This document shows positions 1 through 64,000 of a stretch of 64,000 nt of DNA, piece after piece (position 1 is the stretch's first letter; each line of letters opens with the position of its first letter). Both the position numbers and the translations under genes were made by a program. The notes beneath the pieces are model-generated. The model ran no database searches. It was given only the letters and a program-made list of their open reading frames with translations, and had not been told where the DNA came from. This stretch comes from Candidatus Niyogibacteria bacterium CG10_big_fil_rev_8_21_14_0_10_46_36 (GTDB lineage Bacteria; Patescibacteriota; Minisyncoccia; 1-14-0-10-42-19): the NCBI GenBank assembly GCA_002772995.1, contig PFCO01000005.1, positions 17,001 through 81,000 of the forward strand, written 5' to 3'.

Positions 1-333
1 CGTTAAATAATCTATCTGACCTCCGGCGATAGCGCGCTTCAGAGTATCCAACGGCGCAATGCTCAAAATACCCAGTGCTGATTTCGGACCGATGCCCGAA
101 ATAGAATTTAATACTTCAAAAAATTCCATCTCTGCAATGGTAGAAAACCCATAAAGTTCAATATCATTTTCCCGCTGGTATAGCGACGTGTATATTTTCG
201 TTTTTTGCCCCAAAGCAGGGGTGTGTTTAAGCGTTTCCGAGCCCACACGCACCCGATATCCGACACCGCCCGCCTCTACCACCACATAGGAAAGAGTTTT
301 TAGCTGAAGAATGCCTTCAATAGAAAAAATCAT
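1..333 (-). CDS. ruvA: Holliday junction DNA helicase RuvA, N-terminal part (gene continues beyond window start)
   Basis: Minus-strand translation from ATG (plus cat 331-333): MIFSIEGILQLKTLSYVVVEAGGVGYRVRVGSE...LYGF...ISGIGPKSALGILS. This is the RuvA domain I/II pattern (GVGY, LYGF, GIGPK). The C-terminus runs off the window. Confidence 0.75.
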   Translation of the reverse strand, partial: MIFSIEGILQLKTLSYVVVEAGGVGYRVRVGSETLKHTPALGQKTKIYTSLYQRENDIELYGFSTIAEMEFFEVLNSISGIGPKSALGILSIAPLDTLKRAIAGGQIDYLT

Positions 334-390
334 GTTTTTATTATAGCACCTCCACATGCGCACGCTTCAAGATACGCAAAAGAAGAACTC

Positions 391-419
391 TTGACTTATC
401 TCTAATAAACGATTATAAT
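391..419 (+). promoter_or_regulatory. Sigma70-like promoter TTGACT-17nt-TATAAT
   Basis: TTGACT at 391-396 and TATAAT at 414-419 with an exact 17-nt spacer. It lies in the intergenic region between divergent ruvA and the Lon-like gene. Confidence 0.4.
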
Positions 420-486
420 AAAGCAAAATTTACATAGCTCCAGAGATCCCCAATAAGGCGATTTTTAGGATACTGTAAGAAAGGAA

Positions 487-598
487 AGGGCAAGTTAGGC
501 TGTCTAACCCATTCTATCCCTACGCAGATATGGCATTGTAAGCGACTTCCGCTTTTTTGCCGTATCGGGATACCGGTTGGAATCTAACTTGCCCTTTT
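487..598 (+). promoter_or_regulatory. Structured leader / terminator-like element: 11-bp long-range stem (GGGCAAGTTAG 487-497 with CTAACTTGCCC 583-593) followed by TTTTT; inner small hairpin AAGCG-ACTTC-CGCTT + T6 (540-556)
   Basis: Perfect reverse-complement 11-mers enclose about 85 nt, followed by a U-tract. The element is about 60 nt downstream of the predicted TSS and about 50 nt upstream of the Lon-like ATG. Confidence 0.3.
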
Positions 599-648
599 TG
601 CTAGGGCGTTGAACTTTGAAAAAAAAATATATACATGGAGGAATTATA

Positions 649-3255
649 ATGAAAAACCGAGGCACGACATCTACTATGGCGGAACAGAAGCGAACGCGGT
701 ACAAAGACCTTCTGTCCAGAAATAAGAAGATAATTATCACGCCCGAAGAAATGAATCGGATAAAATCCGAGGAATGGTTGGGGCAAAAAAGCGCTCTGGG
801 GCAGCTGGAAAGATATCTTTCCATAGAAAGTCCACGCCACAACATCGCAGCAATAGGAGGCCACGGCACCGGACGCATGAAAACAATCCGCGAAGCGCTG
901 AAGAAATACACTCAAACGGAAGCAGCCCTTGAAGATCTCATAGCCCTGCATAACCCCAATGAACCGGAGTGCCCCATCTGTATATGGGTTCCCGCTGGGT
1001 TTGGGAAAAAGCTCAGAGAAGCTCTTGGAGAGGTAACGAAAAATCTAAAGGATGCCTTAGCACTCGTAGACATCAATCTTCACAAACACCCAGAAAAGAA
1101 GAAGGCAGAAGCGGAATCGCGAATGAAGATGGACAGCTTTGAAAAAAGCTACGAGGAAAGAGTGTACGGCTCCGGCCTTTGCCTGATTATGCGAATGCAG
1201 TCGGGCAGGGACGAAAAACGCTATACACCGGAAGCCGACGGAAAAAACGAATACAAAACCGTGCGGGCAACTGCAGGTCCGACTATAAATATCTTCGGGT
1301 TTAGTATAGCTAAGCTTGTTACCGCAACAGACCAGAAACAGTACTACATCTTCACCGACCAGCTCGACCAGTACAAGGGAGAGAAGCTGATTGATGCGGA
1401 AACTGCGGAAAACATTTACGCGGAGATTATGAACATTGCGGAATGGAGAGATGCTGAATCCGAAAACGAACACAAAGCAGTAGAGTCAAGGAAGGAGGAC
1501 ATACGGAAATCTCTCGAAAACGAGGCGATTAATACATCGTTTGCTCCTCTTGATGCGTTGATATCGGATGAAAAAAACATCTCCCCAGAAACAAAAGCCA
1601 TTCTTGCTTCATACGAAACAGGCATAAAAAAAATGGCAGGGGAATATGCATCCCTCTTTAGTATACCGATAGCAAAGATAGACCCCATTTCGGGACAAAG
1701 CTTTGCTCCAACGATATCACAGCAAGACCCTGAGAAAAAAGAAGAGGTCATGCGGCGCATGCAGGTTAACACACTTGTTGATAACGGCGGAGTAAACACG
1801 CGGCCGGTCATCGTAGAAAAGGACATTGACCGGGGAAATATGTTCGGACGCATCCACAGAAAAGCAATGCGGGGCGTATACACATCCGACCATATGTCTC
1901 TAAAGGCAGGCTCAATCTTGCGGGCGCATAACGGATTTTTGATTCTCGACTTTGATGATATTATGTCTAACTTCATAAAGTCATATGACGGTGCGGCCAC
2001 ATTCATGCAGCTCTTAGAGTCTCTCAGCGAACAGAAGCTCGAAATAAAAAACTTTGACCCGTACGGACTCGGACCGACACAGGTTCAGACGCCGAAAATC
2101 AAGTTCAAGGTGAAGGTAATCCTGCTCCTCGGGTATTACACATACACGGGCCTTGCAGAGAGCGAAACATTCCGTAATGCGTTTAAGGCGCGCGTAGAGT
2201 TTGATGTTTCAGCAGAAAATACCAAAGAAACGATAGAACAGTTCATCGCTTTTACGCACAAAATTACGGAGGACGAGGGCCTGCGCCCCGTCTCAGAAGA
2301 CGGGATGACGGAACTCCTCGGTTTCTCGAAAAGGCTGTGTCATGTCGGCGGGAAGTTTTCTCTCAACTATGGGACACTCGCTGATGTCATACGGGAAGCA
2401 CATTATGTAAGCGACTCGGATGCAATCACCGGCACTCATATAGAGGAAGCCATTGCGCACAAGAAGAAAAGCTTGATTGCCGAAAAAGAACTTGAGGCAA
2501 GAAAGCGCTTGGACATCATCATTCGCACCGACGGAGAGCCGCGCATCGGAGAAATGACTGGGCTTGGGGTGATAAATTTCGGAGGCGTGCGCTTCGGTAT
2601 TACGAGCCGCGCAACCGCAAATGTATCTCCGGGAACAGGGTCATTCAAGGTGAGCGACGTAGATACTGAAGTAAAACTAGCCGGTCAGATATATCAAAAA
2701 GCTATCGGCATAATTTCTTCATATCTAAAATCAAAATTCGGGGAAGGTGCAGAAAAAGTGGATGCGCAGTTCGTTATGGAGCAGTCGTATTCCGGAGTTG
2801 ACGGCGACAGCGCATCAGCTCTTACCTTCTGCACGCTTATATCCGAACTCGGCCAGATCCCGATACCGCAATGCTTTGCCATCACTGGTTCAATGTCTAT
2901 GAAAGGAGACATGGAACCTATAGGCGGGGTGAATGAGAAGGTGGAAGGATACTTTGACATCTGCAGAGAACACGGATATCCATGTTCGCATGGCATAATT
3001 ATCCCCGAGCAGAATGTAAAAGATCTCAGCTTGCGCAAAGATGTTCTGAAAGCGATACAGGAAGATACATTCCACATATATCCAGTCACTAAAATCGAAG
3101 AAGCCGTAGAGATATTAATGGGCATTCCGGCAGGAGAAAAGAAAATCCAGAAAAAAATCGGCATTGACGGACCGAAGGTCATCGAATACTACGAAGACCA
3201 CACCGCATACGGAAAAGTCCAGGAACGGCTCAAAAGCTGGAAAACAAAAAAATAA
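649..3255 (+). CDS. Lon-like (S16, LonB/LonC-type) protease with AAA-like module carrying a non-canonical P-loop
   Basis: ATG 649 is preceded by GGAGGA (636-641); the ORF-track start at 616 is TTG. The C-terminal domain has DGDSASA (Lon Ser motif) and ITGSMSMKGDMEPIGGVNEK (LonB-type GGVxxK Lys). The N-terminal region reads IGGHGTGRMKT in place of GxxGxGKS/T. Confidence 0.65.
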   Translation: MKNRGTTSTMAEQKRTRYKDLLSRNKKIIITPEEMNRIKSEEWLGQKSALGQLERYLSIESPRHNIAAIGGHGTGRMKTIREALKKYTQTEAALEDLIALHNPNEPECPICIWVPAGFGKKLREALGEVTKNLKDALALVDINLHKHPEKKKAEAESRMKMDSFEKSYEERVYGSGLCLIMRMQSGRDEKRYTPEADGKNEYKTVRATAGPTINIFGFSIAKLVTATDQKQYYIFTDQLDQYKGEKLIDAETAENIYAEIMNIAEWRDAESENEHKAVESRKEDIRKSLENEAINTSFAPLDALISDEKNISPETKAILASYETGIKKMAGEYASLFSIPIAKIDPISGQSFAPTISQQDPEKKEEVMRRMQVNTLVDNGGVNTRPVIVEKDIDRGNMFGRIHRKAMRGVYTSDHMSLKAGSILRAHNGFLILDFDDIMSNFIKSYDGAATFMQLLESLSEQKLEIKNFDPYGLGPTQVQTPKIKFKVKVILLLGYYTYTGLAESETFRNAFKARVEFDVSAENTKETIEQFIAFTHKITEDEGLRPVSEDGMTELLGFSKRLCHVGGKFSLNYGTLADVIREAHYVSDSDAITGTHIEEAIAHKKKSLIAEKELEARKRLDIIIRTDGEPRIGEMTGLGVINFGGVRFGITSRATANVSPGTGSFKVSDVDTEVKLAGQIYQKAIGIISSYLKSKFGEGAEKVDAQFVMEQSYSGVDGDSASALTFCTLISELGQIPIPQCFAITGSMSMKGDMEPIGGVNEKVEGYFDICREHGYPCSHGIIIPEQNVKDLSLRKDVLKAIQEDTFHIYPVTKIEEAVEILMGIPAGEKKIQKKIGIDGPKVIEYYEDHTAYGKVQERLKSWKTKK

Positions 3256-3302
3256 ACATATTCTCATATAGTTTAAAAGGCTCACCTTACCGTGAGCCTT
3301 TT

Positions 3303-4550
3303 TTATTTTCCCCGTACGAACTTTTTGAATGCTTCTCCGCGCTCGCGCGCGTTTTGAAACTGATCAAAGCTTGCACATGCCGGCGAGAAAAGAACAATAT
3401 CTCCCTCCTTTGCAAAAGTTATTGCTCTCTTAAACGCATCCTCCAGCGTTTTTGTTTTTATAATATTGTTTTTCTTTTTGAATGCACGTGCTATTTCATT
3501 TCTGCTCTTGCCAAAAAGGATAATGTTGTTTGTGCGCTTCCCCGCTTCGCGAGCAAATGCTGCAAAGGATGATTTCTTGCTCATGCCTCCTGCGATCAAT
3601 ATGATCTTTTGGTCAAAGCTTTTCAGTGCCGCAATCGTTGAATCGGGCGTTGTTGAATATGAATCGTCATAGAATGCAACTTCCTTTTTTCTTCCAACAT
3701 ATTCCAGACGATGCGGGAGCCCCCGGAAACCGTATATTGCTTTTTGTACATGCACGCGCTGTATGTGTATTTTTTTTGAAATAGCAAGCGCAAGCGCGAT
3801 GTTCTTCTTGTTGTGTTCGCCGCGAATATGTATGCGCCCTTCATCTACCCAGCGCGGCAATACGCTTCGCATGTTCCTTCCATCAATTTTTGCATGCGCC
3901 CGATACCCGAAAAGAGAGAGCTTTGATTTCTTATACCGCAAAAAAGAATCATACCGGTCAAGATGGTCAGGATATATATTAGTGAGCGCAGAAACAAAGA
4001 ATTGCGGCCTCATCTTTCCCAAACGAAGAAGGTCTAACTGAAAACTCGAAACCTCAAGCACAACAAATGTGCTTTTTTTGATGTGCGGGAGCTGATCCAA
4101 AAGTGACACACCAATATTTCCCCCCAAGAACACGTCCTTTTTTGCTTGTTTGAGCATTCGGTAGACAAGCGTCGCCGTAGTCCCCTTTCCTTTTGTGCCG
4201 GTGATTGCGATAATCTTCCCCTCACAATGCTTGAGAAAAAGCCCTATCTCACTTTCAACCGGAATGCGTGCCGTCGCTATCTTTTTTATCATGCGAGAAC
4301 GCAAATCAATTGCAGGGTTTATAATTGCCATATCAAATTCCTGAAAACGAGAAGGATACCCCCCAAATATATAAGAAATGCGGGGGTATCTGTGGAGCTT
4401 ACGGATTGATTGCTTAAGCTCTTTTTTTGTTTTCGCGTCGCTGATGGTTACTTCCGCGCCGCGGCTCGCAAGAAACCGCGCAGCTCCTATCCCCCCGCCC
4501 GATACGCCAAGCCCCAATACAAGAATGCGCTTCCCCTTGTATGTATTCAT
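3303..4550 (-). CDS. murD: UDP-N-acetylmuramoylalanine--D-glutamate ligase
   Basis: MNTYKGKRILVLGLGVSGGGIGAARFLASRGAEVTISD..., IAITGTKGKGTT and DDSYSTTPDST. This is the Mur ligase architecture. Start is trimmed to ATG at 4550 because the upstream extension in the ORF track overlaps a tRNA. Confidence 0.85.
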   Translation of the reverse strand: MNTYKGKRILVLGLGVSGGGIGAARFLASRGAEVTISDAKTKKELKQSIRKLHRYPRISYIFGGYPSRFQEFDMAIINPAIDLRSRMIKKIATARIPVESEIGLFLKHCEGKIIAITGTKGKGTTATLVYRMLKQAKKDVFLGGNIGVSLLDQLPHIKKSTFVVLEVSSFQLDLLRLGKMRPQFFVSALTNIYPDHLDRYDSFLRYKKSKLSLFGYRAHAKIDGRNMRSVLPRWVDEGRIHIRGEHNKKNIALALAISKKIHIQRVHVQKAIYGFRGLPHRLEYVGRKKEVAFYDDSYSTTPDSTIAALKSFDQKIILIAGGMSKKSSFAAFAREAGKRTNNIILFGKSRNEIARAFKKKNNIIKTKTLEDAFKRAITFAKEGDIVLFSPACASFDQFQNARERGEAFKKFVRGK

Positions 4551-4630
4551 TACTATTACAGTACTCTCTTTCCAGGCATTGAAAAAGTACGAAAAAAATT
4601 GTACTTTATAAAGTATTGCCGCAAAGGAGA

Positions 4631-4717
4631 GGAAGCGTGCCGGAGTGGTTGAACGGGCCGCTCTCGAAAAGCGGTATGTCCGCAAGGGCATCGGAGGTTC
4701 GAATCCTCCCGCTTCCG
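4631..4717 (+). tRNA. tRNA-Ser (anticodon CGA), type II with long variable arm
   Basis: Acceptor GGAAGCG/CGCTTCC, 3-bp D stem, anticodon stem CCGCT/AGCGG with loop CTCGAAA, long variable arm, T arm GGAGG-TTCGAAT-CCTCC, discriminator G. Confidence 0.85.
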
Positions 4718-4867
4718 TTTAATCACAATCATTAAAGAGGATTCGAAAGCCGGAAAAAATTGTCCGTTGGACAATGTTTGAGGCGGGGTCGCGACTTTCG
4801 CGAAGCGAAAAGTTGTGACCGCATCCTCCCGCTGCCGCAACCGTATACTCGTGCGCCCATTCTCAAT

Positions 4868-5329
4868 ATGCAAATTGACCAGACAACAATATTTATCGCA
4901 ATAGCAGGTATCACCGTACTTGTTGCCATATGGATTATTTGGATAGAGGTCCGGCTCAAACGGATTTTCCGCGGGCGCAGGACGAAGGATCTAGAGTCTC
5001 TCCTTACTGACATAGCAGAAGACATCTCCGCTATCCAAAAACAGCTCCGGGAAGACGGCACCCATATAGCAACGCTTGAGAAAGAACTGGAACAAAGCGC
5101 ACGCCACGTAGGCATGGTTCGTTTTAACGCATTCAATGAAGCGGGGGGCGACCAAAGCTTTGCAGTTACATTATTAAACGACAAAAAAGACGGTATTGTC
5201 ATCTCAAGCCTGCACAACAGAGAAACAAACCGGGTGTACGCAAAACCAATAGAGCAAGCGGCATCAGCCTACCATCTTTCCGAAGAAGAGAAAGAAGCAA
5301 TTAGACGCGCGGTAACGCGCGGATCATGA
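4868..5329 (+). CDS. DUF4446-like small membrane/coiled-coil protein
   Basis: MQIDQTTIFIAIAGITVLVAIWIIW is an N-terminal TM segment, followed by a charged coiled-coil region. The track ORF starts at 4760, but ATG 4868 fits the TM N-terminus. Confidence 0.45.
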   Translation: MQIDQTTIFIAIAGITVLVAIWIIWIEVRLKRIFRGRRTKDLESLLTDIAEDISAIQKQLREDGTHIATLEKELEQSARHVGMVRFNAFNEAGGDQSFAVTLLNDKKDGIVISSLHNRETNRVYAKPIEQAASAYHLSEEEKEAIRRAVTRGS

Positions 5330-5331
5330 TA

Positions 5332-5405
5332 CAGGAACCAAGAATTATGACCGTATACCGCAGGTAATACGCCGACGCAATATAGTGTGTAATTCTTGGT
5401 TCCTG
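5332..5405 (+). promoter_or_regulatory. 16-bp perfect inverted repeat (CAGGAACCAAGAATTA ... TAATTCTTGGTTCCTG) with 42-nt loop, immediately upstream of infB
   Basis: Arms are 5332-5347 and 5390-5405, followed by a T-rich stretch 5420-5430. This may be a terminator for the upstream gene and/or an infB leader structure. Confidence 0.3.
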
Positions 5406-5431
5406 AAACATGATTCAGGATTTTTATTTAT

Positions 5432-6973
5432 ATGGAGAACAATACCAACAAACAACATACACGACCCCCCATTATAGTAGTCATGGGGCATATTGATCAT
5501 GGGAAAACAAAGCTGCTTGATACTATACGCAAGGAAAATGTGATTGATAAAGAATCAGGCGGCATCACCCAGCACATCGGTGCATATGAAGCGGAGGTAG
5601 AAACTGCCGCAGGAGAGAAAAAGCATATTACCTTTTTAGACACTCCAGGCCATGGCGCTTTTTCAAACATGCGCCGGCGGGGAGCGCATGTCGCGGACAT
5701 AGCAATACTCGTTGTTGCAGCAGATGACGGAGTAAAACCGCAAACCCTTGAGGCTCTCGAAGCAATTAAAACAGCCGGCATCCCGTTTGTCGTCGCGATA
5801 AACAAAATAGACAAAGCAGGAGCTGACCCAGACCGCGTAAAAAAAGAACTCTCCGAAAAAGAAGTCTTTGTAGAAGACTGGGGAGGGAAAGTACCGGCCA
5901 TTCCCATATCAGCAAAAGAAGGGACCGGCATCCAGGATCTTCTTGAAATGTTGCTGCTTGTAGCAGAGATTGAAAACCTCACAGCAGATGCAAACGCGCC
6001 CGCGGAGGGGGTTATCATAGAATCTCATCTTGAACCGAAGCGTGGAAATACTGCAACGCTTCTCGTAACGAAAGGGATTCTGAAGCACGGGGACTTTGTG
6101 ATTGCGGGCAACGCATACTCCCCGGTACGCATATTCGAGAATTTTCGGGGGCAACCCATACAGAAAGCGCCTCCCTCAACGCCCGTACGCATTACCGGAT
6201 TCAATACAATCCCGGAAGTAGGAGTTGAGTTTAAAACCGCCCATACAAAAAAAGAGGCGGAATCAATAATATCAAAACAACCGGAGCAAAAACGATCATC
6301 TTCCCCTGCTGTGGCGCCCACCACAGAAACAACCGAGGAGGCGGGACCTCATACTGCCTACCTTGTTGTTAAGGCTGATGCTACCGGCTCACTTGAAGCA
6401 ATAGAAGGAGAACTAAAAAAATTAGAAAATGAGAATCTCATTATAAAAATAATGAAAAAAGGCGTAGGATCCATCAATGAAGATGATGCAAAAGTTGCCG
6501 GGGCAACCATGGGGAGCGCGATCGTCGGGTTTCATGTGCGAGTGGAAAAAGAAGCCATTCCGACTGCAGAACGCTTTGGGGTTGCTATCAAAACATTCAC
6601 GATTATCTACGAACTGCTTGAGTGGGTGCAAGCGCACATAGAAGAAGCCGCGCCCCAAGAAACAAAAGAAGAGGTGGTGGGAGAAGCGCAAATCCTGAAA
6701 ATCTTCTCCAACAAAGGCTCAAAGCAGATTGTCGGAGGGAAGGTCATTTCGGGAGTTATCAAAAATAAAAGCAAAATACATATTGTGCGGCGAGATAATG
6801 TTATTGCGCAGGGGCGCATAGTTGAATTGCAACATGGAAAGACAGAGGCACAGGAGGTGTCCGAAGGAAATGAATTTGGTATACGCATAGACAGCCCTAC
6901 CGAAATTGTCCCGAGAGATGTCATTCAATCGCTTGAGGAGCGTACGGGGAAGCGTTCCGTATCCGCATCATAA
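5432..6973 (+). CDS. infB: Translation initiation factor IF-2 (short form starting at the G domain)
   Basis: IIVVMGHIDHGKTKLLD (G1), DTPGH (G3), NKID (G4) and the C-terminal beta-barrel domains. Confidence 0.85.
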   Translation: MENNTNKQHTRPPIIVVMGHIDHGKTKLLDTIRKENVIDKESGGITQHIGAYEAEVETAAGEKKHITFLDTPGHGAFSNMRRRGAHVADIAILVVAADDGVKPQTLEALEAIKTAGIPFVVAINKIDKAGADPDRVKKELSEKEVFVEDWGGKVPAIPISAKEGTGIQDLLEMLLLVAEIENLTADANAPAEGVIIESHLEPKRGNTATLLVTKGILKHGDFVIAGNAYSPVRIFENFRGQPIQKAPPSTPVRITGFNTIPEVGVEFKTAHTKKEAESIISKQPEQKRSSSPAVAPTTETTEEAGPHTAYLVVKADATGSLEAIEGELKKLENENLIIKIMKKGVGSINEDDAKVAGATMGSAIVGFHVRVEKEAIPTAERFGVAIKTFTIIYELLEWVQAHIEEAAPQETKEEVVGEAQILKIFSNKGSKQIVGGKVISGVIKNKSKIHIVRRDNVIAQGRIVELQHGKTEAQEVSEGNEFGIRIDSPTEIVPRDVIQSLEERTGKRSVSAS

Positions 6974-6976
6974 TCC

Positions 6977-7315
6977 ATGAGCTTTCGAAAAGAAAAGCTG
7001 GCATCCCTTCTTTCCCGCATCATACCGGAATTTATATTTTCGCATCTTCGTTATGAAGACGCGCGAGTTACTGTCACCCGGATAGACCTTTCTTCGAACT
7101 TCCAAAAGGCGGTGATTTTTGTTACGATTGACCCAAAAGACAAATCGGAAGAAGCGCTCAATGAGCTCAAAAAAATCCTCTCTTCATTAAGAAAAGAGGT
7201 TGGCAAGAATCTCTCTATGAAGTTTTTGCCGATGTTTGAATTTGAGATTGACGCGGAAGAAGAACACAGGATGCATATTGAAGCGCTTATTGAAAAAATA
7301 AAAAAAGAAAAATAA
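6977..7315 (+). CDS. rbfA: Ribosome-binding factor A
   Basis: 112 aa, LASLLSRIIPEFIFSHLRYEDARVTVTRIDLSSNFQKAVIFV. Sits directly after infB, which is the classic operon arrangement. Confidence 0.8.
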   Translation: MSFRKEKLASLLSRIIPEFIFSHLRYEDARVTVTRIDLSSNFQKAVIFVTIDPKDKSEEALNELKKILSSLRKEVGKNLSMKFLPMFEFEIDAEEEHRMHIEALIEKIKKEK

Positions 7316-7417
7316 CGGCGCAGTGGCGAAGTGGAAACGCTGGAGTCTGTCCCGACGCACTATTATAAATATATAATAATAATGAAGCCGGGGTTCTCAA
7401 TAATCAAAATTTGTAGT

Positions 7418-7489
7418 GGCCCGATAGCCAAGTGGTAAGGCATGGGTCTGCAAAACCCTTATACGCGGGTTCGATTCCCGCTCGGGCCT
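7418..7489 (+). tRNA. tRNA-Cys (GCA)
   Basis: Acceptor GGCCCGA/TCGGGCC, anticodon loop CTGCAAA, variable loop TATAC, T arm GCGGG-TTCGATT-CCCGC. Confidence 0.85.
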
Positions 7490-7579
7490 TCAAAAATTTT
7501 GATTACCGGAACAAAACTCCCATGCGGGGGTTCGATTCCCCCCTGCGCCCCAGCCGGGCATTATAACGACACGACACAT

Positions 7580-7661
7580 GCCCAGGTGGCGGAACCGGTA
7601 TACGCAGCGGACTTAAAATCCGTGGCCGAAAGGCCTGTGGGTTCGACTCCCACCCTGGGCA
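7580..7661 (+). tRNA. tRNA-Leu (TAA)
   Basis: Acceptor GCCCAGG/CCTGGGC, anticodon loop CTTAAAA, long variable arm GGCCGAAAGGCC, T arm GTGGG-TTCGACT-CCCAC. Confidence 0.85.
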
Positions 7662-7706
7662 TAATTGCTGGTGCGTACATTTTTTGATAAGGTAATATAA
7701 CTGCCT

Positions 7707-7793
7707 GGGCAGGTGGCGGAATTGGCAGACGCGCTAGCCTTAGGAGCTGGTGGGAGAAATCCCGTGGGAGTTCAACTCTCCCCCTGCCCACCA
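7707..7793 (+). tRNA. tRNA-Leu (TAG), CCA encoded
   Basis: Acceptor GGGCAGG/CCTGCCC, anticodon loop CTTAGGA, long variable arm, T arm GGGAG-TTCAACT-CTCCC, then A-CCA. Confidence 0.8.
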
Positions 7794-7810
7794 AAAATAT
7801 GCGTTGTTTT

Positions 7811-7881
7811 GCGGATATCGTTTAGTGGCAGGACACCTCGTTGCCAACGAGGAAGTGCGAGTTCGATTCTCGCTATCCGCA
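7811..7881 (+). tRNA. tRNA-Gly (GCC)
   Basis: Acceptor GCGGATA/TATCCGC, anticodon loop TTGCCAA, T arm GCGAG-TTCGATT-CTCGC. Confidence 0.85.
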
Positions 7882-7925
7882 CATATTCTATTAATTTTTC
7901 TCATCTATTGATACAATAAAAAGAT

Positions 7926-8357
7926 ATGAGCGACGAACAAAACGCCGTACCAGTGCCCTCTCCCGAGCAAAACCAGAACATAAAACTAGTTTTGGTGGTG
8001 GAAGACGACAAGTTTATGCGGAATCTCCTCGTGAATAAACTGCAAAAAGAGGGCTTTCAAACAGAAGGAGTATCTTCAGGAGAAGAAGCTCTTGAATTCA
8101 CAAAAACAAAAGCGCCAAGCCTTTTGCTCCTTGATCTTATCCTTCCGAACATAGACGGCTTTGAAGTTGTACAACAATTAAAACAGGACCCCCGTCTTGT
8201 AAATATCCCCGTGCTCATCCTTTCGAACCTTGGAGAAAAAAAGGACATTGAAAAAGCGCAAGAATTAGGCGTGTCCGGTTTTCTTATCAAAGCAAACTTT
8301 ACGCCTTCGGAAATAGTAAAAAAAGTGCAAGAACTCCTCAGCAAAAAATACATATGA
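7926..8357 (+). CDS. Single-domain response regulator (CheY-like receiver)
   Basis: IKLVLVVEDDKFMRNLL...LLLLDLILPNIDGFEV...FLIK. These are the acidic pocket, the phospho-acceptor Asp and the conserved Lys of a receiver domain. No adjacent histidine kinase. Confidence 0.7.
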   Translation: MSDEQNAVPVPSPEQNQNIKLVLVVEDDKFMRNLLVNKLQKEGFQTEGVSSGEEALEFTKTKAPSLLLLDLILPNIDGFEVVQQLKQDPRLVNIPVLILSNLGEKKDIEKAQELGVSGFLIKANFTPSEIVKKVQELLSKKYI

Positions 8358-9283
8358 TACATCTCATATGCGGGCAGAATGCGTTCACCGCGCAGGAGCG
8401 CGTCCGTGAACTACAAAAACAATACGCGGCATCCCGCCCCAACTCCTCTATCTCTTCTTTCACAGAAGAGAATTTTTCTGCCGACGCGTTTGAGCACGCA
8501 CTGAGAAGCACCGGTCTTTTCGGAGAACAGCGTATCGTAATCGCAAAAAACATTCTCTCTTCAGCTGAGGGAAGGCGGGTTTTTTGGGCACTTGCCCCCC
8601 TACTGCAAAAAAGTGATGCTGTACTTATTGTGCAAGAGTCCTCGCTCACCACTGATGTAAAAAAGAAGGCAGAAAAACTCCTCACAAAAACCGAGCTGGA
8701 AGAATATCCGGATTTCACAAAACAGAAGCTCGTGTCATGGACGCAAACGCAAGCGAAAGAACGGCGCCTCACCCTTACGAAGGAGGAGGCGGGCGCACTC
8801 ATACGCGCCTGCGGAGAGAATCCCTGGGCTATTATCCATGCGCTCGAGCTCCGCACGCTCGGCATGCAACACGCGTCCACTCTTAAAAAAAATGAAAAAA
8901 GTATATTTAAGCTCCTTGATGCCGTAACCGAGAAAAGGCCGCACGAAGCATTTATGCTCTACCACGAAATCCTTGCGGAAGGTGCTTCGATAGGAGACAT
9001 ATTCTGGAAATTATATTGGCAATATAAAAATATCCTTGTTGTATCAGCTTACAAGCATCTTTCTCCGTCAGCTATCGCAGAAAAAACAAAACTGCATCCC
9101 TTCGTTATAAAAAAAGCGGGCTGGGCGCTCGAGCGATTCACAAAACAGGAAATCGAATCAACATTTGAGTGGCTCATCACACTCTGGCAAGATGACAAAA
9201 TAAAAACCCGGGACCTCCCGGGCGAGCTCGAGCTTTTTATGCTGACACTCCGTCCGCATATCTTACGCTCTCGTTTTCTGTAA
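8354..9283 (+). CDS. holA: DNA polymerase III delta subunit
   Basis: 309 aa, MIHLICGQNAFTAQERVRELQKQY. Clamp-loader delta-like helical protein. Overlaps the stop of the upstream gene. Confidence 0.6.
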   Translation: MIHLICGQNAFTAQERVRELQKQYAASRPNSSISSFTEENFSADAFEHALRSTGLFGEQRIVIAKNILSSAEGRRVFWALAPLLQKSDAVLIVQESSLTTDVKKKAEKLLTKTELEEYPDFTKQKLVSWTQTQAKERRLTLTKEEAGALIRACGENPWAIIHALELRTLGMQHASTLKKNEKSIFKLLDAVTEKRPHEAFMLYHEILAEGASIGDIFWKLYWQYKNILVVSAYKHLSPSAIAEKTKLHPFVIKKAGWALERFTKQEIESTFEWLITLWQDDKIKTRDLPGELELFMLTLRPHILRSRFL

Positions 9284-9529
9284 ACGCTTCGTAATACGGG
9301 ATTTTTTGCGCGATGCAGTGTTTTTTGTAATGATACCCCGCTTTGCCGCTTTATCAAGCGCTTTATATGCTTCCGGCAGAAGCTTGACCGCATCGTCTAT
9401 CTTTCCCCCGTCAGCTAACACGCGCATTTTTTTGAACACATCCTGAACAACCCGTTTGCGTTTCAGGTTGCGCACATACCGCTTTTTTGACTGTTTTAGG
9501 TCTTTTTTTGCTGCTTTTAGTATTGGCAT
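9263..9529 (-). CDS. rpsT: 30S ribosomal protein S20
   Basis: MPILKAAKKDLKQSKKRYVRNLKRKR...AAKRGIITKNTASRKKSRITKRL. Confidence 0.85.
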   Translation of the reverse strand: MPILKAAKKDLKQSKKRYVRNLKRKRVVQDVFKKMRVLADGGKIDDAVKLLPEAYKALDKAAKRGIITKNTASRKKSRITKRLQKTRA

Positions 9530-9558
9530 ATAGCCTCTAGCCTATATAATTTTACTAT

Positions 9559-10146
9559 ATGAGTCAACAGAGAAGCGTTCGCAGACGATTCGGACGGCAA
9601 TTTTTTACCAAGGACGCAGTAACCGTATCGCAAAGCATACTTGGAGCGTATTTGGTACGGCGCCTTCCGAGCGGTGTCCTGAAAAAAGGCAAAATTGTGG
9701 AAGTGGAGGCCTATATCGGTCCCGAAGACCTCGCGTCCCACGCAAAACGAAACAAAAAAACAGAACGCAATAAAGCTGAATTTTATGCAGGGGGACATGT
9801 CTATATTTATCTTGTTTATGGCATATATTGGCAGTTTAATATCAGTACAGGGCCAAAAGACCACCCGCAGTGCTTCCTGATACGCGCCATTGAACCGGAA
9901 AATAGCGATGACTATAAACACACAAACGGACCGGGAAAGTTATGCGGATATTTTCATCTTGATAAATCACTCTACGGAGAAGATGTAACAACATCAAAAC
10001 GCATTTGGATTGAAGCAGGAAAAAAAACACCGGCAAAAAATATCGTCGCGTCTGCCCGCATCGGCATTGATTATGCGGGCTCATATTGGGCGAAAAGAAA
10101 ATTACGATTTTATATAAAGGGAAATAAGGCGATTTCTAAATTATGA
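9559..10146 (+). CDS. mpg: DNA-3-methyladenine glycosylase (Mpg/AAG family)
   Basis: FFTKDAVTVSQSILGAYLVRR...GKIVEVEAYIGPEDLASHA...YAGGHVYIYLVYGIYWQFNIS. Confidence 0.75.
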   Translation: MSQQRSVRRRFGRQFFTKDAVTVSQSILGAYLVRRLPSGVLKKGKIVEVEAYIGPEDLASHAKRNKKTERNKAEFYAGGHVYIYLVYGIYWQFNISTGPKDHPQCFLIRAIEPENSDDYKHTNGPGKLCGYFHLDKSLYGEDVTTSKRIWIEAGKKTPAKNIVASARIGIDYAGSYWAKRKLRFYIKGNKAISKL

Positions 10147-10159
10147 TATACTATTCCAT

Positions 10160-10720
10160 ATGTATACGCTTGTAGGCCTTGGTAATCCGGGCGAACAATA
10201 CGAGTGCACGCGCCACAACGCAGGGCGCATGGCGGTTATTGCTTTTGCAAAGAAAATGGAACTGGAAGATTGGAAGATAGATAAAAAACGCCAATCGCTT
10301 AAAACAGAGGGGGCTCTCAAAAAGGAAAAATTTACCTGTCTCCTGCCCGAAACATTCATGAATAAATCAGGCATTGCGGTAAAAGGAATGTCGGTCAAAA
10401 TGGCCCGCACCCTTGTCGTGCTCTATGACGACATAGATATTGAACTTGGGCGTTTTAAGATATCGTTCGACAGAGGTTCGGGCGGACACAAGGGGCTTGA
10501 ATCCATTATGCGGATGATAAAAACGAAAGACTTTGTGCGCGTCCGCATCGGCATTGCTCCGCGCAGAAAACCGGGGCAAAAGCAGATGCCTGCCTTTCTT
10601 CTGAAAAAATTCAACGCAAAAGAGCTCGGTAAACTCAAGACAGTGTTTAAAAAAACGAACGAAGCGCTCACAACCATTATTACAGAGGGTCACCAAAAAG
10701 CGATGAATACGCATAATTAA
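10160..10720 (+). CDS. pth: Peptidyl-tRNA hydrolase
   Basis: LVGLGNPGEQYECTRHNAG...SGGHKGLESI. Confidence 0.85.
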   Translation: MYTLVGLGNPGEQYECTRHNAGRMAVIAFAKKMELEDWKIDKKRQSLKTEGALKKEKFTCLLPETFMNKSGIAVKGMSVKMARTLVVLYDDIDIELGRFKISFDRGSGGHKGLESIMRMIKTKDFVRVRIGIAPRRKPGQKQMPAFLLKKFNAKELGKLKTVFKKTNEALTTIITEGHQKAMNTHN

Positions 10721-10721
10721 T

Positions 10722-11567
10722 ATGCGCACTAAAGAATTCCAATATATAATCTGGGAGCATCACAAGAACAACAAGCGCAAAAATAATTTTCCCTGGAGAA
10801 AAACGCGGAACCCGTATCACATTCTCATCTCGGAGATAATGCTCCAGCAAACACAAATCCCGCGCGTAATCCCCAAATACAATGAATGGCTCAAAGCATT
10901 TCCTACTCTCAAAGCGCTCTCTCGAGCGCCTTTTTCAAAGGTGCTTAGCACTTGGCAAGGACTAGGATACAATCGCCGTGCACGGTTCTTGAAAGATACC
11001 GCAACGATTATCCACAAAAAATACAATGAACGCGTTCCTCGCTCTCCCGAAGAACTTGAAACGCTCCCTGGCATCGGTCACTACACAGCGCGTGCAGTCG
11101 CCTGTTTTTCATATGGTATATGCGAGCCGTTTTTAGATACAAACATACGACGTGTGTATATTCATTTTTTCGGGGGGAAAAAGAGAAATATCCCGGATGC
11201 GTGGGTTATGCGCTATGTACAAAAAACGCAACCAAGCCAACATAAACGCGAATGGTACGGCGCCCTTATGGATTACGGACGCGATGTGCTCGGCGGCACA
11301 AAAAATAATCCAAACACAAAGAGTGCGTCATACACAAAACAATCCCCGTTCCGTGGCTCTACGCGCTACATCCGTGCAAAAATAATAGACCATGCGCTTT
11401 TACGAAAGAATGGCACAACGCCTGCCTCCATACGAAACGCTCTCTTGAAAGACCCGTATATTAAAAAAGGGGATGTGCTCACACACGCCTCCGCTCTTAT
11501 CGCATCGCTCAAAAAAGAACGGCTACTCCGTGAAAAAAATAGCCGCTTATACATATACGCTCGTTAG
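10722..11567 (+). CDS. HhH-GPD base-excision DNA glycosylase (MutY/Nth-like)
   Basis: ILISEIMLQQTQIPRV...LKALSRAPFSKVLSTWQGLGYNRRARFL...LETLPGIGHYTARAVACFSYG. Confidence 0.65.
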   Translation: MRTKEFQYIIWEHHKNNKRKNNFPWRKTRNPYHILISEIMLQQTQIPRVIPKYNEWLKAFPTLKALSRAPFSKVLSTWQGLGYNRRARFLKDTATIIHKKYNERVPRSPEELETLPGIGHYTARAVACFSYGICEPFLDTNIRRVYIHFFGGKKRNIPDAWVMRYVQKTQPSQHKREWYGALMDYGRDVLGGTKNNPNTKSASYTKQSPFRGSTRYIRAKIIDHALLRKNGTTPASIRNALLKDPYIKKGDVLTHASALIASLKKERLLREKNSRLYIYAR

Positions 11568-11694
11568 TATCAGACACGCACGGTTCTTGTAGAAAGCTTA
11601 TTCGCAAACGCAAATAATAATGGAAGCGCGCCTGCCGCAAAAAAGCTTGCGGCAAAAAACACATCCAAAGAAAAGAGATACGCAACAAGCACGC

Positions 11695-12093
11695 TTATAA
11701 ATTATTGAGTTCGTTATCAATGTCCTGGAATTCCGAATCAATATCTCCCAAGTCGGTTGCATTGATGTCTGCTTCAATGCTTGTTGTGGTGTCATCTGTG
11801 ATATCTATAACATCCCCCGCTTCATTTTCTTCTACCATCAATTCGTCCTCCATCATATTATCACCTCCGGGATATGTCAGACCGCCCCTGAAATAAAACC
11901 AGGCACCTGCTGCAATCAGGACAAGAGCGAGAATAATGACAATACTAAGAAAGGGTGAAGACTTTTTCTCGCTGCCTCCGCCGGTTCCGCCTGCCATGGG
12001 AGGTGTTGGCATGTGTTGCTGTGGTTGCTGTGGTTGCTGTGCTGGCATCTGGTTACCCTGCGGCTGCATATTTGACTGTTGTGATGTATCCAT
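11695..12093 (-). CDS. Hypothetical single-pass membrane protein (Q/P-rich N-term, acidic C-term)
   Basis: Q/P-rich N-terminus, TM FLSIVIILALVLIAAGAWFYF, D/E-rich C-terminus. Confidence 0.4.
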   Translation of the reverse strand: MDTSQQSNMQPQGNQMPAQQPQQPQQHMPTPPMAGGTGGGSEKKSSPFLSIVIILALVLIAAGAWFYFRGGLTYPGGDNMMEDELMVEENEAGDVIDITDDTTTSIEADINATDLGDIDSEFQDIDNELNNL

Positions 12094-12118
12094 ATGTTAT
12101 CAAATTAATGAATAAATA

Positions 12119-13057
12119 TTACTCTCCATCGTCATTATCATCCGAAGAAGAATCATCGTTGCCGACATTATCAACATTCGGAATAGATGTAAGCGCCTCC
12201 CAGGCCTTGCGCACTGCCTCGTGCGCCTCTCTGATGACTTCCTTAAGCGCCTCAAGATCATCCCGAAGCTCCTGCTTTGCGGCCTCTACCGCTTCGCGTA
12301 ATGTTTCCTCATCGGTAATGTCTACTTCGTATGTCTGAGATGCTTGTTCAAGCACTGCCTCACGGGCGATACGAATTGATTCTTGAGCTGCTGCTATTGC
12401 ATTATCTACCGCGCCAACATCGTGCCCTGCTTCTTCTGCCCTGTCCGCACGCGAACCTATCTTAACAAGAATATTTTCGAGCCGTTCGAGCACTTTGAGC
12501 ATGTGATTAGTAATCCGCTCATTAATGGCATTCAAATGCTCATTGATTCGTTCAAGCGACTGTTTCTTGCGCTCATCTTTTATCTCTTCAAGCCGCTCTT
12601 TCATCTCTTCACGCTTTTCCTCCATGCGCTGTTTTGCTTCCTCCCGCGCATGCTCAAGCCGATCTTTAAATTCTTCGCGAATCATCTCATTCTTTTCAAG
12701 AAACTCCGCCCGTTTTTGAGCAATCGTGTCGCGCGCGTTCATGTTTGCTTCGCGCATTGCGTCTCCCATTTCTTTGCGGTTTTCTTCTGTCTCCTTGCGT
12801 ATATCTTCCCGCGTTTGCTGAGCGTTTGTTCTTACTTCCTCCTTTCCTTCGTTAAAATCATCCCGAGCATCCTCCCGTTTTTGCTGGAGTTCCTGGAGCA
12901 CATCAGTGGGCAGCGGCTTTGGCTTTGTCCCATCAACCTGCGTAGGAGATGAGGTGTTGCCGTCAGTGGTTCCCGTCTGCGCAAACGCCCCCCATGAAAA
13001 AACAAGAGAGAGAGCGACTACGCCCATAAACGGACCGAGTATTTTTTTTAGTGTCAT
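12119..13057 (-). CDS. Secreted coiled-coil protein (signal peptide + long E/K/R-rich helical region)
   Basis: MTLKKILGPFMGVVALSLVFSWGAFAQ is a signal peptide. It is followed by about 200 aa of charged heptad-like sequence. Confidence 0.5.
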   Translation of the reverse strand: MTLKKILGPFMGVVALSLVFSWGAFAQTGTTDGNTSSPTQVDGTKPKPLPTDVLQELQQKREDARDDFNEGKEEVRTNAQQTREDIRKETEENRKEMGDAMREANMNARDTIAQKRAEFLEKNEMIREEFKDRLEHAREEAKQRMEEKREEMKERLEEIKDERKKQSLERINEHLNAINERITNHMLKVLERLENILVKIGSRADRAEEAGHDVGAVDNAIAAAQESIRIAREAVLEQASQTYEVDITDEETLREAVEAAKQELRDDLEALKEVIREAHEAVRKAWEALTSIPNVDNVGNDDSSSDDNDDGE

Positions 13058-13155
13058 AAAAATAAGAATTTTGATTATCTTATAATACTTATAGGATACC
13101 TGATTTTTCTCTCCTGGAAAAGTGGGGGTGTGAGTTTCTTGAACAGTACGCGGGA

Positions 13156-15141
13156 TTGAGTTACGCTATATCTACCTTGGACAGTCAAGGCAACACAAAA
13201 AAACAACGCGTTATTATTGCAGGACTTACCCCCGAATTTTTGGGAAAGCCCGTTTTGTGGTGGAAAAAATCAGAAGAAAAAATCATCCGCAAAAGAAGCG
13301 TTAATCCCTACTTCTCGAGAAACACTATTCTTATTGAAAAATATACCGCATGTAAGCAAAGCGAATTGCTACGCGAGCTTGCCGATAGAGGATACCACAA
13401 AACAGTAAACACGCTTGCGAAAGGAACATTTCTGCATAAGGGCGCGTCTATCGTTATCTACCCCATTAATCACGAAAAGCCAATCGCAATAGAGTTCGAC
13501 GGAAATAGAATAGAAGATATCCGAATATATGATGCTATTGATACTGATGAAGAGATCGTATCTCCTACCGCGCAGCATAAAGAATATGATTTTCGGCCTG
13601 GAGATTATGTCGTCCACATTGACCACGGAATCGGCACATACAAAAAAACAGAGGATGGATTTTTTGTTGTTGAATATGCGCCCGCACGCAAAGGCGGTGA
13701 GCCTGACCGCTTATTTGTTCCACAAGAAGAATCAAAACGGATTTCGCTTTATTTAGGACTCCGCACACCCGCCATCCACCGGCTTGGAACGCCGCTCTGG
13801 CGCACCACGAAGAAAAAAGCGAAGGAAGACATTATCGCGTTTGCGCGCTCGCTTGCCGCCCTCTATAAAAAACGCTCCGAAGTGACGCGCGCACCCTATG
13901 TACCCGACCCCGCAGAAAAAGAAATATGGGACGCGTTCCCATTTGAAGAGACCCGGGACCAGATAATTGCATTTGAAGAAATTTTTGAAGATCTTGCGCG
14001 CGCCCAGCCTATGGAGCGCCTATTAACAGGTGATGTGGGGTTCGGAAAAACAGAAGTCGCTCTTCGTGCGCTCTTGCGCGTACTTGTAAATGGAAAGCAG
14101 GCAGCAATCATTGCGCCCACCACCGTTCTTGCCGACCAGCATACCGAACTATTCAAAGAACGGCTTGCCCCTCTCCCTTTCCGCATAGAACGCTTCACAC
14201 GGCTTGAGCCGGCAAAAAAAATAAAAGAAATTCAAGAAGGAATGAAAAGCGGAACAATAGACCTCGTCATAGGAACGCACAAGCTCTTACAAAAAAATGT
14301 ATCATTTAAAAACTTGGGGATGCTTTTTATAGATGAGGAGCAGCGCTTTGGCGTACGCCATAAAGAATTTTTAAAAGAAACATACCCCGCAGTAGACACA
14401 CTAACGCTTTCGGCAACACCCATACCGCGCACGCTCGCCTTTTCGCTTGCGGGCATCCGTCCTTTGTCCCAATTAAAAGAGGCGCCGCGCGGTCGCATGG
14501 CACCTCTTAGCCATGTTTTACCGTATTCAAAAGAAATCATCAAGGCGGCGCTCATACAAGAACACAAACGCGGTGGGCAGGTCTATTATCTTGCGAACCG
14601 CATCCACCAGATACCAAAAATATTGGAGGTCCTTAAAACACTTGCCCCGCACATGCGACTGGGCGTTATCCATGGGCGCCTCAAAGAATCAGAAATCATA
14701 CGCGTCATGCGGGACTTTCGCGATAAAAAAACGGACGTGCTCGTATCAACCACCATTATTGAGAACGGTATTGATATAAGCACAGTAAACACGCTTATTG
14801 TAGAAGACGCGTCTCTTTTGGGACTTTCCCAAGCCCACCAGCTCCGCGGACGCATCGGCCGGAGCGATATTCAAAGCTATGCGTACTTTTTTTATCCCAT
14901 CAGAGCTTTGGCGCGCGCTCCGCGTGCTACCTCTACTGGGATAAAACAAGCAGAACGGCGTCTTGCTATATTAGAAGAGCTTTCCTACTTAGGCGCAGGA
15001 ATGGAAATAGCAAAGCGCGACTTAGAAATGCGCGGCTCGGGCAATATCTTGGGCAAGGAACAATCGGGTGTCGCAAATAAAATAGGATGGAATTTATATT
15101 TTGAAATGCTTGGACAAGCCCTTGAGGAAATAAAAAAATAA
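13156..15141 (+). CDS. mfd: Transcription-repair coupling factor, short form (CarD/RNAP-interaction domain + SF2 translocase, lacks UvrB-homology N-terminal domains)
   Basis: FRPGDYVVHIDHGIGTY (CarD_TRCF), LLTGDVGFGKTEVA (motif I), FIDEEQRFGV (motif II), helicase C motifs. The start is TTG at 13156, with no in-frame ATG nearby. Confidence 0.75.
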   Translation: MSYAISTLDSQGNTKKQRVIIAGLTPEFLGKPVLWWKKSEEKIIRKRSVNPYFSRNTILIEKYTACKQSELLRELADRGYHKTVNTLAKGTFLHKGASIVIYPINHEKPIAIEFDGNRIEDIRIYDAIDTDEEIVSPTAQHKEYDFRPGDYVVHIDHGIGTYKKTEDGFFVVEYAPARKGGEPDRLFVPQEESKRISLYLGLRTPAIHRLGTPLWRTTKKKAKEDIIAFARSLAALYKKRSEVTRAPYVPDPAEKEIWDAFPFEETRDQIIAFEEIFEDLARAQPMERLLTGDVGFGKTEVALRALLRVLVNGKQAAIIAPTTVLADQHTELFKERLAPLPFRIERFTRLEPAKKIKEIQEGMKSGTIDLVIGTHKLLQKNVSFKNLGMLFIDEEQRFGVRHKEFLKETYPAVDTLTLSATPIPRTLAFSLAGIRPLSQLKEAPRGRMAPLSHVLPYSKEIIKAALIQEHKRGGQVYYLANRIHQIPKILEVLKTLAPHMRLGVIHGRLKESEIIRVMRDFRDKKTDVLVSTTIIENGIDISTVNTLIVEDASLLGLSQAHQLRGRIGRSDIQSYAYFFYPIRALARAPRATSTGIKQAERRLAILEELSYLGAGMEIAKRDLEMRGSGNILGKEQSGVANKIGWNLYFEMLGQALEEIKK

Positions 15142-15157
15142 CCCCGCATACACGGGA

Positions 15158-16288
15158 TTATTTTTCTTCTTCTTTTGTGTCTTGTTTCTTGTCTTCCGTT
15201 TTCGGTTGGTCGGTTGCTTCATCTCGTGGCTTCGCTCCCTCCCCCAGATACACAAGCGTCATTTTACGCTCATCGGGTTCAAATAATGTTATCTGGAAGG
15301 GATAGGTTTTTCCAAGCTCTATTTTTTCTTTCATCGCTTTTTCGTTTTCAAATTCAGAAATATGCACAAGCCCCGAAACGCCTTCTTCTACCGATATGAG
15401 CGCCCCGTACTTGTTAAAGCGTATCACAACGCCTTCTACAATATCTCCCTTCTTATATTTATCTTTTACCTCTTGCCACGGATCGGGCAACAGCGCTTTT
15501 ACAGAAAGTGAGAATTTGCCATCCTTAATACTGATTATTTTCGCTTTTGCCTTGTCTCCTACATGGAACAGCGTATTAGGGTCGTCAACCAATCCCCAAT
15601 CAAGCTCCGAAATGTGAGCAAGGCCCTCAAGGCCCTCTTCTATCTTTATGAATACGCCGAAGTCAACGATACCGGTCACCTCTCCCTCAACAACATCTCC
15701 TATAGTATATTTAGAGATCATTTCTTTTATTTCTTCGGACTCTACCCCCTTTTCAGAAAATATCAGCTTTCCTTCTTTCGGATTTGCGGAAATGACGGTT
15801 ACCGAAAGGGTTTGACCGATAAGTTTTTTTAATTCATCAAGAATCTTGTCTTTATCTCCCCCCTCAACACGCGGATAGTGCCCCACGCGAAGCTGGGAAG
15901 CCGGAAGGAATCCCTGCATGCCCTTCCACTCAAGCACAAGTCCGCCGCTGTTCGCGTCTACCACCTTGAGTGCTAATTGTTTTTTCTCACGCATCAATAC
16001 CTCCGCATCGCGCCAGACAATTTCCTGTCCGGCTGCCGCAAGAGATAATTCTACAAAGCCTTCATCATTTTCAAGCGCAATAACCTTCGTTGTCACCTTG
16101 TCGCCCGGACGGAGATTGCGCACCGTGTCGCGCATATCTACGAATTCACTATAATATACAACCCCTGAGCCAAAGGGACCCAGATCAATAAATAAACGCG
16201 CTCCCTCCTTGCCGATAACCGTGCCCTCAACAAGGTCGCCCACTCGAGGCGCCGGGATGGTCACCGTTTTAAAAAGATATTCCATTGG
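15158..16288 (-). CDS. rpsA: 30S ribosomal protein S1 (four S1 repeats)
   Basis: Repeated S1 motifs: GDLVEGTVIG, GDKVTTKVIALE, GDVVEGEVTGIVDFGVFIKI, GDIVEGVVIRFNKYGALISV. Start chosen at MEYLFK (ATG 16288) with GGGAG 7 nt upstream; the track ORF extends to 16384. Confidence 0.8.
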   Translation of the reverse strand, partial: PMEYLFKTVTIPAPRVGDLVEGTVIGKEGARLFIDLGPFGSGVVYYSEFVDMRDTVRNLRPGDKVTTKVIALENDEGFVELSLAAAGQEIVWRDAEVLMREKKQLALKVVDANSGGLVLEWKGMQGFLPASQLRVGHYPRVEGGDKDKILDELKKLIGQTLSVTVISANPKEGKLIFSEKGVESEEIKEMISKYTIGDVVEGEVTGIVDFGVFIKIEEGLEGLAHISELDWGLVDDPNTLFHVGDKAKAKIISIKDGKFSLSVKALLPDPWQEVKDKYKKGDIVEGVVIRFNKYGALISVEEGVSGLVHISEFENEKAMKEKIELGKTYPFQITLFEPDERKMTLVYLGEGAKPRDEATDQPKTEDKKQDTKEEEK

Positions 16289-16435
16289 ATGCTCCCGTTT
16301 GGGGCGTTTCTCGGTTGTCGGTGTATTTGATTGCATGAAAAATATTGTAATGGATATGCCCCGCAATTGCAAGGCGCGCCACACAAAAAGCCGGCGTTAT
16401 GCCTGCCATTATCCTTCTATTATATATAAGCAATA

Positions 16436-18961
16436 CTAAAGGTTTTCTATATCCTGTTCGCTAAATCGAACGACATCTCCCCGTTTAAGCTCGCCGGCAA
16501 GCATTTTCTTTGCAACATATGCCTCAATCCTGTCCGCGATTGCGCGGCGCATGGGACGCGCACCGAATGCCGGATTGTATCCTATTTCAACAACTTTTTT
16601 TACCAGAGCATCAGAAATCTCAAGTGAAATGTCTTTTTCCTTTAGCCGCGCCTTAAACTCGCCAAGTAACAAGCGGGCAACTTGCCCTAATTGTTCTCCG
16701 CTCAATGGATGGAAAACAACAATGCCGTCAAAGCGGTTTAAGAGCTCCGGGGAAATGATACCTTCACGCTGTATCGTATCCACTACTTCCTTTTTTACTT
16801 CCGCAGGGTCTTTGCCTTTCTTGACCAGATCCCAAATGCTTGATGCCCCCGCATTTGATGTAAGTATCATTATTGTTTCACGCATAGAAATGCGGTCGCC
16901 TCGCGAATCAGTGAAAAAGCCTTCTTCAAGAATCTGCAAAAAAAGATTCAGCACTTCATGCGATGCTTTTTCTATCTCATCGAATAAATATAATGCAAAT
17001 GGATTGTCGCGGGCTTCGCGTGAAAGCATGCCTTGCCCGGATGTCTCAAATGATCCAATGAGCTTTTTTATTCCTTCTTCTCCCTGGAATTCCGACATAT
17101 CAAACCGGATCATCCGGTCTTCGCCCCGGAAATAGACCGATGCGAGGGCTTTCGCGCTTTCTGTTTTTCCCACTCCGGTTGGACCCAAAAAGAGAAATGA
17201 CCCTATCGGGCGTTTTTGATTCCGGATACCTGCCCGCGCACGGCGCATAGTGTCGGCAATTGTGCGGATCGCTTCTTGTTGGTTGATAATGCGCTCATGC
17301 AGCAGGTCTTCAAGATGCAGCAAGATGTCTTTTTCTTTATCTTCGGCGTCTCCAAGAGGAATTTTGAGTTTACGCGAAGCAAACGTGTCTACATCGGCAG
17401 ACAAAATAATTCCGCTGCCCCTTGTTGCATATGCAGTAAATACCTCATCGGCAAGATTGATTGCTTTTTCGGGCATTGCCCCTGTTTGAATATACCGCCC
17501 GGCAATCTTGCTGATACGCGCAAGCGCCTGATACGAAAAAATAATATGCGAATTCCGCTCAATAGCAGGGACTACTTCTTGTAAAATGATTTGGGTTTCT
17601 AATTCGTTCGGTTCTTCTATGTCTATTTTGCTGAAGAGCGCCTGCACCTTCCCGTGCGGCTCAAGCACGGCGTGGTACCCGCGAGGATCTGCGAGCGCAA
17701 TCACCTGAAGCGCTTTTCCGGAAAATGCATGTTCAGTGATACTTACAAGGTCAGAACCGATACGCTCCGCGCTTTCTATCGCGTGCGGAAAATCCTCAAG
17801 CACGAGAATGATATTTCCGGCACCTACTGCTTCAGATAATATCCGTATCATACGCTCCTCAAAAGCGCCTTTTGTTTTTGTTCCGGCAATAATGCTGTCT
17901 ATATCCAAACGGACAATACGCTTATACTCCAGAAACGGCGATACAATTCCCCGGAATATCCGCGTAGCAAGCCCCTCAAGAACTGTTTCCTTCCCGACAC
18001 CATCTTTACCCACCAGAAGCACATTCGCCTCTCCGCTCTTTGAAAGAATATTCTCAACCGCATCAATAATATGTACGCGCCCCGCACGAACAAGCATATT
18101 GCCGTCCGCAGGTATGTCGCGGGAATGCGCATCAAGCGTATAGGTGTACCCGAACCCAAAATCCTTTGCAACGCCCGGAGTGCGCCCGAGCTCTGCTTTC
18201 TCCCAAAACGCACGCTTTTGGACACGCATTTTATGGAGCTCTTCAATCCAGGCAAGGGCGCCTGCAAACTCCTCGCGCCCGATTCTCCGTTCAAAAAGAA
18301 ACGAGCGGAGCCGTTCATCAATATCATAGAGCCCAAGCGCGCAAGACAAGACCCCGAATTGCACCACCTCTCCATCCCCCGTATCTAAGCCCGCCATGCG
18401 CCTTACAAATTCGCGCCGCGGGATATACACCTGCCTGAGACTCTCTTTTTGTGAATGGAAAAATGAAGAAAAATCCACAGGCGATACGCCGAGCCTCGCA
18501 CACGAAGCACCATACACAGCATTCCGATGGAGCATCGTATACGCATCAAACAACGAAAAATCTCCTTTTTCTTTTAATATGCCGAGTTCCGCATAGAGCG
18601 CCGCCCCCGAAAGAAGAAGAGCGATGTCGCTATCCTCCTTTTTGCCCACAATGACTGCCCGCGATGATGCAATATAAAAAAACTCAATAAATAAAAAGAA
18701 GTAAAAGAACGCCGCTGCAATAAAAAAGAAACCCCACAAGAAGAAGGGATCAAATGAAGAAAAAAACGAGAACAACCCGCCAAGAAATGTATGAGAAAGC
18801 GCGCGCAATAAAAACGCTATGCACAAAACAGTTATGGAGCATACATGCAGAAAGAGCCCGAGCCGCAACAAAAACAAGCGGATTGGCGCGCGGACAAATG
18901 CATCAACGCGGAGTGTCCGGTATAGCGCTGGAGAATGTGTTTTTATCGTGACCGAATCCAT
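16436..18961 (-). CDS. ClpC/ClpB-family AAA+ ATPase with degenerate first nucleotide-binding domain and hydrophobic N-terminal extension (start uncertain)
   Basis: D1: LLVGKDGVGKETVLEGLATRI and ILVLEDFP versus canonical GEPGVGKT / FIDELH. D2: FLFLGPTGVGKTESAKALA is canonical, followed by the ClpB_D2-small region. A Clp_N-like segment (IALLLSGAALYAELGI) is preceded by an F-rich hydrophobic region of roughly 100 aa. Confidence 0.75.
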   Translation of the reverse strand: MDSVTIKTHSPALYRTLRVDAFVRAPIRLFLLRLGLFLHVCSITVLCIAFLLRALSHTFLGGLFSFFSSFDPFFLWGFFFIAAAFFYFFLFIEFFYIASSRAVIVGKKEDSDIALLLSGAALYAELGILKEKGDFSLFDAYTMLHRNAVYGASCARLGVSPVDFSSFFHSQKESLRQVYIPRREFVRRMAGLDTGDGEVVQFGVLSCALGLYDIDERLRSFLFERRIGREEFAGALAWIEELHKMRVQKRAFWEKAELGRTPGVAKDFGFGYTYTLDAHSRDIPADGNMLVRAGRVHIIDAVENILSKSGEANVLLVGKDGVGKETVLEGLATRIFRGIVSPFLEYKRIVRLDIDSIIAGTKTKGAFEERMIRILSEAVGAGNIILVLEDFPHAIESAERIGSDLVSITEHAFSGKALQVIALADPRGYHAVLEPHGKVQALFSKIDIEEPNELETQIILQEVVPAIERNSHIIFSYQALARISKIAGRYIQTGAMPEKAINLADEVFTAYATRGSGIILSADVDTFASRKLKIPLGDAEDKEKDILLHLEDLLHERIINQQEAIRTIADTMRRARAGIRNQKRPIGSFLFLGPTGVGKTESAKALASVYFRGEDRMIRFDMSEFQGEEGIKKLIGSFETSGQGMLSREARDNPFALYLFDEIEKASHEVLNLFLQILEEGFFTDSRGDRISMRETIMILTSNAGASSIWDLVKKGKDPAEVKKEVVDTIQREGIISPELLNRFDGIVVFHPLSGEQLGQVARLLLGEFKARLKEKDISLEISDALVKKVVEIGYNPAFGARPMRRAIADRIEAYVAKKMLAGELKRGDVVRFSEQDIENL

Positions 18962-18967
18962 AAAGCG

Positions 18968-19354
18968 TTACAACAAAAGCAATACGCCGGTAATGAATGT
19001 CGCCGGGACCGAAACAGGCGATGTTATAAAATACAAAAATAAAATACACCCGACCACAAAAAGCGCGCACTCGCTCGCTATCGCGGTAAGTAAAAAAACA
19101 AACCGGATAACAAATCCCGTAATACGCAAAACGCTGTTAATAATGATGCGCTCGGCAATTTTTTCAGGATCAAACCCGCGCGCACCTGCTTCCTGCATCC
19201 TGCGCCATGGCGCAAACATGGTACGGGCAAGTACCGGAACGGAAAAAAAGTGATATACAAACCAGTGATAATTCATCCACGCACGAAAAAACGCTCCCAC
19301 CCCCTCCCGATACAGCCAATACACATAGGAAAATGTTGCCGGAAGAATATGCAT
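18968..19354 (-). CDS. Hypothetical polytopic small membrane protein
   Basis: 128 aa with 3-4 hydrophobic segments. Directly upstream of the Clp-like gene in a different frame. Confidence 0.35.
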   Translation of the reverse strand: MHILPATFSYVYWLYREGVGAFFRAWMNYHWFVYHFFSVPVLARTMFAPWRRMQEAGARGFDPEKIAERIIINSVLRITGFVIRFVFLLTAIASECALFVVGCILFLYFITSPVSVPATFITGVLLLL

Positions 19355-19574
19355 ATATATAAATCATATCATTTTAGTGAAATGTTTGGGAAAAGCACGC
19401 TTCCACCCCGCCAGAAATCTCATATAGAAAAATTTGAATTAAATTTTTCTATATCTTGCGGAGAGGTTTTTTGCCAATTTTTAAAAGCTAATATCGTTCT
19501 CATTGCCAACTTCCAGACTTCTAACGGGGTTCACAAACGCCCCAAAATCGCGTACTATAGATAAATAAAAACAT

Positions 19575-20234
19575 ATGATTATTACCTCATACGGCTTATC
19601 GTGCTTCAAAATAACCTCGGGCGAGCGCGCTGTCGCGTTTGACCCGCCATCTAAGAAATCGAGCCTCAAAAGCCCTTATTTCCAGACGGATATGGTACTG
19701 GTAAGCCACGACCACGATGACCATAACGGCAAAGAGGTGCTCCACGGAAAAAATGACGAAGCGCCTTTTGTTATAGACGGCCCGGGAGAATATGAATATA
19801 AAGACATCTCAGTACTCGGCGTTTCCTCTTTCCACGATGACGCTGAAGGAAAAAAGGAAGGAAAAAACACCATGTACCGCATGCGGTTTGAGGACGTCAT
19901 CTTATTGCACATGGGAGATTTCGGAGAAAAAACACTTCGGAACCAAACAAAAGAAAAACTTGGTGAAATAGATGTCTTATTTCTCCCCATCGGAGGGAAA
20001 ACGGTTCTAGATGCAGAGAGTGCCGCAAAAATAGCAAACGCAATTGAGCCGCGCATCATTATCCCGATGCATTATGACAATGAGGGACCAAAAAAGAAAA
20101 AAGATGCACTCAAAGCGTTCTTTGATGAGATGGGCATAAAAGAAGTCAAACCGGAAACAAAGTTCACATTCAAGAAAAAAGATCTGCCGGTAGACGAGAC
20201 GAAAATAATAGTATTGGAGCCTGCCTCATCATAA
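19575..20234 (+). CDS. MBL-fold metal-dependent hydrolase
   Basis: VLVSHDHDDHNG is the HxHxDH motif, followed by later His/Asp ligands. Confidence 0.7.
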   Translation: MIITSYGLSCFKITSGERAVAFDPPSKKSSLKSPYFQTDMVLVSHDHDDHNGKEVLHGKNDEAPFVIDGPGEYEYKDISVLGVSSFHDDAEGKKEGKNTMYRMRFEDVILLHMGDFGEKTLRNQTKEKLGEIDVLFLPIGGKTVLDAESAAKIANAIEPRIIIPMHYDNEGPKKKKDALKAFFDEMGIKEVKPETKFTFKKKDLPVDETKIIVLEPASS

Positions 20235-20235
20235 T

Positions 20236-20463
20236 ATGCCTTCACGCTCCTTTTTCAGCGCTTTAGAGGCATTGCAGAAAAAGTCTGACAAGGAAAAAGA
20301 TAAGATAATTTTTATAACGGTATGCGTTGTCATGATTGGAGTGATCGCTATATGGATATCACTCCCCCAAAAAGAAGCCACAGAACAGCAAATGCAAGAG
20401 CAACAGGCAGGGCCGTTTCGCGTTCTCTGGCAGGAGATAAAAAACAATACGCCTGAGTTTTAA
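20236..20463 (+). CDS. Small single-TM protein
   Basis: 75 aa with TM IIFITVCVVMIGVIAIWI. Tightly packed between the MBL gene and gyrA. Confidence 0.3.
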   Translation: MPSRSFFSALEALQKKSDKEKDKIIFITVCVVMIGVIAIWISLPQKEATEQQMQEQQAGPFRVLWQEIKNNTPEF

Positions 20464-20466
20464 TAT

Positions 20467-22920
20467 ATGAAAGAAGAACAAAAACAACCGCAACAAGAAC
20501 GAGGTATTGCTGACCGCAATATCGTTCAAGAAATGAAGGAATCGTACCTCGACTATGCAATGAGTGTTATTGTCGCGCGCGCGCTTCCTGATGTGCGCGA
20601 TGGACTCAAGCCCGTTCATCGCCGGATTCTTTACACTATGCACGAGATGGGCTTGTCTGCTTCTTCAAAACACCGTAAATCCGCGGCAATCGTCGGAGAT
20701 GCGCTCGGAAAATACCACCCACATGGAGACAGCGCGGTGTATGATAGCTTGGCACGCATGGCACAAGACTTTTCTTTGCGGTATCCCCTTGTCGACGGCC
20801 AGGGGAACTTTGGTTCTATCGACGGCGATGCGCCGGCAGCCATGCGTTACACCGAAGCGCGCATGACAAAAATAACCGCGGAAATGCTCCGGGATATTGA
20901 AAAAGATACGGTTGATTTTACCGACAACTATGACGGAACCCGCAAAGAACCAAAGGTGCTCCCGGCATCAATCCCCCAGCTATTATTGAATGGCTCGCTC
21001 GGTATTGCAGTGGGTATGGCGACAAACATCCCTCCTCATAACCTGAGGGAAGTCATCGACGCAACCATTCATCTTATCGAAAAGCCCAAAGCAACCATTG
21101 AAGACCTGGGTAATCTGGTCAAAGGCCCTGACTTTCCTACAGGAGGACTTATATTCAATGAACAGGATATTCTCCAGGCGTACGCGACAGGACGCGGCGG
21201 CATTGTTACCCGCGGAGAAGCAGAAATTGTAGAAAAAAAGCAGGGACAATTCCAGATTATCGTCACATCAATTCCCTACCAAGTATCAAAAGCTGACCTT
21301 ATTACAAAGATTGCTGACTTGGTTCGTGACAAAAAAATAGACGGCATCAAAGATGTCCGGGATGAGTCGGACAAAGACGGACTCACGATAGCGATAGACC
21401 TCGGACGCGACGCATTCCCGCAAAAAGTATTGAACGCGCTCTATAAGCACACTGATCTCGAAAAAGCATTCCACTTTAATATGGTAGGGCTTGTCGATGG
21501 TATTCAGCCCCAGCTCTTATCCCTGAAGTCACTCTTAGAATACTTTATCGCGCACCGGAAAGATGTCGTTGAACGGCGCACGAAATTCGAACTTGCACGC
21601 GCGGAAGAACGCGCGCATATCCTTGAAGGGCTCAAAAAAGCGCTTGATCATATTGATGCGATTATACAAACCATCAAAAAATCCCCCGATAAGGATGTGG
21701 CGCACGAGCGGCTGATGAAAAAATTCAAACTATCCGACCGCCAAGCAACGGCAATTCTTGAGATGCGCCTCCAAACGCTTGCGGGACTTGAACGCCAGAA
21801 AATAGAAGATGAACTCAAAGAAAAACAAAAACTCATCAAGCACTTGCGCGCGCTTTTGAAAGATCCGCAAAAAATGCTCAGCGTCATCAAGGAAGAACTC
21901 ATCGCTATCAAGGAAAAATATGGCGACGAACGAAAAACAAAGATAGTTACGCACGCGGTAAAGTCATTCTCTGCCGAAGATCTTATTCCAAACAAGGCAT
22001 CATTCACCATCCTTACCAAGGGCGGCTATATCAAGCGCGTAGACCCGCAAGAGTACCGCGGGCAGAAACGGGGCGGCAAAGGCATATCGGCGATGTCCAT
22101 GAAAGAAGAGGATATTATTGATACCGTGCTCTCCGGAAATACGCATGATGACCTCTTTTTCTTCACAAACACAGGAAAGGTATATAAGACAAAAGCGTAT
22201 GAGATTCCGGAAGGAAAGCGTACCACAAAAGGAAAATCTGCGGTGAATTTCCTCGCGCTCACTCCCACTGAATATATAACCTCAATGATCTCCGTTGCCA
22301 AAGATGAGAAGCATAAGAACTTTTCCTTACTTATGGTTACGGAAAACGGTATAATAAAGAAAGTAGAGTCTGCGCACTTTGACGATGTACGCCGTTCAGG
22401 GATTATCGCTCTTAAACTCCAAAAGAACGACACGCTCCGGTGGGTACGGCTTGCCCAGAAAAATGACCATATCATTCTTGCAACAAGAAAGGGCATCTCG
22501 GTCCGCTTCAAAGAGAGCGACGTCCGCCCGATGGGGCGCACCGCAGCAGGAGTGCGCGCAATCCGATTGCACCAGTCCGATGCTTTAGTAGGCGCCGATA
22601 TTCTGAGTTCGGGAGAAAAAAGCGCATCTCTCTTTGTCATCAGCGAAAAGGGGTACGGCAAAAAAACTCCCGTGCAGGACTACCGGATCCAAAAACGAGG
22701 CGGCAGCGGCATCAAAACAATGAACATCACCCCCAAAACAGGTCCCCTCATGGATGCAAAAATTATCACTGAACAAACAGAGCTTGTGGCCATTTCAAAA
22801 AAGGGCCAGATCATCCGCACAGAAGTAAAACAAGTTCCTGAACTTGGTCGCTCAACGCAGGGCGTGCGCCTTATGAAACTCGACGCAAACGACTCTATCG
22901 CGTCTATAACGTTGTTATAA
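20467..22920 (+). CDS. gyrA: DNA gyrase subunit A
   Basis: [27 protein letters not shown] with active-site Tyr region, and C-terminal beta-pinwheel repeats. Confidence 0.9.
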
Positions 22921-22933
22921 AAACGCAAAAAGC

Positions 22934-23512
22934 ATGTCCGGGAACGGACTGCCGATATTACCATTCATTCGCATCAGCATTGTGGCCTTTCTTGACCCGA
23001 AAGACATTACCAAGCAAGCGAATATCAAAGAAGGAATGATTGTTGCTGACTTCGGAAGCGGCAGCGGATTTCGCACTATCCCGATTGCGCACGCCGTAGG
23101 GCGCTCGGGACGGGTATATGCTCTCGACATACAAAAAGAGATGCTTGAAGTCGTGCGAGGGAAGGCAAAAGCGGATCATCTCCTCAATGTATATACGATA
23201 TGGGCTGATCTTGAGTCCCCCAATGGAAGCACGCTCAAAGATGACTACACGGACCATGTTGTCGTTGCAAATATTCTTTTCCAGGCGGACGATAAGGACG
23301 CGGTCGCAAAAGAAGCGTTCCGCATACTCAAATCAAAAGGAACCGCTTCGGTTGTCGAGTGGGACATCAGCGCAGGCGTTCTCGGTCCTCCAAAAGAACA
23401 ACTGATAGACAAAGCAAAAACAAAGGAGGTATTTACCGCTGCAGGCTTTATCTGGGACAAGGAGTTTTATACAGGAGAGCATCATTACGGGCTTTTATTT
23501 AAAAAATCATAG
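22934..23512 (+). CDS. Class I SAM-dependent methyltransferase
   Basis: MIVADFGSGSGF (motif I) and VYALDI (motif II). Confidence 0.55.
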   Translation: MSGNGLPILPFIRISIVAFLDPKDITKQANIKEGMIVADFGSGSGFRTIPIAHAVGRSGRVYALDIQKEMLEVVRGKAKADHLLNVYTIWADLESPNGSTLKDDYTDHVVVANILFQADDKDAVAKEAFRILKSKGTASVVEWDISAGVLGPPKEQLIDKAKTKEVFTAAGFIWDKEFYTGEHHYGLLFKKS

Positions 23513-23515
23513 CGC

Positions 23516-24871
23516 ATGAAAAACATTTCCTTTCTGCAACTTGCCGTATTTTTTGTATTCATCACAGCAATTATTATTGCGTTTCTTATTTTTGCAGGCG
23601 CCCTTCCTGGCCTGCGCGATACGCGGTTCAAAGACCTCAACTCCCCCATTGAGTTTTGGGGCACACTCCCCCGGCAAGTGATTCTCCCCCTAATCGAAGA
23701 ATTTAATGACAAGGAAGAAAAAAATGTCGCTATCACCTACACGCAATTCAGCGAAGAAGAATACCTCCCGAAAGTTGTGGGCGCGCTTGCGGCAGGCACG
23801 GGGCCCGATATCTGGATACTCCCACAACAAAACTTTATTGAAAATCTTCCGAAAGCGCTCCAGCTAGGGCCGAAGTCATACCCGGAACGGGATTTTCGCG
23901 AAACATTTTTTGACGGAGCAGATATATTGCTATGGCCTCCGGGACGGGTTGCCGCCATCCCCTTTGTGTCCGACCAGCTCGTATTGTTCTGGAACAGGGA
24001 ACTTTTCCGTTCGGCAGGTGTTGCAGATGCACCCAAAAATTGGGCGGGATTTCTAGCCGCATCAGAAACGCTCACGCAAAAAAATTCTTCGGGAACAATT
24101 ACGCAGGCGGGTGCTGCTCTCGGTCTTTTTGAAAATATCACACACGCAAAAGACATTCTTTCCCTCTTTTTCCTCCAGGTAAAAAACCCTATTACTTTCC
24201 TCGCAACGCATGGCTCACAAGACAACTTGCAAGTGGACCTAAAAAGCGCAATAAACGATTCATCTTTTGATACACTCCCGGCAGTTGCAGAGAGCATCCG
24301 ATTTTTTAACCAATTTGCAGACCCCCGCAAACAGTCATACAGCTGGACGCGCAACATGCCCGAAGCCCAAGACGCATTCGCACAAGGACGCTTGGCAATG
24401 TATATTGGGTACGGCTCCGAAATAGAAAAGATACGGAACAAAAATCCGCACTTGGATTTTGACATAGCGGAGATTCCCCAAATATCAACCGGGAGCGCGC
24501 ATGTCACCTACGGGAAGCTTCAAACGCTCGTTCTTTCCCGGCAAGCCGAATCGCTCCGCCAATCCGCAGGCCTCCTCTTTATCAATTTCCTTGCCCGTCC
24601 AGAAAACCAATCTTCTATTGCGGAACGGTTCATGCTTGCACCAACCTCACGCGCAGCACTTTTGGCAGGCAACGATAACCCGCTCCTTGCGACAATCTAC
24701 CGCTCTGCCGTCAAGAACACATTCTGGCTTGACCCTGACCCCGAAGGAACCTACACGATTATCCGCGACATGGCGGAACAGGCAAAACTCGAAATAAAAA
24801 GCATTGAAGACATTATCAATGAAGCACACCTCAAAATGCAGCGGCTTTTAGAAGCCATTGTGTTACCGTAA
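23516..24871 (+). CDS. Extracellular solute-binding protein (SBP family 1-like), N-terminally anchored
   Basis: N-terminal TM, then MalE-like features (PKNWAGF, periplasmic-binding fold length). No permease or ATPase partner nearby. Confidence 0.5.
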   Translation: MKNISFLQLAVFFVFITAIIIAFLIFAGALPGLRDTRFKDLNSPIEFWGTLPRQVILPLIEEFNDKEEKNVAITYTQFSEEEYLPKVVGALAAGTGPDIWILPQQNFIENLPKALQLGPKSYPERDFRETFFDGADILLWPPGRVAAIPFVSDQLVLFWNRELFRSAGVADAPKNWAGFLAASETLTQKNSSGTITQAGAALGLFENITHAKDILSLFFLQVKNPITFLATHGSQDNLQVDLKSAINDSSFDTLPAVAESIRFFNQFADPRKQSYSWTRNMPEAQDAFAQGRLAMYIGYGSEIEKIRNKNPHLDFDIAEIPQISTGSAHVTYGKLQTLVLSRQAESLRQSAGLLFINFLARPENQSSIAERFMLAPTSRAALLAGNDNPLLATIYRSAVKNTFWLDPDPEGTYTIIRDMAEQAKLEIKSIEDIINEAHLKMQRLLEAIVLP

Positions 24872-24880
24872 TATAAAAAG

Positions 24881-26221
24881 ATGAAGCGTTTTTTTGTAAT
24901 TTTTCTTTTCGTTCTCGTCTGCGCCGCCGCATACGGCATTATATTTACAGAACACGCTTTTGCAAAAAGCGTGTATCTTTGCCAAGCCCTTGCTTCCGGC
25001 GAATCAAATGTTGCATACACAAATCCACAGACATGCGACGCAAGCTGTTCAATAAGTGCCTGCATTACACACACTGTCTCAGACAGCACGCAATCTGTGT
25101 ATGTCTGCGATAGCAATCGTTCTATCATTGCCGAAGACGCAGGCGCCTGCGCTCTTCTTTGTAGCGGAAGTGTCACGAACCAATCAAGCTGCACGCGGGC
25201 GAATATTTCAACCGCTTCACCTCCGCCATCCTTACCGGAGGGACAACAACCCGGTGATGGAGGGACAGGAGGATCAGCTCCTCAGCCGGGCGGAGCCCCT
25301 CCAGCTCCGGTAACTACTGACGGCGGCGGATTTGCCCCGTTTGTGCAATGTGCACTAGGGGATGCGGATCCGACCCAATGCAACCTATGCGAGGCGTTTC
25401 GTACAGGATGGCGCGTCGTCCAGTTCCTTTTCTACGCAATCATGCTTCCCCTTGTTGCGATTGCGTTTATTATCGGTGGCATTATTCTCTTGACCGCCGC
25501 AGGAAACGAGACGCGCATTACCCGTGGAAAGTCCATTGTATCAAATACATTTATCGGATTTATTATTGCGTTTGCCGCATGGCTCATCATAAGTACTGTT
25601 ATTGTTAATCTTGCACTAGGTGTAGGCGACATCCAATATTCAGATACGGGAACTACAATTAAATGGTACCAATTCCCTGATTGCACCTCCGGAACTGAAG
25701 TCCCGCTGGATCTTTCTTCTTCGGGCGGTGGAGGAAGCACCTCTAATCCTCCCGACAATGATAACGGAAACGGACAGCAGCCACCACCAGGGGGATCAAC
25801 ATGTTCTCCGGTCTCACAAGGTGTTTGCTCAGTAAACAGCCTCCAAAATACCTGCTTTGGAAATAACGCTCAAAATGCTTCTATTATCTGCCAGGCTGAG
25901 AGCGCTGGCGTGGCCGCAAAACCGAGCGGGAGTGATGTATGCGAAGGAGACGGAAGCGTTGTATCTTGGGGCTTATTTCAAATTAATATTTCCGCTAATA
26001 CGATTGGGGGGCTGGATTGCCCCTCTGCATTTGATAGTGCGTACACTGGAAGTAATCACAACTGCAGAGTTGTGAATCGAGATCTCTACAACCAATGTGT
26101 GGCGGCGGCTCAAAATGCTTCAAGCAATATTAATAAGGCATGTGAAATTTCAAGAGGCGGCACGAGCTTCAATAGATCCGATGCCTGGCAAAACACGGCG
26201 ACCGCCTGTAATATCCCGTAA
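24881..26221 (+). CDS. Tripartite protein: Cys-rich secreted N-domain + VirB2/TrbC-like hydrophobic hairpin + C-terminal lytic transglycosylase (SLT)-like domain
   Basis: Signal peptide, then a Cys-rich region. The hairpin WRVVQFLFYAIMLPLVAIAFIIGGIILLTAAGNETRITRGKSIVSNTFIGFIIAFAAWLIISTVIV matches the four downstream pilin-like ORFs. The C-terminus has CQAESAGVAAKPSGSD...VSWGLFQINIS, the SLT catalytic E-S ... GLxQ pattern. Confidence 0.5.
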   Translation: MKRFFVIFLFVLVCAAAYGIIFTEHAFAKSVYLCQALASGESNVAYTNPQTCDASCSISACITHTVSDSTQSVYVCDSNRSIIAEDAGACALLCSGSVTNQSSCTRANISTASPPPSLPEGQQPGDGGTGGSAPQPGGAPPAPVTTDGGGFAPFVQCALGDADPTQCNLCEAFRTGWRVVQFLFYAIMLPLVAIAFIIGGIILLTAAGNETRITRGKSIVSNTFIGFIIAFAAWLIISTVIVNLALGVGDIQYSDTGTTIKWYQFPDCTSGTEVPLDLSSSGGGGSTSNPPDNDNGNGQQPPPGGSTCSPVSQGVCSVNSLQNTCFGNNAQNASIICQAESAGVAAKPSGSDVCEGDGSVVSWGLFQINISANTIGGLDCPSAFDSAYTGSNHNCRVVNRDLYNQCVAAAQNASSNINKACEISRGGTSFNRSDAWQNTATACNIP

Positions 26222-26271
26222 TATAATACTATTTATAAAAAGAAGGTCTTAGCGTACAATACGAATACTAC

Positions 26272-26784
26272 ATGAAAAAACTCATCATCGCTTTTATTAT
26301 CATACTCTTGCTCATACTCGGATTTTTTGCGTACCGCACCCTTTTCTCAACACCTCCGGTAGACATTCCGAACCCGCCGGACGGAGACATAGATACTCTA
26401 TTCCCTATTTCACCTGCAACCCCCACCCCCCCGCTCCCGACCGGAGACAAAATTACAATCACCACACACAAGGGAACCGTAACGACAAATAATTTTTTCA
26501 AAATAGCAAGAGACATCGGGTCTGATGTATACTCACTGGCCGAAACGACTTCATACTACATTACATATTACCGTCCGGACAACAGCTTCCAAATAGCTAT
26601 AGGCTCGCGTCCGGCACAAGCAAGCCGCGCACAGGCAGAAAGCGCATTGGTGAACCTCCTTGGCATAACCGAACAAGAGGCCTGTGGACTGCTTATAAAT
26701 CTCGCTGTCCCCTTTGATGTGGACCCCGCACTAGCAGGCCACAATTACAATCTCAGCTTCTGTCCGGACGGTATTTCATTTTGA
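26272..26784 (+). CDS. Hypothetical N-terminally anchored protein
   Basis: TM KLIIAFIIILLLILGFFAY followed by a P/T-rich linker. Confidence 0.4.
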   Translation: MKKLIIAFIIILLLILGFFAYRTLFSTPPVDIPNPPDGDIDTLFPISPATPTPPLPTGDKITITTHKGTVTTNNFFKIARDIGSDVYSLAETTSYYITYYRPDNSFQIAIGSRPAQASRAQAESALVNLLGITEQEACGLLINLAVPFDVDPALAGHNYNLSFCPDGISF

Positions 26785-27137
26785 CCATGAAAAAAGCCTT
26801 CATAACAATAGCAGTTATCAGTATAGTGTGTTTAAGCGCATATTCACTTGCGCATGCGCAAGAAAGCTTCCAGCTCAATCTATATAATCCGCTCGGAAGC
26901 ATTGATTCGTTCGCCGCCTTGGCGGCATCAATCTTCCGGGCGATTGTTATTATAGCCATCCCGCTTACCGTTATTTTTCTCATCTGGGCAGGCATTCTCT
27001 TCGTTACCGCACGCGGGAACGAAACCCAGCTCGCAAAAGCAAAAAAGGTGTTTGTCTGGTCGGTTATCGGCGCTATGGTAATTGTTGCCGCTTGGGTTAT
27101 CGCAGTCGCCCTTAATAATTCCGTTCAAAATCTATAG
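26781..27137 (+). CDS. VirB2/TrbC-like pilin candidate (paralog 1)
   Basis: Signal peptide ...SLAHA, helix 1, loop TARGNETQLAKAKK, helix 2. 118 aa. Confidence 0.5.
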   Translation: MTMKKAFITIAVISIVCLSAYSLAHAQESFQLNLYNPLGSIDSFAALAASIFRAIVIIAIPLTVIFLIWAGILFVTARGNETQLAKAKKVFVWSVIGAMVIVAAWVIAVALNNSVQNL

Positions 27138-27139
27138 AT

Positions 27140-27508
27140 ATGCGCATCTCGCTTTTCCACAATAAAAAATCCCTCTCATTGCTCAAATATGCTGCATTTT
27201 TTATACTGAATATAGCGCTATTTCACAGAGCATCCGCCCAAAGCGAGATAGATAACCCCGTAGATTCGGGCACTTTTGGAGAGCTCATAACCAAAATTGC
27301 TGCCATTATTACCCAGGTGACTCTTCCCTTGGTTATCCTTTTTTTGATACTGGCGGGCGCCATGTTTGTATTCGGACGAGGCAACCCCCAGCAGCTCGCA
27401 CGGGCAAAAACGATATTTTGGTGGACTGTCATTGGTGCTGCAATTATTGTCGGCGCATGGTTTATAGCAATCGCAATAGATAACTTTGGAAGAGCGCTTT
27501 CGGAATAA
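27140..27508 (+). CDS. VirB2/TrbC-like pilin candidate (paralog 2)
   Basis: Signal peptide ...HRASA, helix 1, loop GRGNPQQLARAKT, helix 2. 122 aa. Confidence 0.5.
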   Translation: MRISLFHNKKSLSLLKYAAFFILNIALFHRASAQSEIDNPVDSGTFGELITKIAAIITQVTLPLVILFLILAGAMFVFGRGNPQQLARAKTIFWWTVIGAAIIVGAWFIAIAIDNFGRALSE

Positions 27509-27568
27509 TACACTGCCTTCAGTTCCGCTCATAACGGAATTGAAATCATTGTATTAACAATAAACCGC

Positions 27569-27592
27569 GGAAGGCGCGTCCCGCCTTCTTTA
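27569..27592 (+). terminator. Rho-independent terminator
   Basis: GGAAGGCG-CGTCC-CGCCTTC followed by TTTAT. Confidence 0.45.
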
Positions 27593-27633
27593 TGAAAAGG
27601 TCATTTACATCCATTTAATTTATTTATTACACC

Positions 27634-27990
27634 ATGATACAGACACTCAAAGACACACGCCCGCTTCTTTGGTTTGCGGCACTCGCGGTGCTCATGCTTC
27701 CATTCTTAGCGGAAGCACAAACCATTAACACATTGCTTCAGGATATAAGCGACATCTTGAACACGGTTATTCCGATCTTGATGATTTTGGCAACTCTCAT
27801 CTTCTTGTGGGGTATTATCACCTACATCACTGCAGCAGGAGACGAAGAGAAGCTGAAGAGCGCACGCACATACATCATTTGGGGACTCATCGGACTCTTT
27901 GTAATGGTTGCGGTATGGGGACTCGTACAAGTATTGCTGAACACGTTCGGCGTAGGAACACCGGGAACGCCTCTTGGACCTCAACAATAA
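27634..27990 (+). CDS. VirB2/TrbC-like pilin candidate (paralog 3)
   Basis: Signal peptide ...FLAEA, helix 1, loop AAGDEEKLKSART, helix 2. 118 aa. Confidence 0.5.
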   Translation: MIQTLKDTRPLLWFAALAVLMLPFLAEAQTINTLLQDISDILNTVIPILMILATLIFLWGIITYITAAGDEEKLKSARTYIIWGLIGLFVMVAVWGLVQVLLNTFGVGTPGTPLGPQQ

Positions 27991-28001
27991 TTCCAACTTT
28001 T

Positions 28002-28047
28002 AAAAACAAAAACCGTCCTCGGGAACGCCGGGGCGGTTTTTGTTTTT
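28002..28047 (+). terminator. Rho-independent terminator (14-bp stem AAAAACAAAAACCG / CGGTTTTTGTTTTT)
   Basis: Perfect 14-bp inverted repeat with a GC-rich interior and a T-rich 3' arm/tail. Confidence 0.5.
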
Positions 28048-28098
28048 GTCCTCTTAAGACAATAGACAACTAATTTTCTAACAGGGTATACTAGAGAT

Positions 28099-28434
28099 AT
28101 GAAACATCTGGTAAAAATATATACGATTACTTATGCATTTTTCGGTGCTCACACCGCGCTTGCCCAGCAAGGCGACTACACCATAGAAGGACTAGTGAAT
28201 AAGATAATACAGCTGGTTATCAACCCCCTCATCACCCTTCTCATGGTGGTGGGAACGGTGGTGTTTTTGTGGGGACTCGTCGAATTTCTTATGAGCCCTG
28301 ATAACGAAGAAAAGCGAAGCACCGGAAAGCGCCACATGATGTGGGGTATCATCGGGCTGTTTTTAATGGCAAGTGCATGGGGCATCGTTTATGTCCTCTG
28401 CGACTTTTTTGAGACTTGCAGCCTGATACTTTAA
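28099..28434 (+). CDS. VirB2/TrbC-like pilin candidate (paralog 4)
   Basis: Signal peptide ...HTALA, helix 1, loop SPDNEEKRSTGKR, helix 2. 111 aa. Confidence 0.5.
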   Translation: MKHLVKIYTITYAFFGAHTALAQQGDYTIEGLVNKIIQLVINPLITLLMVVGTVVFLWGLVEFLMSPDNEEKRSTGKRHMMWGIIGLFLMASAWGIVYVLCDFFETCSLIL

Positions 28435-31049
28435 CTTTTTTTAGTGTTTTTTACCGTCTGCAGATCGGCCCATGTAAGGCCGATTTTTGTTTCTACGGGA
28501 AAATCTATGTCTGTATGTGGATGTATGTTCTCAAGAACGGCGGGAATGAACGCGCTTGCTTCTTCGCTCACCCGCTCGTCAACCTCAAAAAGAAGTTCGT
28601 CATGTATCTGCAAAATAAGCTTCGCTTTTCCTTTAAGCGTTTTGTTTTTTTCTATCTCTCGAGACGCTTCGCTCATTGCTTTTTTAATCATGTCAGCCTC
28701 GCTCCCCTGTATGGGCGCGTTTATTGCCATACGCTCCGCCTCCCGCTGGATATGAATGACCCGCGAACGGATATCGGGCAAAAAGCGCTTTCGTCCGAAC
28801 ATTGTCTCAACATATCCGTTTTTTCGCGCCTGCTCCTTTACCGTCTCAAAATAGGCAAATAATTTCGGATATTGGCGGAAATAATTATCCAAGAATAACC
28901 CCGCTTCGTTCCGCGACACCTCCAGGTTTTGGGAAAGCGCCTGCACCCCCATGCCATACAATATCCCGAAGTTTATCACTTTTGCGCGCCTCCGCATTTC
29001 TGCAGTGATGTCTTTTTCGGGAACGGAAAACATTTGTGCGGCTGTTGCGCTATGGATATCCTCGCCCCTGCGAAATACCGCGAGCATTTTTTCTTCTCCC
29101 GATAACAATGCAGCTATACGCAGCTGGATCTGGGAATAATCACACGCGAGAAGAACTTTTTGAGGCCCTGCAACAAATGCCCGCCGTATGTGGTCTCCCA
29201 AAAGTGAACGCGTAGGAATATTTTGCATATTCGGATCGGATGACGAAAGCCTGCCGGTTACCGTTCCTGTCTGATGAAATACAGAGTGAATCCTCCCGTC
29301 GCTTCCGGCAAGCTTCGGCAGAACACTTATGTATGTTGAATGAATCTTTCCTATTTCGCGATACGCCATTATCTTTTCAATAATGGGATGCGCTCCCTTT
29401 AATTTTGTGAGTTCAGAAAACCGTGTGGAACGCTGTCCCGTTCCTGTTTTTTTTACGCCCTTTGCCGATATCCCCAGCACATCAAAAAGTATGCGCCCCA
29501 GCTCTTTCGGGGAATTGATTAAAAATTTTTCTCCCGCATACGCATGGATTTCCTTTTCTAAAGCAACGAGCTCTGCGCCCGTCTTTTTTTCAAGCTGCTC
29601 AAGCGCTGTTTTGTTAATGCATATACCCTCTTTCTCCATGGAAAAGAGCACCGGAACTACGGGCATTTCTATCTCGCGGTATACGCGCAGTAAATCTTTT
29701 TCTTCTAATTCAGACACAAGCTCCTCATACAACTCGGGGAGAAGGCCGAGATAGCCTTCTGTGGTCTTTTTTTTGCCCGGACGGAGCGTCTGCGCCACAT
29801 CTTCTAAAGACGGGTCGGTTTTACGCGGATCTTTCAGCCAAAACAATATCTGGATATCATCGGTAAATGAAAGTGATACGCCACAGCGGTCAAAAACATG
29901 CATGAGCGACTTTGCGTCAAACGCTTTTTGGCCTTTTTTCTCTTGCAGCGCAATATATTGTTTTTTGTATTTTGGTATATCTTGCTCCGGCAAGGCAAAT
30001 ATGCGCTTTGCATCAGTAACAACAAACGCCGTTCCGTCATAAAATGCCCAGAAGAGAGACTCCGCGCGCAAAATCTCCTTCCATGATTGAGCGGTGAGGC
30101 TGCTTGCCGCAGAAGAGTCTTTGTCTGCTTTTTCCTGAGCGCCGCTCCTCTGAACACGTTCAATGATGCTTGTAAAACCAAGCTTCGAAAGAAACAAAAC
30201 CCCCTCTTCTGAAATGCCATCCCTGTGTGCGGCTTCTTCCAAAGAAAAAGATACGGGAACATCGCGCTTAATGGTCGCGAGCTCTTTTGAGAATGCAGCA
30301 CCTTCTGCTTGATCGCACAACAGCCCAATGATGCGGTCTTTAATGCCCGCGGACTTGAGTTTTTCAGGGTTTTTCTTCGCAAGTGACAGTATGTTTTCAA
30401 GCGTTCCAAAATGAGAAATCAGAGTTGATGCTGTTTTTTCTCCTATGCCTTTCACACCCGGAATATTGTCTGACGGATCGCCGCGAAGACCCTTAAAATC
30501 AACGAGCAATTCGGGAGAAAACCCAAATCGCTCCTCCACCGCTTTTTCGTCATACAGCACGGTATCTTGTATACCCTTTCGCAGCGTGTATACCTGCACG
30601 CGCGCGCCATCAACAAGCTGAAGCGCATCAAGATCCCCCGAGGCAATAATAATAGAAAGGTTTTTTGTTTTTTTAACTTTTTGTACGATTGTCCCGATAA
30701 CATCATCGGCCTCAAATCCGTCTTTGGAGTACGCGGGTATGTGGAACGCGCGCAAAAGATCGCGCGAAATATCAAATTGCGAAACAAGCTCATCGTCTGT
30801 TTCCGCGCGGGTCCCCTTGTACGCCTCATACGCTGCGTGCCGGAATGTCGGCGCCTTTACATCATACGCTGCGGCAATATAATCAGGTTTTAATTCCCTG
30901 ATTATTTTTAATATCATGGTCGCAAAGCCATACAAAGCGCCCGTCGGCTGGCCGTCGGGGGATGTAAACGAAGGAAGCGCATGATACGCCCGGTGCAGTA
31001 TTGCGTGCGCATCAAGCAAAACGAGTGTTTTTGTTTTATGCATAGTCAT
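28431..31049 (-). CDS. polA: DNA polymerase I
   Basis: The 5'-3' exonuclease N-domain (LVLLDAHAILHRAYHA) and Pol A palm motifs (DYSQIQLRIAAL, ...RRRAKVINFGILYG, ...QIHDELLFEV). Confidence 0.9.
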   Translation of the reverse strand: MTMHKTKTLVLLDAHAILHRAYHALPSFTSPDGQPTGALYGFATMILKIIRELKPDYIAAAYDVKAPTFRHAAYEAYKGTRAETDDELVSQFDISRDLLRAFHIPAYSKDGFEADDVIGTIVQKVKKTKNLSIIIASGDLDALQLVDGARVQVYTLRKGIQDTVLYDEKAVEERFGFSPELLVDFKGLRGDPSDNIPGVKGIGEKTASTLISHFGTLENILSLAKKNPEKLKSAGIKDRIIGLLCDQAEGAAFSKELATIKRDVPVSFSLEEAAHRDGISEEGVLFLSKLGFTSIIERVQRSGAQEKADKDSSAASSLTAQSWKEILRAESLFWAFYDGTAFVVTDAKRIFALPEQDIPKYKKQYIALQEKKGQKAFDAKSLMHVFDRCGVSLSFTDDIQILFWLKDPRKTDPSLEDVAQTLRPGKKKTTEGYLGLLPELYEELVSELEEKDLLRVYREIEMPVVPVLFSMEKEGICINKTALEQLEKKTGAELVALEKEIHAYAGEKFLINSPKELGRILFDVLGISAKGVKKTGTGQRSTRFSELTKLKGAHPIIEKIMAYREIGKIHSTYISVLPKLAGSDGRIHSVFHQTGTVTGRLSSSDPNMQNIPTRSLLGDHIRRAFVAGPQKVLLACDYSQIQLRIAALLSGEEKMLAVFRRGEDIHSATAAQMFSVPEKDITAEMRRRAKVINFGILYGMGVQALSQNLEVSRNEAGLFLDNYFRQYPKLFAYFETVKEQARKNGYVETMFGRKRFLPDIRSRVIHIQREAERMAINAPIQGSEADMIKKAMSEASREIEKNKTLKGKAKLILQIHDELLFEVDERVSEEASAFIPAVLENIHPHTDIDFPVETKIGLTWADLQTVKNTKKS

Positions 31050-31504
31050 GATACTAATGAGACGGAGATGCCGCGCATAGTGCCTTTTTTATGGCGGAAC
31101 CGTATTTCAAATCTTTGTTTCGGCAAGAATGAGACTATCCGTTCTGGCCACTCAATAAAAATGATGTTTTTGGGATCCGAAAAAATGTTGCCCCACCCCA
31201 GAGAAGTGATATCCTTTGCTGACCGCAACCGGTATGCGTCAATATGATGGAGCTGCGTGTGTTTTCTACTCTTCTTTATTGTATACGATTTCAATAAAAC
31301 AAATGTCGGGCTTTGGATGCCCACACGTATACCAAACCCCAATGCTACTCCCTTCATACATGTAGTTTTTCCGCTTCCCAGATCGCCGGACAAGCCAACT
31401 ACAAGAGCGCCCTTTGAGGAAAGCGCCTGTATCGCGCGGGCAAATGCTGCTCCAAACCGCTTTGTTTCTTTTTCGCTCTCTGATGTGTAATGAAATAATT
31501 GCAT
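31046..31504 (-). CDS. tsaE: tRNA threonylcarbamoyladenosine biosynthesis ATPase TsaE
   Basis: GDLGSGKTT P-loop, QSPTF, HIDAYRL. Confidence 0.8.
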   Translation of the reverse strand: MQLFHYTSESEKETKRFGAAFARAIQALSSKGALVVGLSGDLGSGKTTCMKGVALGFGIRVGIQSPTFVLLKSYTIKKSRKHTQLHHIDAYRLRSAKDITSLGWGNIFSDPKNIIFIEWPERIVSFLPKQRFEIRFRHKKGTMRGISVSLVS

Positions 31505-31532
31505 AGCGTCTCTTGATACTATACTAGGATGA

Positions 31533-31562
31533 ATAAAAAAAGCTAACGCGGAAAGCGTTAGC
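31533..31562 (-). terminator. Rho-independent terminator for the downstream His-rich ORF
   Basis: On the minus strand: GCTAACGC-TTTCC-GCGTTAGC followed by TTTTTTTATT. Confidence 0.5.
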
Positions 31563-31572
31563 GGAATATATC

Positions 31573-31806
31573 TTAACGATGACGGTTATGGTGGTTGTTC
31601 TGGTGGCGATTATTATAATTGCGGTCGTTGTGGCGACGGTCGTGATGACGGTTATGGTGGCGGTTGTGCGAATGAGGCCTTTGAATCTGATAGATGTAGC
31701 CAGGCGGATATCCGTGGTGGTAATAACCGCGATAATAGCCGCCGGTCACCACACATGAAGAAAGAAAAAGAGCTATTGCAATCAGAAAAAATACTGTCTT
31801 ATACAT
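31573..31806 (-). CDS. Small secreted His/Arg/Asn-rich protein
   Basis: Signal/lipobox-like N-terminus (LFLSSC), then GYYRGYYHHGYPPGY and HSHNRHHNRHHDRRHNDRNYNNRHQNNHHNRHR. Confidence 0.35.
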   Translation of the reverse strand: MYKTVFFLIAIALFLSSCVVTGGYYRGYYHHGYPPGYIYQIQRPHSHNRHHNRHHDRRHNDRNYNNRHQNNHHNRHR

Positions 31807-31860
31807 GCCACACCTCCTTTGGTTTTGATTTTGCTTTTCTTACCGTATCACGCCAGAACA

Positions 31861-31903
31861 AAAAAAGAAAGGCTGGAAGTTTTATAAAAAACTCCAGCCT
31901 TTG
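31861..31903 (-). terminator. Rho-independent terminator
   Basis: GGCTGGA(A)GTTTT / AAAACTCCAGCC stem. On the minus strand it is followed by TTTCTTTTTTTG. Confidence 0.45.
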
Positions 31904-31905
31904 AT

Positions 31906-32274
31906 TTATCGCCAAATATCGTATATTTCCTGAGCAGTTGCCGCTCCGCCGGAGATCATCTGTCCGCCAACGAATATGGTTTCTAAAATTTTATCCGTTT
32001 TAGATCTTCCGTAATTTCCGCCGTAACTTCCATATCCGTTTCTGTATATGTTCCCACTATATGTATTGCGCGTATGGGGATAGATGGCTCGCTCATAGCA
32101 ATGGCCTCTTATTTCTCCGTACATGCCCTCTATCGGCTGGCAACCCGCAGAAACAACTACCTTTTCCTTCGGTCTGTATGCGATAACGCCAAAGTCATCA
32201 CCTGCCTGTCCCACTACCGGGAACACGGCAACGGCAATAAATAAAACCATGAGTAACGCTATCAATCTTTTCAT
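31906..32274 (-). CDS. Small secreted Gly/Tyr-rich protein
   Basis: Start at MKRLIALL (ATG 32274) with GGAGG upstream. Signal peptide, then YGGNYG repeats. Confidence 0.4.
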   Translation of the reverse strand: MKRLIALLMVLFIAVAVFPVVGQAGDDFGVIAYRPKEKVVVSAGCQPIEGMYGEIRGHCYERAIYPHTRNTYSGNIYRNGYGSYGGNYGRSKTDKILETIFVGGQMISGGAATAQEIYDIWR

Positions 32275-32409
32275 TTTTGCCTCCTTGCCCAAACATCCCA
32301 GCATACAAAAGGATAGGGCTTTTTGATTTTTTAAAAGAGTTCTCCTAGTTTCAATTTGGATTATATCAAATTTTTATAAAAAAGTCAATAACTAAAACAC
32401 CTTATTTTA

Positions 32410-32444
32410 AGCCAAAATAAACGGCTCACACGCCGTGTGAGCCG
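32410..32444 (-). terminator. Rho-independent terminator
   Basis: CGGCTCACAC / GTGTGAGCCG stem. On the minus strand it is followed by TTTATTTTGG. Confidence 0.45.
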
Positions 32445-32459
32445 TTTAACTCCCTATCG

Positions 32460-33407
32460 CTAGAGAGATGGCGGGGTTACTAAAAACCGGTCTATCACCC
32501 GCTCCATTGCAGCAAGCGAAGTGGTAATAATGAGAATCTTCCGGTTAAAAAATCCATATACAAGTATCGTCTGCCCTTGGTCGTTTTGAAGGAACCGGAC
32601 GTCTTGGTTTTTAATTATCGTATCTTGAAACCGTTCAAATTTGCGCTCAGGCGACCCTTGCGGAAGGAGATTCCGAATCGCTAACGGCTGCTCTTGCTCC
32701 CACGCAAGCATGCCTGCAAACGCTTGCTCAAACGATGTCACCGGAATAATAAATACTGGCTTTGCGCCTTCCGGTGTTCCAAATATACCAAGCGTCCACG
32801 GCGCGGTCATGCTCACACGGAGCGAAGGAGGCAGCTGAATCCCCAAAAAATCAAACCATTCCCCCGGAGAAAGATACCGTTGCCGGAGCTCATTGAATAC
32901 GAATACGCCAAGCATCTGCTGTTCGGGTATGCTTCGCAATAATAAATTTTGCCACTCTGGAACAAAGTCAGAAGGCGAATTCCGCACGGTTATCGTCCGT
33001 TCATCAAATAACGGATAGACTGGCGCCGGCTTCTCGATGCGCGGCGCTATCTGCATGCCGCCGTTCTGTAAAAAAAGAAATCCGGCAACGCCAATGCCGC
33101 CGAGCATCACAATAATGACTAAAATAAAAATAATTTTTTTGTAGTTTGTGCGGGCCTCCGGCGCTTGAACTATCTTTTTCTTGCTCTGCTGTGCTGCCAA
33201 CGATGTCATAGACACCCCTTTTTCTTTCACAAACCGTTCGGCGTCCGCGCGGAATGTCCGAAGACGCGAAAGCCCTCCCTGATCTTTTTCGGGTTGCTGG
33301 GGCAGAGCAGTTTGCTGCTCCGGAGCGGCCCCTTGTTGCCGCGCCCGCCCTTTTAATTGTTGGTTGTCTTGCGAAGAGTCGCGTGGTTCTTGTGGTGAGC
33401 CGTTCAT
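32460..33407 (-). CDS. Hypothetical membrane-anchored protein (Q/P-rich N-term, single TM, C-terminal globular domain)
   Basis: 315 aa with TM IIFILVIIVMLGGIGVAGFLFL. Confidence 0.45.
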   Translation of the reverse strand: MNGSPQEPRDSSQDNQQLKGRARQQGAAPEQQTALPQQPEKDQGGLSRLRTFRADAERFVKEKGVSMTSLAAQQSKKKIVQAPEARTNYKKIIFILVIIVMLGGIGVAGFLFLQNGGMQIAPRIEKPAPVYPLFDERTITVRNSPSDFVPEWQNLLLRSIPEQQMLGVFVFNELRQRYLSPGEWFDFLGIQLPPSLRVSMTAPWTLGIFGTPEGAKPVFIIPVTSFEQAFAGMLAWEQEQPLAIRNLLPQGSPERKFERFQDTIIKNQDVRFLQNDQGQTILVYGFFNRKILIITTSLAAMERVIDRFLVTPPSL

Positions 33408-33421
33408 GTCATAAAGACAAC

Positions 33422-35584
33422 TTAGCGACGGCGCTTTCTTTGCTCATAGTGCTTGTGATCGTCGGGGTCGTTATTCTCAGGAAAATCAGATTGTTTCATG
33501 TCCGGGCGTGCCGCCTTGTGCGACAAGTTAATGCGCCCCTGGTCATCAATATCCTTTACCTTGACCGGGATCATATCCCCAGGCTTTACGATATCGGTTA
33601 CTTTGCGCACATGCCATGGAGCAAGTTCTGAAATATGCACAAGCCCTTCTTGGCCGGGCGCAATTTCAACCATCGCCCCAAACTCAAAAATGCGCGTCAC
33701 TTTTCCAACAACTTCCTCGCCGGACTGAAATTCCTTTGTGAGCAGTAAAATCATTTCTTCCGCCTTCTTCCCTCCTTCTTGCGTTGTAGAAGTGATGAAT
33801 ATGCTCCCGTCTTGTTCAATATCAATAGCGGCTCCGGTCTGGTCAATTATCTTATTGATAACCTTCCCCCCCGGACCGATAACATCCTTTATTTTTTCGG
33901 GATTAATGGAAAGAATAATGATGCGCGGAGCGTGTTTAGACAGTTCCGCGCGCGGTTCTTTAATCGCGCCCGCAATAACACCAAGGATTTGTGTACGCGC
34001 TTTTTTAGCAGCAGCCATCGCGTCTTTTAATATGTCAACCGTTACTCCTTCTACTTTAACATCCATCTGAATGGCCGTTAAGCCGTCTGCGGTTCCCGCG
34101 GCTTTAAAATCCATATCACCATGATGATCCTCGGGTCCCTGGATATCGGTAAGCACCTTGTATTCTTTTTCATTTTTCATCATGAGGCCCATGGCAATGC
34201 CGGCGACCGGTTTTTTAATAGGGATGCCCGCATCCATCATGGCCAAGGTAGATGCACACACAGACGCCATCGAAGTAGAGCCGTTTGAAGACATAGCCTC
34301 CGAAACTATTCGTATCGTATAAGGAAACTCGTTTTGCGGAGGAATAACCGGAATGAGCGCGCGTTCTGCAAGAGCGCCGTGCCCTATTTCGCGCCTCCCG
34401 GGAGAGCCCATGCGGCCCACCTCTCCGGTTGAGAACGGCGGAAAGTTATAGTGGTGCATAAACCGCTTTTTTGTTTTTATCTCCATCCCCTCGATGAGCT
34501 GCACATCGCTTGGCGCACCAAGCGTTACAAGGGATAAAATATGCGTCTCGCCCCGGTAAAAAATACCCGAACCATGCGTGCGCGGCAACACTCCCACCAT
34601 TGCTTTCAATTCTCGCACCTCATCAAGCGCACGCTTATCAGGACGCTTGTCTTCCTTGAAAATGTTTTCGTGCACTATTTCGTCAATAAATTCTTCGAAT
34701 ATATCGTCCGCCGCATTCAGCGCATCAGGGTTGTGCTCTTCAACAAAACTCATCCATTCTTTTTTCAGCTCTCCGATCCGGAAATTGCGTGTCGGCTTAT
34801 CAAAAATATAAACAATGTCGTTTAAGCGTTCCATGAAGTGCTTACGAAACATATCGGATACTTCAGGAACATCGCCGAATAGCGGCACCTCCTTCTTCTC
34901 TTTGCCGGTTTTTTCTATAATGTCCCGCTGGAATGCTTCAATCTTTTTCATCTCTGCAAGCGCGTGCGTAAAGGCTTCGGCCATCCGGTCTTCGCTTACT
35001 TCATTCGTGCCCGCCTCAATCATGTTTATTTTGCCATCCTTGCCGGACACAATGACATCCATGCTGCCCGCCTCACGTTCCTTGTATGTCGGGTTGGTAA
35101 TGAATGAGGACACGTTTCCTCCTATGCGCACTGCGGAGACGGGACCCGCCCAAGGAATATCGGATGTTGCGAGCGCGAGAGAAGCTGCGATAACCGCCGG
35201 AATATCCGGGTCATTTTCACCGTCAACGGAAAGCGTAGTAACTACAACCTGAATCGCATTTCGTATTTTTTTATTAAAAAGGGGCCGCAGTGTGCGATCT
35301 ATCAAACGGCCGACAAGTACCGCTTCTTCCGACGGTCTGCCTTCCCGGCGCATAAAGCGCGAGCCCAAAATTGCGCCTGCCGCGTAGAATTTTTCTTCGT
35401 AATCAACGGTGAGCGGAAAATACCCGACTGATTCGCGGGGTTCTTCAGACATGGTTGCCGTCGCAAAAACGACCGTTTCGCCGAAGTGGACGGTAACCGA
35501 CCCGTTAGCGTGCATCGCTAGGTCTGAAAATTCAACAATAAGCTTTCGACCGCCTATTTCGGTCTCAAAAGTTTGTGTAGACAT
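33422..35584 (-). CDS. pnp: Polyribonucleotide nucleotidyltransferase (PNPase)
   Basis: Two RNase PH domains, a KH domain and an S1 domain (GEEVVGKVTRIFEFGAMVEI). Confidence 0.9.
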   Translation of the reverse strand: MSTQTFETEIGGRKLIVEFSDLAMHANGSVTVHFGETVVFATATMSEEPRESVGYFPLTVDYEEKFYAAGAILGSRFMRREGRPSEEAVLVGRLIDRTLRPLFNKKIRNAIQVVVTTLSVDGENDPDIPAVIAASLALATSDIPWAGPVSAVRIGGNVSSFITNPTYKEREAGSMDVIVSGKDGKINMIEAGTNEVSEDRMAEAFTHALAEMKKIEAFQRDIIEKTGKEKKEVPLFGDVPEVSDMFRKHFMERLNDIVYIFDKPTRNFRIGELKKEWMSFVEEHNPDALNAADDIFEEFIDEIVHENIFKEDKRPDKRALDEVRELKAMVGVLPRTHGSGIFYRGETHILSLVTLGAPSDVQLIEGMEIKTKKRFMHHYNFPPFSTGEVGRMGSPGRREIGHGALAERALIPVIPPQNEFPYTIRIVSEAMSSNGSTSMASVCASTLAMMDAGIPIKKPVAGIAMGLMMKNEKEYKVLTDIQGPEDHHGDMDFKAAGTADGLTAIQMDVKVEGVTVDILKDAMAAAKKARTQILGVIAGAIKEPRAELSKHAPRIIILSINPEKIKDVIGPGGKVINKIIDQTGAAIDIEQDGSIFITSTTQEGGKKAEEMILLLTKEFQSGEEVVGKVTRIFEFGAMVEIAPGQEGLVHISELAPWHVRKVTDIVKPGDMIPVKVKDIDDQGRINLSHKAARPDMKQSDFPENNDPDDHKHYEQRKRRR

Positions 35585-35704
35585 AGAGCAGAAACACCGC
35601 TCTCCAGATTTTAGATTAGCTAGACGCCTAGATAATCTACCTATCCAAAGACCGATGCTTTGTTTTATAAATAATAATTATGTGCGCACTTTATAGGCAC
35701 ACTA

Positions 35705-36229
35705 TCATCTTTTTCCTGAGGGCGCAAGAAGAAACTTCTTTGACGAATCAAGATCTATAAAATCGTCAGCAACCTCAATCAGCTGCGCAGAAGTAGAACG
35801 CCCGAACGCGATAACTTCGACTTGCCGTCCTTTGTTCTTTAGATACTCAACAAGCGAAACAAAATCTCCGTCACCCGAAACGATGATGATTACATCAACC
35901 ACCTCAGAAAATCGTATGGCATCCACCACGATACCGACATCCCAGTTTCCCTTTTTCGCGCCACCATAAAACTCCTGCAACTGCCGCTCGCGCATCTCAA
36001 TACCCATCTTCTCAAGCGCCCCCAAGAATGCCTTTTCCGTTCCCATCTTCGTGGTCACAACATAGGCAACCGCACGCACGAGCTGACGGCCAGCACGCGC
36101 GGCTTTTACTACCTCATTAAAATTGACGCGCTTATTATAAAGAGAGCGCGCAGAATGATACAAGTTCTGAACATCAATAAGGATCGCTACCCGCTGATCC
36201 TTATGCTTAAATATTTTTTTCCCTGGCAT
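35705..36229 (-). CDS. NYN-domain (LabA/DUF88-like) protein
   Basis: VAILIDVQNLYHSARSL...VDVIIIVSGDGDF. Confidence 0.65.
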   Translation of the reverse strand: MPGKKIFKHKDQRVAILIDVQNLYHSARSLYNKRVNFNEVVKAARAGRQLVRAVAYVVTTKMGTEKAFLGALEKMGIEMRERQLQEFYGGAKKGNWDVGIVVDAIRFSEVVDVIIIVSGDGDFVSLVEYLKNKGRQVEVIAFGRSTSAQLIEVADDFIDLDSSKKFLLAPSGKR

Positions 36230-36495
36230 TATTTTTTGAGTCCTACTTTCTTAATAATACTATTATATCGCTTTTGGTCGGTGCGCGATAAATAGTCAAT
36301 GAGAGCCTTGCGTTTCGCGACCATTTTTAAAAGGCCGCGCCGCGAATGGTTGTCTTTTGCGTGGTTTTTGAGATGGGAAGTAAGCCGCTTAATTTCTTCC
36401 GAAAGAATGGCTATCTGCACCTCCGATGAGCCGGTATCCGATTCATGGAGCCTATATTTATCGATTATTCGCTGTTTTTGCTTTACATTAAGCAT
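36229..36495 (-). CDS. rpsO: 30S ribosomal protein S15
   Basis: [39 protein letters not shown]. Confidence 0.9.
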
Positions 36496-36581
36496 TATTC
36501 GCCCATAATAGCATATTTATCCCCAAAAGGCAATATTTCAGGGGCCTGTTACGGAAAGGGTAAATATTGTGCGACATAAAT

Positions 36582-37526
36582 ATGTCGTATAATACAAGCA
36601 TGGCAAACAATCACTCGTTGCAGGAATTACACAAGCGATTCCTTGAATACATAGAAATAGAACGAGGCCGGTCTCTCAAAACGGTAAGGAATTATGACGC
36701 GTACCTCGCGCAATTTTTTCTATTTTCAAAAGCAAAGTTGCCGTCCGACATAACTGATGACCTTGTGCGCCAGTACCGCCTGTTCTTGAACCGCAAAACT
36801 GATGCGCGCGGAGGCACGCTCAAGAAAAAAACTCAAAACTATTATCTCATAGCGCTTCGCGGATTTTTAAAGTACCTTGCCCGTCAAAATATAAAATCTC
36901 TTCCCGCAGAACGGATAGAACTTGCCAAAACCGGCGACCGGGAGCTCGACCTTATATCAGAAAACGAATTAGGACGCCTGCTTGATGCCATCCCCAAAGA
37001 CACGGCATTCAAATCCCTCCGTGACCGAGCACTCTTGGAGCTTTTGTTCTCAAGCGGGCTCCGGGTATCCGAGCTCTGCTCTCTCAATCGCGACTCCATT
37101 AACACCCAGCGAAATGAATTTTCTATACGGGGGAAAGGAGAACGAGTACGGCTCGCGTTCGTATCCGATGAAGCAAAAACATATCTGGAACGCTACCTCG
37201 AATCCCGCAACGATATGAGCGATGCGCTCTTCGTAGGCGGACGGCCAAAAAAAGCGGGGTCGCTTATGGAGGCAACGCGTCTCACTTCCCGCTCTGTAGA
37301 ACGCATCGTAAAACACTACGCCATTAAGGCGGGCATTTCTAAAAAAGTAACCCCGCATGTACTCCGCCACATGTTTGCAACAAATCTCCTGCAAAACGGA
37401 GCGGATCTCCGGTCGGTTCAGCAGATGCTGGGGCACGCGAATGTAACCACAACGCAAATCTACACGCACATCACCAACAAACAACTCCGCGAAGTATATA
37501 AAAACTTCCACAAAAGAAAAAAATAA
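36582..37526 (+). CDS. Tyrosine recombinase XerC/XerD family
   Basis: RDRALLELLFSSGLRVSEL, HVLRHMFAT, LGHANVTTTQIYTHI (R...HxxR...Y). Start is uncertain; in-frame candidates are TTG 36567, ATG 36582 and ATG 36600. Confidence 0.75.
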   Translation: MSYNTSMANNHSLQELHKRFLEYIEIERGRSLKTVRNYDAYLAQFFLFSKAKLPSDITDDLVRQYRLFLNRKTDARGGTLKKKTQNYYLIALRGFLKYLARQNIKSLPAERIELAKTGDRELDLISENELGRLLDAIPKDTAFKSLRDRALLELLFSSGLRVSELCSLNRDSINTQRNEFSIRGKGERVRLAFVSDEAKTYLERYLESRNDMSDALFVGGRPKKAGSLMEATRLTSRSVERIVKHYAIKAGISKKVTPHVLRHMFATNLLQNGADLRSVQQMLGHANVTTTQIYTHITNKQLREVYKNFHKRKK

Positions 37527-37557
37527 CACCTTGGGGCAATGCCCCAAGGTGTTTTTA
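37526..37557. terminator. Bidirectional terminator between convergent genes
   Basis: ACACCTTGGGGC-AAT-GCCCCAAGGTGT followed by TTTTTATTTTT. Confidence 0.6.
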
Positions 37558-38205
37558 TTTTTGTGTGAACGCTTTTCTTCTTAAAAGCTCGTGTCGCATT
37601 TCGCGCTCATCCGGCCACCGCTTTCTAAATTCCGGATCCCAGGAAAAAGACCAGGGACTGTTTAAAAAATAGCTCCCGGAATGCTCAATGATAATCACCC
37701 GAAATGTAACGCTCTTTATCAGTATGTCCTCGCCGTTCTTTTCTGTAACAATAAACGCATCCTCAATCCGTTCAAATTCGGCATGAATAAAAACAAGATA
37801 TGCGTTTTCTTCTGCCGGCACATTGAATATCGGCTTTGCGTCTTCCGCCATATGCTTAGACTCTACTAATGATAGCTTTGCGCTACGCAAAAGATTATAA
37901 ACACCCACATACCCCTTTGCCTCTTTCGTTGCTGTTATGAAAGCATCGCGATATTGTTTCTTGAATTTTTTAAATTCTGCCTTGGGGTATATGATTTCTT
38001 TTTTGTGAAGCTCCCGACGAACCCGCTCGCTATGGTCAAAAAGAAAATCAAAATCATTCTTTTTGATAGCAAAACAAACACGTAAAGCGGCGTCCCCAGC
38101 CTCAAGCGATTGAGACATTGGGGGCGATTGTGCATTTTCAGCACCACTGGAACACGAAACAAAAAAGAGAGTGGAAAGCATTATCGCCATTCCAAGAAGT
38201 TTCAT
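37555..38205 (-). CDS. Hypothetical lipoprotein
   Basis: Signal peptide with lipobox LFFVSC. Confidence 0.4.
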   Translation of the reverse strand: MKLLGMAIMLSTLFFVSCSSGAENAQSPPMSQSLEAGDAALRVCFAIKKNDFDFLFDHSERVRRELHKKEIIYPKAEFKKFKKQYRDAFITATKEAKGYVGVYNLLRSAKLSLVESKHMAEDAKPIFNVPAEENAYLVFIHAEFERIEDAFIVTEKNGEDILIKSVTFRVIIIEHSGSYFLNSPWSFSWDPEFRKRWPDEREMRHELLRRKAFTQK

Positions 38206-38333
38206 TGATTTCCTCCTTTTTCTGTGTTTTTAAAAAACTATTTTTTATTATTATTTAGTAGCCATTATACACCAAAAATAATAAAAAATCAACCCCTCTC
38301 AGAGTTTAGCGCAAATCCCGAAAAGTCCTTTAT

Positions 38334-39341
38334 TTAGAAGGGGTTTGCAGCCCCCCGCACTTCAAAGTGTACATGACACCCGGTCGAAAGCCCAGTAGAG
38401 CCGACATATCCAATAACCTGCCCCTGAACGACGCGCCACCCCGCTCCTACAATAATAGAGCTCAAATGGGAATAAAGCGTCTGCGTTCCATTATTGTGGG
38501 CAATGACAATATATTCTCCATACCCCCCATTCCAGCCATACGAGCGCGCAACCATAACATTGCCTGAAGCAGACGCAACAACGGGCTCTCCGCACGATGT
38601 CGCAAGGTCAACTGCGTTGTACCCATGAAGACCCTGTGACTTTCTTCCGCCCGAGACAGGGCGCAAATAATACCCCACATATGTCGGGCCCCCTCCCCGC
38701 ACAATTGATCCTGACGAAGACACCGTCGGGGCATCAATTTCACCATTCGGAATAATAAGCGTCCCGCCCACCTTAAGGTCTACGCCGGAAGCTAAGTCGT
38801 TATATGCAAGAATTTCATCAGCGTCTCCTTTGTATTGCTTTGCAATAGAGCTGATAGTGTCTCCCTTCTTAATAGTATATTGCACGCCGGATACCGGAAG
38901 GATTAAAAGCGTCTGGCCCCGCTGGATGCTGGTAGCTCTCTTTATGTCATTTGCCCAAATGATAGTATTCACGCTTACATCAAACATTTTTGCAATCTGA
39001 GAAAGCGTGTCCCCGTCTCTTACAACATAAATGGATATCGTTGTAGATCTATTCAATTCGTTTGCTATGTCCGCCAAGCTCCCTAAGGGGCCAGAAACAG
39101 ACAAAAGCGCATTACCGCCTACAACGGCGATTTCCCCTCCCCCTTGTCCCGCTTTCAAATCGGCAACATAGTTATTTGCGAGAAGCGGAATGTTTTGTGC
39201 ACCGAATTCCGGAGCAATATCAAGCCTCTCATCTGCGACAAAGAGCTTTCCAATAAAAGAGAAAAGGCCCGCATGCACCAACAAAGGAGCAGAAATGAAC
39301 AGCACGACAAACAGCCCCCCAAAAAATCTTTTGCGCAGCAA
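38334..39341 (-). CDS. LysM-domain peptidoglycan hydrolase, M23 (LytM) peptidase family
   Basis: Two LysM repeats (YVVRDGDTLSQIAKMF..., YTIKKGDTISSIAKQY...). The C-terminus has HGYNAVDL...GSTGLSTGCHVHFEV, the M23 HxxxD ... HxH pattern. Confidence 0.75.
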   Translation of the reverse strand: MLRKRFFGGLFVVLFISAPLLVHAGLFSFIGKLFVADERLDIAPEFGAQNIPLLANNYVADLKAGQGGGEIAVVGGNALLSVSGPLGSLADIANELNRSTTISIYVVRDGDTLSQIAKMFDVSVNTIIWANDIKRATSIQRGQTLLILPVSGVQYTIKKGDTISSIAKQYKGDADEILAYNDLASGVDLKVGGTLIIPNGEIDAPTVSSSGSIVRGGGPTYVGYYLRPVSGGRKSQGLHGYNAVDLATSCGEPVVASASGNVMVARSYGWNGGYGEYIVIAHNNGTQTLYSHLSSIIVGAGWRVVQGQVIGYVGSTGLSTGCHVHFEVRGAANPF

Positions 39342-39883
39342 AAAAGAAACAATGGTCCGTATAGAGCCTCGACCCGAATGAGTACTTGGAGGGTCTTGGT
39401 GTTCTGAGATGGTAGAAATAAGCCAGTTCCTTTTTTATAGCCCCAGCGCATCTCCGTCCTTCATCTTTCGTGTTCCAAACCTGCCTTCCCTAAGATGCCT
39501 GTTGCCCCTTATACGGCAAGAAAACCATGAAACCAACTCGCCTGTATAAGAAATTTAAAAGTGACAGAATTATATGTTGTAGAGACACAAAACTACAGAA
39601 TTATGCCCAAAAACAAAGAAAAAGTAACCATTCGGCCACTCCCAGACAGTATATCATTTCTTCCTCAAAATTCAATTTTGTTATGCACAGCTTTTCCACC
39701 CCGCTAGAAGCTCAATGGGAGCATTCCTTTTCACGGCCGAAGCGCTTTAAGCATGACAAACACAGACCCCCTTTTTACACAAAAGAAAAATAGGCATGAT
39801 TTTTGCTTTACAAAACCTCTCACAGGACACGCCCTCCTTAATACGCATACACTATGACAAAAAATGGTCTATAATAGCCTACA

Positions 39884-41806
39884 ATGAACAACACGCACCA
39901 CGCAGAGCCGGCTTCTTTCAACCCCGCTCAAAAAGAAGCGGTTCAGCACACAAAAGGGCCTCTATTAATATTGGCGGGAGCCGGTTCGGGTAAAACGCGC
40001 GTTCTCACTCATCGGATAGCCCACATCATTCAAAAAGGAACGCCGCCGCACCATGTTCTCGCGGTTACATTTACAAACAAAGCTGCGCAGGAAATGAAAA
40101 AGCGGATTCATGCGCTGCTCGGGGCGCCTCCCTCTCCCGCGGGGACGCCATGGATAGGGACATTCCATTCGCTTGGCGGATATATTCTCCGTAACGAATT
40201 TCAAAGAACGCGGCTTCCAAAACATTTTTCCATTTTTGACGAAGAAGACTCCCTTTCGCTTATAAAAGAATCCATCAAAGAACTGGCGCTTGACCCGAAA
40301 CAATTTCAGCCCACGCGCATCCGCGGATTTATTTCCCAAAAAAAGGGGGAGCTGGTAACACATGACATTTTTCGTGAAGAGAGCGGAGAGCATTACTACA
40401 CGCGGATTATAAGCACCGTCTGGGATCTTTACGAAGAAAAACTTCGGGCACAGAAAGGAGCAGATTTTGACGATCTCCTGCTGCTTCCTGTGGTGCTGTT
40501 CCGGGAACACCCGGACATACGAGATGCATACCAAAAAAAATGGTCCTACATCCATATTGACGAGTACCAGGACACGAACCACGCACAATATATTCTTGCC
40601 GGCATCCTCGCAAAAAAGCATGGCAATATCTGCGTTGTCGGAGACATAGACCAATGCATTTATTCTTGGCGGGGCGCAGACTTTAGAAACATCCTCGCAT
40701 TTGAGAATGACTGGCCGGATGGGCGCGTCATTACTTTGGAAGAAAATTACCGCTCCACCCAGATTATTCTGGATGCGGCAAACACGGTGATTGAAAAAAA
40801 TAAGCACCGAAGACCGAAAAATCTTTTCACCCAAAAACAAGGAGGAGAAAAAATAGTACTTATACCCACGCCATCCGAAAAGGACGAAGCGCGCTACGTC
40901 GTTGAATCCATACGCGCCGTACGCGAAAAAGGCCTTCAATTAAGGGAAATTGCGGTTCTCATGCGTACGAATTTCCAATCGCGCATCCTTGAAGAAGCCT
41001 TTCTGGAGTCGCGCATCCCCTACCGCCTTACCGGAGTTAAATTCTTTAACCGGAAAGAAATAAAAGACATCCTTGCATATGTCAAAGCATCGCTTAACCG
41101 GGATGACCTCGTAAGCGTAAAAAGAATAATAAACGCGCCAACACGGGGTATTGGACCAACTCTCACGCTCAAAATCCTCGGAGGAGTGCCGCTAAAACCG
41201 CGCGAAGAAGAAAAAAGAAACGCCTTCGTTGCGCTTCTTGATGAAGTCAAGAAAACAACAACAACGCTCCCCCCGTCAAAGGCATTCAAAACAATATTGA
41301 AAAAGACCGGATATATGAATATGTGGGACGAAGAAACTGAAGAGGGCGCCATGCGCATAGCAAACCTCAAAGAACTCGTGAGCCTTGCTACACGATACGA
41401 TACGCACAACCCAGAAACAGGCATGCATGCGCTCCTTGAGGATGCGGCACTCATGTCAGAACAAGACGCCATACAAGAAGATGAGGACGCGGTACATATT
41501 ATGACTGTGCATGCCGCAAAGGGCCTCGAATTTGACCAGGTGTTTTTGGTTGGACTTGAAGATGGCTTATTCCCTCACATAGCGCTCGCCGGCGAGAACG
41601 AAGAGGAGCGCGGAGAAGAAGAGCGCCGTTTATTTTATGTAGCGCTTACCCGCGCGCGCAAAAAAATTGTTATTTCGTTTTCTCTTGTCCGCACCATATT
41701 CGGGGAAAAGCGAGTCAATGCGCCGTCAAGATTTTTATCTGACATTCCGGGGCATCTCGTAGAAAACATTATGGATACGGAGGGCATTATTCATTACGAC
41801 CTATAA
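39884..41806 (+). CDS. ATP-dependent DNA helicase PcrA/UvrD family
   Basis: LAGAGSGKTRVLTHR (motif I), IHIDEYQDTN (motif II), VGDIDQCIYSWRGA, C-terminal VALTRAR. Confidence 0.85.
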   Translation: MNNTHHAEPASFNPAQKEAVQHTKGPLLILAGAGSGKTRVLTHRIAHIIQKGTPPHHVLAVTFTNKAAQEMKKRIHALLGAPPSPAGTPWIGTFHSLGGYILRNEFQRTRLPKHFSIFDEEDSLSLIKESIKELALDPKQFQPTRIRGFISQKKGELVTHDIFREESGEHYYTRIISTVWDLYEEKLRAQKGADFDDLLLLPVVLFREHPDIRDAYQKKWSYIHIDEYQDTNHAQYILAGILAKKHGNICVVGDIDQCIYSWRGADFRNILAFENDWPDGRVITLEENYRSTQIILDAANTVIEKNKHRRPKNLFTQKQGGEKIVLIPTPSEKDEARYVVESIRAVREKGLQLREIAVLMRTNFQSRILEEAFLESRIPYRLTGVKFFNRKEIKDILAYVKASLNRDDLVSVKRIINAPTRGIGPTLTLKILGGVPLKPREEEKRNAFVALLDEVKKTTTTLPPSKAFKTILKKTGYMNMWDEETEEGAMRIANLKELVSLATRYDTHNPETGMHALLEDAALMSEQDAIQEDEDAVHIMTVHAAKGLEFDQVFLVGLEDGLFPHIALAGENEEERGEEERRLFYVALTRARKKIVISFSLVRTIFGEKRVNAPSRFLSDIPGHLVENIMDTEGIIHYDL

Positions 41807-41812
41807 TCACAC

Positions 41813-42595
41813 ATGAAAAAACTTGGCCAACATTTTCTTACATCAAAAAATATTGCGGAACGCATTGCAGGCGCCGCGGATATATCTTCGCGCGACACCA
41901 TCCTCGAAATAGGGCCGGGGAAGGGCGCGTTAACGCGCGCGCTCCTGGAAAAAAATCCGAAAAAAATCATTGCTGTAGAAAAAGACACGAGACTTATTCC
42001 TGTGCTACAGGCCTTGTTCGGTGACAAAAAAAAATTTTCTGTAATCGAGGGCGATATCCGCGAACTAGTGCAAAAAAATCAGCTCAAAAAACAGCTCGGG
42101 ACTTCCTATAAAGTGGTGGCGAATATCCCCTACTACCTAACCTCATACCTTATCCGCATATTGCTGGAAAACGGCTTAACAAAGCCAAAATCAATTGTTT
42201 TCATGGTACAAAAAGAAGTCGCGTTTCGTATCGCGCAAAAACCCCCTCATATGAATCTTTTGGCGCTTTCCGCGCAAAGCGCAGGAGATGTCCGTGTTGC
42301 GTTCACTGTTCCAAAAAAATATTTTTCTCCAAAGCCAAAAGTGGATTCCGCGGTGATAGTGATAGACAACATATCACAAAAGTTTTTTACGCGCGTCGAC
42401 AAAAAAAAATTTTTTGCCCTTTTGCATGTAGGCTTTTCAAGCAAACGAAAAATGCTTGCGAGCAATCTCATAAAAAAATATTCCATCCCGCGATCCGAGA
42501 TAGAACATGTGTTCCGCGCATGCGCCATTGACACAAAAGCTCGCGCCGAAAATCTTTCACTCAAAGATTGGAAGTGCATATGTGCAGAGATATAA
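41813..42595 (+). CDS. rsmA: 16S rRNA A1518/A1519 dimethyltransferase
   Basis: LGQHFLTSKNIAERI, ILEIGPGKGALT, NIPYY. Confidence 0.85.
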   Translation: MKKLGQHFLTSKNIAERIAGAADISSRDTILEIGPGKGALTRALLEKNPKKIIAVEKDTRLIPVLQALFGDKKKFSVIEGDIRELVQKNQLKKQLGTSYKVVANIPYYLTSYLIRILLENGLTKPKSIVFMVQKEVAFRIAQKPPHMNLLALSAQSAGDVRVAFTVPKKYFSPKPKVDSAVIVIDNISQKFFTRVDKKKFFALLHVGFSSKRKMLASNLIKKYSIPRSEIEHVFRACAIDTKARAENLSLKDWKCICAEI

Positions 42596-42604
42596 CAATA
42601 CTGT

Positions 42605-43612
42605 TTACCCGCACCCGCAAATGCCAGTGTCTTCGTCCCAAATGGCATTCGGCCAAGCAGCACACACTCCATTCAAACACCCGATAGGAACTCCGCCGGC
42701 ACTGCAATTACAGCATGGTGCGAATGTATTAAAACCGCACACAAGATTGAACGGTGCAAAATCTTTATAACACCCTCCCGTAATTTCCCCAACGCCAAGC
42801 CCTCCCGCAATTCCAGCAACAGTCGCTGCCCCTCCGGTAAGATCAAAAATGAGTCCGCACCCCTGAAATATATCACCGCCTGGAGTTTGCGCATGCGCCT
42901 CTTGCGCTGAGCTCATAAAACGGAGGTACTCTATAAAACGCATAAGAGAAGCATATGTCTCTTTCTTTTCAAAAAGAGCGCTGCCGTTTTCCAAAGCTTC
43001 ATATTCAAGAAACGCACGCTCAAGAATGCTTCGTTCCTGCCCAATAAGAAGCGGGAGCTCTCCCTGCAGCGTAGAACGAAACTGTTCCGCTTGAAATAAA
43101 GAAATGTGCTGCTTTGATTCCATGTAATCCACCATATGAAGCAACAAAGAAAATATCTCTTGGTCGGTAGAGAAATTTGATCTTTCCGACTCAGACAAAA
43201 ACCCCTCGCGGATCAGAATATCTTGGAGGGTTGCCAGATATTCTTTGTATTCTGTAGGCCATACAAACGAAAATACCTCCTCATCAGTAAGCGGCCGGAG
43301 GTTCTTTTTTTTGCCCTCTTTCTCTAAAACCGGATCTTTTGAAGATTCAGGCTCCTGAAATATGCCCCCCGCATAAGAAGAAAAGCGCACCAACGGGTCA
43401 ACAAAAGTGGCTCTGAAATCATTGCTATATAAGGAAAATCCGCCCCCTTCCATTCTTTTCTCGGTATCGGACAAGAATCTTTGTGCTTGTTCTCCATCTT
43501 GGGGAGTGGGTGTGTTTGGATGCCACAAAAAAAGCAGTGAAAAGGAAATAATAAGAAATAATGCGCCTGTAACAATGCTTTTGATGAATTTTTTATCCAT
43601 TATGTTCATCAT
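42605..43612 (-). CDS. Hypothetical N-anchored protein with Gly/Cys-rich C-terminus
   Basis: TM IVTGALFLIISFSLLFLW. C-terminal GCGLIFDLTGG...GGCYKDFAPFNLVCGFNTFAPCCNCSAGGVPIGCLNGVCAAW...GICGCG. Confidence 0.4.
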   Translation of the reverse strand: MMNIMDKKFIKSIVTGALFLIISFSLLFLWHPNTPTPQDGEQAQRFLSDTEKRMEGGGFSLYSNDFRATFVDPLVRFSSYAGGIFQEPESSKDPVLEKEGKKKNLRPLTDEEVFSFVWPTEYKEYLATLQDILIREGFLSESERSNFSTDQEIFSLLLHMVDYMESKQHISLFQAEQFRSTLQGELPLLIGQERSILERAFLEYEALENGSALFEKKETYASLMRFIEYLRFMSSAQEAHAQTPGGDIFQGCGLIFDLTGGAATVAGIAGGLGVGEITGGCYKDFAPFNLVCGFNTFAPCCNCSAGGVPIGCLNGVCAAWPNAIWDEDTGICGCG

Positions 43613-43753
43613 ATCTTTCTTTTAAGCCGCCGCCAATCCGCATTCCTGCCGTACACAAGTGGAGGTTTTCCACATAAACCCATTTCCTAAGGGAAATAAG
43701 CGTTTTTCGGGTGCTATAATAAAGTAAAGAATAACATAATACATTAAACGGTT

Positions 43754-44740
43754 TTGGAACCACAATCACATAAAAACGCAATCATTATATTTCTTGCGCT
43801 CCTGCTCATTGTGGGAGGGTGGTTTTCTATATTTGAATTAAAAAATACCCAGGAAAAAGTTGCGTACTCTTCTCCGAAAGAAAAAACCGCTGAGAATGAT
43901 TCCTACATTGGGCAGGATAAGGACGGCGACGGACTTTTAGACTGGGCAGAAGAACTTTTAGGGACGGATCCGGCAAATCCGGATACTGATAATGATGGCA
44001 CACCGGACGGAGAAGAAATAACGCTCAAGAGAAACCCTCTAAAAGCAGATAACGATGCGCTCTCTCTCCCTGAGAATGATGGAAAAAGTCTTTCCGGCCT
44101 AAGTGCTCAAATCGCAGGCGGGATTGCGGGTGAATATTTGCTGCTCAAAGAAAAGGGGGGCGCAAACCAAGAAGAAATTATTAATACGCTCACCGCGCAG
44201 ATCGTATCGCGCATCAACGCAGCGGGCGCCATTGCCGATGCGTACACAGTAAAAGATATCCGGACTATTGCTTCCAGCCCCGCTGTAACGCACGCATATA
44301 TAAACGAGGTGGGCAGCATATTGAATGCGCGCTTTGCAAACATAAACACCGGTGAAATTGAATTATTAAATGCCATTATCGAGACTCAGTCATTTGATCG
44401 CTTGCAGGAATTTGATACATATGTCCGAGCTTACGAAAATGCAATGCGTGATCTCTTGGCGCTTTCCGCACCCGACTCATTTTCTTCAATGCATATCGCA
44501 CTTATAAATAATTTTTCCAATCTTTCGCGCATCAACACATCATTTGTGCAGTTTGAAACGGACCCCGCGTCCGCCCTTGTTAATCTCCGTTATTATCAAA
44601 GTGAAACAGAACGCTTCAAAATAGTTATAAAAAATATCAATGTTGTACTTGAGCAAGCCGGCGTCTTTTTTGCCGACACAGAAAACGGTTCTGTGGTGGT
44701 GGAATATTATAACGAACTTAAAAACAACGGGGCAATTTAA
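43754..44740 (+). CDS. N-anchored protein with thrombospondin-type-3-like Ca-binding repeats
   Basis: TM, then DKDGDGLLDWAEE and DTDNDGTPDGEE (DxDxDG motifs). Confidence 0.45.
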   Translation: MEPQSHKNAIIIFLALLLIVGGWFSIFELKNTQEKVAYSSPKEKTAENDSYIGQDKDGDGLLDWAEELLGTDPANPDTDNDGTPDGEEITLKRNPLKADNDALSLPENDGKSLSGLSAQIAGGIAGEYLLLKEKGGANQEEIINTLTAQIVSRINAAGAIADAYTVKDIRTIASSPAVTHAYINEVGSILNARFANINTGEIELLNAIIETQSFDRLQEFDTYVRAYENAMRDLLALSAPDSFSSMHIALINNFSNLSRINTSFVQFETDPASALVNLRYYQSETERFKIVIKNINVVLEQAGVFFADTENGSVVVEYYNELKNNGAI

Positions 44741-44744
44741 TACT

Positions 44745-46001
44745 ATGTCTGCATCTGTTAAAAAAATTATATTAAGCGCACTCATTCTCGGCATAGCCGC
44801 TCCTTTGTTCTTTTTTGCGTTACCGCAAAAGACAGAAGCAAGTGTTCCGGTACATGAAACAGCGCTCCTGAAAGAGGGACCATATGACATTGCAGCATAC
44901 ACCATAGCAAAACAGCTTTGGCGTCAGCTTATCCGTGATATTGTCGGATGGATACAAACAGGAAATATTTATGGAGGACCTCTTTTTGTCCAAAACTTTG
45001 ATGTTTTTTTTCACCAGCTTACACGTGATGGCGTCGCTATATTTATCGATAGCCTTCTTGATCCTATAACCCAAAAAAACATACCGAGCCCCTTTCGTGA
45101 CATAATCACCGAATCCGCAGTAATTACTCTCAATACATCTTCGGCAAACCTTAAATCAAGTCTAACGGGCATAGTCCCCGATGAAACTGTTTTTTATAAA
45201 GACCTTTCCGAGGGAGGAATGATTGGTTTGCGAGAAATTCTCACAACCCCGCAAAGCAGCCTTACAGGCCGCCTTCTTGTAGCGCTTGATGATGCTGACA
45301 GGCAAGCAGCCCTGGAAACACAATCAGGCAGCACCGAAATATCTTCATCCGAAGGATTTTGGGGATATGCTGACTGCATAGGATGGATAGAAGACTTCGG
45401 CAGCGGAAGGAATGTCTGTCTCGGCCGCAGTGTTAAAACGCCGGGCTCAAACGCTCAGGATCTTTTAGCGTCAGCTCTTGAGTCAGACATAGACACGCTT
45501 GAAGTAGCAGACGAACTCCAAGAAATAATTGCGGCAATCCTTGACCGGCTCATGTTCAGCATACTTGACTTCGACCTGTCAGACGCAAGCCTTGATCCGT
45601 TTAGCGGCATAGACAGAACGCCTCCAAGTGGAGGTGGAGGAAGTGGCGGAGGCAGCGGGGGCATTACTCCCCCAGCAGGAGGACAGGTGGTTGCAAATCC
45701 CGTTTGTCTCACCAACGGAACTCCTGCAATAAACATCACTTGGAGCATAGACACCGCAAATGTGGTAAACACGATTGCTGTTGTTCGTTACTGCACCGGG
45801 CAAGCATGCGTCCCCACAACATCAAGCCCTGTTGCGTGTATAAGCCCGACCTCTGCATCTTCATGCGTCCAAGACGGAATTACCTCCGGAGGCACATATA
45901 CATACAAGGTATTTGTTTATCAAACCCTGCAAGACACAAATAGCCCTCCCCTTACAACAAGTTCAAATGTATTTGCTGCTACAGCATTAACCTGTAATTA
46001 A
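44745..46001 (+). CDS. Secreted hypothetical protein (signal peptide, Gly-rich linker, Cys-containing Ser/Thr-rich C-terminal domain)
   Basis: Start trimmed to ATG 44745 (MSASVKKIILSALILGIAAPLFFFALPQKTEA). GGGGSGGGSGG linker. Confidence 0.4.
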   Translation: MSASVKKIILSALILGIAAPLFFFALPQKTEASVPVHETALLKEGPYDIAAYTIAKQLWRQLIRDIVGWIQTGNIYGGPLFVQNFDVFFHQLTRDGVAIFIDSLLDPITQKNIPSPFRDIITESAVITLNTSSANLKSSLTGIVPDETVFYKDLSEGGMIGLREILTTPQSSLTGRLLVALDDADRQAALETQSGSTEISSSEGFWGYADCIGWIEDFGSGRNVCLGRSVKTPGSNAQDLLASALESDIDTLEVADELQEIIAAILDRLMFSILDFDLSDASLDPFSGIDRTPPSGGGGSGGGSGGITPPAGGQVVANPVCLTNGTPAINITWSIDTANVVNTIAVVRYCTGQACVPTTSSPVACISPTSASSCVQDGITSGGTYTYKVFVYQTLQDTNSPPLTTSSNVFAATALTCN

Positions 46002-46003
46002 TT

Positions 46004-48259
46004 ATGCAATTCCGTCTCTCCAACATTCATTTTTTAAAATCAGCGCTGTTCGCCCTCGTGCTCTGCGGAGTCGCAATCACAGGACTTTTCTTGAGTTACT
46101 CGTATGCACACGCACAAGGTCCCATAGGGGGGACTGATCCCGGCCTTGGGATAGAACAAAAGGAATCTACCGATAAAGTAAACGATCTGGGGAAGACGCC
46201 TGATTGCGGGATAAGTAATTTTTATAAAGGGAAGTGTATCGCCCGCGGCCTTGCATGGGTAGCTCAAATATTTCTTAATGTTGTAGGATATGTTCTCATT
46301 TTTTCCGCGTTCATTTTTGACAAAGTAAAAGACATAGCGCTCAATCCGGATACATATAAAAACATAGATGTTGTTAAAAGAGGCTGGACAATGGTTCGGG
46401 ATGTTACGAACATATTTTTTATTTTTATACTTCTTGTCATTGCTATCGCCACGATTCTCCGGCGCGAATCGTATGGAGCAAAACAACTCCTCCCCCGCCT
46501 CATTCTTGTTGCCCTTTTCATCAACTTTTCTTTTACCATAACGCTATACGCCATTCTTCCCGCAAACTCCCTTGCTAATTATTTCACCACAATTATCAGA
46601 ACAAACAATAAAGGAAACTCCATAGACTACTATGCCGATTCTACTGAAGAAGTAGCCCAACACTTCATTGATGGCCTTAAGCCCGGCGAACTCGCTACAC
46701 GATTTGCGAATAGCGACCAAAAAGAAAGATATGAGCTCTTAAATTCGTCCCAAAACCAAATATTGGAAAACAGCGAAAAAGACGACCAGGCAGAACTCAA
46801 TACAGCGATTTATCTTATCATTACAATAGTTTTTGGTATTGCATTAATTCTTATGGCGGCCTTTGTGCTTTTGGTAGCAGCGCTCCTTTTCCTCATACGC
46901 ATAGCGATTCTATGGGTCTTAATGATATTTGCTCCATTGGCATTTCTGTTTATGATACTCCCCCGAACACAAAGCATTGCCCGGGAATGGTGGAGCAGAC
47001 TTATTGACCAAGCACTCTTTCCTGCAGTATTTCTCTTTTTCTTCTTCATTGTTGTATCACTTGGCGCAAGCACATATGTCAAGGACTCTATATTTAAGAT
47101 TAGCGACGGAGATCAGACCAATTTTGTTGCGTTTGTGGCGTATTATCTTATTCAGGTTATCCTTCTGTACATAAGCTTAATCGTAGCGAGGCGTATGGGC
47201 GGGTACGCGGGCAGCACCGCTATCTCTTGGGCGGGATCAGTGCGCAAATTCGCTACGGGTGCAGCTGGAGGTATTGTTGGAGGCGCGGCGGGGTATGCTG
47301 CAAGCAGAGTTGCTGAGCGTGAGGTGGCCAGACGTGGAGATGAAGGCATGGCAGAGCTTAAGACGGGCGGTGCATTCTCGCGTCTCCAAGCGCGCACCAT
47401 AGAAAAATTAGCAGCGCCTCGCGCAAAAGATACCGGGGAGTACGCAAAAAGCATGATGTCTCTTGCCCCGCGTGAATTTATGTCACGCTTCAAGGGCAGT
47501 TCTCTCGCACAGCAAAATGAAATGCTGAAGAACGAAGAAGCAATCAAACGCCTTGCAAAAGCGCGCGACGCAGACAGCACAAGCGCCCAAGACAAGGCTC
47601 ATATAGACTCAATACTTAAACGGCAAAGCTACCAAACGCAAACGAAGTTCTTTAAAGAAGCACCGAAGGCATTTGCTGAAAAACTTGTAAATAACGAGAT
47701 ACGGAAAGATACAAGAGAAGAGGTTCTTAAGACCGCAGACAAGGAAACAATGCAAAAGATAGGAAAAGCAATGGTTGGCATTGATGCCGAAGAAACAAGC
47801 GCTTTGTTTGAATCAATGCAAAAAGAAGGGCTGAAGAAACAATCAAAGGACATGGCAAGCGTCTTACCACAATTCTATCAGGAGGCCGGGATGGAAATTG
47901 GACAAGCGATACGAAATATTGATTTTGAAAAGGTGGATAAAAAAGTTCTTGAAAGTCTTCACGACACACAAACAAAGAATGGCCCCGTGCTCAACAACCC
48001 CTTGGCTCGTTACACAACCCCCGCCCAACGCCAAAAGCTATTAAGCGAATTTACAGAAGCAGGAGAAATCTACTCCAAGGAAATGAAAAGTCTTGGGGAC
48101 ACGAGTAAACAAGTCGCGGCACAAATCAGAAGTGCCGGCGATGCCGCATCCGCAAACAAATTTGAAAATGATAAAGTGTTTGCTGGAGCGCATGGATTAC
48201 ATTCGGAAGACAAAACGCCCTCATATAAATCAACGGACGTAAGCGGAGAAGCAAAATAA
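46004..48259 (+). CDS. VirB6/TrbL-like polytopic membrane protein with long hydrophilic C-terminal tail
   Basis: Signal-like N-terminus, at least 6 TM segments (e.g. LIITIVFGIALILMAAFVLLVAALLFLIRIAILWVLMIFAPLAFLFMIL), then a charged tail of roughly 300 aa. Confidence 0.5.
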   Translation: MQFRLSNIHFLKSALFALVLCGVAITGLFLSYSYAHAQGPIGGTDPGLGIEQKESTDKVNDLGKTPDCGISNFYKGKCIARGLAWVAQIFLNVVGYVLIFSAFIFDKVKDIALNPDTYKNIDVVKRGWTMVRDVTNIFFIFILLVIAIATILRRESYGAKQLLPRLILVALFINFSFTITLYAILPANSLANYFTTIIRTNNKGNSIDYYADSTEEVAQHFIDGLKPGELATRFANSDQKERYELLNSSQNQILENSEKDDQAELNTAIYLIITIVFGIALILMAAFVLLVAALLFLIRIAILWVLMIFAPLAFLFMILPRTQSIAREWWSRLIDQALFPAVFLFFFFIVVSLGASTYVKDSIFKISDGDQTNFVAFVAYYLIQVILLYISLIVARRMGGYAGSTAISWAGSVRKFATGAAGGIVGGAAGYAASRVAEREVARRGDEGMAELKTGGAFSRLQARTIEKLAAPRAKDTGEYAKSMMSLAPREFMSRFKGSSLAQQNEMLKNEEAIKRLAKARDADSTSAQDKAHIDSILKRQSYQTQTKFFKEAPKAFAEKLVNNEIRKDTREEVLKTADKETMQKIGKAMVGIDAEETSALFESMQKEGLKKQSKDMASVLPQFYQEAGMEIGQAIRNIDFEKVDKKVLESLHDTQTKNGPVLNNPLARYTTPAQRQKLLSEFTEAGEIYSKEMKSLGDTSKQVAAQIRSAGDAASANKFENDKVFAGAHGLHSEDKTPSYKSTDVSGEAK

Positions 48260-48272
48260 AAAATACACACAT

Positions 48273-49169
48273 ATGAACATAACGCCTGAAGAAATCCAAA
48301 AACGATTCAAAGCGCTCCCCGAAGCGTTGCGGGAAGCGATATTTTCTGCAGAAATTTCAGAAACGCTTCTTGCAATTGGGAAAAAATACAACCTCCCCCT
48401 CGACAAGGTGGGCGAGCTTTCAACGGAGACGAGTCTTGTCATGCTCGGCGTCACTCACCCGAATCAGTACATATCAAACTTACAAAAAGTGCTCGGCGTA
48501 GAGCGCGATATCGCGCGCAATATCGCCCAAGAAGTAAACGCGCAAATATTTGCAAAAATACGGAGCGAATTAAAAACACTCCACAAGATCACAGAAAACG
48601 AAGACGCTCCCGAAAAAGCCGCCGCTTCTAAGCCCCCTGCAATGGAACCAGCCAGAGCTCCGGAGCCGGAAAAAACATCTCCGCCATCCTCCATAAAGCC
48701 ATTTGGTCACTGGGATCTTCCCCCTGTTCCGCCACCTGCAAAAAAAACATACACCTTCTCTGAACTCCAGAAAAAACAGGAAGAACAAAAACAAACACCG
48801 CCGCCCTCAACAACACTTTCAGAGAAACAACCGGCAGTCCCTTCTGTCTTGAAAAAACCATCAGAACAAAGCCTATCTAAGCCTCCTATGCCCTCGCAGA
48901 TGCCAAAAACGCATATAGAAGAGCCCCGAGACGAGCCGGCTATTCTTCAAAAGCCGGAAGAACACACACCCAAAGCGCCTTCTCCGTTTGAGGCAAAGAT
49001 ACAAGATCCGGTGTTTCATCAACAACCGTCCGAAGTAACAAAAGACGGAAAGAAAGACGCTTCTCCAAATACGACAACGAAGCCATCCGCTCATGATCCA
49101 TATCGAGAGCCCATACTTCCTGAGGAAGCGTCGTTTAATATCAATCCTCATATCAAGAAAGATGAGTAA
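48273..49169 (+). CDS. Hypothetical protein with helical N-domain and Pro-rich disordered tail
   Basis: N-terminal about 110 aa structured; the rest is P/E/K/S-rich. Confidence 0.4.
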   Translation: MNITPEEIQKRFKALPEALREAIFSAEISETLLAIGKKYNLPLDKVGELSTETSLVMLGVTHPNQYISNLQKVLGVERDIARNIAQEVNAQIFAKIRSELKTLHKITENEDAPEKAAASKPPAMEPARAPEPEKTSPPSSIKPFGHWDLPPVPPPAKKTYTFSELQKKQEEQKQTPPPSTTLSEKQPAVPSVLKKPSEQSLSKPPMPSQMPKTHIEEPRDEPAILQKPEEHTPKAPSPFEAKIQDPVFHQQPSEVTKDGKKDASPNTTTKPSAHDPYREPILPEEASFNINPHIKKDE

Positions 49170-49186
49170 TGTAACCTTTCATATGT

Positions 49187-49648
49187 ATGCGACGATTCCA
49201 AGTGCCACAATTTATTGAGGTAGAAGACAAGCTTTTCGGACCTCTCACGCTAAAACAATTTATCTATATCCTTGGAGGGGTGGCGATTACTTTTATTCTT
49301 TGGGTGTCTCTTCCGCTGTTTGTAACAATAATTCTCGGGGTGCCCATTATGGCATTCTCTCTCGGTCTTGCGTTCTATAAAGTGAATGGCGAATCGCTTA
49401 TTACCATTCTCTCACACGGCATCCAGTATCTTTCCCGCTCCCGCCTGTACATCTGGCGTAAAGAGGAAAAAAAGAGGAAAAAACCAAAAGAAGAAATCCT
49501 CCGCAAATCAAAACAAGGACTGGTAACGGTTCCGCGCGGACAAAAAGAAAGCGGACTCTCTAATCTTTCGTGGAGTCTCGATGTGCAAAAGAACTTAAAA
49601 GCAGAGCGCAATATCCCGCAGCCGTTTGAGCTGCGCAATAAAAAATAA
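49187..49648 (+). CDS. PrgI/VirB3-like small membrane protein
   Basis: QVPQFIEVEDKLFGPLTLKQFIYILGGVAITFILW followed by two TM segments. Its position immediately upstream of VirB4 is as seen for PrgI-family proteins. Confidence 0.5.
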   Translation: MRRFQVPQFIEVEDKLFGPLTLKQFIYILGGVAITFILWVSLPLFVTIILGVPIMAFSLGLAFYKVNGESLITILSHGIQYLSRSRLYIWRKEEKKRKKPKEEILRKSKQGLVTVPRGQKESGLSNLSWSLDVQKNLKAERNIPQPFELRNKK

Positions 49649-49649
49649 C

Positions 49650-50342
49650 ATGGAAACACCAGCAGTAAAAAAAAGCAGAGCGGCGCAAAACTTTGTCCCA
49701 CTTCAGGAAATACGGGACGGTATTGCGATTACCAAAGACAAGTCCATGCATGTGGTGCTGATGGCTTCTTCGCTTAACTTTGCGCTCAAGTCCGTGGACG
49801 AACAAGATGCGATTATCTCTCAATATCAAAACCTTTTAAATTCGCTTGATTTTTCTATCCAATTTTTTATTCAGTCCCGAAAACTGGATATTGAGCCGTA
49901 CTTGGACACGCTTCGCGAAGCACTACAGGGCCAATCAAACGAGCTTATAAAAATACAAACCCGGGAATATATTGAATTCGTAAAAAACTTTGTGCAAGCG
50001 GCAAACATCGTTTCAAAGACATTCTATGTTGTCGCTTCATATGTCCCCCCTCTCATTAAGACGAAACGGGGCGGAATGTTGGGGCAGTTTGCTGATATAT
50101 TCAAAAGAAACAAAGAAGACAAAGAGCACTACATTCCGGACGAAGAGTTTGAAGAATACAAAATCCAGCTCTGGCAACGGGTCAATTCTGTAGCAACGGG
50201 ACTCGGGCGCACTGGTGTGCGCGTCGTCCCGCTAAACACCGAGGAGCTCATTGAGCTTTATTATAGCTTGTTTAATCCGGGAGAGATTGAGCGCGGAGGA
50301 ACGCCTCACATAGAAACATCATTAGGAGACGGAGAAGTATAG
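49650..50342 (+). CDS. VirB4 N-terminal-domain-like protein (possible split VirB4 part 1)
   Basis: IAITKDKSMHVVLMASSLNFALKSVDEQDAIISQYQNLLNSLDFSIQFFIQ resembles the extreme N-terminus of Gram-positive VirB4/TraE proteins. ATG at 49650 lies just after the PrgI-like stop. Confidence 0.4.
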   Translation: METPAVKKSRAAQNFVPLQEIRDGIAITKDKSMHVVLMASSLNFALKSVDEQDAIISQYQNLLNSLDFSIQFFIQSRKLDIEPYLDTLREALQGQSNELIKIQTREYIEFVKNFVQAANIVSKTFYVVASYVPPLIKTKRGGMLGQFADIFKRNKEDKEHYIPDEEFEEYKIQLWQRVNSVATGLGRTGVRVVPLNTEELIELYYSLFNPGEIERGGTPHIETSLGDGEV

Positions 50343-50449
50343 CCTGTCCCGCTAGAAATCTCTCGCAAAGAGCCCCACGAGGACAAAACAAATTACAATA
50401 TTATTTTATGAGACATTATTATTTTCAAAGAATAAATTTCTAACGGGAT

Positions 50450-52276
50450 ATGGTGTTCGGATTTGGAAAAAAGAAAAAAGAAGAAAAGGATGATATCCTT
50501 GCAATATTCCCGGAACAAATCTACGAAACGGGCCTTTTGGAATTACGCGACGTTATCGCTCCCTCCGCTCTTGAGATAAGTTCAAATTTCGTTAAATTGG
50601 GGGAGAAATTTACACGCACAATCTACGTGTTTTCATACCCGCGCTTTTTATCGGTGAATTGGTTCTCCCCTGTTATCAACCTTGACCGTGTTTTTGATGT
50701 AGCGCTTTTCGTTCACCCCATAGATACCGCGGAGGTTTTACGCCAGCTCCAAAAGAAAGTTGCCGAGGTTCAGTCTCAGATTCATATCAGAGAAGAAAAA
50801 GGATTTGTGCGCGACCCTGTACTTGATACCGCATACGGCGACCTTGAAACGCTCCGGGATAAATTACAACAAGCGCAAGAACACTTATTCTCTTTCGGTT
50901 TATATATAACGCTTTACGCAGATTCCATTGAAGAGCTGAATAAAACGGAATCAGAAGTCCGTTCTCTTTTAGAATCAAAGCTTGTGTATACAAAACCTGC
51001 GCTCTTCCGCCAGGAACAGGGGCTTGTTGCGGTTTTCCCATTCGGCTCCGACCAGCTCGAAGTAAACTCGCGCCTGAACTCCTCTCCCCTTTCAAGCATC
51101 TTCCCATTCGTGTCTTTTGATCTTACCTCAAATCGCGGCGTACTATATGGTGTAAACCGGCACAACAACAGCTTGGTGCTATTCGACCGATACAGCCTTG
51201 AAAACTACAATTCCGTTATCTTTGGAAAGGCTGGCGGAGGAAAAAGTTATGCAACCAAGCTTGAGGTGCTCCGAGCGCTCATGTTTGAGGGGGAGGTTAT
51301 TGTAATCGACCCTGAACGCGAGTATGAATACCTTGCCGAAACAACCGACGGAAGATATTTTAATATTTCTCTCTCCTCAAACCACCACATTAACCCGTTT
51401 GACCTTCCTGTCCCGCAGGAAGACGAATCTACCGCTGAGATATTGCGAGAGCACATCATTAATCTTATCGGGCTTTTTCGTATTATGATGGGGGGATTAA
51501 GTCCGCAAGAAGACGCTATTTTAGACCAGGCAATCACCGAAACATACGCCTCGCGCGACATCACCGCAGAATCAGATCTTGCGGGCGTCATTCCTCCGAC
51601 ACTCTCCGACCTTGAGCTCATTCTGGCAAACATGGAAGGAGGCGAATCCCTTGCGATGCGCCTGCGCAAATATACTCAAGGAACATGGGCGGACTTCATC
51701 AACAAACCGACAAATGTGGATATCAACAAAAAAATGGTGGTATTTTCCGTCCGAGACATGTCTGACGAACTCCGGCCGGTTGCCATCTATCTTATCGTGC
51801 ACCATATATGGAATGTCATCCGAAGAAACCTCAAAAAACGCCTTCTCGTAGTGGATGAGGCGTGGTGGATTATGAAAGAAGAAGATGGCGCATCATTCTT
51901 ATTCGGTATCGCAAAACGGGCGCGTAAGTATTACCTGGGAGTAGCAACTGTAACCCAAGATGTGGGCGATTTTTTGCGCTCTCCTTATGGCATACCCATC
52001 ATCACCAACTCTTCCATGCAGCTTTTATTGAAACAGTCTCCCGCAACAATAGACCTTGTGCAGGAAACCTTTAACCTTACCGAGGAAGAGAAGTTCCTCC
52101 TCTTAGAAGCGGAGGTGGGAGAGGGTATCTTTTTTGCGGGTCTCAAGCATGTCGCAATCAAAATTATTGCGTCTTACACCGAAGACCAAATCATTACATC
52201 AGACCCCGCTCAGCTCCTCGCAATCAAAAAAGCGAAGCAAGAATTTAAAAGCACCCAAGGGGAAAGTAACTCATAA
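50450..52276 (+). CDS. VirB4/TraE-type conjugative-transfer-like ATPase
   Basis: IAPSALEISSNFVKLGEKFTRTIYVFSYP, Walker A GKAGGGKSYATK, VIVIDPEREY, Walker B LLVVDEAWWI (DEAW). Confidence 0.75.
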   Translation: MVFGFGKKKKEEKDDILAIFPEQIYETGLLELRDVIAPSALEISSNFVKLGEKFTRTIYVFSYPRFLSVNWFSPVINLDRVFDVALFVHPIDTAEVLRQLQKKVAEVQSQIHIREEKGFVRDPVLDTAYGDLETLRDKLQQAQEHLFSFGLYITLYADSIEELNKTESEVRSLLESKLVYTKPALFRQEQGLVAVFPFGSDQLEVNSRLNSSPLSSIFPFVSFDLTSNRGVLYGVNRHNNSLVLFDRYSLENYNSVIFGKAGGGKSYATKLEVLRALMFEGEVIVIDPEREYEYLAETTDGRYFNISLSSNHHINPFDLPVPQEDESTAEILREHIINLIGLFRIMMGGLSPQEDAILDQAITETYASRDITAESDLAGVIPPTLSDLELILANMEGGESLAMRLRKYTQGTWADFINKPTNVDINKKMVVFSVRDMSDELRPVAIYLIVHHIWNVIRRNLKKRLLVVDEAWWIMKEEDGASFLFGIAKRARKYYLGVATVTQDVGDFLRSPYGIPIITNSSMQLLLKQSPATIDLVQETFNLTEEEKFLLLEAEVGEGIFFAGLKHVAIKIIASYTEDQIITSDPAQLLAIKKAKQEFKSTQGESNS

Positions 52277-52281
52277 TCCCT

Positions 52282-52770
52282 ATGGCAGAAGAGAACACCA
52301 TTGAACAGGCGCGGTCACTTGCTCTTCAAGAAAGGCGCGCAGAACAAAAAAAGGAACAAGAAAAAAAAAGAGAGGTTCAAAAGATAATGCGCCAAATCAA
52401 CGCTATTAAAGATTCTTTGCCTCCGAAAATAAACCTCACAGAATCAATATCAATGGTCGGATTTGCCTTAATTTCCGATATTGTTGATTGGCTAGTCATT
52501 GGCTCAATACCTATCCTGGGTGATATACTAGACATAGTGACATGGATGATCGTAGGTTTCTGGATGTGGTGGCGTAAACTAAAGCGTGCACCTGGAAGCA
52601 TTGAGGCGGGCATTATAGAATTGATACCGGTTGCTGATATTCTGCCGACATGGACCGCAATAGTTGTTCTTTCTATACTATATAACAATCACAAGCGCGC
52701 CCAGGCAGCAGGCGAGATTAAAAAACTGCACGCTCTCCAAAAACAAGCACAAGCCATAGCCGCGTCTTGA
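52282..52770 (+). CDS. Small membrane protein (charged N-term coiled region + 3 TM)
   Basis: 162 aa with hydrophobic segments ISMVGFALISDIVDWLVIGSIPILG, IVTWMIVGFWMWW, ILPTWTAIVVLSILY. Confidence 0.4.
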   Translation: MAEENTIEQARSLALQERRAEQKKEQEKKREVQKIMRQINAIKDSLPPKINLTESISMVGFALISDIVDWLVIGSIPILGDILDIVTWMIVGFWMWWRKLKRAPGSIEAGIIELIPVADILPTWTAIVVLSILYNNHKRAQAAGEIKKLHALQKQAQAIAAS

Positions 52771-52782
52771 TACATCTTATCA

Positions 52783-53757
52783 ATGAGCATAAAAAAAACA
52801 TTTCCTATACTATGTGCGGCACTTTTTCTTTTGTACACAGCCGCAGCCGCCCAGACCACAAAAGAAGGTACCGCCACAATAATACTGAACCCGCTTTCCC
52901 CCGGTCCAGATGAAGAGGTCACCGCAGAACTCCGCGGTTTTAGTTTTGATATCAATGCGTCCTTTATTACATGGACAAGAAACGGCAGCATATCGCTTTC
53001 AGGGACAGGCTCAAAATCATTCAAGTTCCGCACTGGAGCAATAGGAAAAAAAGAGGTTATAAGTGCAACCGCCCGCACCATTGACGGGAAAGAGATAACC
53101 GCAACCACAGAATTTCTTTTGGGTGATGTTGACCTCTTATGGAAAGCAGACACGACAATCCCCCCGGAATATAAAGGGAAAGCGCTTCCAAGCCCATTTT
53201 CTTCAATAGCCGTTGTCGCTATTCCTCATTTTTCTTCGGGAGGATTTACGAGCTCCGTGAGCGACCTGGAATTTGAGTGGCTCCTTGACGGAAAACGGGA
53301 CGAATCCGCGTCTGGCACCGGAAAAAACACTTATCGCTTTACCGCAGGCGCGTCCCCCACAAATCAGGAAATAACGGCCAAAGTAAAAAATAACGAAAAG
53401 GATATCTCATTTGAAAAAAGCGTATTCATTCCCGTGCACCAACCAGAAGTATTTTTATACGAGGAGCGCCCCTTAGAAGGACCGTTTATGAATGTCGCCC
53501 TATCCCAAAAAACGCTCCACTCAAGTGAAATAAAGGCGTTTCGGGCGGTTCCCTATTTTTTTCCTGAAGAAGATACGCAGTCTCTCTCCTATACGTGGTC
53601 CCAAAATGGAGAAGAAAAAAAGACTTCACCTGTTCATATATTCCAATTTTCATCTGAAAAATCGGGACGCCAAACAATAACGCTCGAGGTGCTTATCCAA
53701 AATACAAAGCACACCATTCAAAAAGCATTAGCAAAAATTGCCATCAATGTTCAATAA
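52783..53757 (+). CDS. Secreted protein with repeated beta-rich modules
   Basis: Signal peptide ...AAAQT. Internal repeat of roughly 100 aa (…RTGAIGKKEVISATARTIDGKEITAT… / …RFTAGASPTNQEITAKVKNNEKDISF…). Confidence 0.4.
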   Translation: MSIKKTFPILCAALFLLYTAAAAQTTKEGTATIILNPLSPGPDEEVTAELRGFSFDINASFITWTRNGSISLSGTGSKSFKFRTGAIGKKEVISATARTIDGKEITATTEFLLGDVDLLWKADTTIPPEYKGKALPSPFSSIAVVAIPHFSSGGFTSSVSDLEFEWLLDGKRDESASGTGKNTYRFTAGASPTNQEITAKVKNNEKDISFEKSVFIPVHQPEVFLYEERPLEGPFMNVALSQKTLHSSEIKAFRAVPYFFPEEDTQSLSYTWSQNGEEKKTSPVHIFQFSSEKSGRQTITLEVLIQNTKHTIQKALAKIAINVQ

Positions 53758-54814
53758 GTGTTTTTATATATTTTTCATAGTGACGTTAATTGTTTTTGCT
53801 CAGCCAGCATTTGCTAGAGAGGTGTGGGTTTGCACGACTCCAATTGGGGGAACAACCGTATTTCTTCAACAAGACTTATGCGCAACGCAATGTAACGGTT
53901 CATGTGCGCAGTCGACTGTTCCCGACAACAATACAACCATTGAAATTTGTCCTATAGACGGGTCGGCATACCCACCCAACCCTACGAACCCGCTCGAGAG
54001 CTGTGCGGCGGCCTGTGGGGCATCGTGCACACAGGCGTCTGTCCCGGGGAGCGCTGGGGGAGCGGACACGCCTACTATTGGGGGGTCTTCTTCATCAAAC
54101 GATGGCGGCGCGCTTTTTATACAATTTTTAAACTGGCTTTTCCCCGCACTTCTTTCTATCGCAGCGCTCCTCGCGTTTGTGATGATCGTGTTTGCGGGAT
54201 TTAAGTGGATTGCCGCTGCAGGAAACCCCGCAGCAATAGAGGATGCGAAAGACATGATAATCAAAGCTGTTTTGGGACTTATCCTCGCCTTCATGTCCTG
54301 GCTTGTTTTAAACACCATCAATCCTAATCTCGTCGGGGGAGGGCTCCCTGGAGGCGGAGGCTTAAACCCCCCGGAGAACGAACAGCCAAACCCTCCCGGC
54401 AACAACCAAGACAACCCCCCTACACCAGGGACGCTTACTGACGAAGAGGCACGAAGCCAGCTTAACGCTGCCGGGATACAGGTAACATCAAGCGGAGGCT
54501 GCAGTGACCAACAAAACCCATCCTGCACATCACTTGAAGGCATACCGGCCTCTACCGTACAAAGCCTTATTTCAATTAAACAGCAATGCGGATGCTCCAT
54601 TACGATAACCGGAGGCACGGAGGTGGGACACCAAACACACGGACCGGGAAAGCCCATAGTTGACCTTTCTTTTAACGAGCCGCTTGCAAGCTATCTGCAC
54701 GATAATGCGTCATCCCTCGGCATAAGCACCATATGTACTGCGCCACAAGATGCCCAATATCGGCATAATTGCAATTTTAACGAGAGCTCACGCCATCTTC
54801 ATGTTTCATTTTAA
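53738..54814 (+). CDS. Tripartite protein: Cys-rich secreted N-domain + VirB2/TrbC-like hairpin + C-terminal putative Zn-peptidase (M15/hedgehog-DD-peptidase-like) domain
   Basis: Signal peptide and a Cys-rich region paralogous to the 24881 protein. Hairpin FIQFLNWLFPALLSIAALLAFVMIVFAGFKWIAAAGNPAAIEDAKDMIIKAVLGLILAFMSWLVL. The C-terminus has SITITGG...GHQTHGPGKPIVDLSF ... HLHVSF, which is H..G...D-like; this assignment is tentative. Confidence 0.45.
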   Translation: MPSMFNKCFYIFFIVTLIVFAQPAFAREVWVCTTPIGGTTVFLQQDLCATQCNGSCAQSTVPDNNTTIEICPIDGSAYPPNPTNPLESCAAACGASCTQASVPGSAGGADTPTIGGSSSSNDGGALFIQFLNWLFPALLSIAALLAFVMIVFAGFKWIAAAGNPAAIEDAKDMIIKAVLGLILAFMSWLVLNTINPNLVGGGLPGGGGLNPPENEQPNPPGNNQDNPPTPGTLTDEEARSQLNAAGIQVTSSGGCSDQQNPSCTSLEGIPASTVQSLISIKQQCGCSITITGGTEVGHQTHGPGKPIVDLSFNEPLASYLHDNASSLGISTICTAPQDAQYRHNCNFNESSRHLHVSF

Positions 54815-54816
54815 TT

Positions 54817-55962
54817 ATGTCTAAACCGCTCGCCATCGGACTCATCATACTTTTTATAGGCATTATTGCTATCGGTATTGTTTTGCTAGCGTCCCAAAAC
54901 GGCCCGGGAAATGTGCAGGCTCCAGAACCAAACAATCAAGGCTCATCCTTCCCGCAATCACAAACACAAAACCCTCCCCCAACATCAAGCGGCATTCTGC
55001 CGTCTGAACGAGATCTGATTAAAATAACAAACGGAGCAATAAGCGGATTTACGCCTGCTACTGCGGGGGTGCGTTTCATAGAAAAAACAACCGGCCATGT
55101 ATTTGATTCCTCCGCTGACGGACAAACGCAAATAAAAATATCCAACACAACCATCCCTCAAAGTATTGATGCGCTCTGGTCAGAAAATGAAAATTACGCC
55201 ATTTTGCGCTACCGGGAAAACGAAGAAATAAAAACGGTTTTATCGCAGTTCGGAAACTCAAAAACTGACGGGGTTATTCTTCCCACAGACATCCTTTCTT
55301 TTTCATACGCACCGGAGCGTCTTCGTGTGTTTTACACCGTTCCGGGAGACAATGACATCATCGGCATAGCGGCAAGCACCGACAACACCGCTCAAACTCA
55401 AGTTGTCCGCCTCCCTGACACAAATTTTGTCGTTGAGTGGTACAGCCCCCGGGAAATCTCTTTTCTTACTCCCCCATCCGCATTCGCCGCAGGTTTTTTA
55501 TACCGATACAATATTGATGTCGGCTCATTTGAGAAACTATTAGGCAATATACCGGGACTTGATATTGCGTGGTCCAAGAATAAGCGACGAATATTGTTTT
55601 CGCAATCAAACGCGGGAACAGGAAAATCAAATCTCTTCGTGTTTAATCTGCAAACAGGGACGGTTGAGGATCTGGGGACAGAGGGACTCGCGCAAAAATG
55701 CGTATGGGAAGACGACATCGTTGTGTATTGCGGTATACCAACAACAATGTCCCGCGGCTCATACCCGGATGATTGGTTCTCGGGCTCCGTTACATTGAAC
55801 GATCGTATTTGGTGGATAAATACAAGCTCATTCGAAAAAACGATAGTAAAAACACTTCCCGATATTGATGTGGCAGAAATACGCATAAGCGACGCGGCGG
55901 ATCATCTGTTCCTCACAAACAAAAAAGACGGCACACTGTGGAGCGTGCACCTTAACGAATAA
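54817..55962 (+). CDS. N-anchored hypothetical protein (beta-propeller-like extracellular domain)
   Basis: TM LAIGLIILFIGIIAIGIVLLA, then about 340 aa of beta-rich sequence with W/Y-containing repeats. Confidence 0.4.
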   Translation: MSKPLAIGLIILFIGIIAIGIVLLASQNGPGNVQAPEPNNQGSSFPQSQTQNPPPTSSGILPSERDLIKITNGAISGFTPATAGVRFIEKTTGHVFDSSADGQTQIKISNTTIPQSIDALWSENENYAILRYRENEEIKTVLSQFGNSKTDGVILPTDILSFSYAPERLRVFYTVPGDNDIIGIAASTDNTAQTQVVRLPDTNFVVEWYSPREISFLTPPSAFAAGFLYRYNIDVGSFEKLLGNIPGLDIAWSKNKRRILFSQSNAGTGKSNLFVFNLQTGTVEDLGTEGLAQKCVWEDDIVVYCGIPTTMSRGSYPDDWFSGSVTLNDRIWWINTSSFEKTIVKTLPDIDVAEIRISDAADHLFLTNKKDGTLWSVHLNE

Positions 55963-55974
55963 CTGGCACAATCA

Positions 55975-56004
55975 AAAAACCCGCGCGAGCACGCGCGGGT
56001 TTTT
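55975..56004. terminator. Strong bidirectional rho-independent terminator
   Basis: AAAAA-CCCGCGCG-AGCA-CGCGCGGG-TTTTT. Confidence 0.7.
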
Positions 56005-56012
56005 AATAGTTA

Positions 56013-56486
56013 TCAAATTGGCTTTATAACAACATACCGATATTCTCCTTCCCCCCTGCTTTCCGTTGCGATATCCGGATACTCCATAAGTGCCGTATGA
56101 ATAATACGCCTCTCAAAAGGAGACATGGGCTTCATCTCAAGCTCCTTTTTAAAATAGCGAACTCGTTGCGCAGACATCCGCGCAAGCTCATACAACTGGT
56201 CTGCTTTTTGTTTGTTATAGTCATTTACATCAACAACAAACTGCATCCGTTCTTTTTGTTCTTCCGGACTAAATCCAGTCTCTCTATCAACAATGCGGCG
56301 CATAACATGATTTATAGCACGCAGATGCGCTCCATTTTCCCCGATAAGAATAGCGGCATCAGAACTTTTTACATTAAATTTGAGCCCATCCAAATATTCC
56401 ACGGCATCCAAAGACGCCGTAACGCCCATCTTTTCGATAAGCGTATGTAATAAAAAAGAAATTTTTTCTTGTGCTTCTTTATCCAT
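56013..56486 (-). CDS. jag: Jag/KhpB (R3H-domain RNA-binding protein)
   Basis: Start at MDKEAQ (ATG 56486) with GGAG upstream. C-terminal R3H: FERRIIHTALMEYPDIATESRGEGEYRYVVI. Confidence 0.75.
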   Translation of the reverse strand: MDKEAQEKISFLLHTLIEKMGVTASLDAVEYLDGLKFNVKSSDAAILIGENGAHLRAINHVMRRIVDRETGFSPEEQKERMQFVVDVNDYNKQKADQLYELARMSAQRVRYFKKELEMKPMSPFERRIIHTALMEYPDIATESRGEGEYRYVVIKPI

Positions 56487-56508
56487 TGTGCTCCGGTGCT
56501 GGAGAGGA

Positions 56509-57243
56509 TTATTGGTTCTCGGGAGCCAGAGCAAACGATTTTTTTCTCACAACACCTTCGTGTAGGATAGCAAAAACATTGGACGTTGTCCAATAGAGTG
56601 CGAGCGCTGCAGGAAAACGTAATGATATCAGAATAATAAATATAGGAAAGATATACTTCGCCTGGCTCATGAATCGCTTTGTCATGTCTTCAGGAGAGCT
56701 CGCCCCCGCTTTTTCTGTGTTGGGAGGGATGGCAAGCTTCATTTGTATAAACTGTGAAAGCCCCGCAAGGATAGCAACAATAAGGCTGGCCTCTGTAAGA
56801 TTTACGAGGGAAAGGAATTGAACATTTATCTTTTCGGGGAGAGCAATAAAAGAATATAGTAAATGTGCCGAATCAGAAATAGATTTAATGAATACCTGGT
56901 ACAGAGCAATGAGCACGGGGAACTGAATAATAAGCATGAGACATCCGGAAAACGGCGAAACACCATGCTGTTTGTATAATTCCATTGTTTTCTGAGCAAT
57001 CTCCTGTTGATTATTCTTATGTTTTTCTCGTATTTTTTTAATTTCTGGCTCAATCTCTCTTATTTTTATTTGGGTAACAATAGAACGATGAGTAAAAGGA
57101 AAAATAACAAACCGAACCAACACAGTAAGAACAATTACCGCAAGCCCCAGATCATGAAGAGGCATCAGGCCGGTAAGAAATACAAGCGCATTGAAGAGCG
57201 GCTGAAAAAAGAAATCGTTATAGATAGAAAGAAGAAATCCCAT
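56509..57243 (-). CDS. yidC: Membrane protein insertase YidC (short Oxa1-type)
   Basis: LAVIVLTVLVRFVIFPFTHRSIVTQIK...LYKQHGVSPFSGCLMLIIQFPVLIALY. Confidence 0.85.
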   Translation of the reverse strand: MGFLLSIYNDFFFQPLFNALVFLTGLMPLHDLGLAVIVLTVLVRFVIFPFTHRSIVTQIKIREIEPEIKKIREKHKNNQQEIAQKTMELYKQHGVSPFSGCLMLIIQFPVLIALYQVFIKSISDSAHLLYSFIALPEKINVQFLSLVNLTEASLIVAILAGLSQFIQMKLAIPPNTEKAGASSPEDMTKRFMSQAKYIFPIFIILISLRFPAALALYWTTSNVFAILHEGVVRKKSFALAPENQ

Positions 57244-57251
57244 GGTATGTA

Positions 57252-57479
57252 TTATGGAAGAGGGTCATGCCCTCCTTTTGAAAACGGATGGCAGCGAAAC
57301 ACTCTTCTTGTGGTATAAAAAAAAGCCTTAAAAAAACCGAAACGCTGAAACGCCTCAAGGCCATACTCAGAACAAGACGGAAAAAAGCGGCATGACGGCG
57401 TCCGCTTTATAAATATATTTTTGTCAGGAGAAAGGATTTTTTGATAGAGAGCAATGCTCTGCCGAACAACACTATTCAT
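57252..57479 (-). CDS. yidD: Membrane protein insertion efficiency factor YidD
   Basis: SIALYQKILSPDK...CRFFPSCSEYGLEAFQRFG...HPFSKGGHDPLP. Confidence 0.85.
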   Translation of the reverse strand: MNSVVRQSIALYQKILSPDKNIFIKRTPSCRFFPSCSEYGLEAFQRFGFFKAFFYTTRRVFRCHPFSKGGHDPLP

Positions 57480-57813
57480 ATAACAGGGATTGTTTTTTCA
57501 AAACATATAATACTGCGTCTTCTATATCCTGTCTTTTACGAAACTGCTTTTGAAAAACAATAATAATATCATACCCCTTTTTGATGGAAGAGACAAAACG
57601 AAACAGGATATCTTTTGTTTTTCTGCGCATGGTGTTGCGGGTAACGCTTTTTTTTGCAACCTTAGAAGATATCACCACAGCAAAGCGCGGGCGGGGTTTG
57701 TTATTCTTCTTATAATATAAAGTAATGCCACTTCCTTTTTCTCTTTTCCCGCGCACGAAAACAAGCTTCACCTCATACGAGGAAAGACGATATTCATGAG
57801 GGAGAGCGCTCAT
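57472..57813 (-). CDS. rnpA: Ribonuclease P protein component
   Basis: Start chosen at ATG 57813 (MSALPHEYRLSSYEV...); the track's 57828 start is TTG. K/R-rich RnpA motifs (RLRFAVVISSKVAKKSVTRNTMRR). Confidence 0.8.
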   Translation of the reverse strand: MSALPHEYRLSSYEVKLVFVRGKREKGSGITLYYKKNNKPRPRFAVVISSKVAKKSVTRNTMRRKTKDILFRFVSSIKKGYDIIIVFQKQFRKRQDIEDAVLYVLKKQSLLYE

Positions 57814-57820
57814 ATGTCCT

Positions 57821-57958
57821 TTAGACAACTACTCTTTTCCGCCCTTTCTGCCTTCTTCTGCGAACAACATTCCTTCCTGCCGTCGTGCTTTTTCTCTTTA
57901 AAAATCCGTGAGACCTCTTTCTCTTCCTTTTTTTGGGTTGATAGGTTCGTTTTGGCAT
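57821..57958 (-). CDS. rpmH: 50S ribosomal protein L34
   Basis: Manual minus-strand translation gives [45 protein letters not shown]. The ORF track omits it because it is shorter than 60 aa. Confidence 0.85.
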
Positions 57959-58120
57959 GTGTTTCTTACTTTACCACAGAATTTTATATTTACAATATTA
58001 ACAGCTCATCCACAGATTGTTAACATAAGTAGTAACCTTATCGGGGTTTCTTTATAAAAAACTGCGGGTGCTATAATACCATTATATCTATTCTTTTTTT
58101 TATTCTAAACAGACCTGCTT

Positions 58121-59485
58121 ATGTTTATGACAAACGAGGAGTTGTGGCAAAAGACGCTTGAGGAAATACGGTTCGAAGTTTCAACAGCTAATTTTATTAC
58201 CTGGTTTCAGCATACCATTATTACTGAACAAAAAGACCAAGCAATTACCGTCGGCGTGCCGAATGCTTTTGTAAAAGAATGGATAGAATCAAAATACCAA
58301 AAACCTATTCTTAAAATAATACGAAATTTTGTCCCCGATGTTCGGTCTGTGGAGTTTTCTATACTTCCAAAACTTTCTCAGAAACAACAACCGGCATCTT
58401 TGGTTAAAAAACAACAACCCCAGGAACAACAAGAAATATCCGAGCTCTCTATAGACAAAGAAACAAACCTCAACCCACGCTATTCTTTTGATAACTTTAT
58501 TGTGGGTTCTTTTAATGAGCTCGCATATGCTGCCTCTCAGGCTATTGTAAATAACCTCGGTGCGGTTTATAACCCGTTTTTCATCTACGGTGGTGTTGGG
58601 TTGGGAAAAACACACCTCTTACAAGCTGTAGGAAACGAAATACGCAGAAAAAACCCGCACACAAAGATAAAATACATATCATCGGAAAAGTTTACAAATG
58701 AATTTATAACAGCTGTTCAAAATAAAGAAACAAATTATTTCAAAGAACGGTATCGGATGATAGATTTGCTTATTATTGACGACATTCAATTTATATCAAA
58801 AAAAGTTCAGACCCAAGAAGAAATATTTCACACATTCAACACGCTATACGAGAACAATAAGCAGATTATTTTATCATCAGACAGACCCCCAAAACTAATA
58901 GAAAACCTTGAGGAACGCCTCCGGTCGCGCTTTGAGGGAGGTATGATAGCCGACATATCAGAGCCGGAGTACGAGGCCCGTCTCGCAATACTTCACACAA
59001 AAAGGAAGGAGAAAGACCTCACAATAGCGGATGATGTCTTGGAATATATAGCGGCATCTATAAAATCAAATATTCGCGAACTAGAAGGCGCTCTTAACCT
59101 TATCGCTGTCCGATTAAAACTCCAAAAAAGCCCTCTCTCTATAAACGAGGTGAAAGAAATACTCTCAAAACACATCCAACCAAGAAAGGTGGTTACCGCA
59201 AAACAAATAATCCGCGCTGTAAGTAAATTTTATAATACACAAGAAAAATTCCTTATAGAAAAAACAAGGAGGAAAGATATTGTAAAACCTCGCCAAATAG
59301 CAATGTACCTTCTTCGAGAAGATTTTAATGGATCATACCCCTACATCGGACAAAAACTTGGCGGAAGAGATCACACAACAGCGATACACTCATATGAAAA
59401 AATATCGCGCGATATCAAAAAAGACAAACAACTCCAGGAGGAAATAAAACAAATTCGACTAAATTTTTACTATAATCAAGAATAA
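58121..59485 (+). CDS. dnaA: Chromosomal replication initiator protein DnaA
   Basis: FDNFIVGSFNELAYAASQAI...FFIYGGVGLGKTHLLQAVGNE, LIIDDIQF, sensor and domain IV (PRQIAMYLLRE). Confidence 0.9.
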   Translation: MFMTNEELWQKTLEEIRFEVSTANFITWFQHTIITEQKDQAITVGVPNAFVKEWIESKYQKPILKIIRNFVPDVRSVEFSILPKLSQKQQPASLVKKQQPQEQQEISELSIDKETNLNPRYSFDNFIVGSFNELAYAASQAIVNNLGAVYNPFFIYGGVGLGKTHLLQAVGNEIRRKNPHTKIKYISSEKFTNEFITAVQNKETNYFKERYRMIDLLIIDDIQFISKKVQTQEEIFHTFNTLYENNKQIILSSDRPPKLIENLEERLRSRFEGGMIADISEPEYEARLAILHTKRKEKDLTIADDVLEYIAASIKSNIRELEGALNLIAVRLKLQKSPLSINEVKEILSKHIQPRKVVTAKQIIRAVSKFYNTQEKFLIEKTRRKDIVKPRQIAMYLLREDFNGSYPYIGQKLGGRDHTTAIHSYEKISRDIKKDKQLQEEIKQIRLNFYYNQE

Positions 59486-59713
59486 CTCCGCCCTGAATAA
59501 AGATGTGTACTGTATGTGAATATAAAAAAGAATAAAAAAAATAAACCACAGCAAGAACACACAATACACACACCGCACACAAAAAACTACACACAATATT
59601 AACACCAAGAAGACAAAATAAACCTTACACAATAACAATCATTCACCTTATACACATTATTCACACCCCCTATTGTTACTACTAATTAAGTATAAAGAAT
59701 ATATAGTTATCAT
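59486..59713. promoter_or_regulatory. Candidate oriC (dnaA-dnaN intergenic): AT-rich, ACACA-rich, tandem DnaA-box-like 9-mers
   Basis: TTATACACA (59648-59656) directly abuts TTATTCACA (59657-59665), both one mismatch from TTATCCACA. There are additional CTACACACA / AATACACAC elements. The rpmH-rnpA-yidC-jag | dnaA-dnaN synteny is typical of origins. Confidence 0.45.
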
Positions 59714-60811
59714 ATGAACACATCTTGTGTAAAAGAAGATCTGCAAAAAGCACTCACGGTAGCTGAGCGGCACACAAGCGCAGAGGAGAACCTTCCATTA
59801 CTGAAAGGCGTCCTTTTAGAAAGCAGTGAGAATAAGTTGTATGTGCGATCGACAAATCTTGATACCGGTATTGAGGTGTTTGTGCCCACGAAAACAAAAA
59901 GAAAAGGGTCTGTTGTTGTTCCTGCGAAGACATTCTCATCTTTTTTAACCACCTTACCTGATGAGCGGATAACGCTTGATGTGAAGAATGGAAATCTAGT
60001 TGTAACGACGCCGTCAACTTCAACAACCATTAAGGGGTATTCTGCTGATGACTTTCCTCCATTTCCTAAGTTAAAAAAAACAACATCTATACAGATTTCT
60101 AATGATGATTTATCTAGAGATTTATTAAGTGTTGTTATTGCTGCGTCGTCATCCGAAATAAAGCCAGAGATATCAAGTGTTCTTTTTAGTGTCCAAAAAA
60201 AAGGTATTAAATTTGTAGCAACAGATTCATTTCGGTTAGCAGAAAAGACGATACCTTTTTCTTCAGATCAATATTATTCTCTTCTTTTCCCGTTTCGTCA
60301 TGTGCTTGAGTTGATTAAGGTGGTGGAGATTTTTCCGTCTTCGCTTGAGATATTGTTTGATTCAAATCAAGCAATTCTGCGTGGTAATAATTTTTTATAT
60401 TTCGCTCGTTTGCGTGATGCGTCATTTCCTCAATATGAGCAGATCATACCAACTTCGTTTGCTACAGAGGTTACGCTTAAAAAATCAAACTTTCTAAAAG
60501 CGATACGTGGAGCAAGTATTTTTTCGGGGCGTCTTCGGGAGGTGTGTTTTAATGTGTATCCTGAGGATAATTTATTTGAGGTTGTTACAAAAAATAGTGA
60601 TATTGGGGAGTATGTGAGCCAAATACCCGCCAAGGTAACCGGAGAGCGCTTAAGTGTTAATTTTAATTATGGTTATATTATTGATGGCATTAATCAAATA
60701 TCCTCAGATGATATTATTCTCCGTTTTAATGGCGAGTCAAAGCCGGTATTAATACAGAATCCATATAATGCGAGTTATATTTATCTCGCTATGCCGATGA
60801 AGAATATATAA
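59714..60811 (+). CDS. dnaN: DNA polymerase III beta sliding clamp
   Basis: 365 aa, three-domain clamp. MNTSCVKEDLQKALTVAERHTS...LPLLKGVLLES. Confidence 0.85.
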   Translation: MNTSCVKEDLQKALTVAERHTSAEENLPLLKGVLLESSENKLYVRSTNLDTGIEVFVPTKTKRKGSVVVPAKTFSSFLTTLPDERITLDVKNGNLVVTTPSTSTTIKGYSADDFPPFPKLKKTTSIQISNDDLSRDLLSVVIAASSSEIKPEISSVLFSVQKKGIKFVATDSFRLAEKTIPFSSDQYYSLLFPFRHVLELIKVVEIFPSSLEILFDSNQAILRGNNFLYFARLRDASFPQYEQIIPTSFATEVTLKKSNFLKAIRGASIFSGRLREVCFNVYPEDNLFEVVTKNSDIGEYVSQIPAKVTGERLSVNFNYGYIIDGINQISSDDIILRFNGESKPVLIQNPYNASYIYLAMPMKNI

Positions 60812-60855
60812 AACTTTCATACACAATAAAAAACACCCACAATTATGGGTGTTTT

Positions 60856-63465
60856 TTATTGTGTACACTCACCCGAAGGGTCTCCGGGGTTACATATAGT
60901 GATTGGTTTTTCTGTAAAGTTTGAGTTTCCTACGGAATCATATACACGCACCAGTAGGGTTGTTTTTCCATTTATATCTATAAATGGAATTTCTTTTGTT
61001 ATTGTGTGTGTATTTTTTTGTTGGTTTACTATGACGCTTCCTAAAAAGAAGTTCCCAATAAATACATCAATTTGTTTTATGGGAAAATTTCCATTTGCTT
61101 GTATTGAGAAAGATAGCGTTTCTCCAGGGTGTGTAGTGAGTGGTGTAGGTGATGTAAAAGAAACTGATGGTTTGTGTTCTGGTCTGTGTATAGTGTCGAA
61201 TTCCTTTGGGATGTCATTTGTTGTTTGTTCTTGGATGTGTTGCGATTCTGCCCACCTACGAACCGCATACTCCCATAAAGAAAATTGGGGGTCTTTTGAT
61301 GGGTTTTCAGGTATGTCTCCCTGTGGATTATTTTTATCAACCCAGTACAATATTGAGTGGATTTGTGTTAAGACTTTTTGTTGTTGGAGTTCTGTGGGGG
61401 TATATTCTGTAGCGAGTTTTCCTGATATAGAGTCTATAGTGTATGCGTATGATCCCCTCCACTCACCGCTTAATACCGGCTTTTGTGTTTTTTGGGGTGG
61501 TGGGGGTGTAAAGTTCTCAATGGGAAGCGTGTTAAGCGCTTCGGTGAAAAAAGAGTTCCATAGCGGTGCTGCGATAAAGCCTGCCACCTGTTTCTCCATA
61601 GGTGTGTTGTCGCTGTTCCCAAACCATACACCAAGTGTGAAGTTTGGTGTGTACCCCACAACCCATGCGTCTCGATAATCGTTTGTTGTTCCTGTTTTTG
61701 CTGCGACATCTCGTCCGGGGAAATAAAGATATGAACGCTCCCCAAATGCAGGTGTGCGTGCTGTATTATCGGAAAGCATACTATTTATTTGATGCGCTAT
61801 TTCAGGGTCAAGTACTTGTGTTTGTGGTGGTGTATATTCTTCAAGTGTTTTTCCTTCGTTTGTTTCCACTTTTAATATTGCTGTGGGGGTGTTTTTTGCG
61901 CCATTATTAGCAAACACTGAGTATGCGCCTGCCATCTCTAGTAATTTTACCTCCCCTCCTCCGAGAACGAGTGTGAGACCATATCGATTCGGATCGTTGA
62001 GGGTTGATATACCGAGCGTGCGCGCAGTCGATAAGGAGTTGGTAAGGCCTGCAAGATATAACACCTTTACCGCGGGAATGTTTACTGATTGAGCGAGCGC
62101 TTCCCGGAATGTCATTGGACCCCGGAAAATATTATCGTAATTACCTGGTGCGTAACAGACTGAACCCTCCCCGTATGTGTTTAGTTGGGTGTTTGCGTTA
62201 CAAGAAGGATTGAATTCCGTAGGAAGATCAAAAACGACCGTTTCTGGTGTATATCCTTCTTTGAGTGCTGTGGTGTATACAATAGGCTTAAAGGATGAGC
62301 CTGGCTGGCGCAGACTGATTGTGGTGTTTACCTGGGGATCAAATAAGCAATTTACTCCGGATGTGCATCCGTCAGGTTTCGGTTCTCCCCAAAAGTCCTT
62401 AGAGCCAACCATAACTTGTATACCCCCGGTCTTTGGGTCTATACCAATCATACCCGCATTAAACACGCCGAATTTTTCTTCCTCGTCTGTTACAAATTGA
62501 TTGGTGAGGTCCTCCGCTTTTTGTTGCAACTCCCAGTTTAATGACGTTGTAACCTTGAGACCTCCTGTGTCCACGGTATCTCTCCCGTATTTTTCTCCCA
62601 GCAGATCGAGCACATACATTACAAAATGGGGTGCTTTGAGGCTTTCATCGGCGCGCCCGATGAATTGAACGTCTTTCTGCATCGCCACCTCCGCTTCTTC
62701 TTTTGAAATAAAACCGAGCTCATTCATGCGAGACAATACAATGTTTTTTCGTTTCTCGAGCGCGTCTTTATGTAGGCCATACGGCGAATAATATGTCGGC
62801 GATTGCGGGAGGGATGCGAGATACGCCGATTCCGCGAGGGTGAGTTCTTTTGCGGGTTTCCCAAAGAATGTTTGGCTAGCAGCTTCTATTCCATATGTTT
62901 GTCCTCCATATGGTATTTCATTGAGATAGAGATTAAGGATTTCTTCCTTAGAAAGAATCTGTTCGATTTTTATTGCGAGAATTACTTCTTTTAATTTTCT
63001 TGTGTATTCCTTTTTGCTTGAAAAGAGAGCGTTTTTTATAAGTTGTTGGGTAATCGTGGAGCCTCCCTGCCCGGTGAGGTCTCCTGAGAGGATGTTGGTG
63101 AAAAATGCGCGCACGATACCCTCAATACTGATGCCGTGATGGTTGTAAAAATCAGAATCCTCGATTGCCACGGTTGCGTTTTTAACATTACGGGGAATGT
63201 CTTCAAAAGGAATAATCGTTCGTTTTACAGAGCCGTGCACATCATACAAGAGTACCGTGCCGGTGTTGTCGTATATCTTTGTTGATTGTTCTATTTTTCG
63301 GTCTGTGAATAGAGAAACATCGGGTATATCAAGAGTGATTACCCAAACAGAAAACCCCGCGATGCATAAAAACAACACACCAATACTTATGGACAGGAAT
63401 TGGTGCGAAAACAGCACCTTTTTTATCTTCCTGATAGTTCTCTTTTTTATTATTCTGGGAAGCAT
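60856..63465 (-). CDS. Class A penicillin-binding protein (GT51 transglycosylase + transpeptidase)
   Basis: N-terminal TM. GT51 motifs EDSDFYNHHGI and GGSTITQQL. Transpeptidase motifs SSFKP, SVN and KTGT. Long C-terminal extension. Confidence 0.85.
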   Translation of the reverse strand: MLPRIIKKRTIRKIKKVLFSHQFLSISIGVLFLCIAGFSVWVITLDIPDVSLFTDRKIEQSTKIYDNTGTVLLYDVHGSVKRTIIPFEDIPRNVKNATVAIEDSDFYNHHGISIEGIVRAFFTNILSGDLTGQGGSTITQQLIKNALFSSKKEYTRKLKEVILAIKIEQILSKEEILNLYLNEIPYGGQTYGIEAASQTFFGKPAKELTLAESAYLASLPQSPTYYSPYGLHKDALEKRKNIVLSRMNELGFISKEEAEVAMQKDVQFIGRADESLKAPHFVMYVLDLLGEKYGRDTVDTGGLKVTTSLNWELQQKAEDLTNQFVTDEEEKFGVFNAGMIGIDPKTGGIQVMVGSKDFWGEPKPDGCTSGVNCLFDPQVNTTISLRQPGSSFKPIVYTTALKEGYTPETVVFDLPTEFNPSCNANTQLNTYGEGSVCYAPGNYDNIFRGPMTFREALAQSVNIPAVKVLYLAGLTNSLSTARTLGISTLNDPNRYGLTLVLGGGEVKLLEMAGAYSVFANNGAKNTPTAILKVETNEGKTLEEYTPPQTQVLDPEIAHQINSMLSDNTARTPAFGERSYLYFPGRDVAAKTGTTNDYRDAWVVGYTPNFTLGVWFGNSDNTPMEKQVAGFIAAPLWNSFFTEALNTLPIENFTPPPPQKTQKPVLSGEWRGSYAYTIDSISGKLATEYTPTELQQQKVLTQIHSILYWVDKNNPQGDIPENPSKDPQFSLWEYAVRRWAESQHIQEQTTNDIPKEFDTIHRPEHKPSVSFTSPTPLTTHPGETLSFSIQANGNFPIKQIDVFIGNFFLGSVIVNQQKNTHTITKEIPFIDINGKTTLLVRVYDSVGNSNFTEKPITICNPGDPSGECTQ

Positions 63466-63519
63466 TTTTTTCTGCTATACTTTTAAGTATATATAACTCT
63501 ATAAGGAATGAGTAGTATT

Positions 63520-64000
63520 ATGAAAGAAAAAAAGAAAAAATCAAGAGACGCAATTATCCAGGAAATTATAGGGTCTGCGGTAGAGATAATTGATAGGAAA
63601 AGCTTTGTAAAGAAGATTGAAAGAAAAAAAACAAGGGTGAAGTTCGGTATTGACCCCACCGCACCTGATTTGCATCTCGGCCACATCATTCCGCTCCGCA
63701 TGCTCCGAAAATTCCAAGACATCGGATGTATCATTGTGTTAATTATAGGGGATTTCACGGGTATTATTGGAGATCCGTCTGATAGGAGTGCTGCCCGCCC
63801 CATGATTACAGAGAAAGACGTGCGCCGCAATATGAAAAAATACACTGATCAGGCGTCGCGAATACTTGATATAAAGAAATGCGAAATTCGTTATAATAGC
63901 GAATGGTTTTCTAAGAGGCGCTTTTCTTTTTTTGTGGATATGTTTTCCCGGTTTACCGTCCAGCGCGTATTAGAGCGGGATGATTTTCAAAAACGGATAC
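63520..64000 (+). CDS. tyrS: Tyrosine--tRNA ligase, N-terminal part (runs off window end)
   Basis: Manual translation from ATG 63520 gives MKEKKKKSRDAII...VKFGIDPTAPDLHLGHIIPL (class I HIGH region, TyrRS-like G.DPTA..LHLGH). Confidence 0.7.
   Translation, partial: MKEKKKKSRDAIIQEIIGSAVEIIDRKSFVKKIERKKTRVKFGIDPTAPDLHLGHIIPLRMLRKFQDIGCIIVLIIGDFTGIIGDPSDRSAARPMITEKDVRRNMKKYTDQASRILDIKKCEIRYNSEWFSKRRFSFFVDMFSRFTVQRVLERDDFQKRI

Follow-up and report, generated by a model that had tools for sequence, protein, structure and literature searches.

A gene cluster from a member of Candidatus Niyogibacteria raises the question of what a type IV secretion system (T4SS) may do when no relaxase accompanies it. 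The cluster occupies positions 43754-55962 of the window, the whole 64-kb stretch of DNA that was analyzed, and its proteins are 100% identical to those of Candidatus Niyogibacteria, which places it in a reduced-genome (CPR) organism, as the original prediction had supposed. We assign a probability of roughly 0.8 to the reading that the cluster encodes a relaxase-less patescibacterial T4SS with a non-conjugative role at the interface with a host; this figure does not extend to the direction of transport. The cluster is probably important for life on the host cell.

Organization of the cluster and its motor and channel proteins

Between positions 43754 and 55962 lie eleven densely packed genes on the same (+) strand, here designated g01 to g11, all with intact open reading frames (ORFs). 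Adjacent genes are separated by -11 to 17 nt, with the exception of 107 nt 5' of virB4, and public gene predictions, made independently for identical contigs, recover the same eleven genes (locus tags COU47_02390-02430). In position and strand this layout agrees with the eleven co-directional, tightly packed genes of the original prediction; the starts of g06 and g10 were refined to 49650 (230 aa) and 53747 (355 aa), respectively. A possible extended -10 promoter element, TGcTATAAT (43712..43720, + strand), was read from the sequence 34 nt 5' of g01; it constitutes weak evidence, and is absent from a consensus promoter scan because it has no good -35 element. The strong terminator predicted at the cluster end corresponds to a bidirectional intrinsic terminator (55974..56004, both strands) between the convergent genes g11 and jag. 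Its sequence, AAAAAA-CCCGCGCG-AGCA-CGCGCGGG-TTTTT, comprises A6, an 8-bp G+C stem, the loop AGCA and T5, and can serve both strands.

The g07 gene (50450..52276, +) encodes a VirB4 ATPase, MPF_FATA-like and of the CD1110 family, by profile and motifs. Its product scores 354.7 bits (9.8e-106) against the NCBI CD1110-family model NF045971, above the curated cutoff of 325, matches 4AG5, a VirB4 domain of known structure, at 1.4e-42, and contains both Walker motifs (Walker A, GKAGGGKS, at residue 259; Walker B, LLVVDEAW, at residue 465). The VirB4 identification thereby held up under profile searches, in which the top curated families were Firmicutes CD1110 (above cutoff) and the VirB4 of Mycoplasma ICE. 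A partial match to CedB is weak (1.6e-11, far under cutoff). The best 80 genome matches of g07 all belong to Patescibacteria or unclassified MAGs, at 67-94% identity.

The TrsD/TraC-like g06 (49650..50342, +) represents the N-terminal segment of VirB4 as a gene of its own, in line with the VirB4 N-terminal-like ORF described before. VirB4 profiles match it at positions 97-232 of NF045975 (5e-9) and at positions 2-118 of NF045971 (6e-6), the TrsD model itself at only 0.078, and a PF26593 TraC-like match appears among the public annotations. Together g06 and g07 tile one VirB4 profile, covering positions 2-118 and 182-733 of the 752 in NF045971. The g06-type ORF is separate from virB4 in 76/76 loci, among which all three frame relations occur. 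Immediately upstream, g05 (49187..49648, +) encodes a small membrane protein with two transmembrane (TM) segments, whose predicted kinship to PrgI/VirB3 is borne out by a match to PF12666 (7e-9, 36.6 bits; gathering score 27) and which is present in 73/80 loci.

The product of g03 (46004..48259, +) is an extended VirB6/TrbL-like polytopic protein with seven TM-like segments and a hydrophilic tail of ~350 aa. The window copy itself falls under the Pfam threshold, and its assignment to VirB6/TrbL, also made in the original prediction, comes via its homologues, 29 of 54 of which match PF04610 TrbL/VirB6 (best 3.5e-10). Weak matches to PF19590 TrbL_3 (precomputed) and to the CD3337/EF1877 mobilome membrane protein (6e-7) were also found. 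In profile searches no cluster protein matched the VirB8, PrgL or TcpC families. Nor do the anchored proteins g01 and g11 have a VirB8-like NTF2 architecture, g01 consisting of TSP3 repeats and a helical domain and g11 of a beta-propeller.

Pilins, predicted wall hydrolases and surface proteins

The g10 gene (53747..54814, +) encodes a Cys-rich N-terminal region, a VirB2-like pilin helical hairpin and a C-terminal domain with a predicted LAS-type zinc peptidase fold, the pilin/peptidoglycan-hydrolase fusion that had been anticipated. The pilin portion scores 36.7 bits against T4SS_pilin (cutoff 26.6), and the C-domain carries the LAS metal triad, H-x(n)-D ... H-x-H, on a predicted Hedgehog/DD-peptidase fold. 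LAS zinc metallopeptidases include MepA, VanX/DD-peptidases and the Hedgehog N-domain, and the g10 C-domain is a putative cell-wall endopeptidase. Only 1 of 23 positional homologues bears the LAS fusion, which is lineage-specific and therefore not core to the mechanism.

A second pilin locus (24881-28434, +) lies ~16 kb upstream of the main cluster. This locus, which holds the main VirB2-like pilin set and a lysozyme-like fusion, was missed in the original prediction. Its first gene (24881..26221, +) encodes a 446-aa protein with a Cys-rich region, a VirB2-like pilin hairpin (PF18895, 3.5e-8) and a putative lysozyme-like SLT_3 domain, assigned via its homologues, for which a VirB1-like function is predicted. 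The family of this C-domain has 633 relatives; among the aligned members 22/24 match PF18896 SLT_3 (5.8e-13) and 4 match SLT. The window copy falls below the SLT_3 threshold and bears the motif AESAG...SWGLFQIN; its lysozyme-like domain has no sequence match to any solved structure. The following gene (26272..26784, +) encodes a 170-aa anchored protein (TM segment at residues 3-21) with no family match. Four small VirB2-like pilins complete the locus (26781-27137, 27140-27508, 27634-27990 and 28099-28434, all +), each with a predicted signal peptide and two TM helices. They match PF18895 at 1.7e-7 to 1.3e-12, and TrbC/VirB2 PF04956 at 5.5e-7 and 1.1e-5. The T4SS_pilin domain thus occurs in six window proteins (g10, the 446-aa protein and the four small pilins), and the pilin array is variable in sequence.

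Several other cluster proteins are likely exposed at the surface. The anchored protein with Ca-binding repeats that had been noted is g01 (43754..44740, +), which combines an N-terminal TM segment (residues 9-27) with TSP3 repeats (TSP3_bac, PF18884, 1.7e-7) and a helical C-domain. Its D-x-D-x-D motifs are invariant among orthologues (n=28), its matches to solved structures are restricted to the repeats, and it is syntenic in 33 loci. The secreted or anchored g02 (44745..46001, +), syntenic in 32 loci, has a conserved N-domain and a Cys-rich C-terminal beta-sandwich, the latter (residues 312-418) being the only part for which the AF2 model is confident; it matches no family in Pfam, NCBIfam or PDB. 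The g09 product (52783..53757, +) has a signal-like N-terminus and three tandem repeats in which a W...G.G pattern is invariant at residues 64/74/76, 166/178/180 and 272. These repeats are probably Ig-like, judging from the pattern and a weak match (E = 0.014) to Hoc, an Ig-like protein, and g09 is present in 69/80 loci. The anchored beta-rich protein of the original prediction is g11 (54817..55962, +), in which a TM segment (residues 5-23) precedes a TolB-like beta-propeller; TolB propellers were hit by a profile built from 29 orthologues (3e-8 to 1e-6), and g11 is present in 58/80 loci. Two further proteins lack a family match in profile searches. The soluble g04 (48273..49169, +), with no predicted TM segment, consists in an alignment of 29 orthologues of a conserved N-domain of ~105 aa followed by a variable linker rich in Pro, and ends in a conserved DPYREPI motif. 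The small membrane protein g08 (52282..52770, +) has three TM-like segments and an N-terminal coiled coil, and a positional counterpart 3' of virB4 exists in 42/68 loci, many with an IP..LP.WT-like motif. The original claim that most components have no recognizable family was overstated, as 7/11 receive a family or fold, and g02 and g09 a partial or weak domain.

Such an inventory might suggest an apparatus for adhesion only, in which VirB4, VirB3 and VirB6 polymerize VirB2-like pilins to keep the cell attached to its host, without passage of any material. The six pilin-domain proteins with their variable array, the lack of a coupling protein and the adhesin-like partners (TSP3, Ig-like repeats, propeller) are compatible with this explanation, as is the essential role of pilin arrays in S. 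epibionticum (PMC10633639). Type IV pili, however, already serve adhesion in Patescibacteria (PMC12102498, PMC11623550). The median identity of VirB4 across loci (71%) also exceeds that of DnaA (50%), which suggests more than adhesin assembly, although the argument is a weak one. Adhesion alone seems improbable.

Inheritance and the absence of a mobile module

The cluster forms part of a conserved block, UvrD-KsgA-[11 genes]-Jag-YidC-RnpA-RpmH|DnaA-DnaN, found in dozens of Paceibacteria species, including Giovannoni-, Niyogi-, Kaiser-, Sung-, Campbell-, Nomurabacteria and others. The order extends to PBP1 after DnaN (UvrD-KsgA-g01..g11-Jag-YidC-DnaA-DnaN-PBP1). The dnaA gene lies 3.6-7.5 kb downstream of virB4 in 37/47 loci with enough flank, and here the cluster is situated ~2 kb from the rpmH/dnaA origin region, with a GC-skew minimum near 58-60 kb. 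Because the order of the block is conserved across dozens of species, the cluster is a vertically inherited origin-side locus and not a mobile element.

The original prediction of a cluster without VirD4, relaxase or oriT-like repeat is sustained by ORF scans and a repeat search across the 64 kb, where no adjoining conjugative module (relaxase, VirD4, oriT, integrase with att) was found. Searches with Pfam gave no match to relaxase or VirD4/T4CP families in the 34 larger ORFs beyond the cluster, a set that takes in every ORF >190 aa of the 64 kb, the remainder being <190 aa; a very divergent relaxase might escape such searches. No VirD4/TcpA-type coupling protein was found in the 64-kb window, and the repeat search revealed no att-like, oriT-like or flanking direct repeats there. 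The remainder of the 459-kb contig could still carry a gene for a coupling protein; in a survey, VirD4-like genes are reported from most Patescibacteria genomes, distant from virB4 (PMC12102498).

The cluster might alternatively be an ordinary or decayed ICE, its relaxase and coupling protein either lost or encoded just beyond the window. Its VirB4 comes from a family typical of Firmicutes conjugative elements, and a tyrosine recombinase gene is located at 36567-37526. That recombinase is Xer-like, however, and is separated from the cluster by four housekeeping genes (an M23 peptidase, UvrD, KsgA and an unknown gene). Decay is difficult to reconcile with 11/11 intact ORFs and a strongly constrained VirB4, and mobility with a gene order kept across many Paceibacteria species including housekeeping flanks on both sides, a G+C content (0.44-0.49 at the cluster) the same as that of the surroundings, and the lack of flanking direct repeats. 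The explanation as an ICE is close to refuted.

Proposed function and relation to known systems

The cluster probably derives from the conjugation machinery of monoderm bacteria (MPF_FATA class), vertically inherited and redeployed for non-conjugative use. In the function that we infer, VirB4 would power the building of a VirB2-like pilus or tube that crosses the wall where anchored hydrolases have opened it, and the Ca-binding g01, g02, the Ig-like g09 and the TolB-like g11 may provide a scaffold or tip structure at host contact, the resulting structure being a conduit that joins epibiont and host. Essentiality of a T4SS for epibiotic growth comes from a single Saccharibacterium, Southlakia epibionticum, by Tn-seq (PMC10633639). 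The original proposal of uptake or host attachment in place of conjugation agrees with the published view (PMC10633639, PMC12102498, PMC12857230).

Import of host macromolecules, e.g., RNA or DNA, is the preferred direction of transport, held tentatively and at somewhat less than even odds. Uptake is also the favored speculation in two publications (PMC12102498, PMC12857230), and a 2026 preprint reports that host RNA is taken up and that tubes, which may be T4SS pili, occur at the interface with the host (10.64898/2026.06.21.733656). More doubtful is the proposal that an obligate epibiont runs the T4SS backwards as a feeding tube, pulling host RNA or DNA inward. VirB2-like pilins, with relatives bearing wall-cutting domains (LAS, SLT_3), would breach the host envelope, and a VirB4/TrsD/VirB3/VirB6 translocon without coupling protein would draw in host RNA or DNA. 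If true, nucleic acids would be supplied to a cell unable to make nucleotides. The feeding-tube idea has already been proposed in outline by others.

The same machine could instead work outward, as a translocator of effectors, which would be injected into the host cell or released onto its envelope to manipulate or lyse it, in the manner of the Ptl and Brucella VirB systems that lack a T4CP. Wang et al. suggest that the Saccharibacteria system may export proteins (PMC10633639), and protein-exporting T4SSs without a T4CP exist (PMC12102498, PMC12857230). The cluster encodes the Sec-type secreted or anchored g01, g02, g09 and g11, and hydrolase fusions that could act on a host wall, but Sec-type N-termini also mean that these secreted proteins need no T4SS. 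Profile scans of the window yielded neither a candidate effector nor a substrate-recruiting coupling protein, and these organisms lack nucleotide, lipid and amino-acid synthesis, which points to a need to acquire material (PMC12102498). Export is considered unlikely.

Among known systems, Helicobacter ComB and archaeal Ced move macromolecules inward and are not known to need a relaxase or VirD4-type coupling protein; the present cluster shares with them no specific homology past the ATPase fold. In S. epibionticum, competence that depends on ComEC is a separate trait and not essential (PMC12857230). Bordetella Ptl and Brucella VirB likewise work without a coupling protein, but belong to the diderm MPF_T class, possess a VirB7/9/10 core and secrete known toxins or effectors. 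The MPF_FATA systems (pGO1 Trs, pCF10 Prg, C. difficile CTn2/CD1110, Mycoplasma ICE) have in common with the cluster a CD1110-family VirB4, PrgI, a PrgH/VirB6-like membrane protein, a TrsD-like split-off N-terminal protein as in pGO1, and a glycosidase and peptidase wall-degrading pair as in PrgK/TraG, here predicted. In contrast to them, the cluster lacks relaxase, T4CP and oriT in the 64 kb, is chromosomal, syntenic and vertically inherited, has VirB2-like pilins, which are missing in Gram-positive systems, and has no recognized VirB8-like protein. Its peptidase has a predicted LAS fold and not CHAP, and its hydrolase domains are carried on pilin-like hairpins.

The closest likeness is to the T4SS of Patescibacteria. 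That of S. epibionticum (SEML1_0006-0019) has pilins and no recognizable coupling protein or relaxase (PMC10633639), and the survey covers distribution, TrsD, PrgI, VirB6, VirB2 arrays and the dnaA/ksgA/rnpA neighborhood (PMC12102498). Nothing fundamental differs. Shared features are VirB4 with an adjoining TrsD-like ORF, PrgI/VirB3 and VirB6; PF18895 VirB2-like pilins, including arrays, with predicted wall hydrolases nearby; a monoderm type without outer-membrane core, relaxase or adjoining coupling protein; and a chromosomal location beside dnaA, dnaN, rnpA, rpmH and ksgA, the Paceibacteria arrangement. The pilin array, by contrast, lies ~16 kb away here and not inside the cluster, and the LAS-pilin g10, TolB g11, Ig-like g09 and TSP3 g01 are lineage-specific or not itemized in the accessible part of the survey (PMC12102498). 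The system is already published (Wang et al., 2023; Quinonero-Coronel et al., 2025) and the present copy is an ordinary member; new here are the 24881-28434 locus with its four pilins and predicted pilin-SLT_3 fusion, the TolB-like g11 and the three probably Ig-like repeats of g09.

Composition of the cluster and its VirB4 motor

Eleven plus-strand genes (g01 to g11) fill window positions 43754-55962, both by ORF calling and in public annotations of identical contigs taken from three further data sources, confirming the co-directional, tightly packed cluster of the original prediction. In the public annotations g06 starts at 49650 (230 aa) and g10 at 53747 (355 aa). Neighbouring genes overlap by up to 11 nt or are separated by up to 17 nt, with the exception of 107 nt before the ATPase gene, g07. 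Database entries 100% identical to cluster proteins are COU47_02390, COU47_02395, and COU47_02430 (Candidatus Niyogibacteria CG10_big_fil_rev_8_21..., 459,142-bp contig). A candidate extended -10 element read from the sequence, TGcTATAAT (43712-43720), precedes g01, and at the cluster end a perfect hairpin, CCCGCGCG-AGCA-CGCGCGGG, preceded by A6 and followed by T5 (55974-56004), separates g11 from the convergent jag gene and bears out the expected terminator. An Rfam scan of the whole window returned only tRNAs, and no riboswitch or small RNA at the cluster. The five tRNA genes lie outside it, Ser-CGA alone at 4631-4717 (+) and Cys-GCA, Leu-TAA, Leu-TAG, and Gly-GCC as a group at 7418-7882 (+). 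Divergent from the cluster, a gene at 42605-43612 (-) encodes a secreted or anchored protein of 335 aa whose C-terminus is rich in Gly and Cys and ends in CGCG; the protein has no family match and is present in just 3 of 80 related loci.

The product of g07 (50450-52276) is identified by profile and motif as the predicted VirB4 ATPase. On NCBIfam NF045971 (CD1110-family VirB4, cutoff 325) its score is 354.7 bits, over profile positions 182-733 of 752, and both Walker motifs are intact (A, GKAGGGKS; B, LLVVDEAW). Its Pfam matches are P-loop_TraG and two families that the original prediction proposed to search, AAA_10 and CagE_TrbE_VirB; its PDB matches are the Thermoanaerobacter VirB4 domain 4AG5 (1.4e-42) and TrwK (1.4e-5). 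The separate VirB4 N-terminal-like ORF was likewise recovered: g06 (49650-50342) matches N-terminal profile positions (NF045975 97-232 at 5e-9; NF045971 2-118 at 6e-6), and the two ORFs therefore together tile one VirB4. A profile of g06 found no match in the PDB. The g06 product corresponds to the component called TrsD in a published survey (PMC12102498). A frameshifted or pseudogenised VirB4 is ruled out, the two being separate ORFs in 76/76 related loci, at variable spacing and in all three relative frames.

Most of the remaining predicted parts were also recognised. The g05 product (49187-49648) exceeds the gathering score of PrgI/VirB3 (PF12666). The protein described as VirB6/TrbL-like with a long tail, g03 (46004-48259), has seven TM-like segments followed by a hydrophilic tail of ~350 aa; the assignment stands through its homologues, 29/54 of which match TrbL/VirB6 (best 3.5e-10), but not by direct Pfam assignment, since g03 itself is sub-threshold for Pfam TrbL and its TrbL_3 match in precomputed annotation is weak. 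Its sequence fits the "extended VirB6" type (PMC12857230). The anchored protein g01 (43754-44740) carries calcium-binding TSP3 repeats, as predicted. For g02 (44745-46001) no family was found in Pfam, NCBIfam, or a PDB profile search, a homologue search returned 8 proteins only, and the AF2 model (pLDDT 48) is usable solely for a C-terminal beta-sandwich. The Pro-rich protein g04 (48273-49169) is soluble; its orthologues share an N-domain of ~105 aa and a short C-terminal DPYREPI, which might be a docking motif, joined by a Pro-rich linker that varies greatly from one orthologue to another, in length as well as in sequence. The small membrane protein g08 (52282-52770) has three TM-like segments and positional counterparts after virB4 in 42 of 68 loci. 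The secreted repeat protein g09 (52783-53757) contains three repeats, probably Ig-like, and the anchored beta-rich protein proved to be a TM-anchored TolB-like beta-propeller (g11, 54817-55962; profile E = 3e-8). No VirB8 candidate was found among g01, g02, g08, and g11.

Pilin-like proteins with hydrolase-like domains

The predicted pilin/peptidoglycan-hydrolase fusion corresponds to g10 (53747-54814), which combines a VirB2-like T4SS_pilin hairpin (PF18895) with a C-terminal domain in which E292, H295, H298, D306, H350, and H352 are near-invariant among 82 homologues. These residues and a confident AlphaFold model of the domain (pLDDT > 90) point to a predicted LAS zinc-peptidase fold, which supports the fusion proposed in the original prediction. 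A phmmer search of the domain against PDB sequences gave no match. More than 100 g10-like LAS fusion proteins occur in public data. The motif is found in 1/23 positional homologues and 3/80 loci, which rules out the fusion as a general feature; it is lineage-specific.

A second T4SS-related locus, beyond the range of the original prediction, lies ~16 kb upstream of the cluster (24881-28434, +). It encodes a 446-aa protein (24881-26221), a 170-aa anchored protein with no assigned function, and four tandem small VirB2-like pilins. The 446-aa protein comprises a Cys-rich region, a VirB2-like hairpin, and a C-domain of the lysozyme-like SLT_3 family. The family of this C-domain counts 633 relatives; 22 of 24 aligned members match SLT_3 (PF18896), the window copy being sub-threshold, and neither phmmer nor the family profile found a PDB match.

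Genomic setting and conservation

Outside the cluster every sizeable ORF of the 64-kb window is housekeeping or lacks a family match. Recognised neighbours include a Lon-like protease, MurD, IF-2, an Mfd-like helicase, S1, ClpB, GyrA, PolA, PNPase, a Xer-like recombinase, an M23 peptidase, UvrD, and KsgA. The Lon-like protease (616-3255, +; 879 aa) has LonB/LonC-type AAA and helical domains and not the classical LonA architecture. The PNPase gene (33422-35584, -) lies ~8 kb upstream of the cluster; PNPase and VirB4 have been tied to a host-RNA feeding lifestyle in the phylum by a 2026 preprint. A 315-aa anchored protein (32460-33407, -) and a 216-aa probable lipoprotein (37555-38205, -) have no informative family match, and a 312-aa secreted coiled-coil protein (12119-13057, -) has an uninformative, weak apolipoprotein-like match.

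Downstream of the cluster lies the canonical origin-side block jag-yidC-yidD-rnpA-rpmH (56013-58023, -), with yidD at 57252-57479 and rpmH (45 aa) at 57821-57958; a plus-strand ORF overlapping rpmH (57796-58023) is probably spurious. The dnaA, dnaN, and PBP1 genes come next. G+C drops to 0.37-0.40 downstream of the cluster and the minimum of the cumulative GC skew falls near 58-60 kb, which puts the probable origin ~2 kb beyond the cluster end. Transcription of the 12-kb cluster runs towards this origin; as plus-strand GC skew is negative left of ~60 kb, replication would meet the operon head-on.

At least 80 species-level genomes, each of them from Patescibacteria/Parcubacteria or an unclassified MAG, encode VirB4 relatives at 67-94% identity, and the whole block and its flanks keep the same order in these related genomes. 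In 37 of 47 loci with enough sequence, dnaA follows virB4 on the same strand at a distance of 3.6-7.5 kb; wherever dnaA was found (39/39 loci) it is downstream and on the same strand, and ksgA is upstream in 32/42. Across Paceibacteria, conservation is higher for VirB4 than for the neighbouring replication proteins, with a median identity to the window (loci L002-L080) of 71% for VirB4 versus 50% for DnaA (58121-59485) and 36% for DnaN. The conserved order and this difference in identity therefore indicate that the locus is a strongly constrained core feature, passed on vertically and not mobile. The 64-kb window yielded no member of a relaxase or VirD4/TcpA family and no repeat suggestive of att sites or an oriT, in agreement with the original prediction. 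Conjugation is highly improbable, and the proposed reading as a DNA-uptake or host-attachment apparatus is supported. An integrative conjugative or other mobile element is ruled out by synteny, composition, and the absence of repeats.

Possible function and relation to known systems

Patescibacteria account for a large part of bacterial diversity. With the parts list, a window free of conjugation-specific genes, and vertical inheritance beside the origin all observed, a working model may be sketched. VirB4 and its split-off N-domain protein g06, VirB3, and VirB6 would assemble a VirB2-like pilus or tube; hydrolase domains on pilin-like hairpins would open the wall, the cell's own or the host's; and the conserved surface proteins g01, g02, g09, and g11 would scaffold or tip the structure at host contact. 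A role in adhesion only is judged rather improbable. Inward transport of host macromolecules is tentatively favoured, with a probability of roughly 0.4, because a coupling protein that would recruit cargo from the cytoplasm is missing, because Patescibacteria lack nucleotide synthesis, and because the T4SS is essential in a setting where ComEC-dependent competence is not. Protein export by the T4SS is considered somewhat unlikely. According to the survey, Patescibacteria do not synthesize nucleotides, lipids, or most amino acids (PMC12102498). An uptake conduit has been speculated upon in a 2025 review, which counts these systems among the new arrivals in the T4SS superfamily (PMC12857230). 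For a cultivated member, a 2026 preprint describes uptake of host RNA, together with tubular structures that may be T4SS pili (10.64898/2026.06.21.733656).

The T4SS is among the very few machines shown to be essential for growth of Patescibacteria on a host, the evidence coming from one Saccharibacterium. In Southlakia epibionticum the homologous locus SEML1_0006-0019 is essential, as are pilins that it encodes, and no coupling protein or relaxase can be recognised in it (Wang et al., 2023; PMC10633639). The window opens no new way into the question of the cargo, and the gain from it is modest: a fuller parts list for the lineage (a split VirB4 tiling one profile, pilin-anchored predicted peptidase and lysozyme domains, a TolB-like propeller, an Ig-repeat protein, and a distant pilin array) and a VirB4 more conserved than DnaA across the class. 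The locus is of interest for the biological importance of the system and these added details, not for novelty.

The survey covered 3,035 Patescibacteria genomes (Quinonero-Coronel et al., 2025; PMC12102498), and describes their VirB4 as a monophyletic clade nested in MPF_FATA, with TrsD, PrgI/VirB3, VirB6, and VirB2-like pilins (PF18895), including arrays, next to virB4. In those genomes VirB8 is scarce, VirB1-like hydrolases are associated with virB4 mainly in Paceibacteria, relaxases are given for 103 genomes only, and T4CP genes are seldom adjacent. The surveyed locus lies near dnaA, dnaN, rnpA, ksgA, and rpmH, and other Niyogibacteria assemblies in the dataset were scored VirB4-positive (PMC12102498). 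A T4SS of this kind is already known, so a specialist would not be surprised by the window locus, which is a further intact case of the arrangement published for Paceibacteria.
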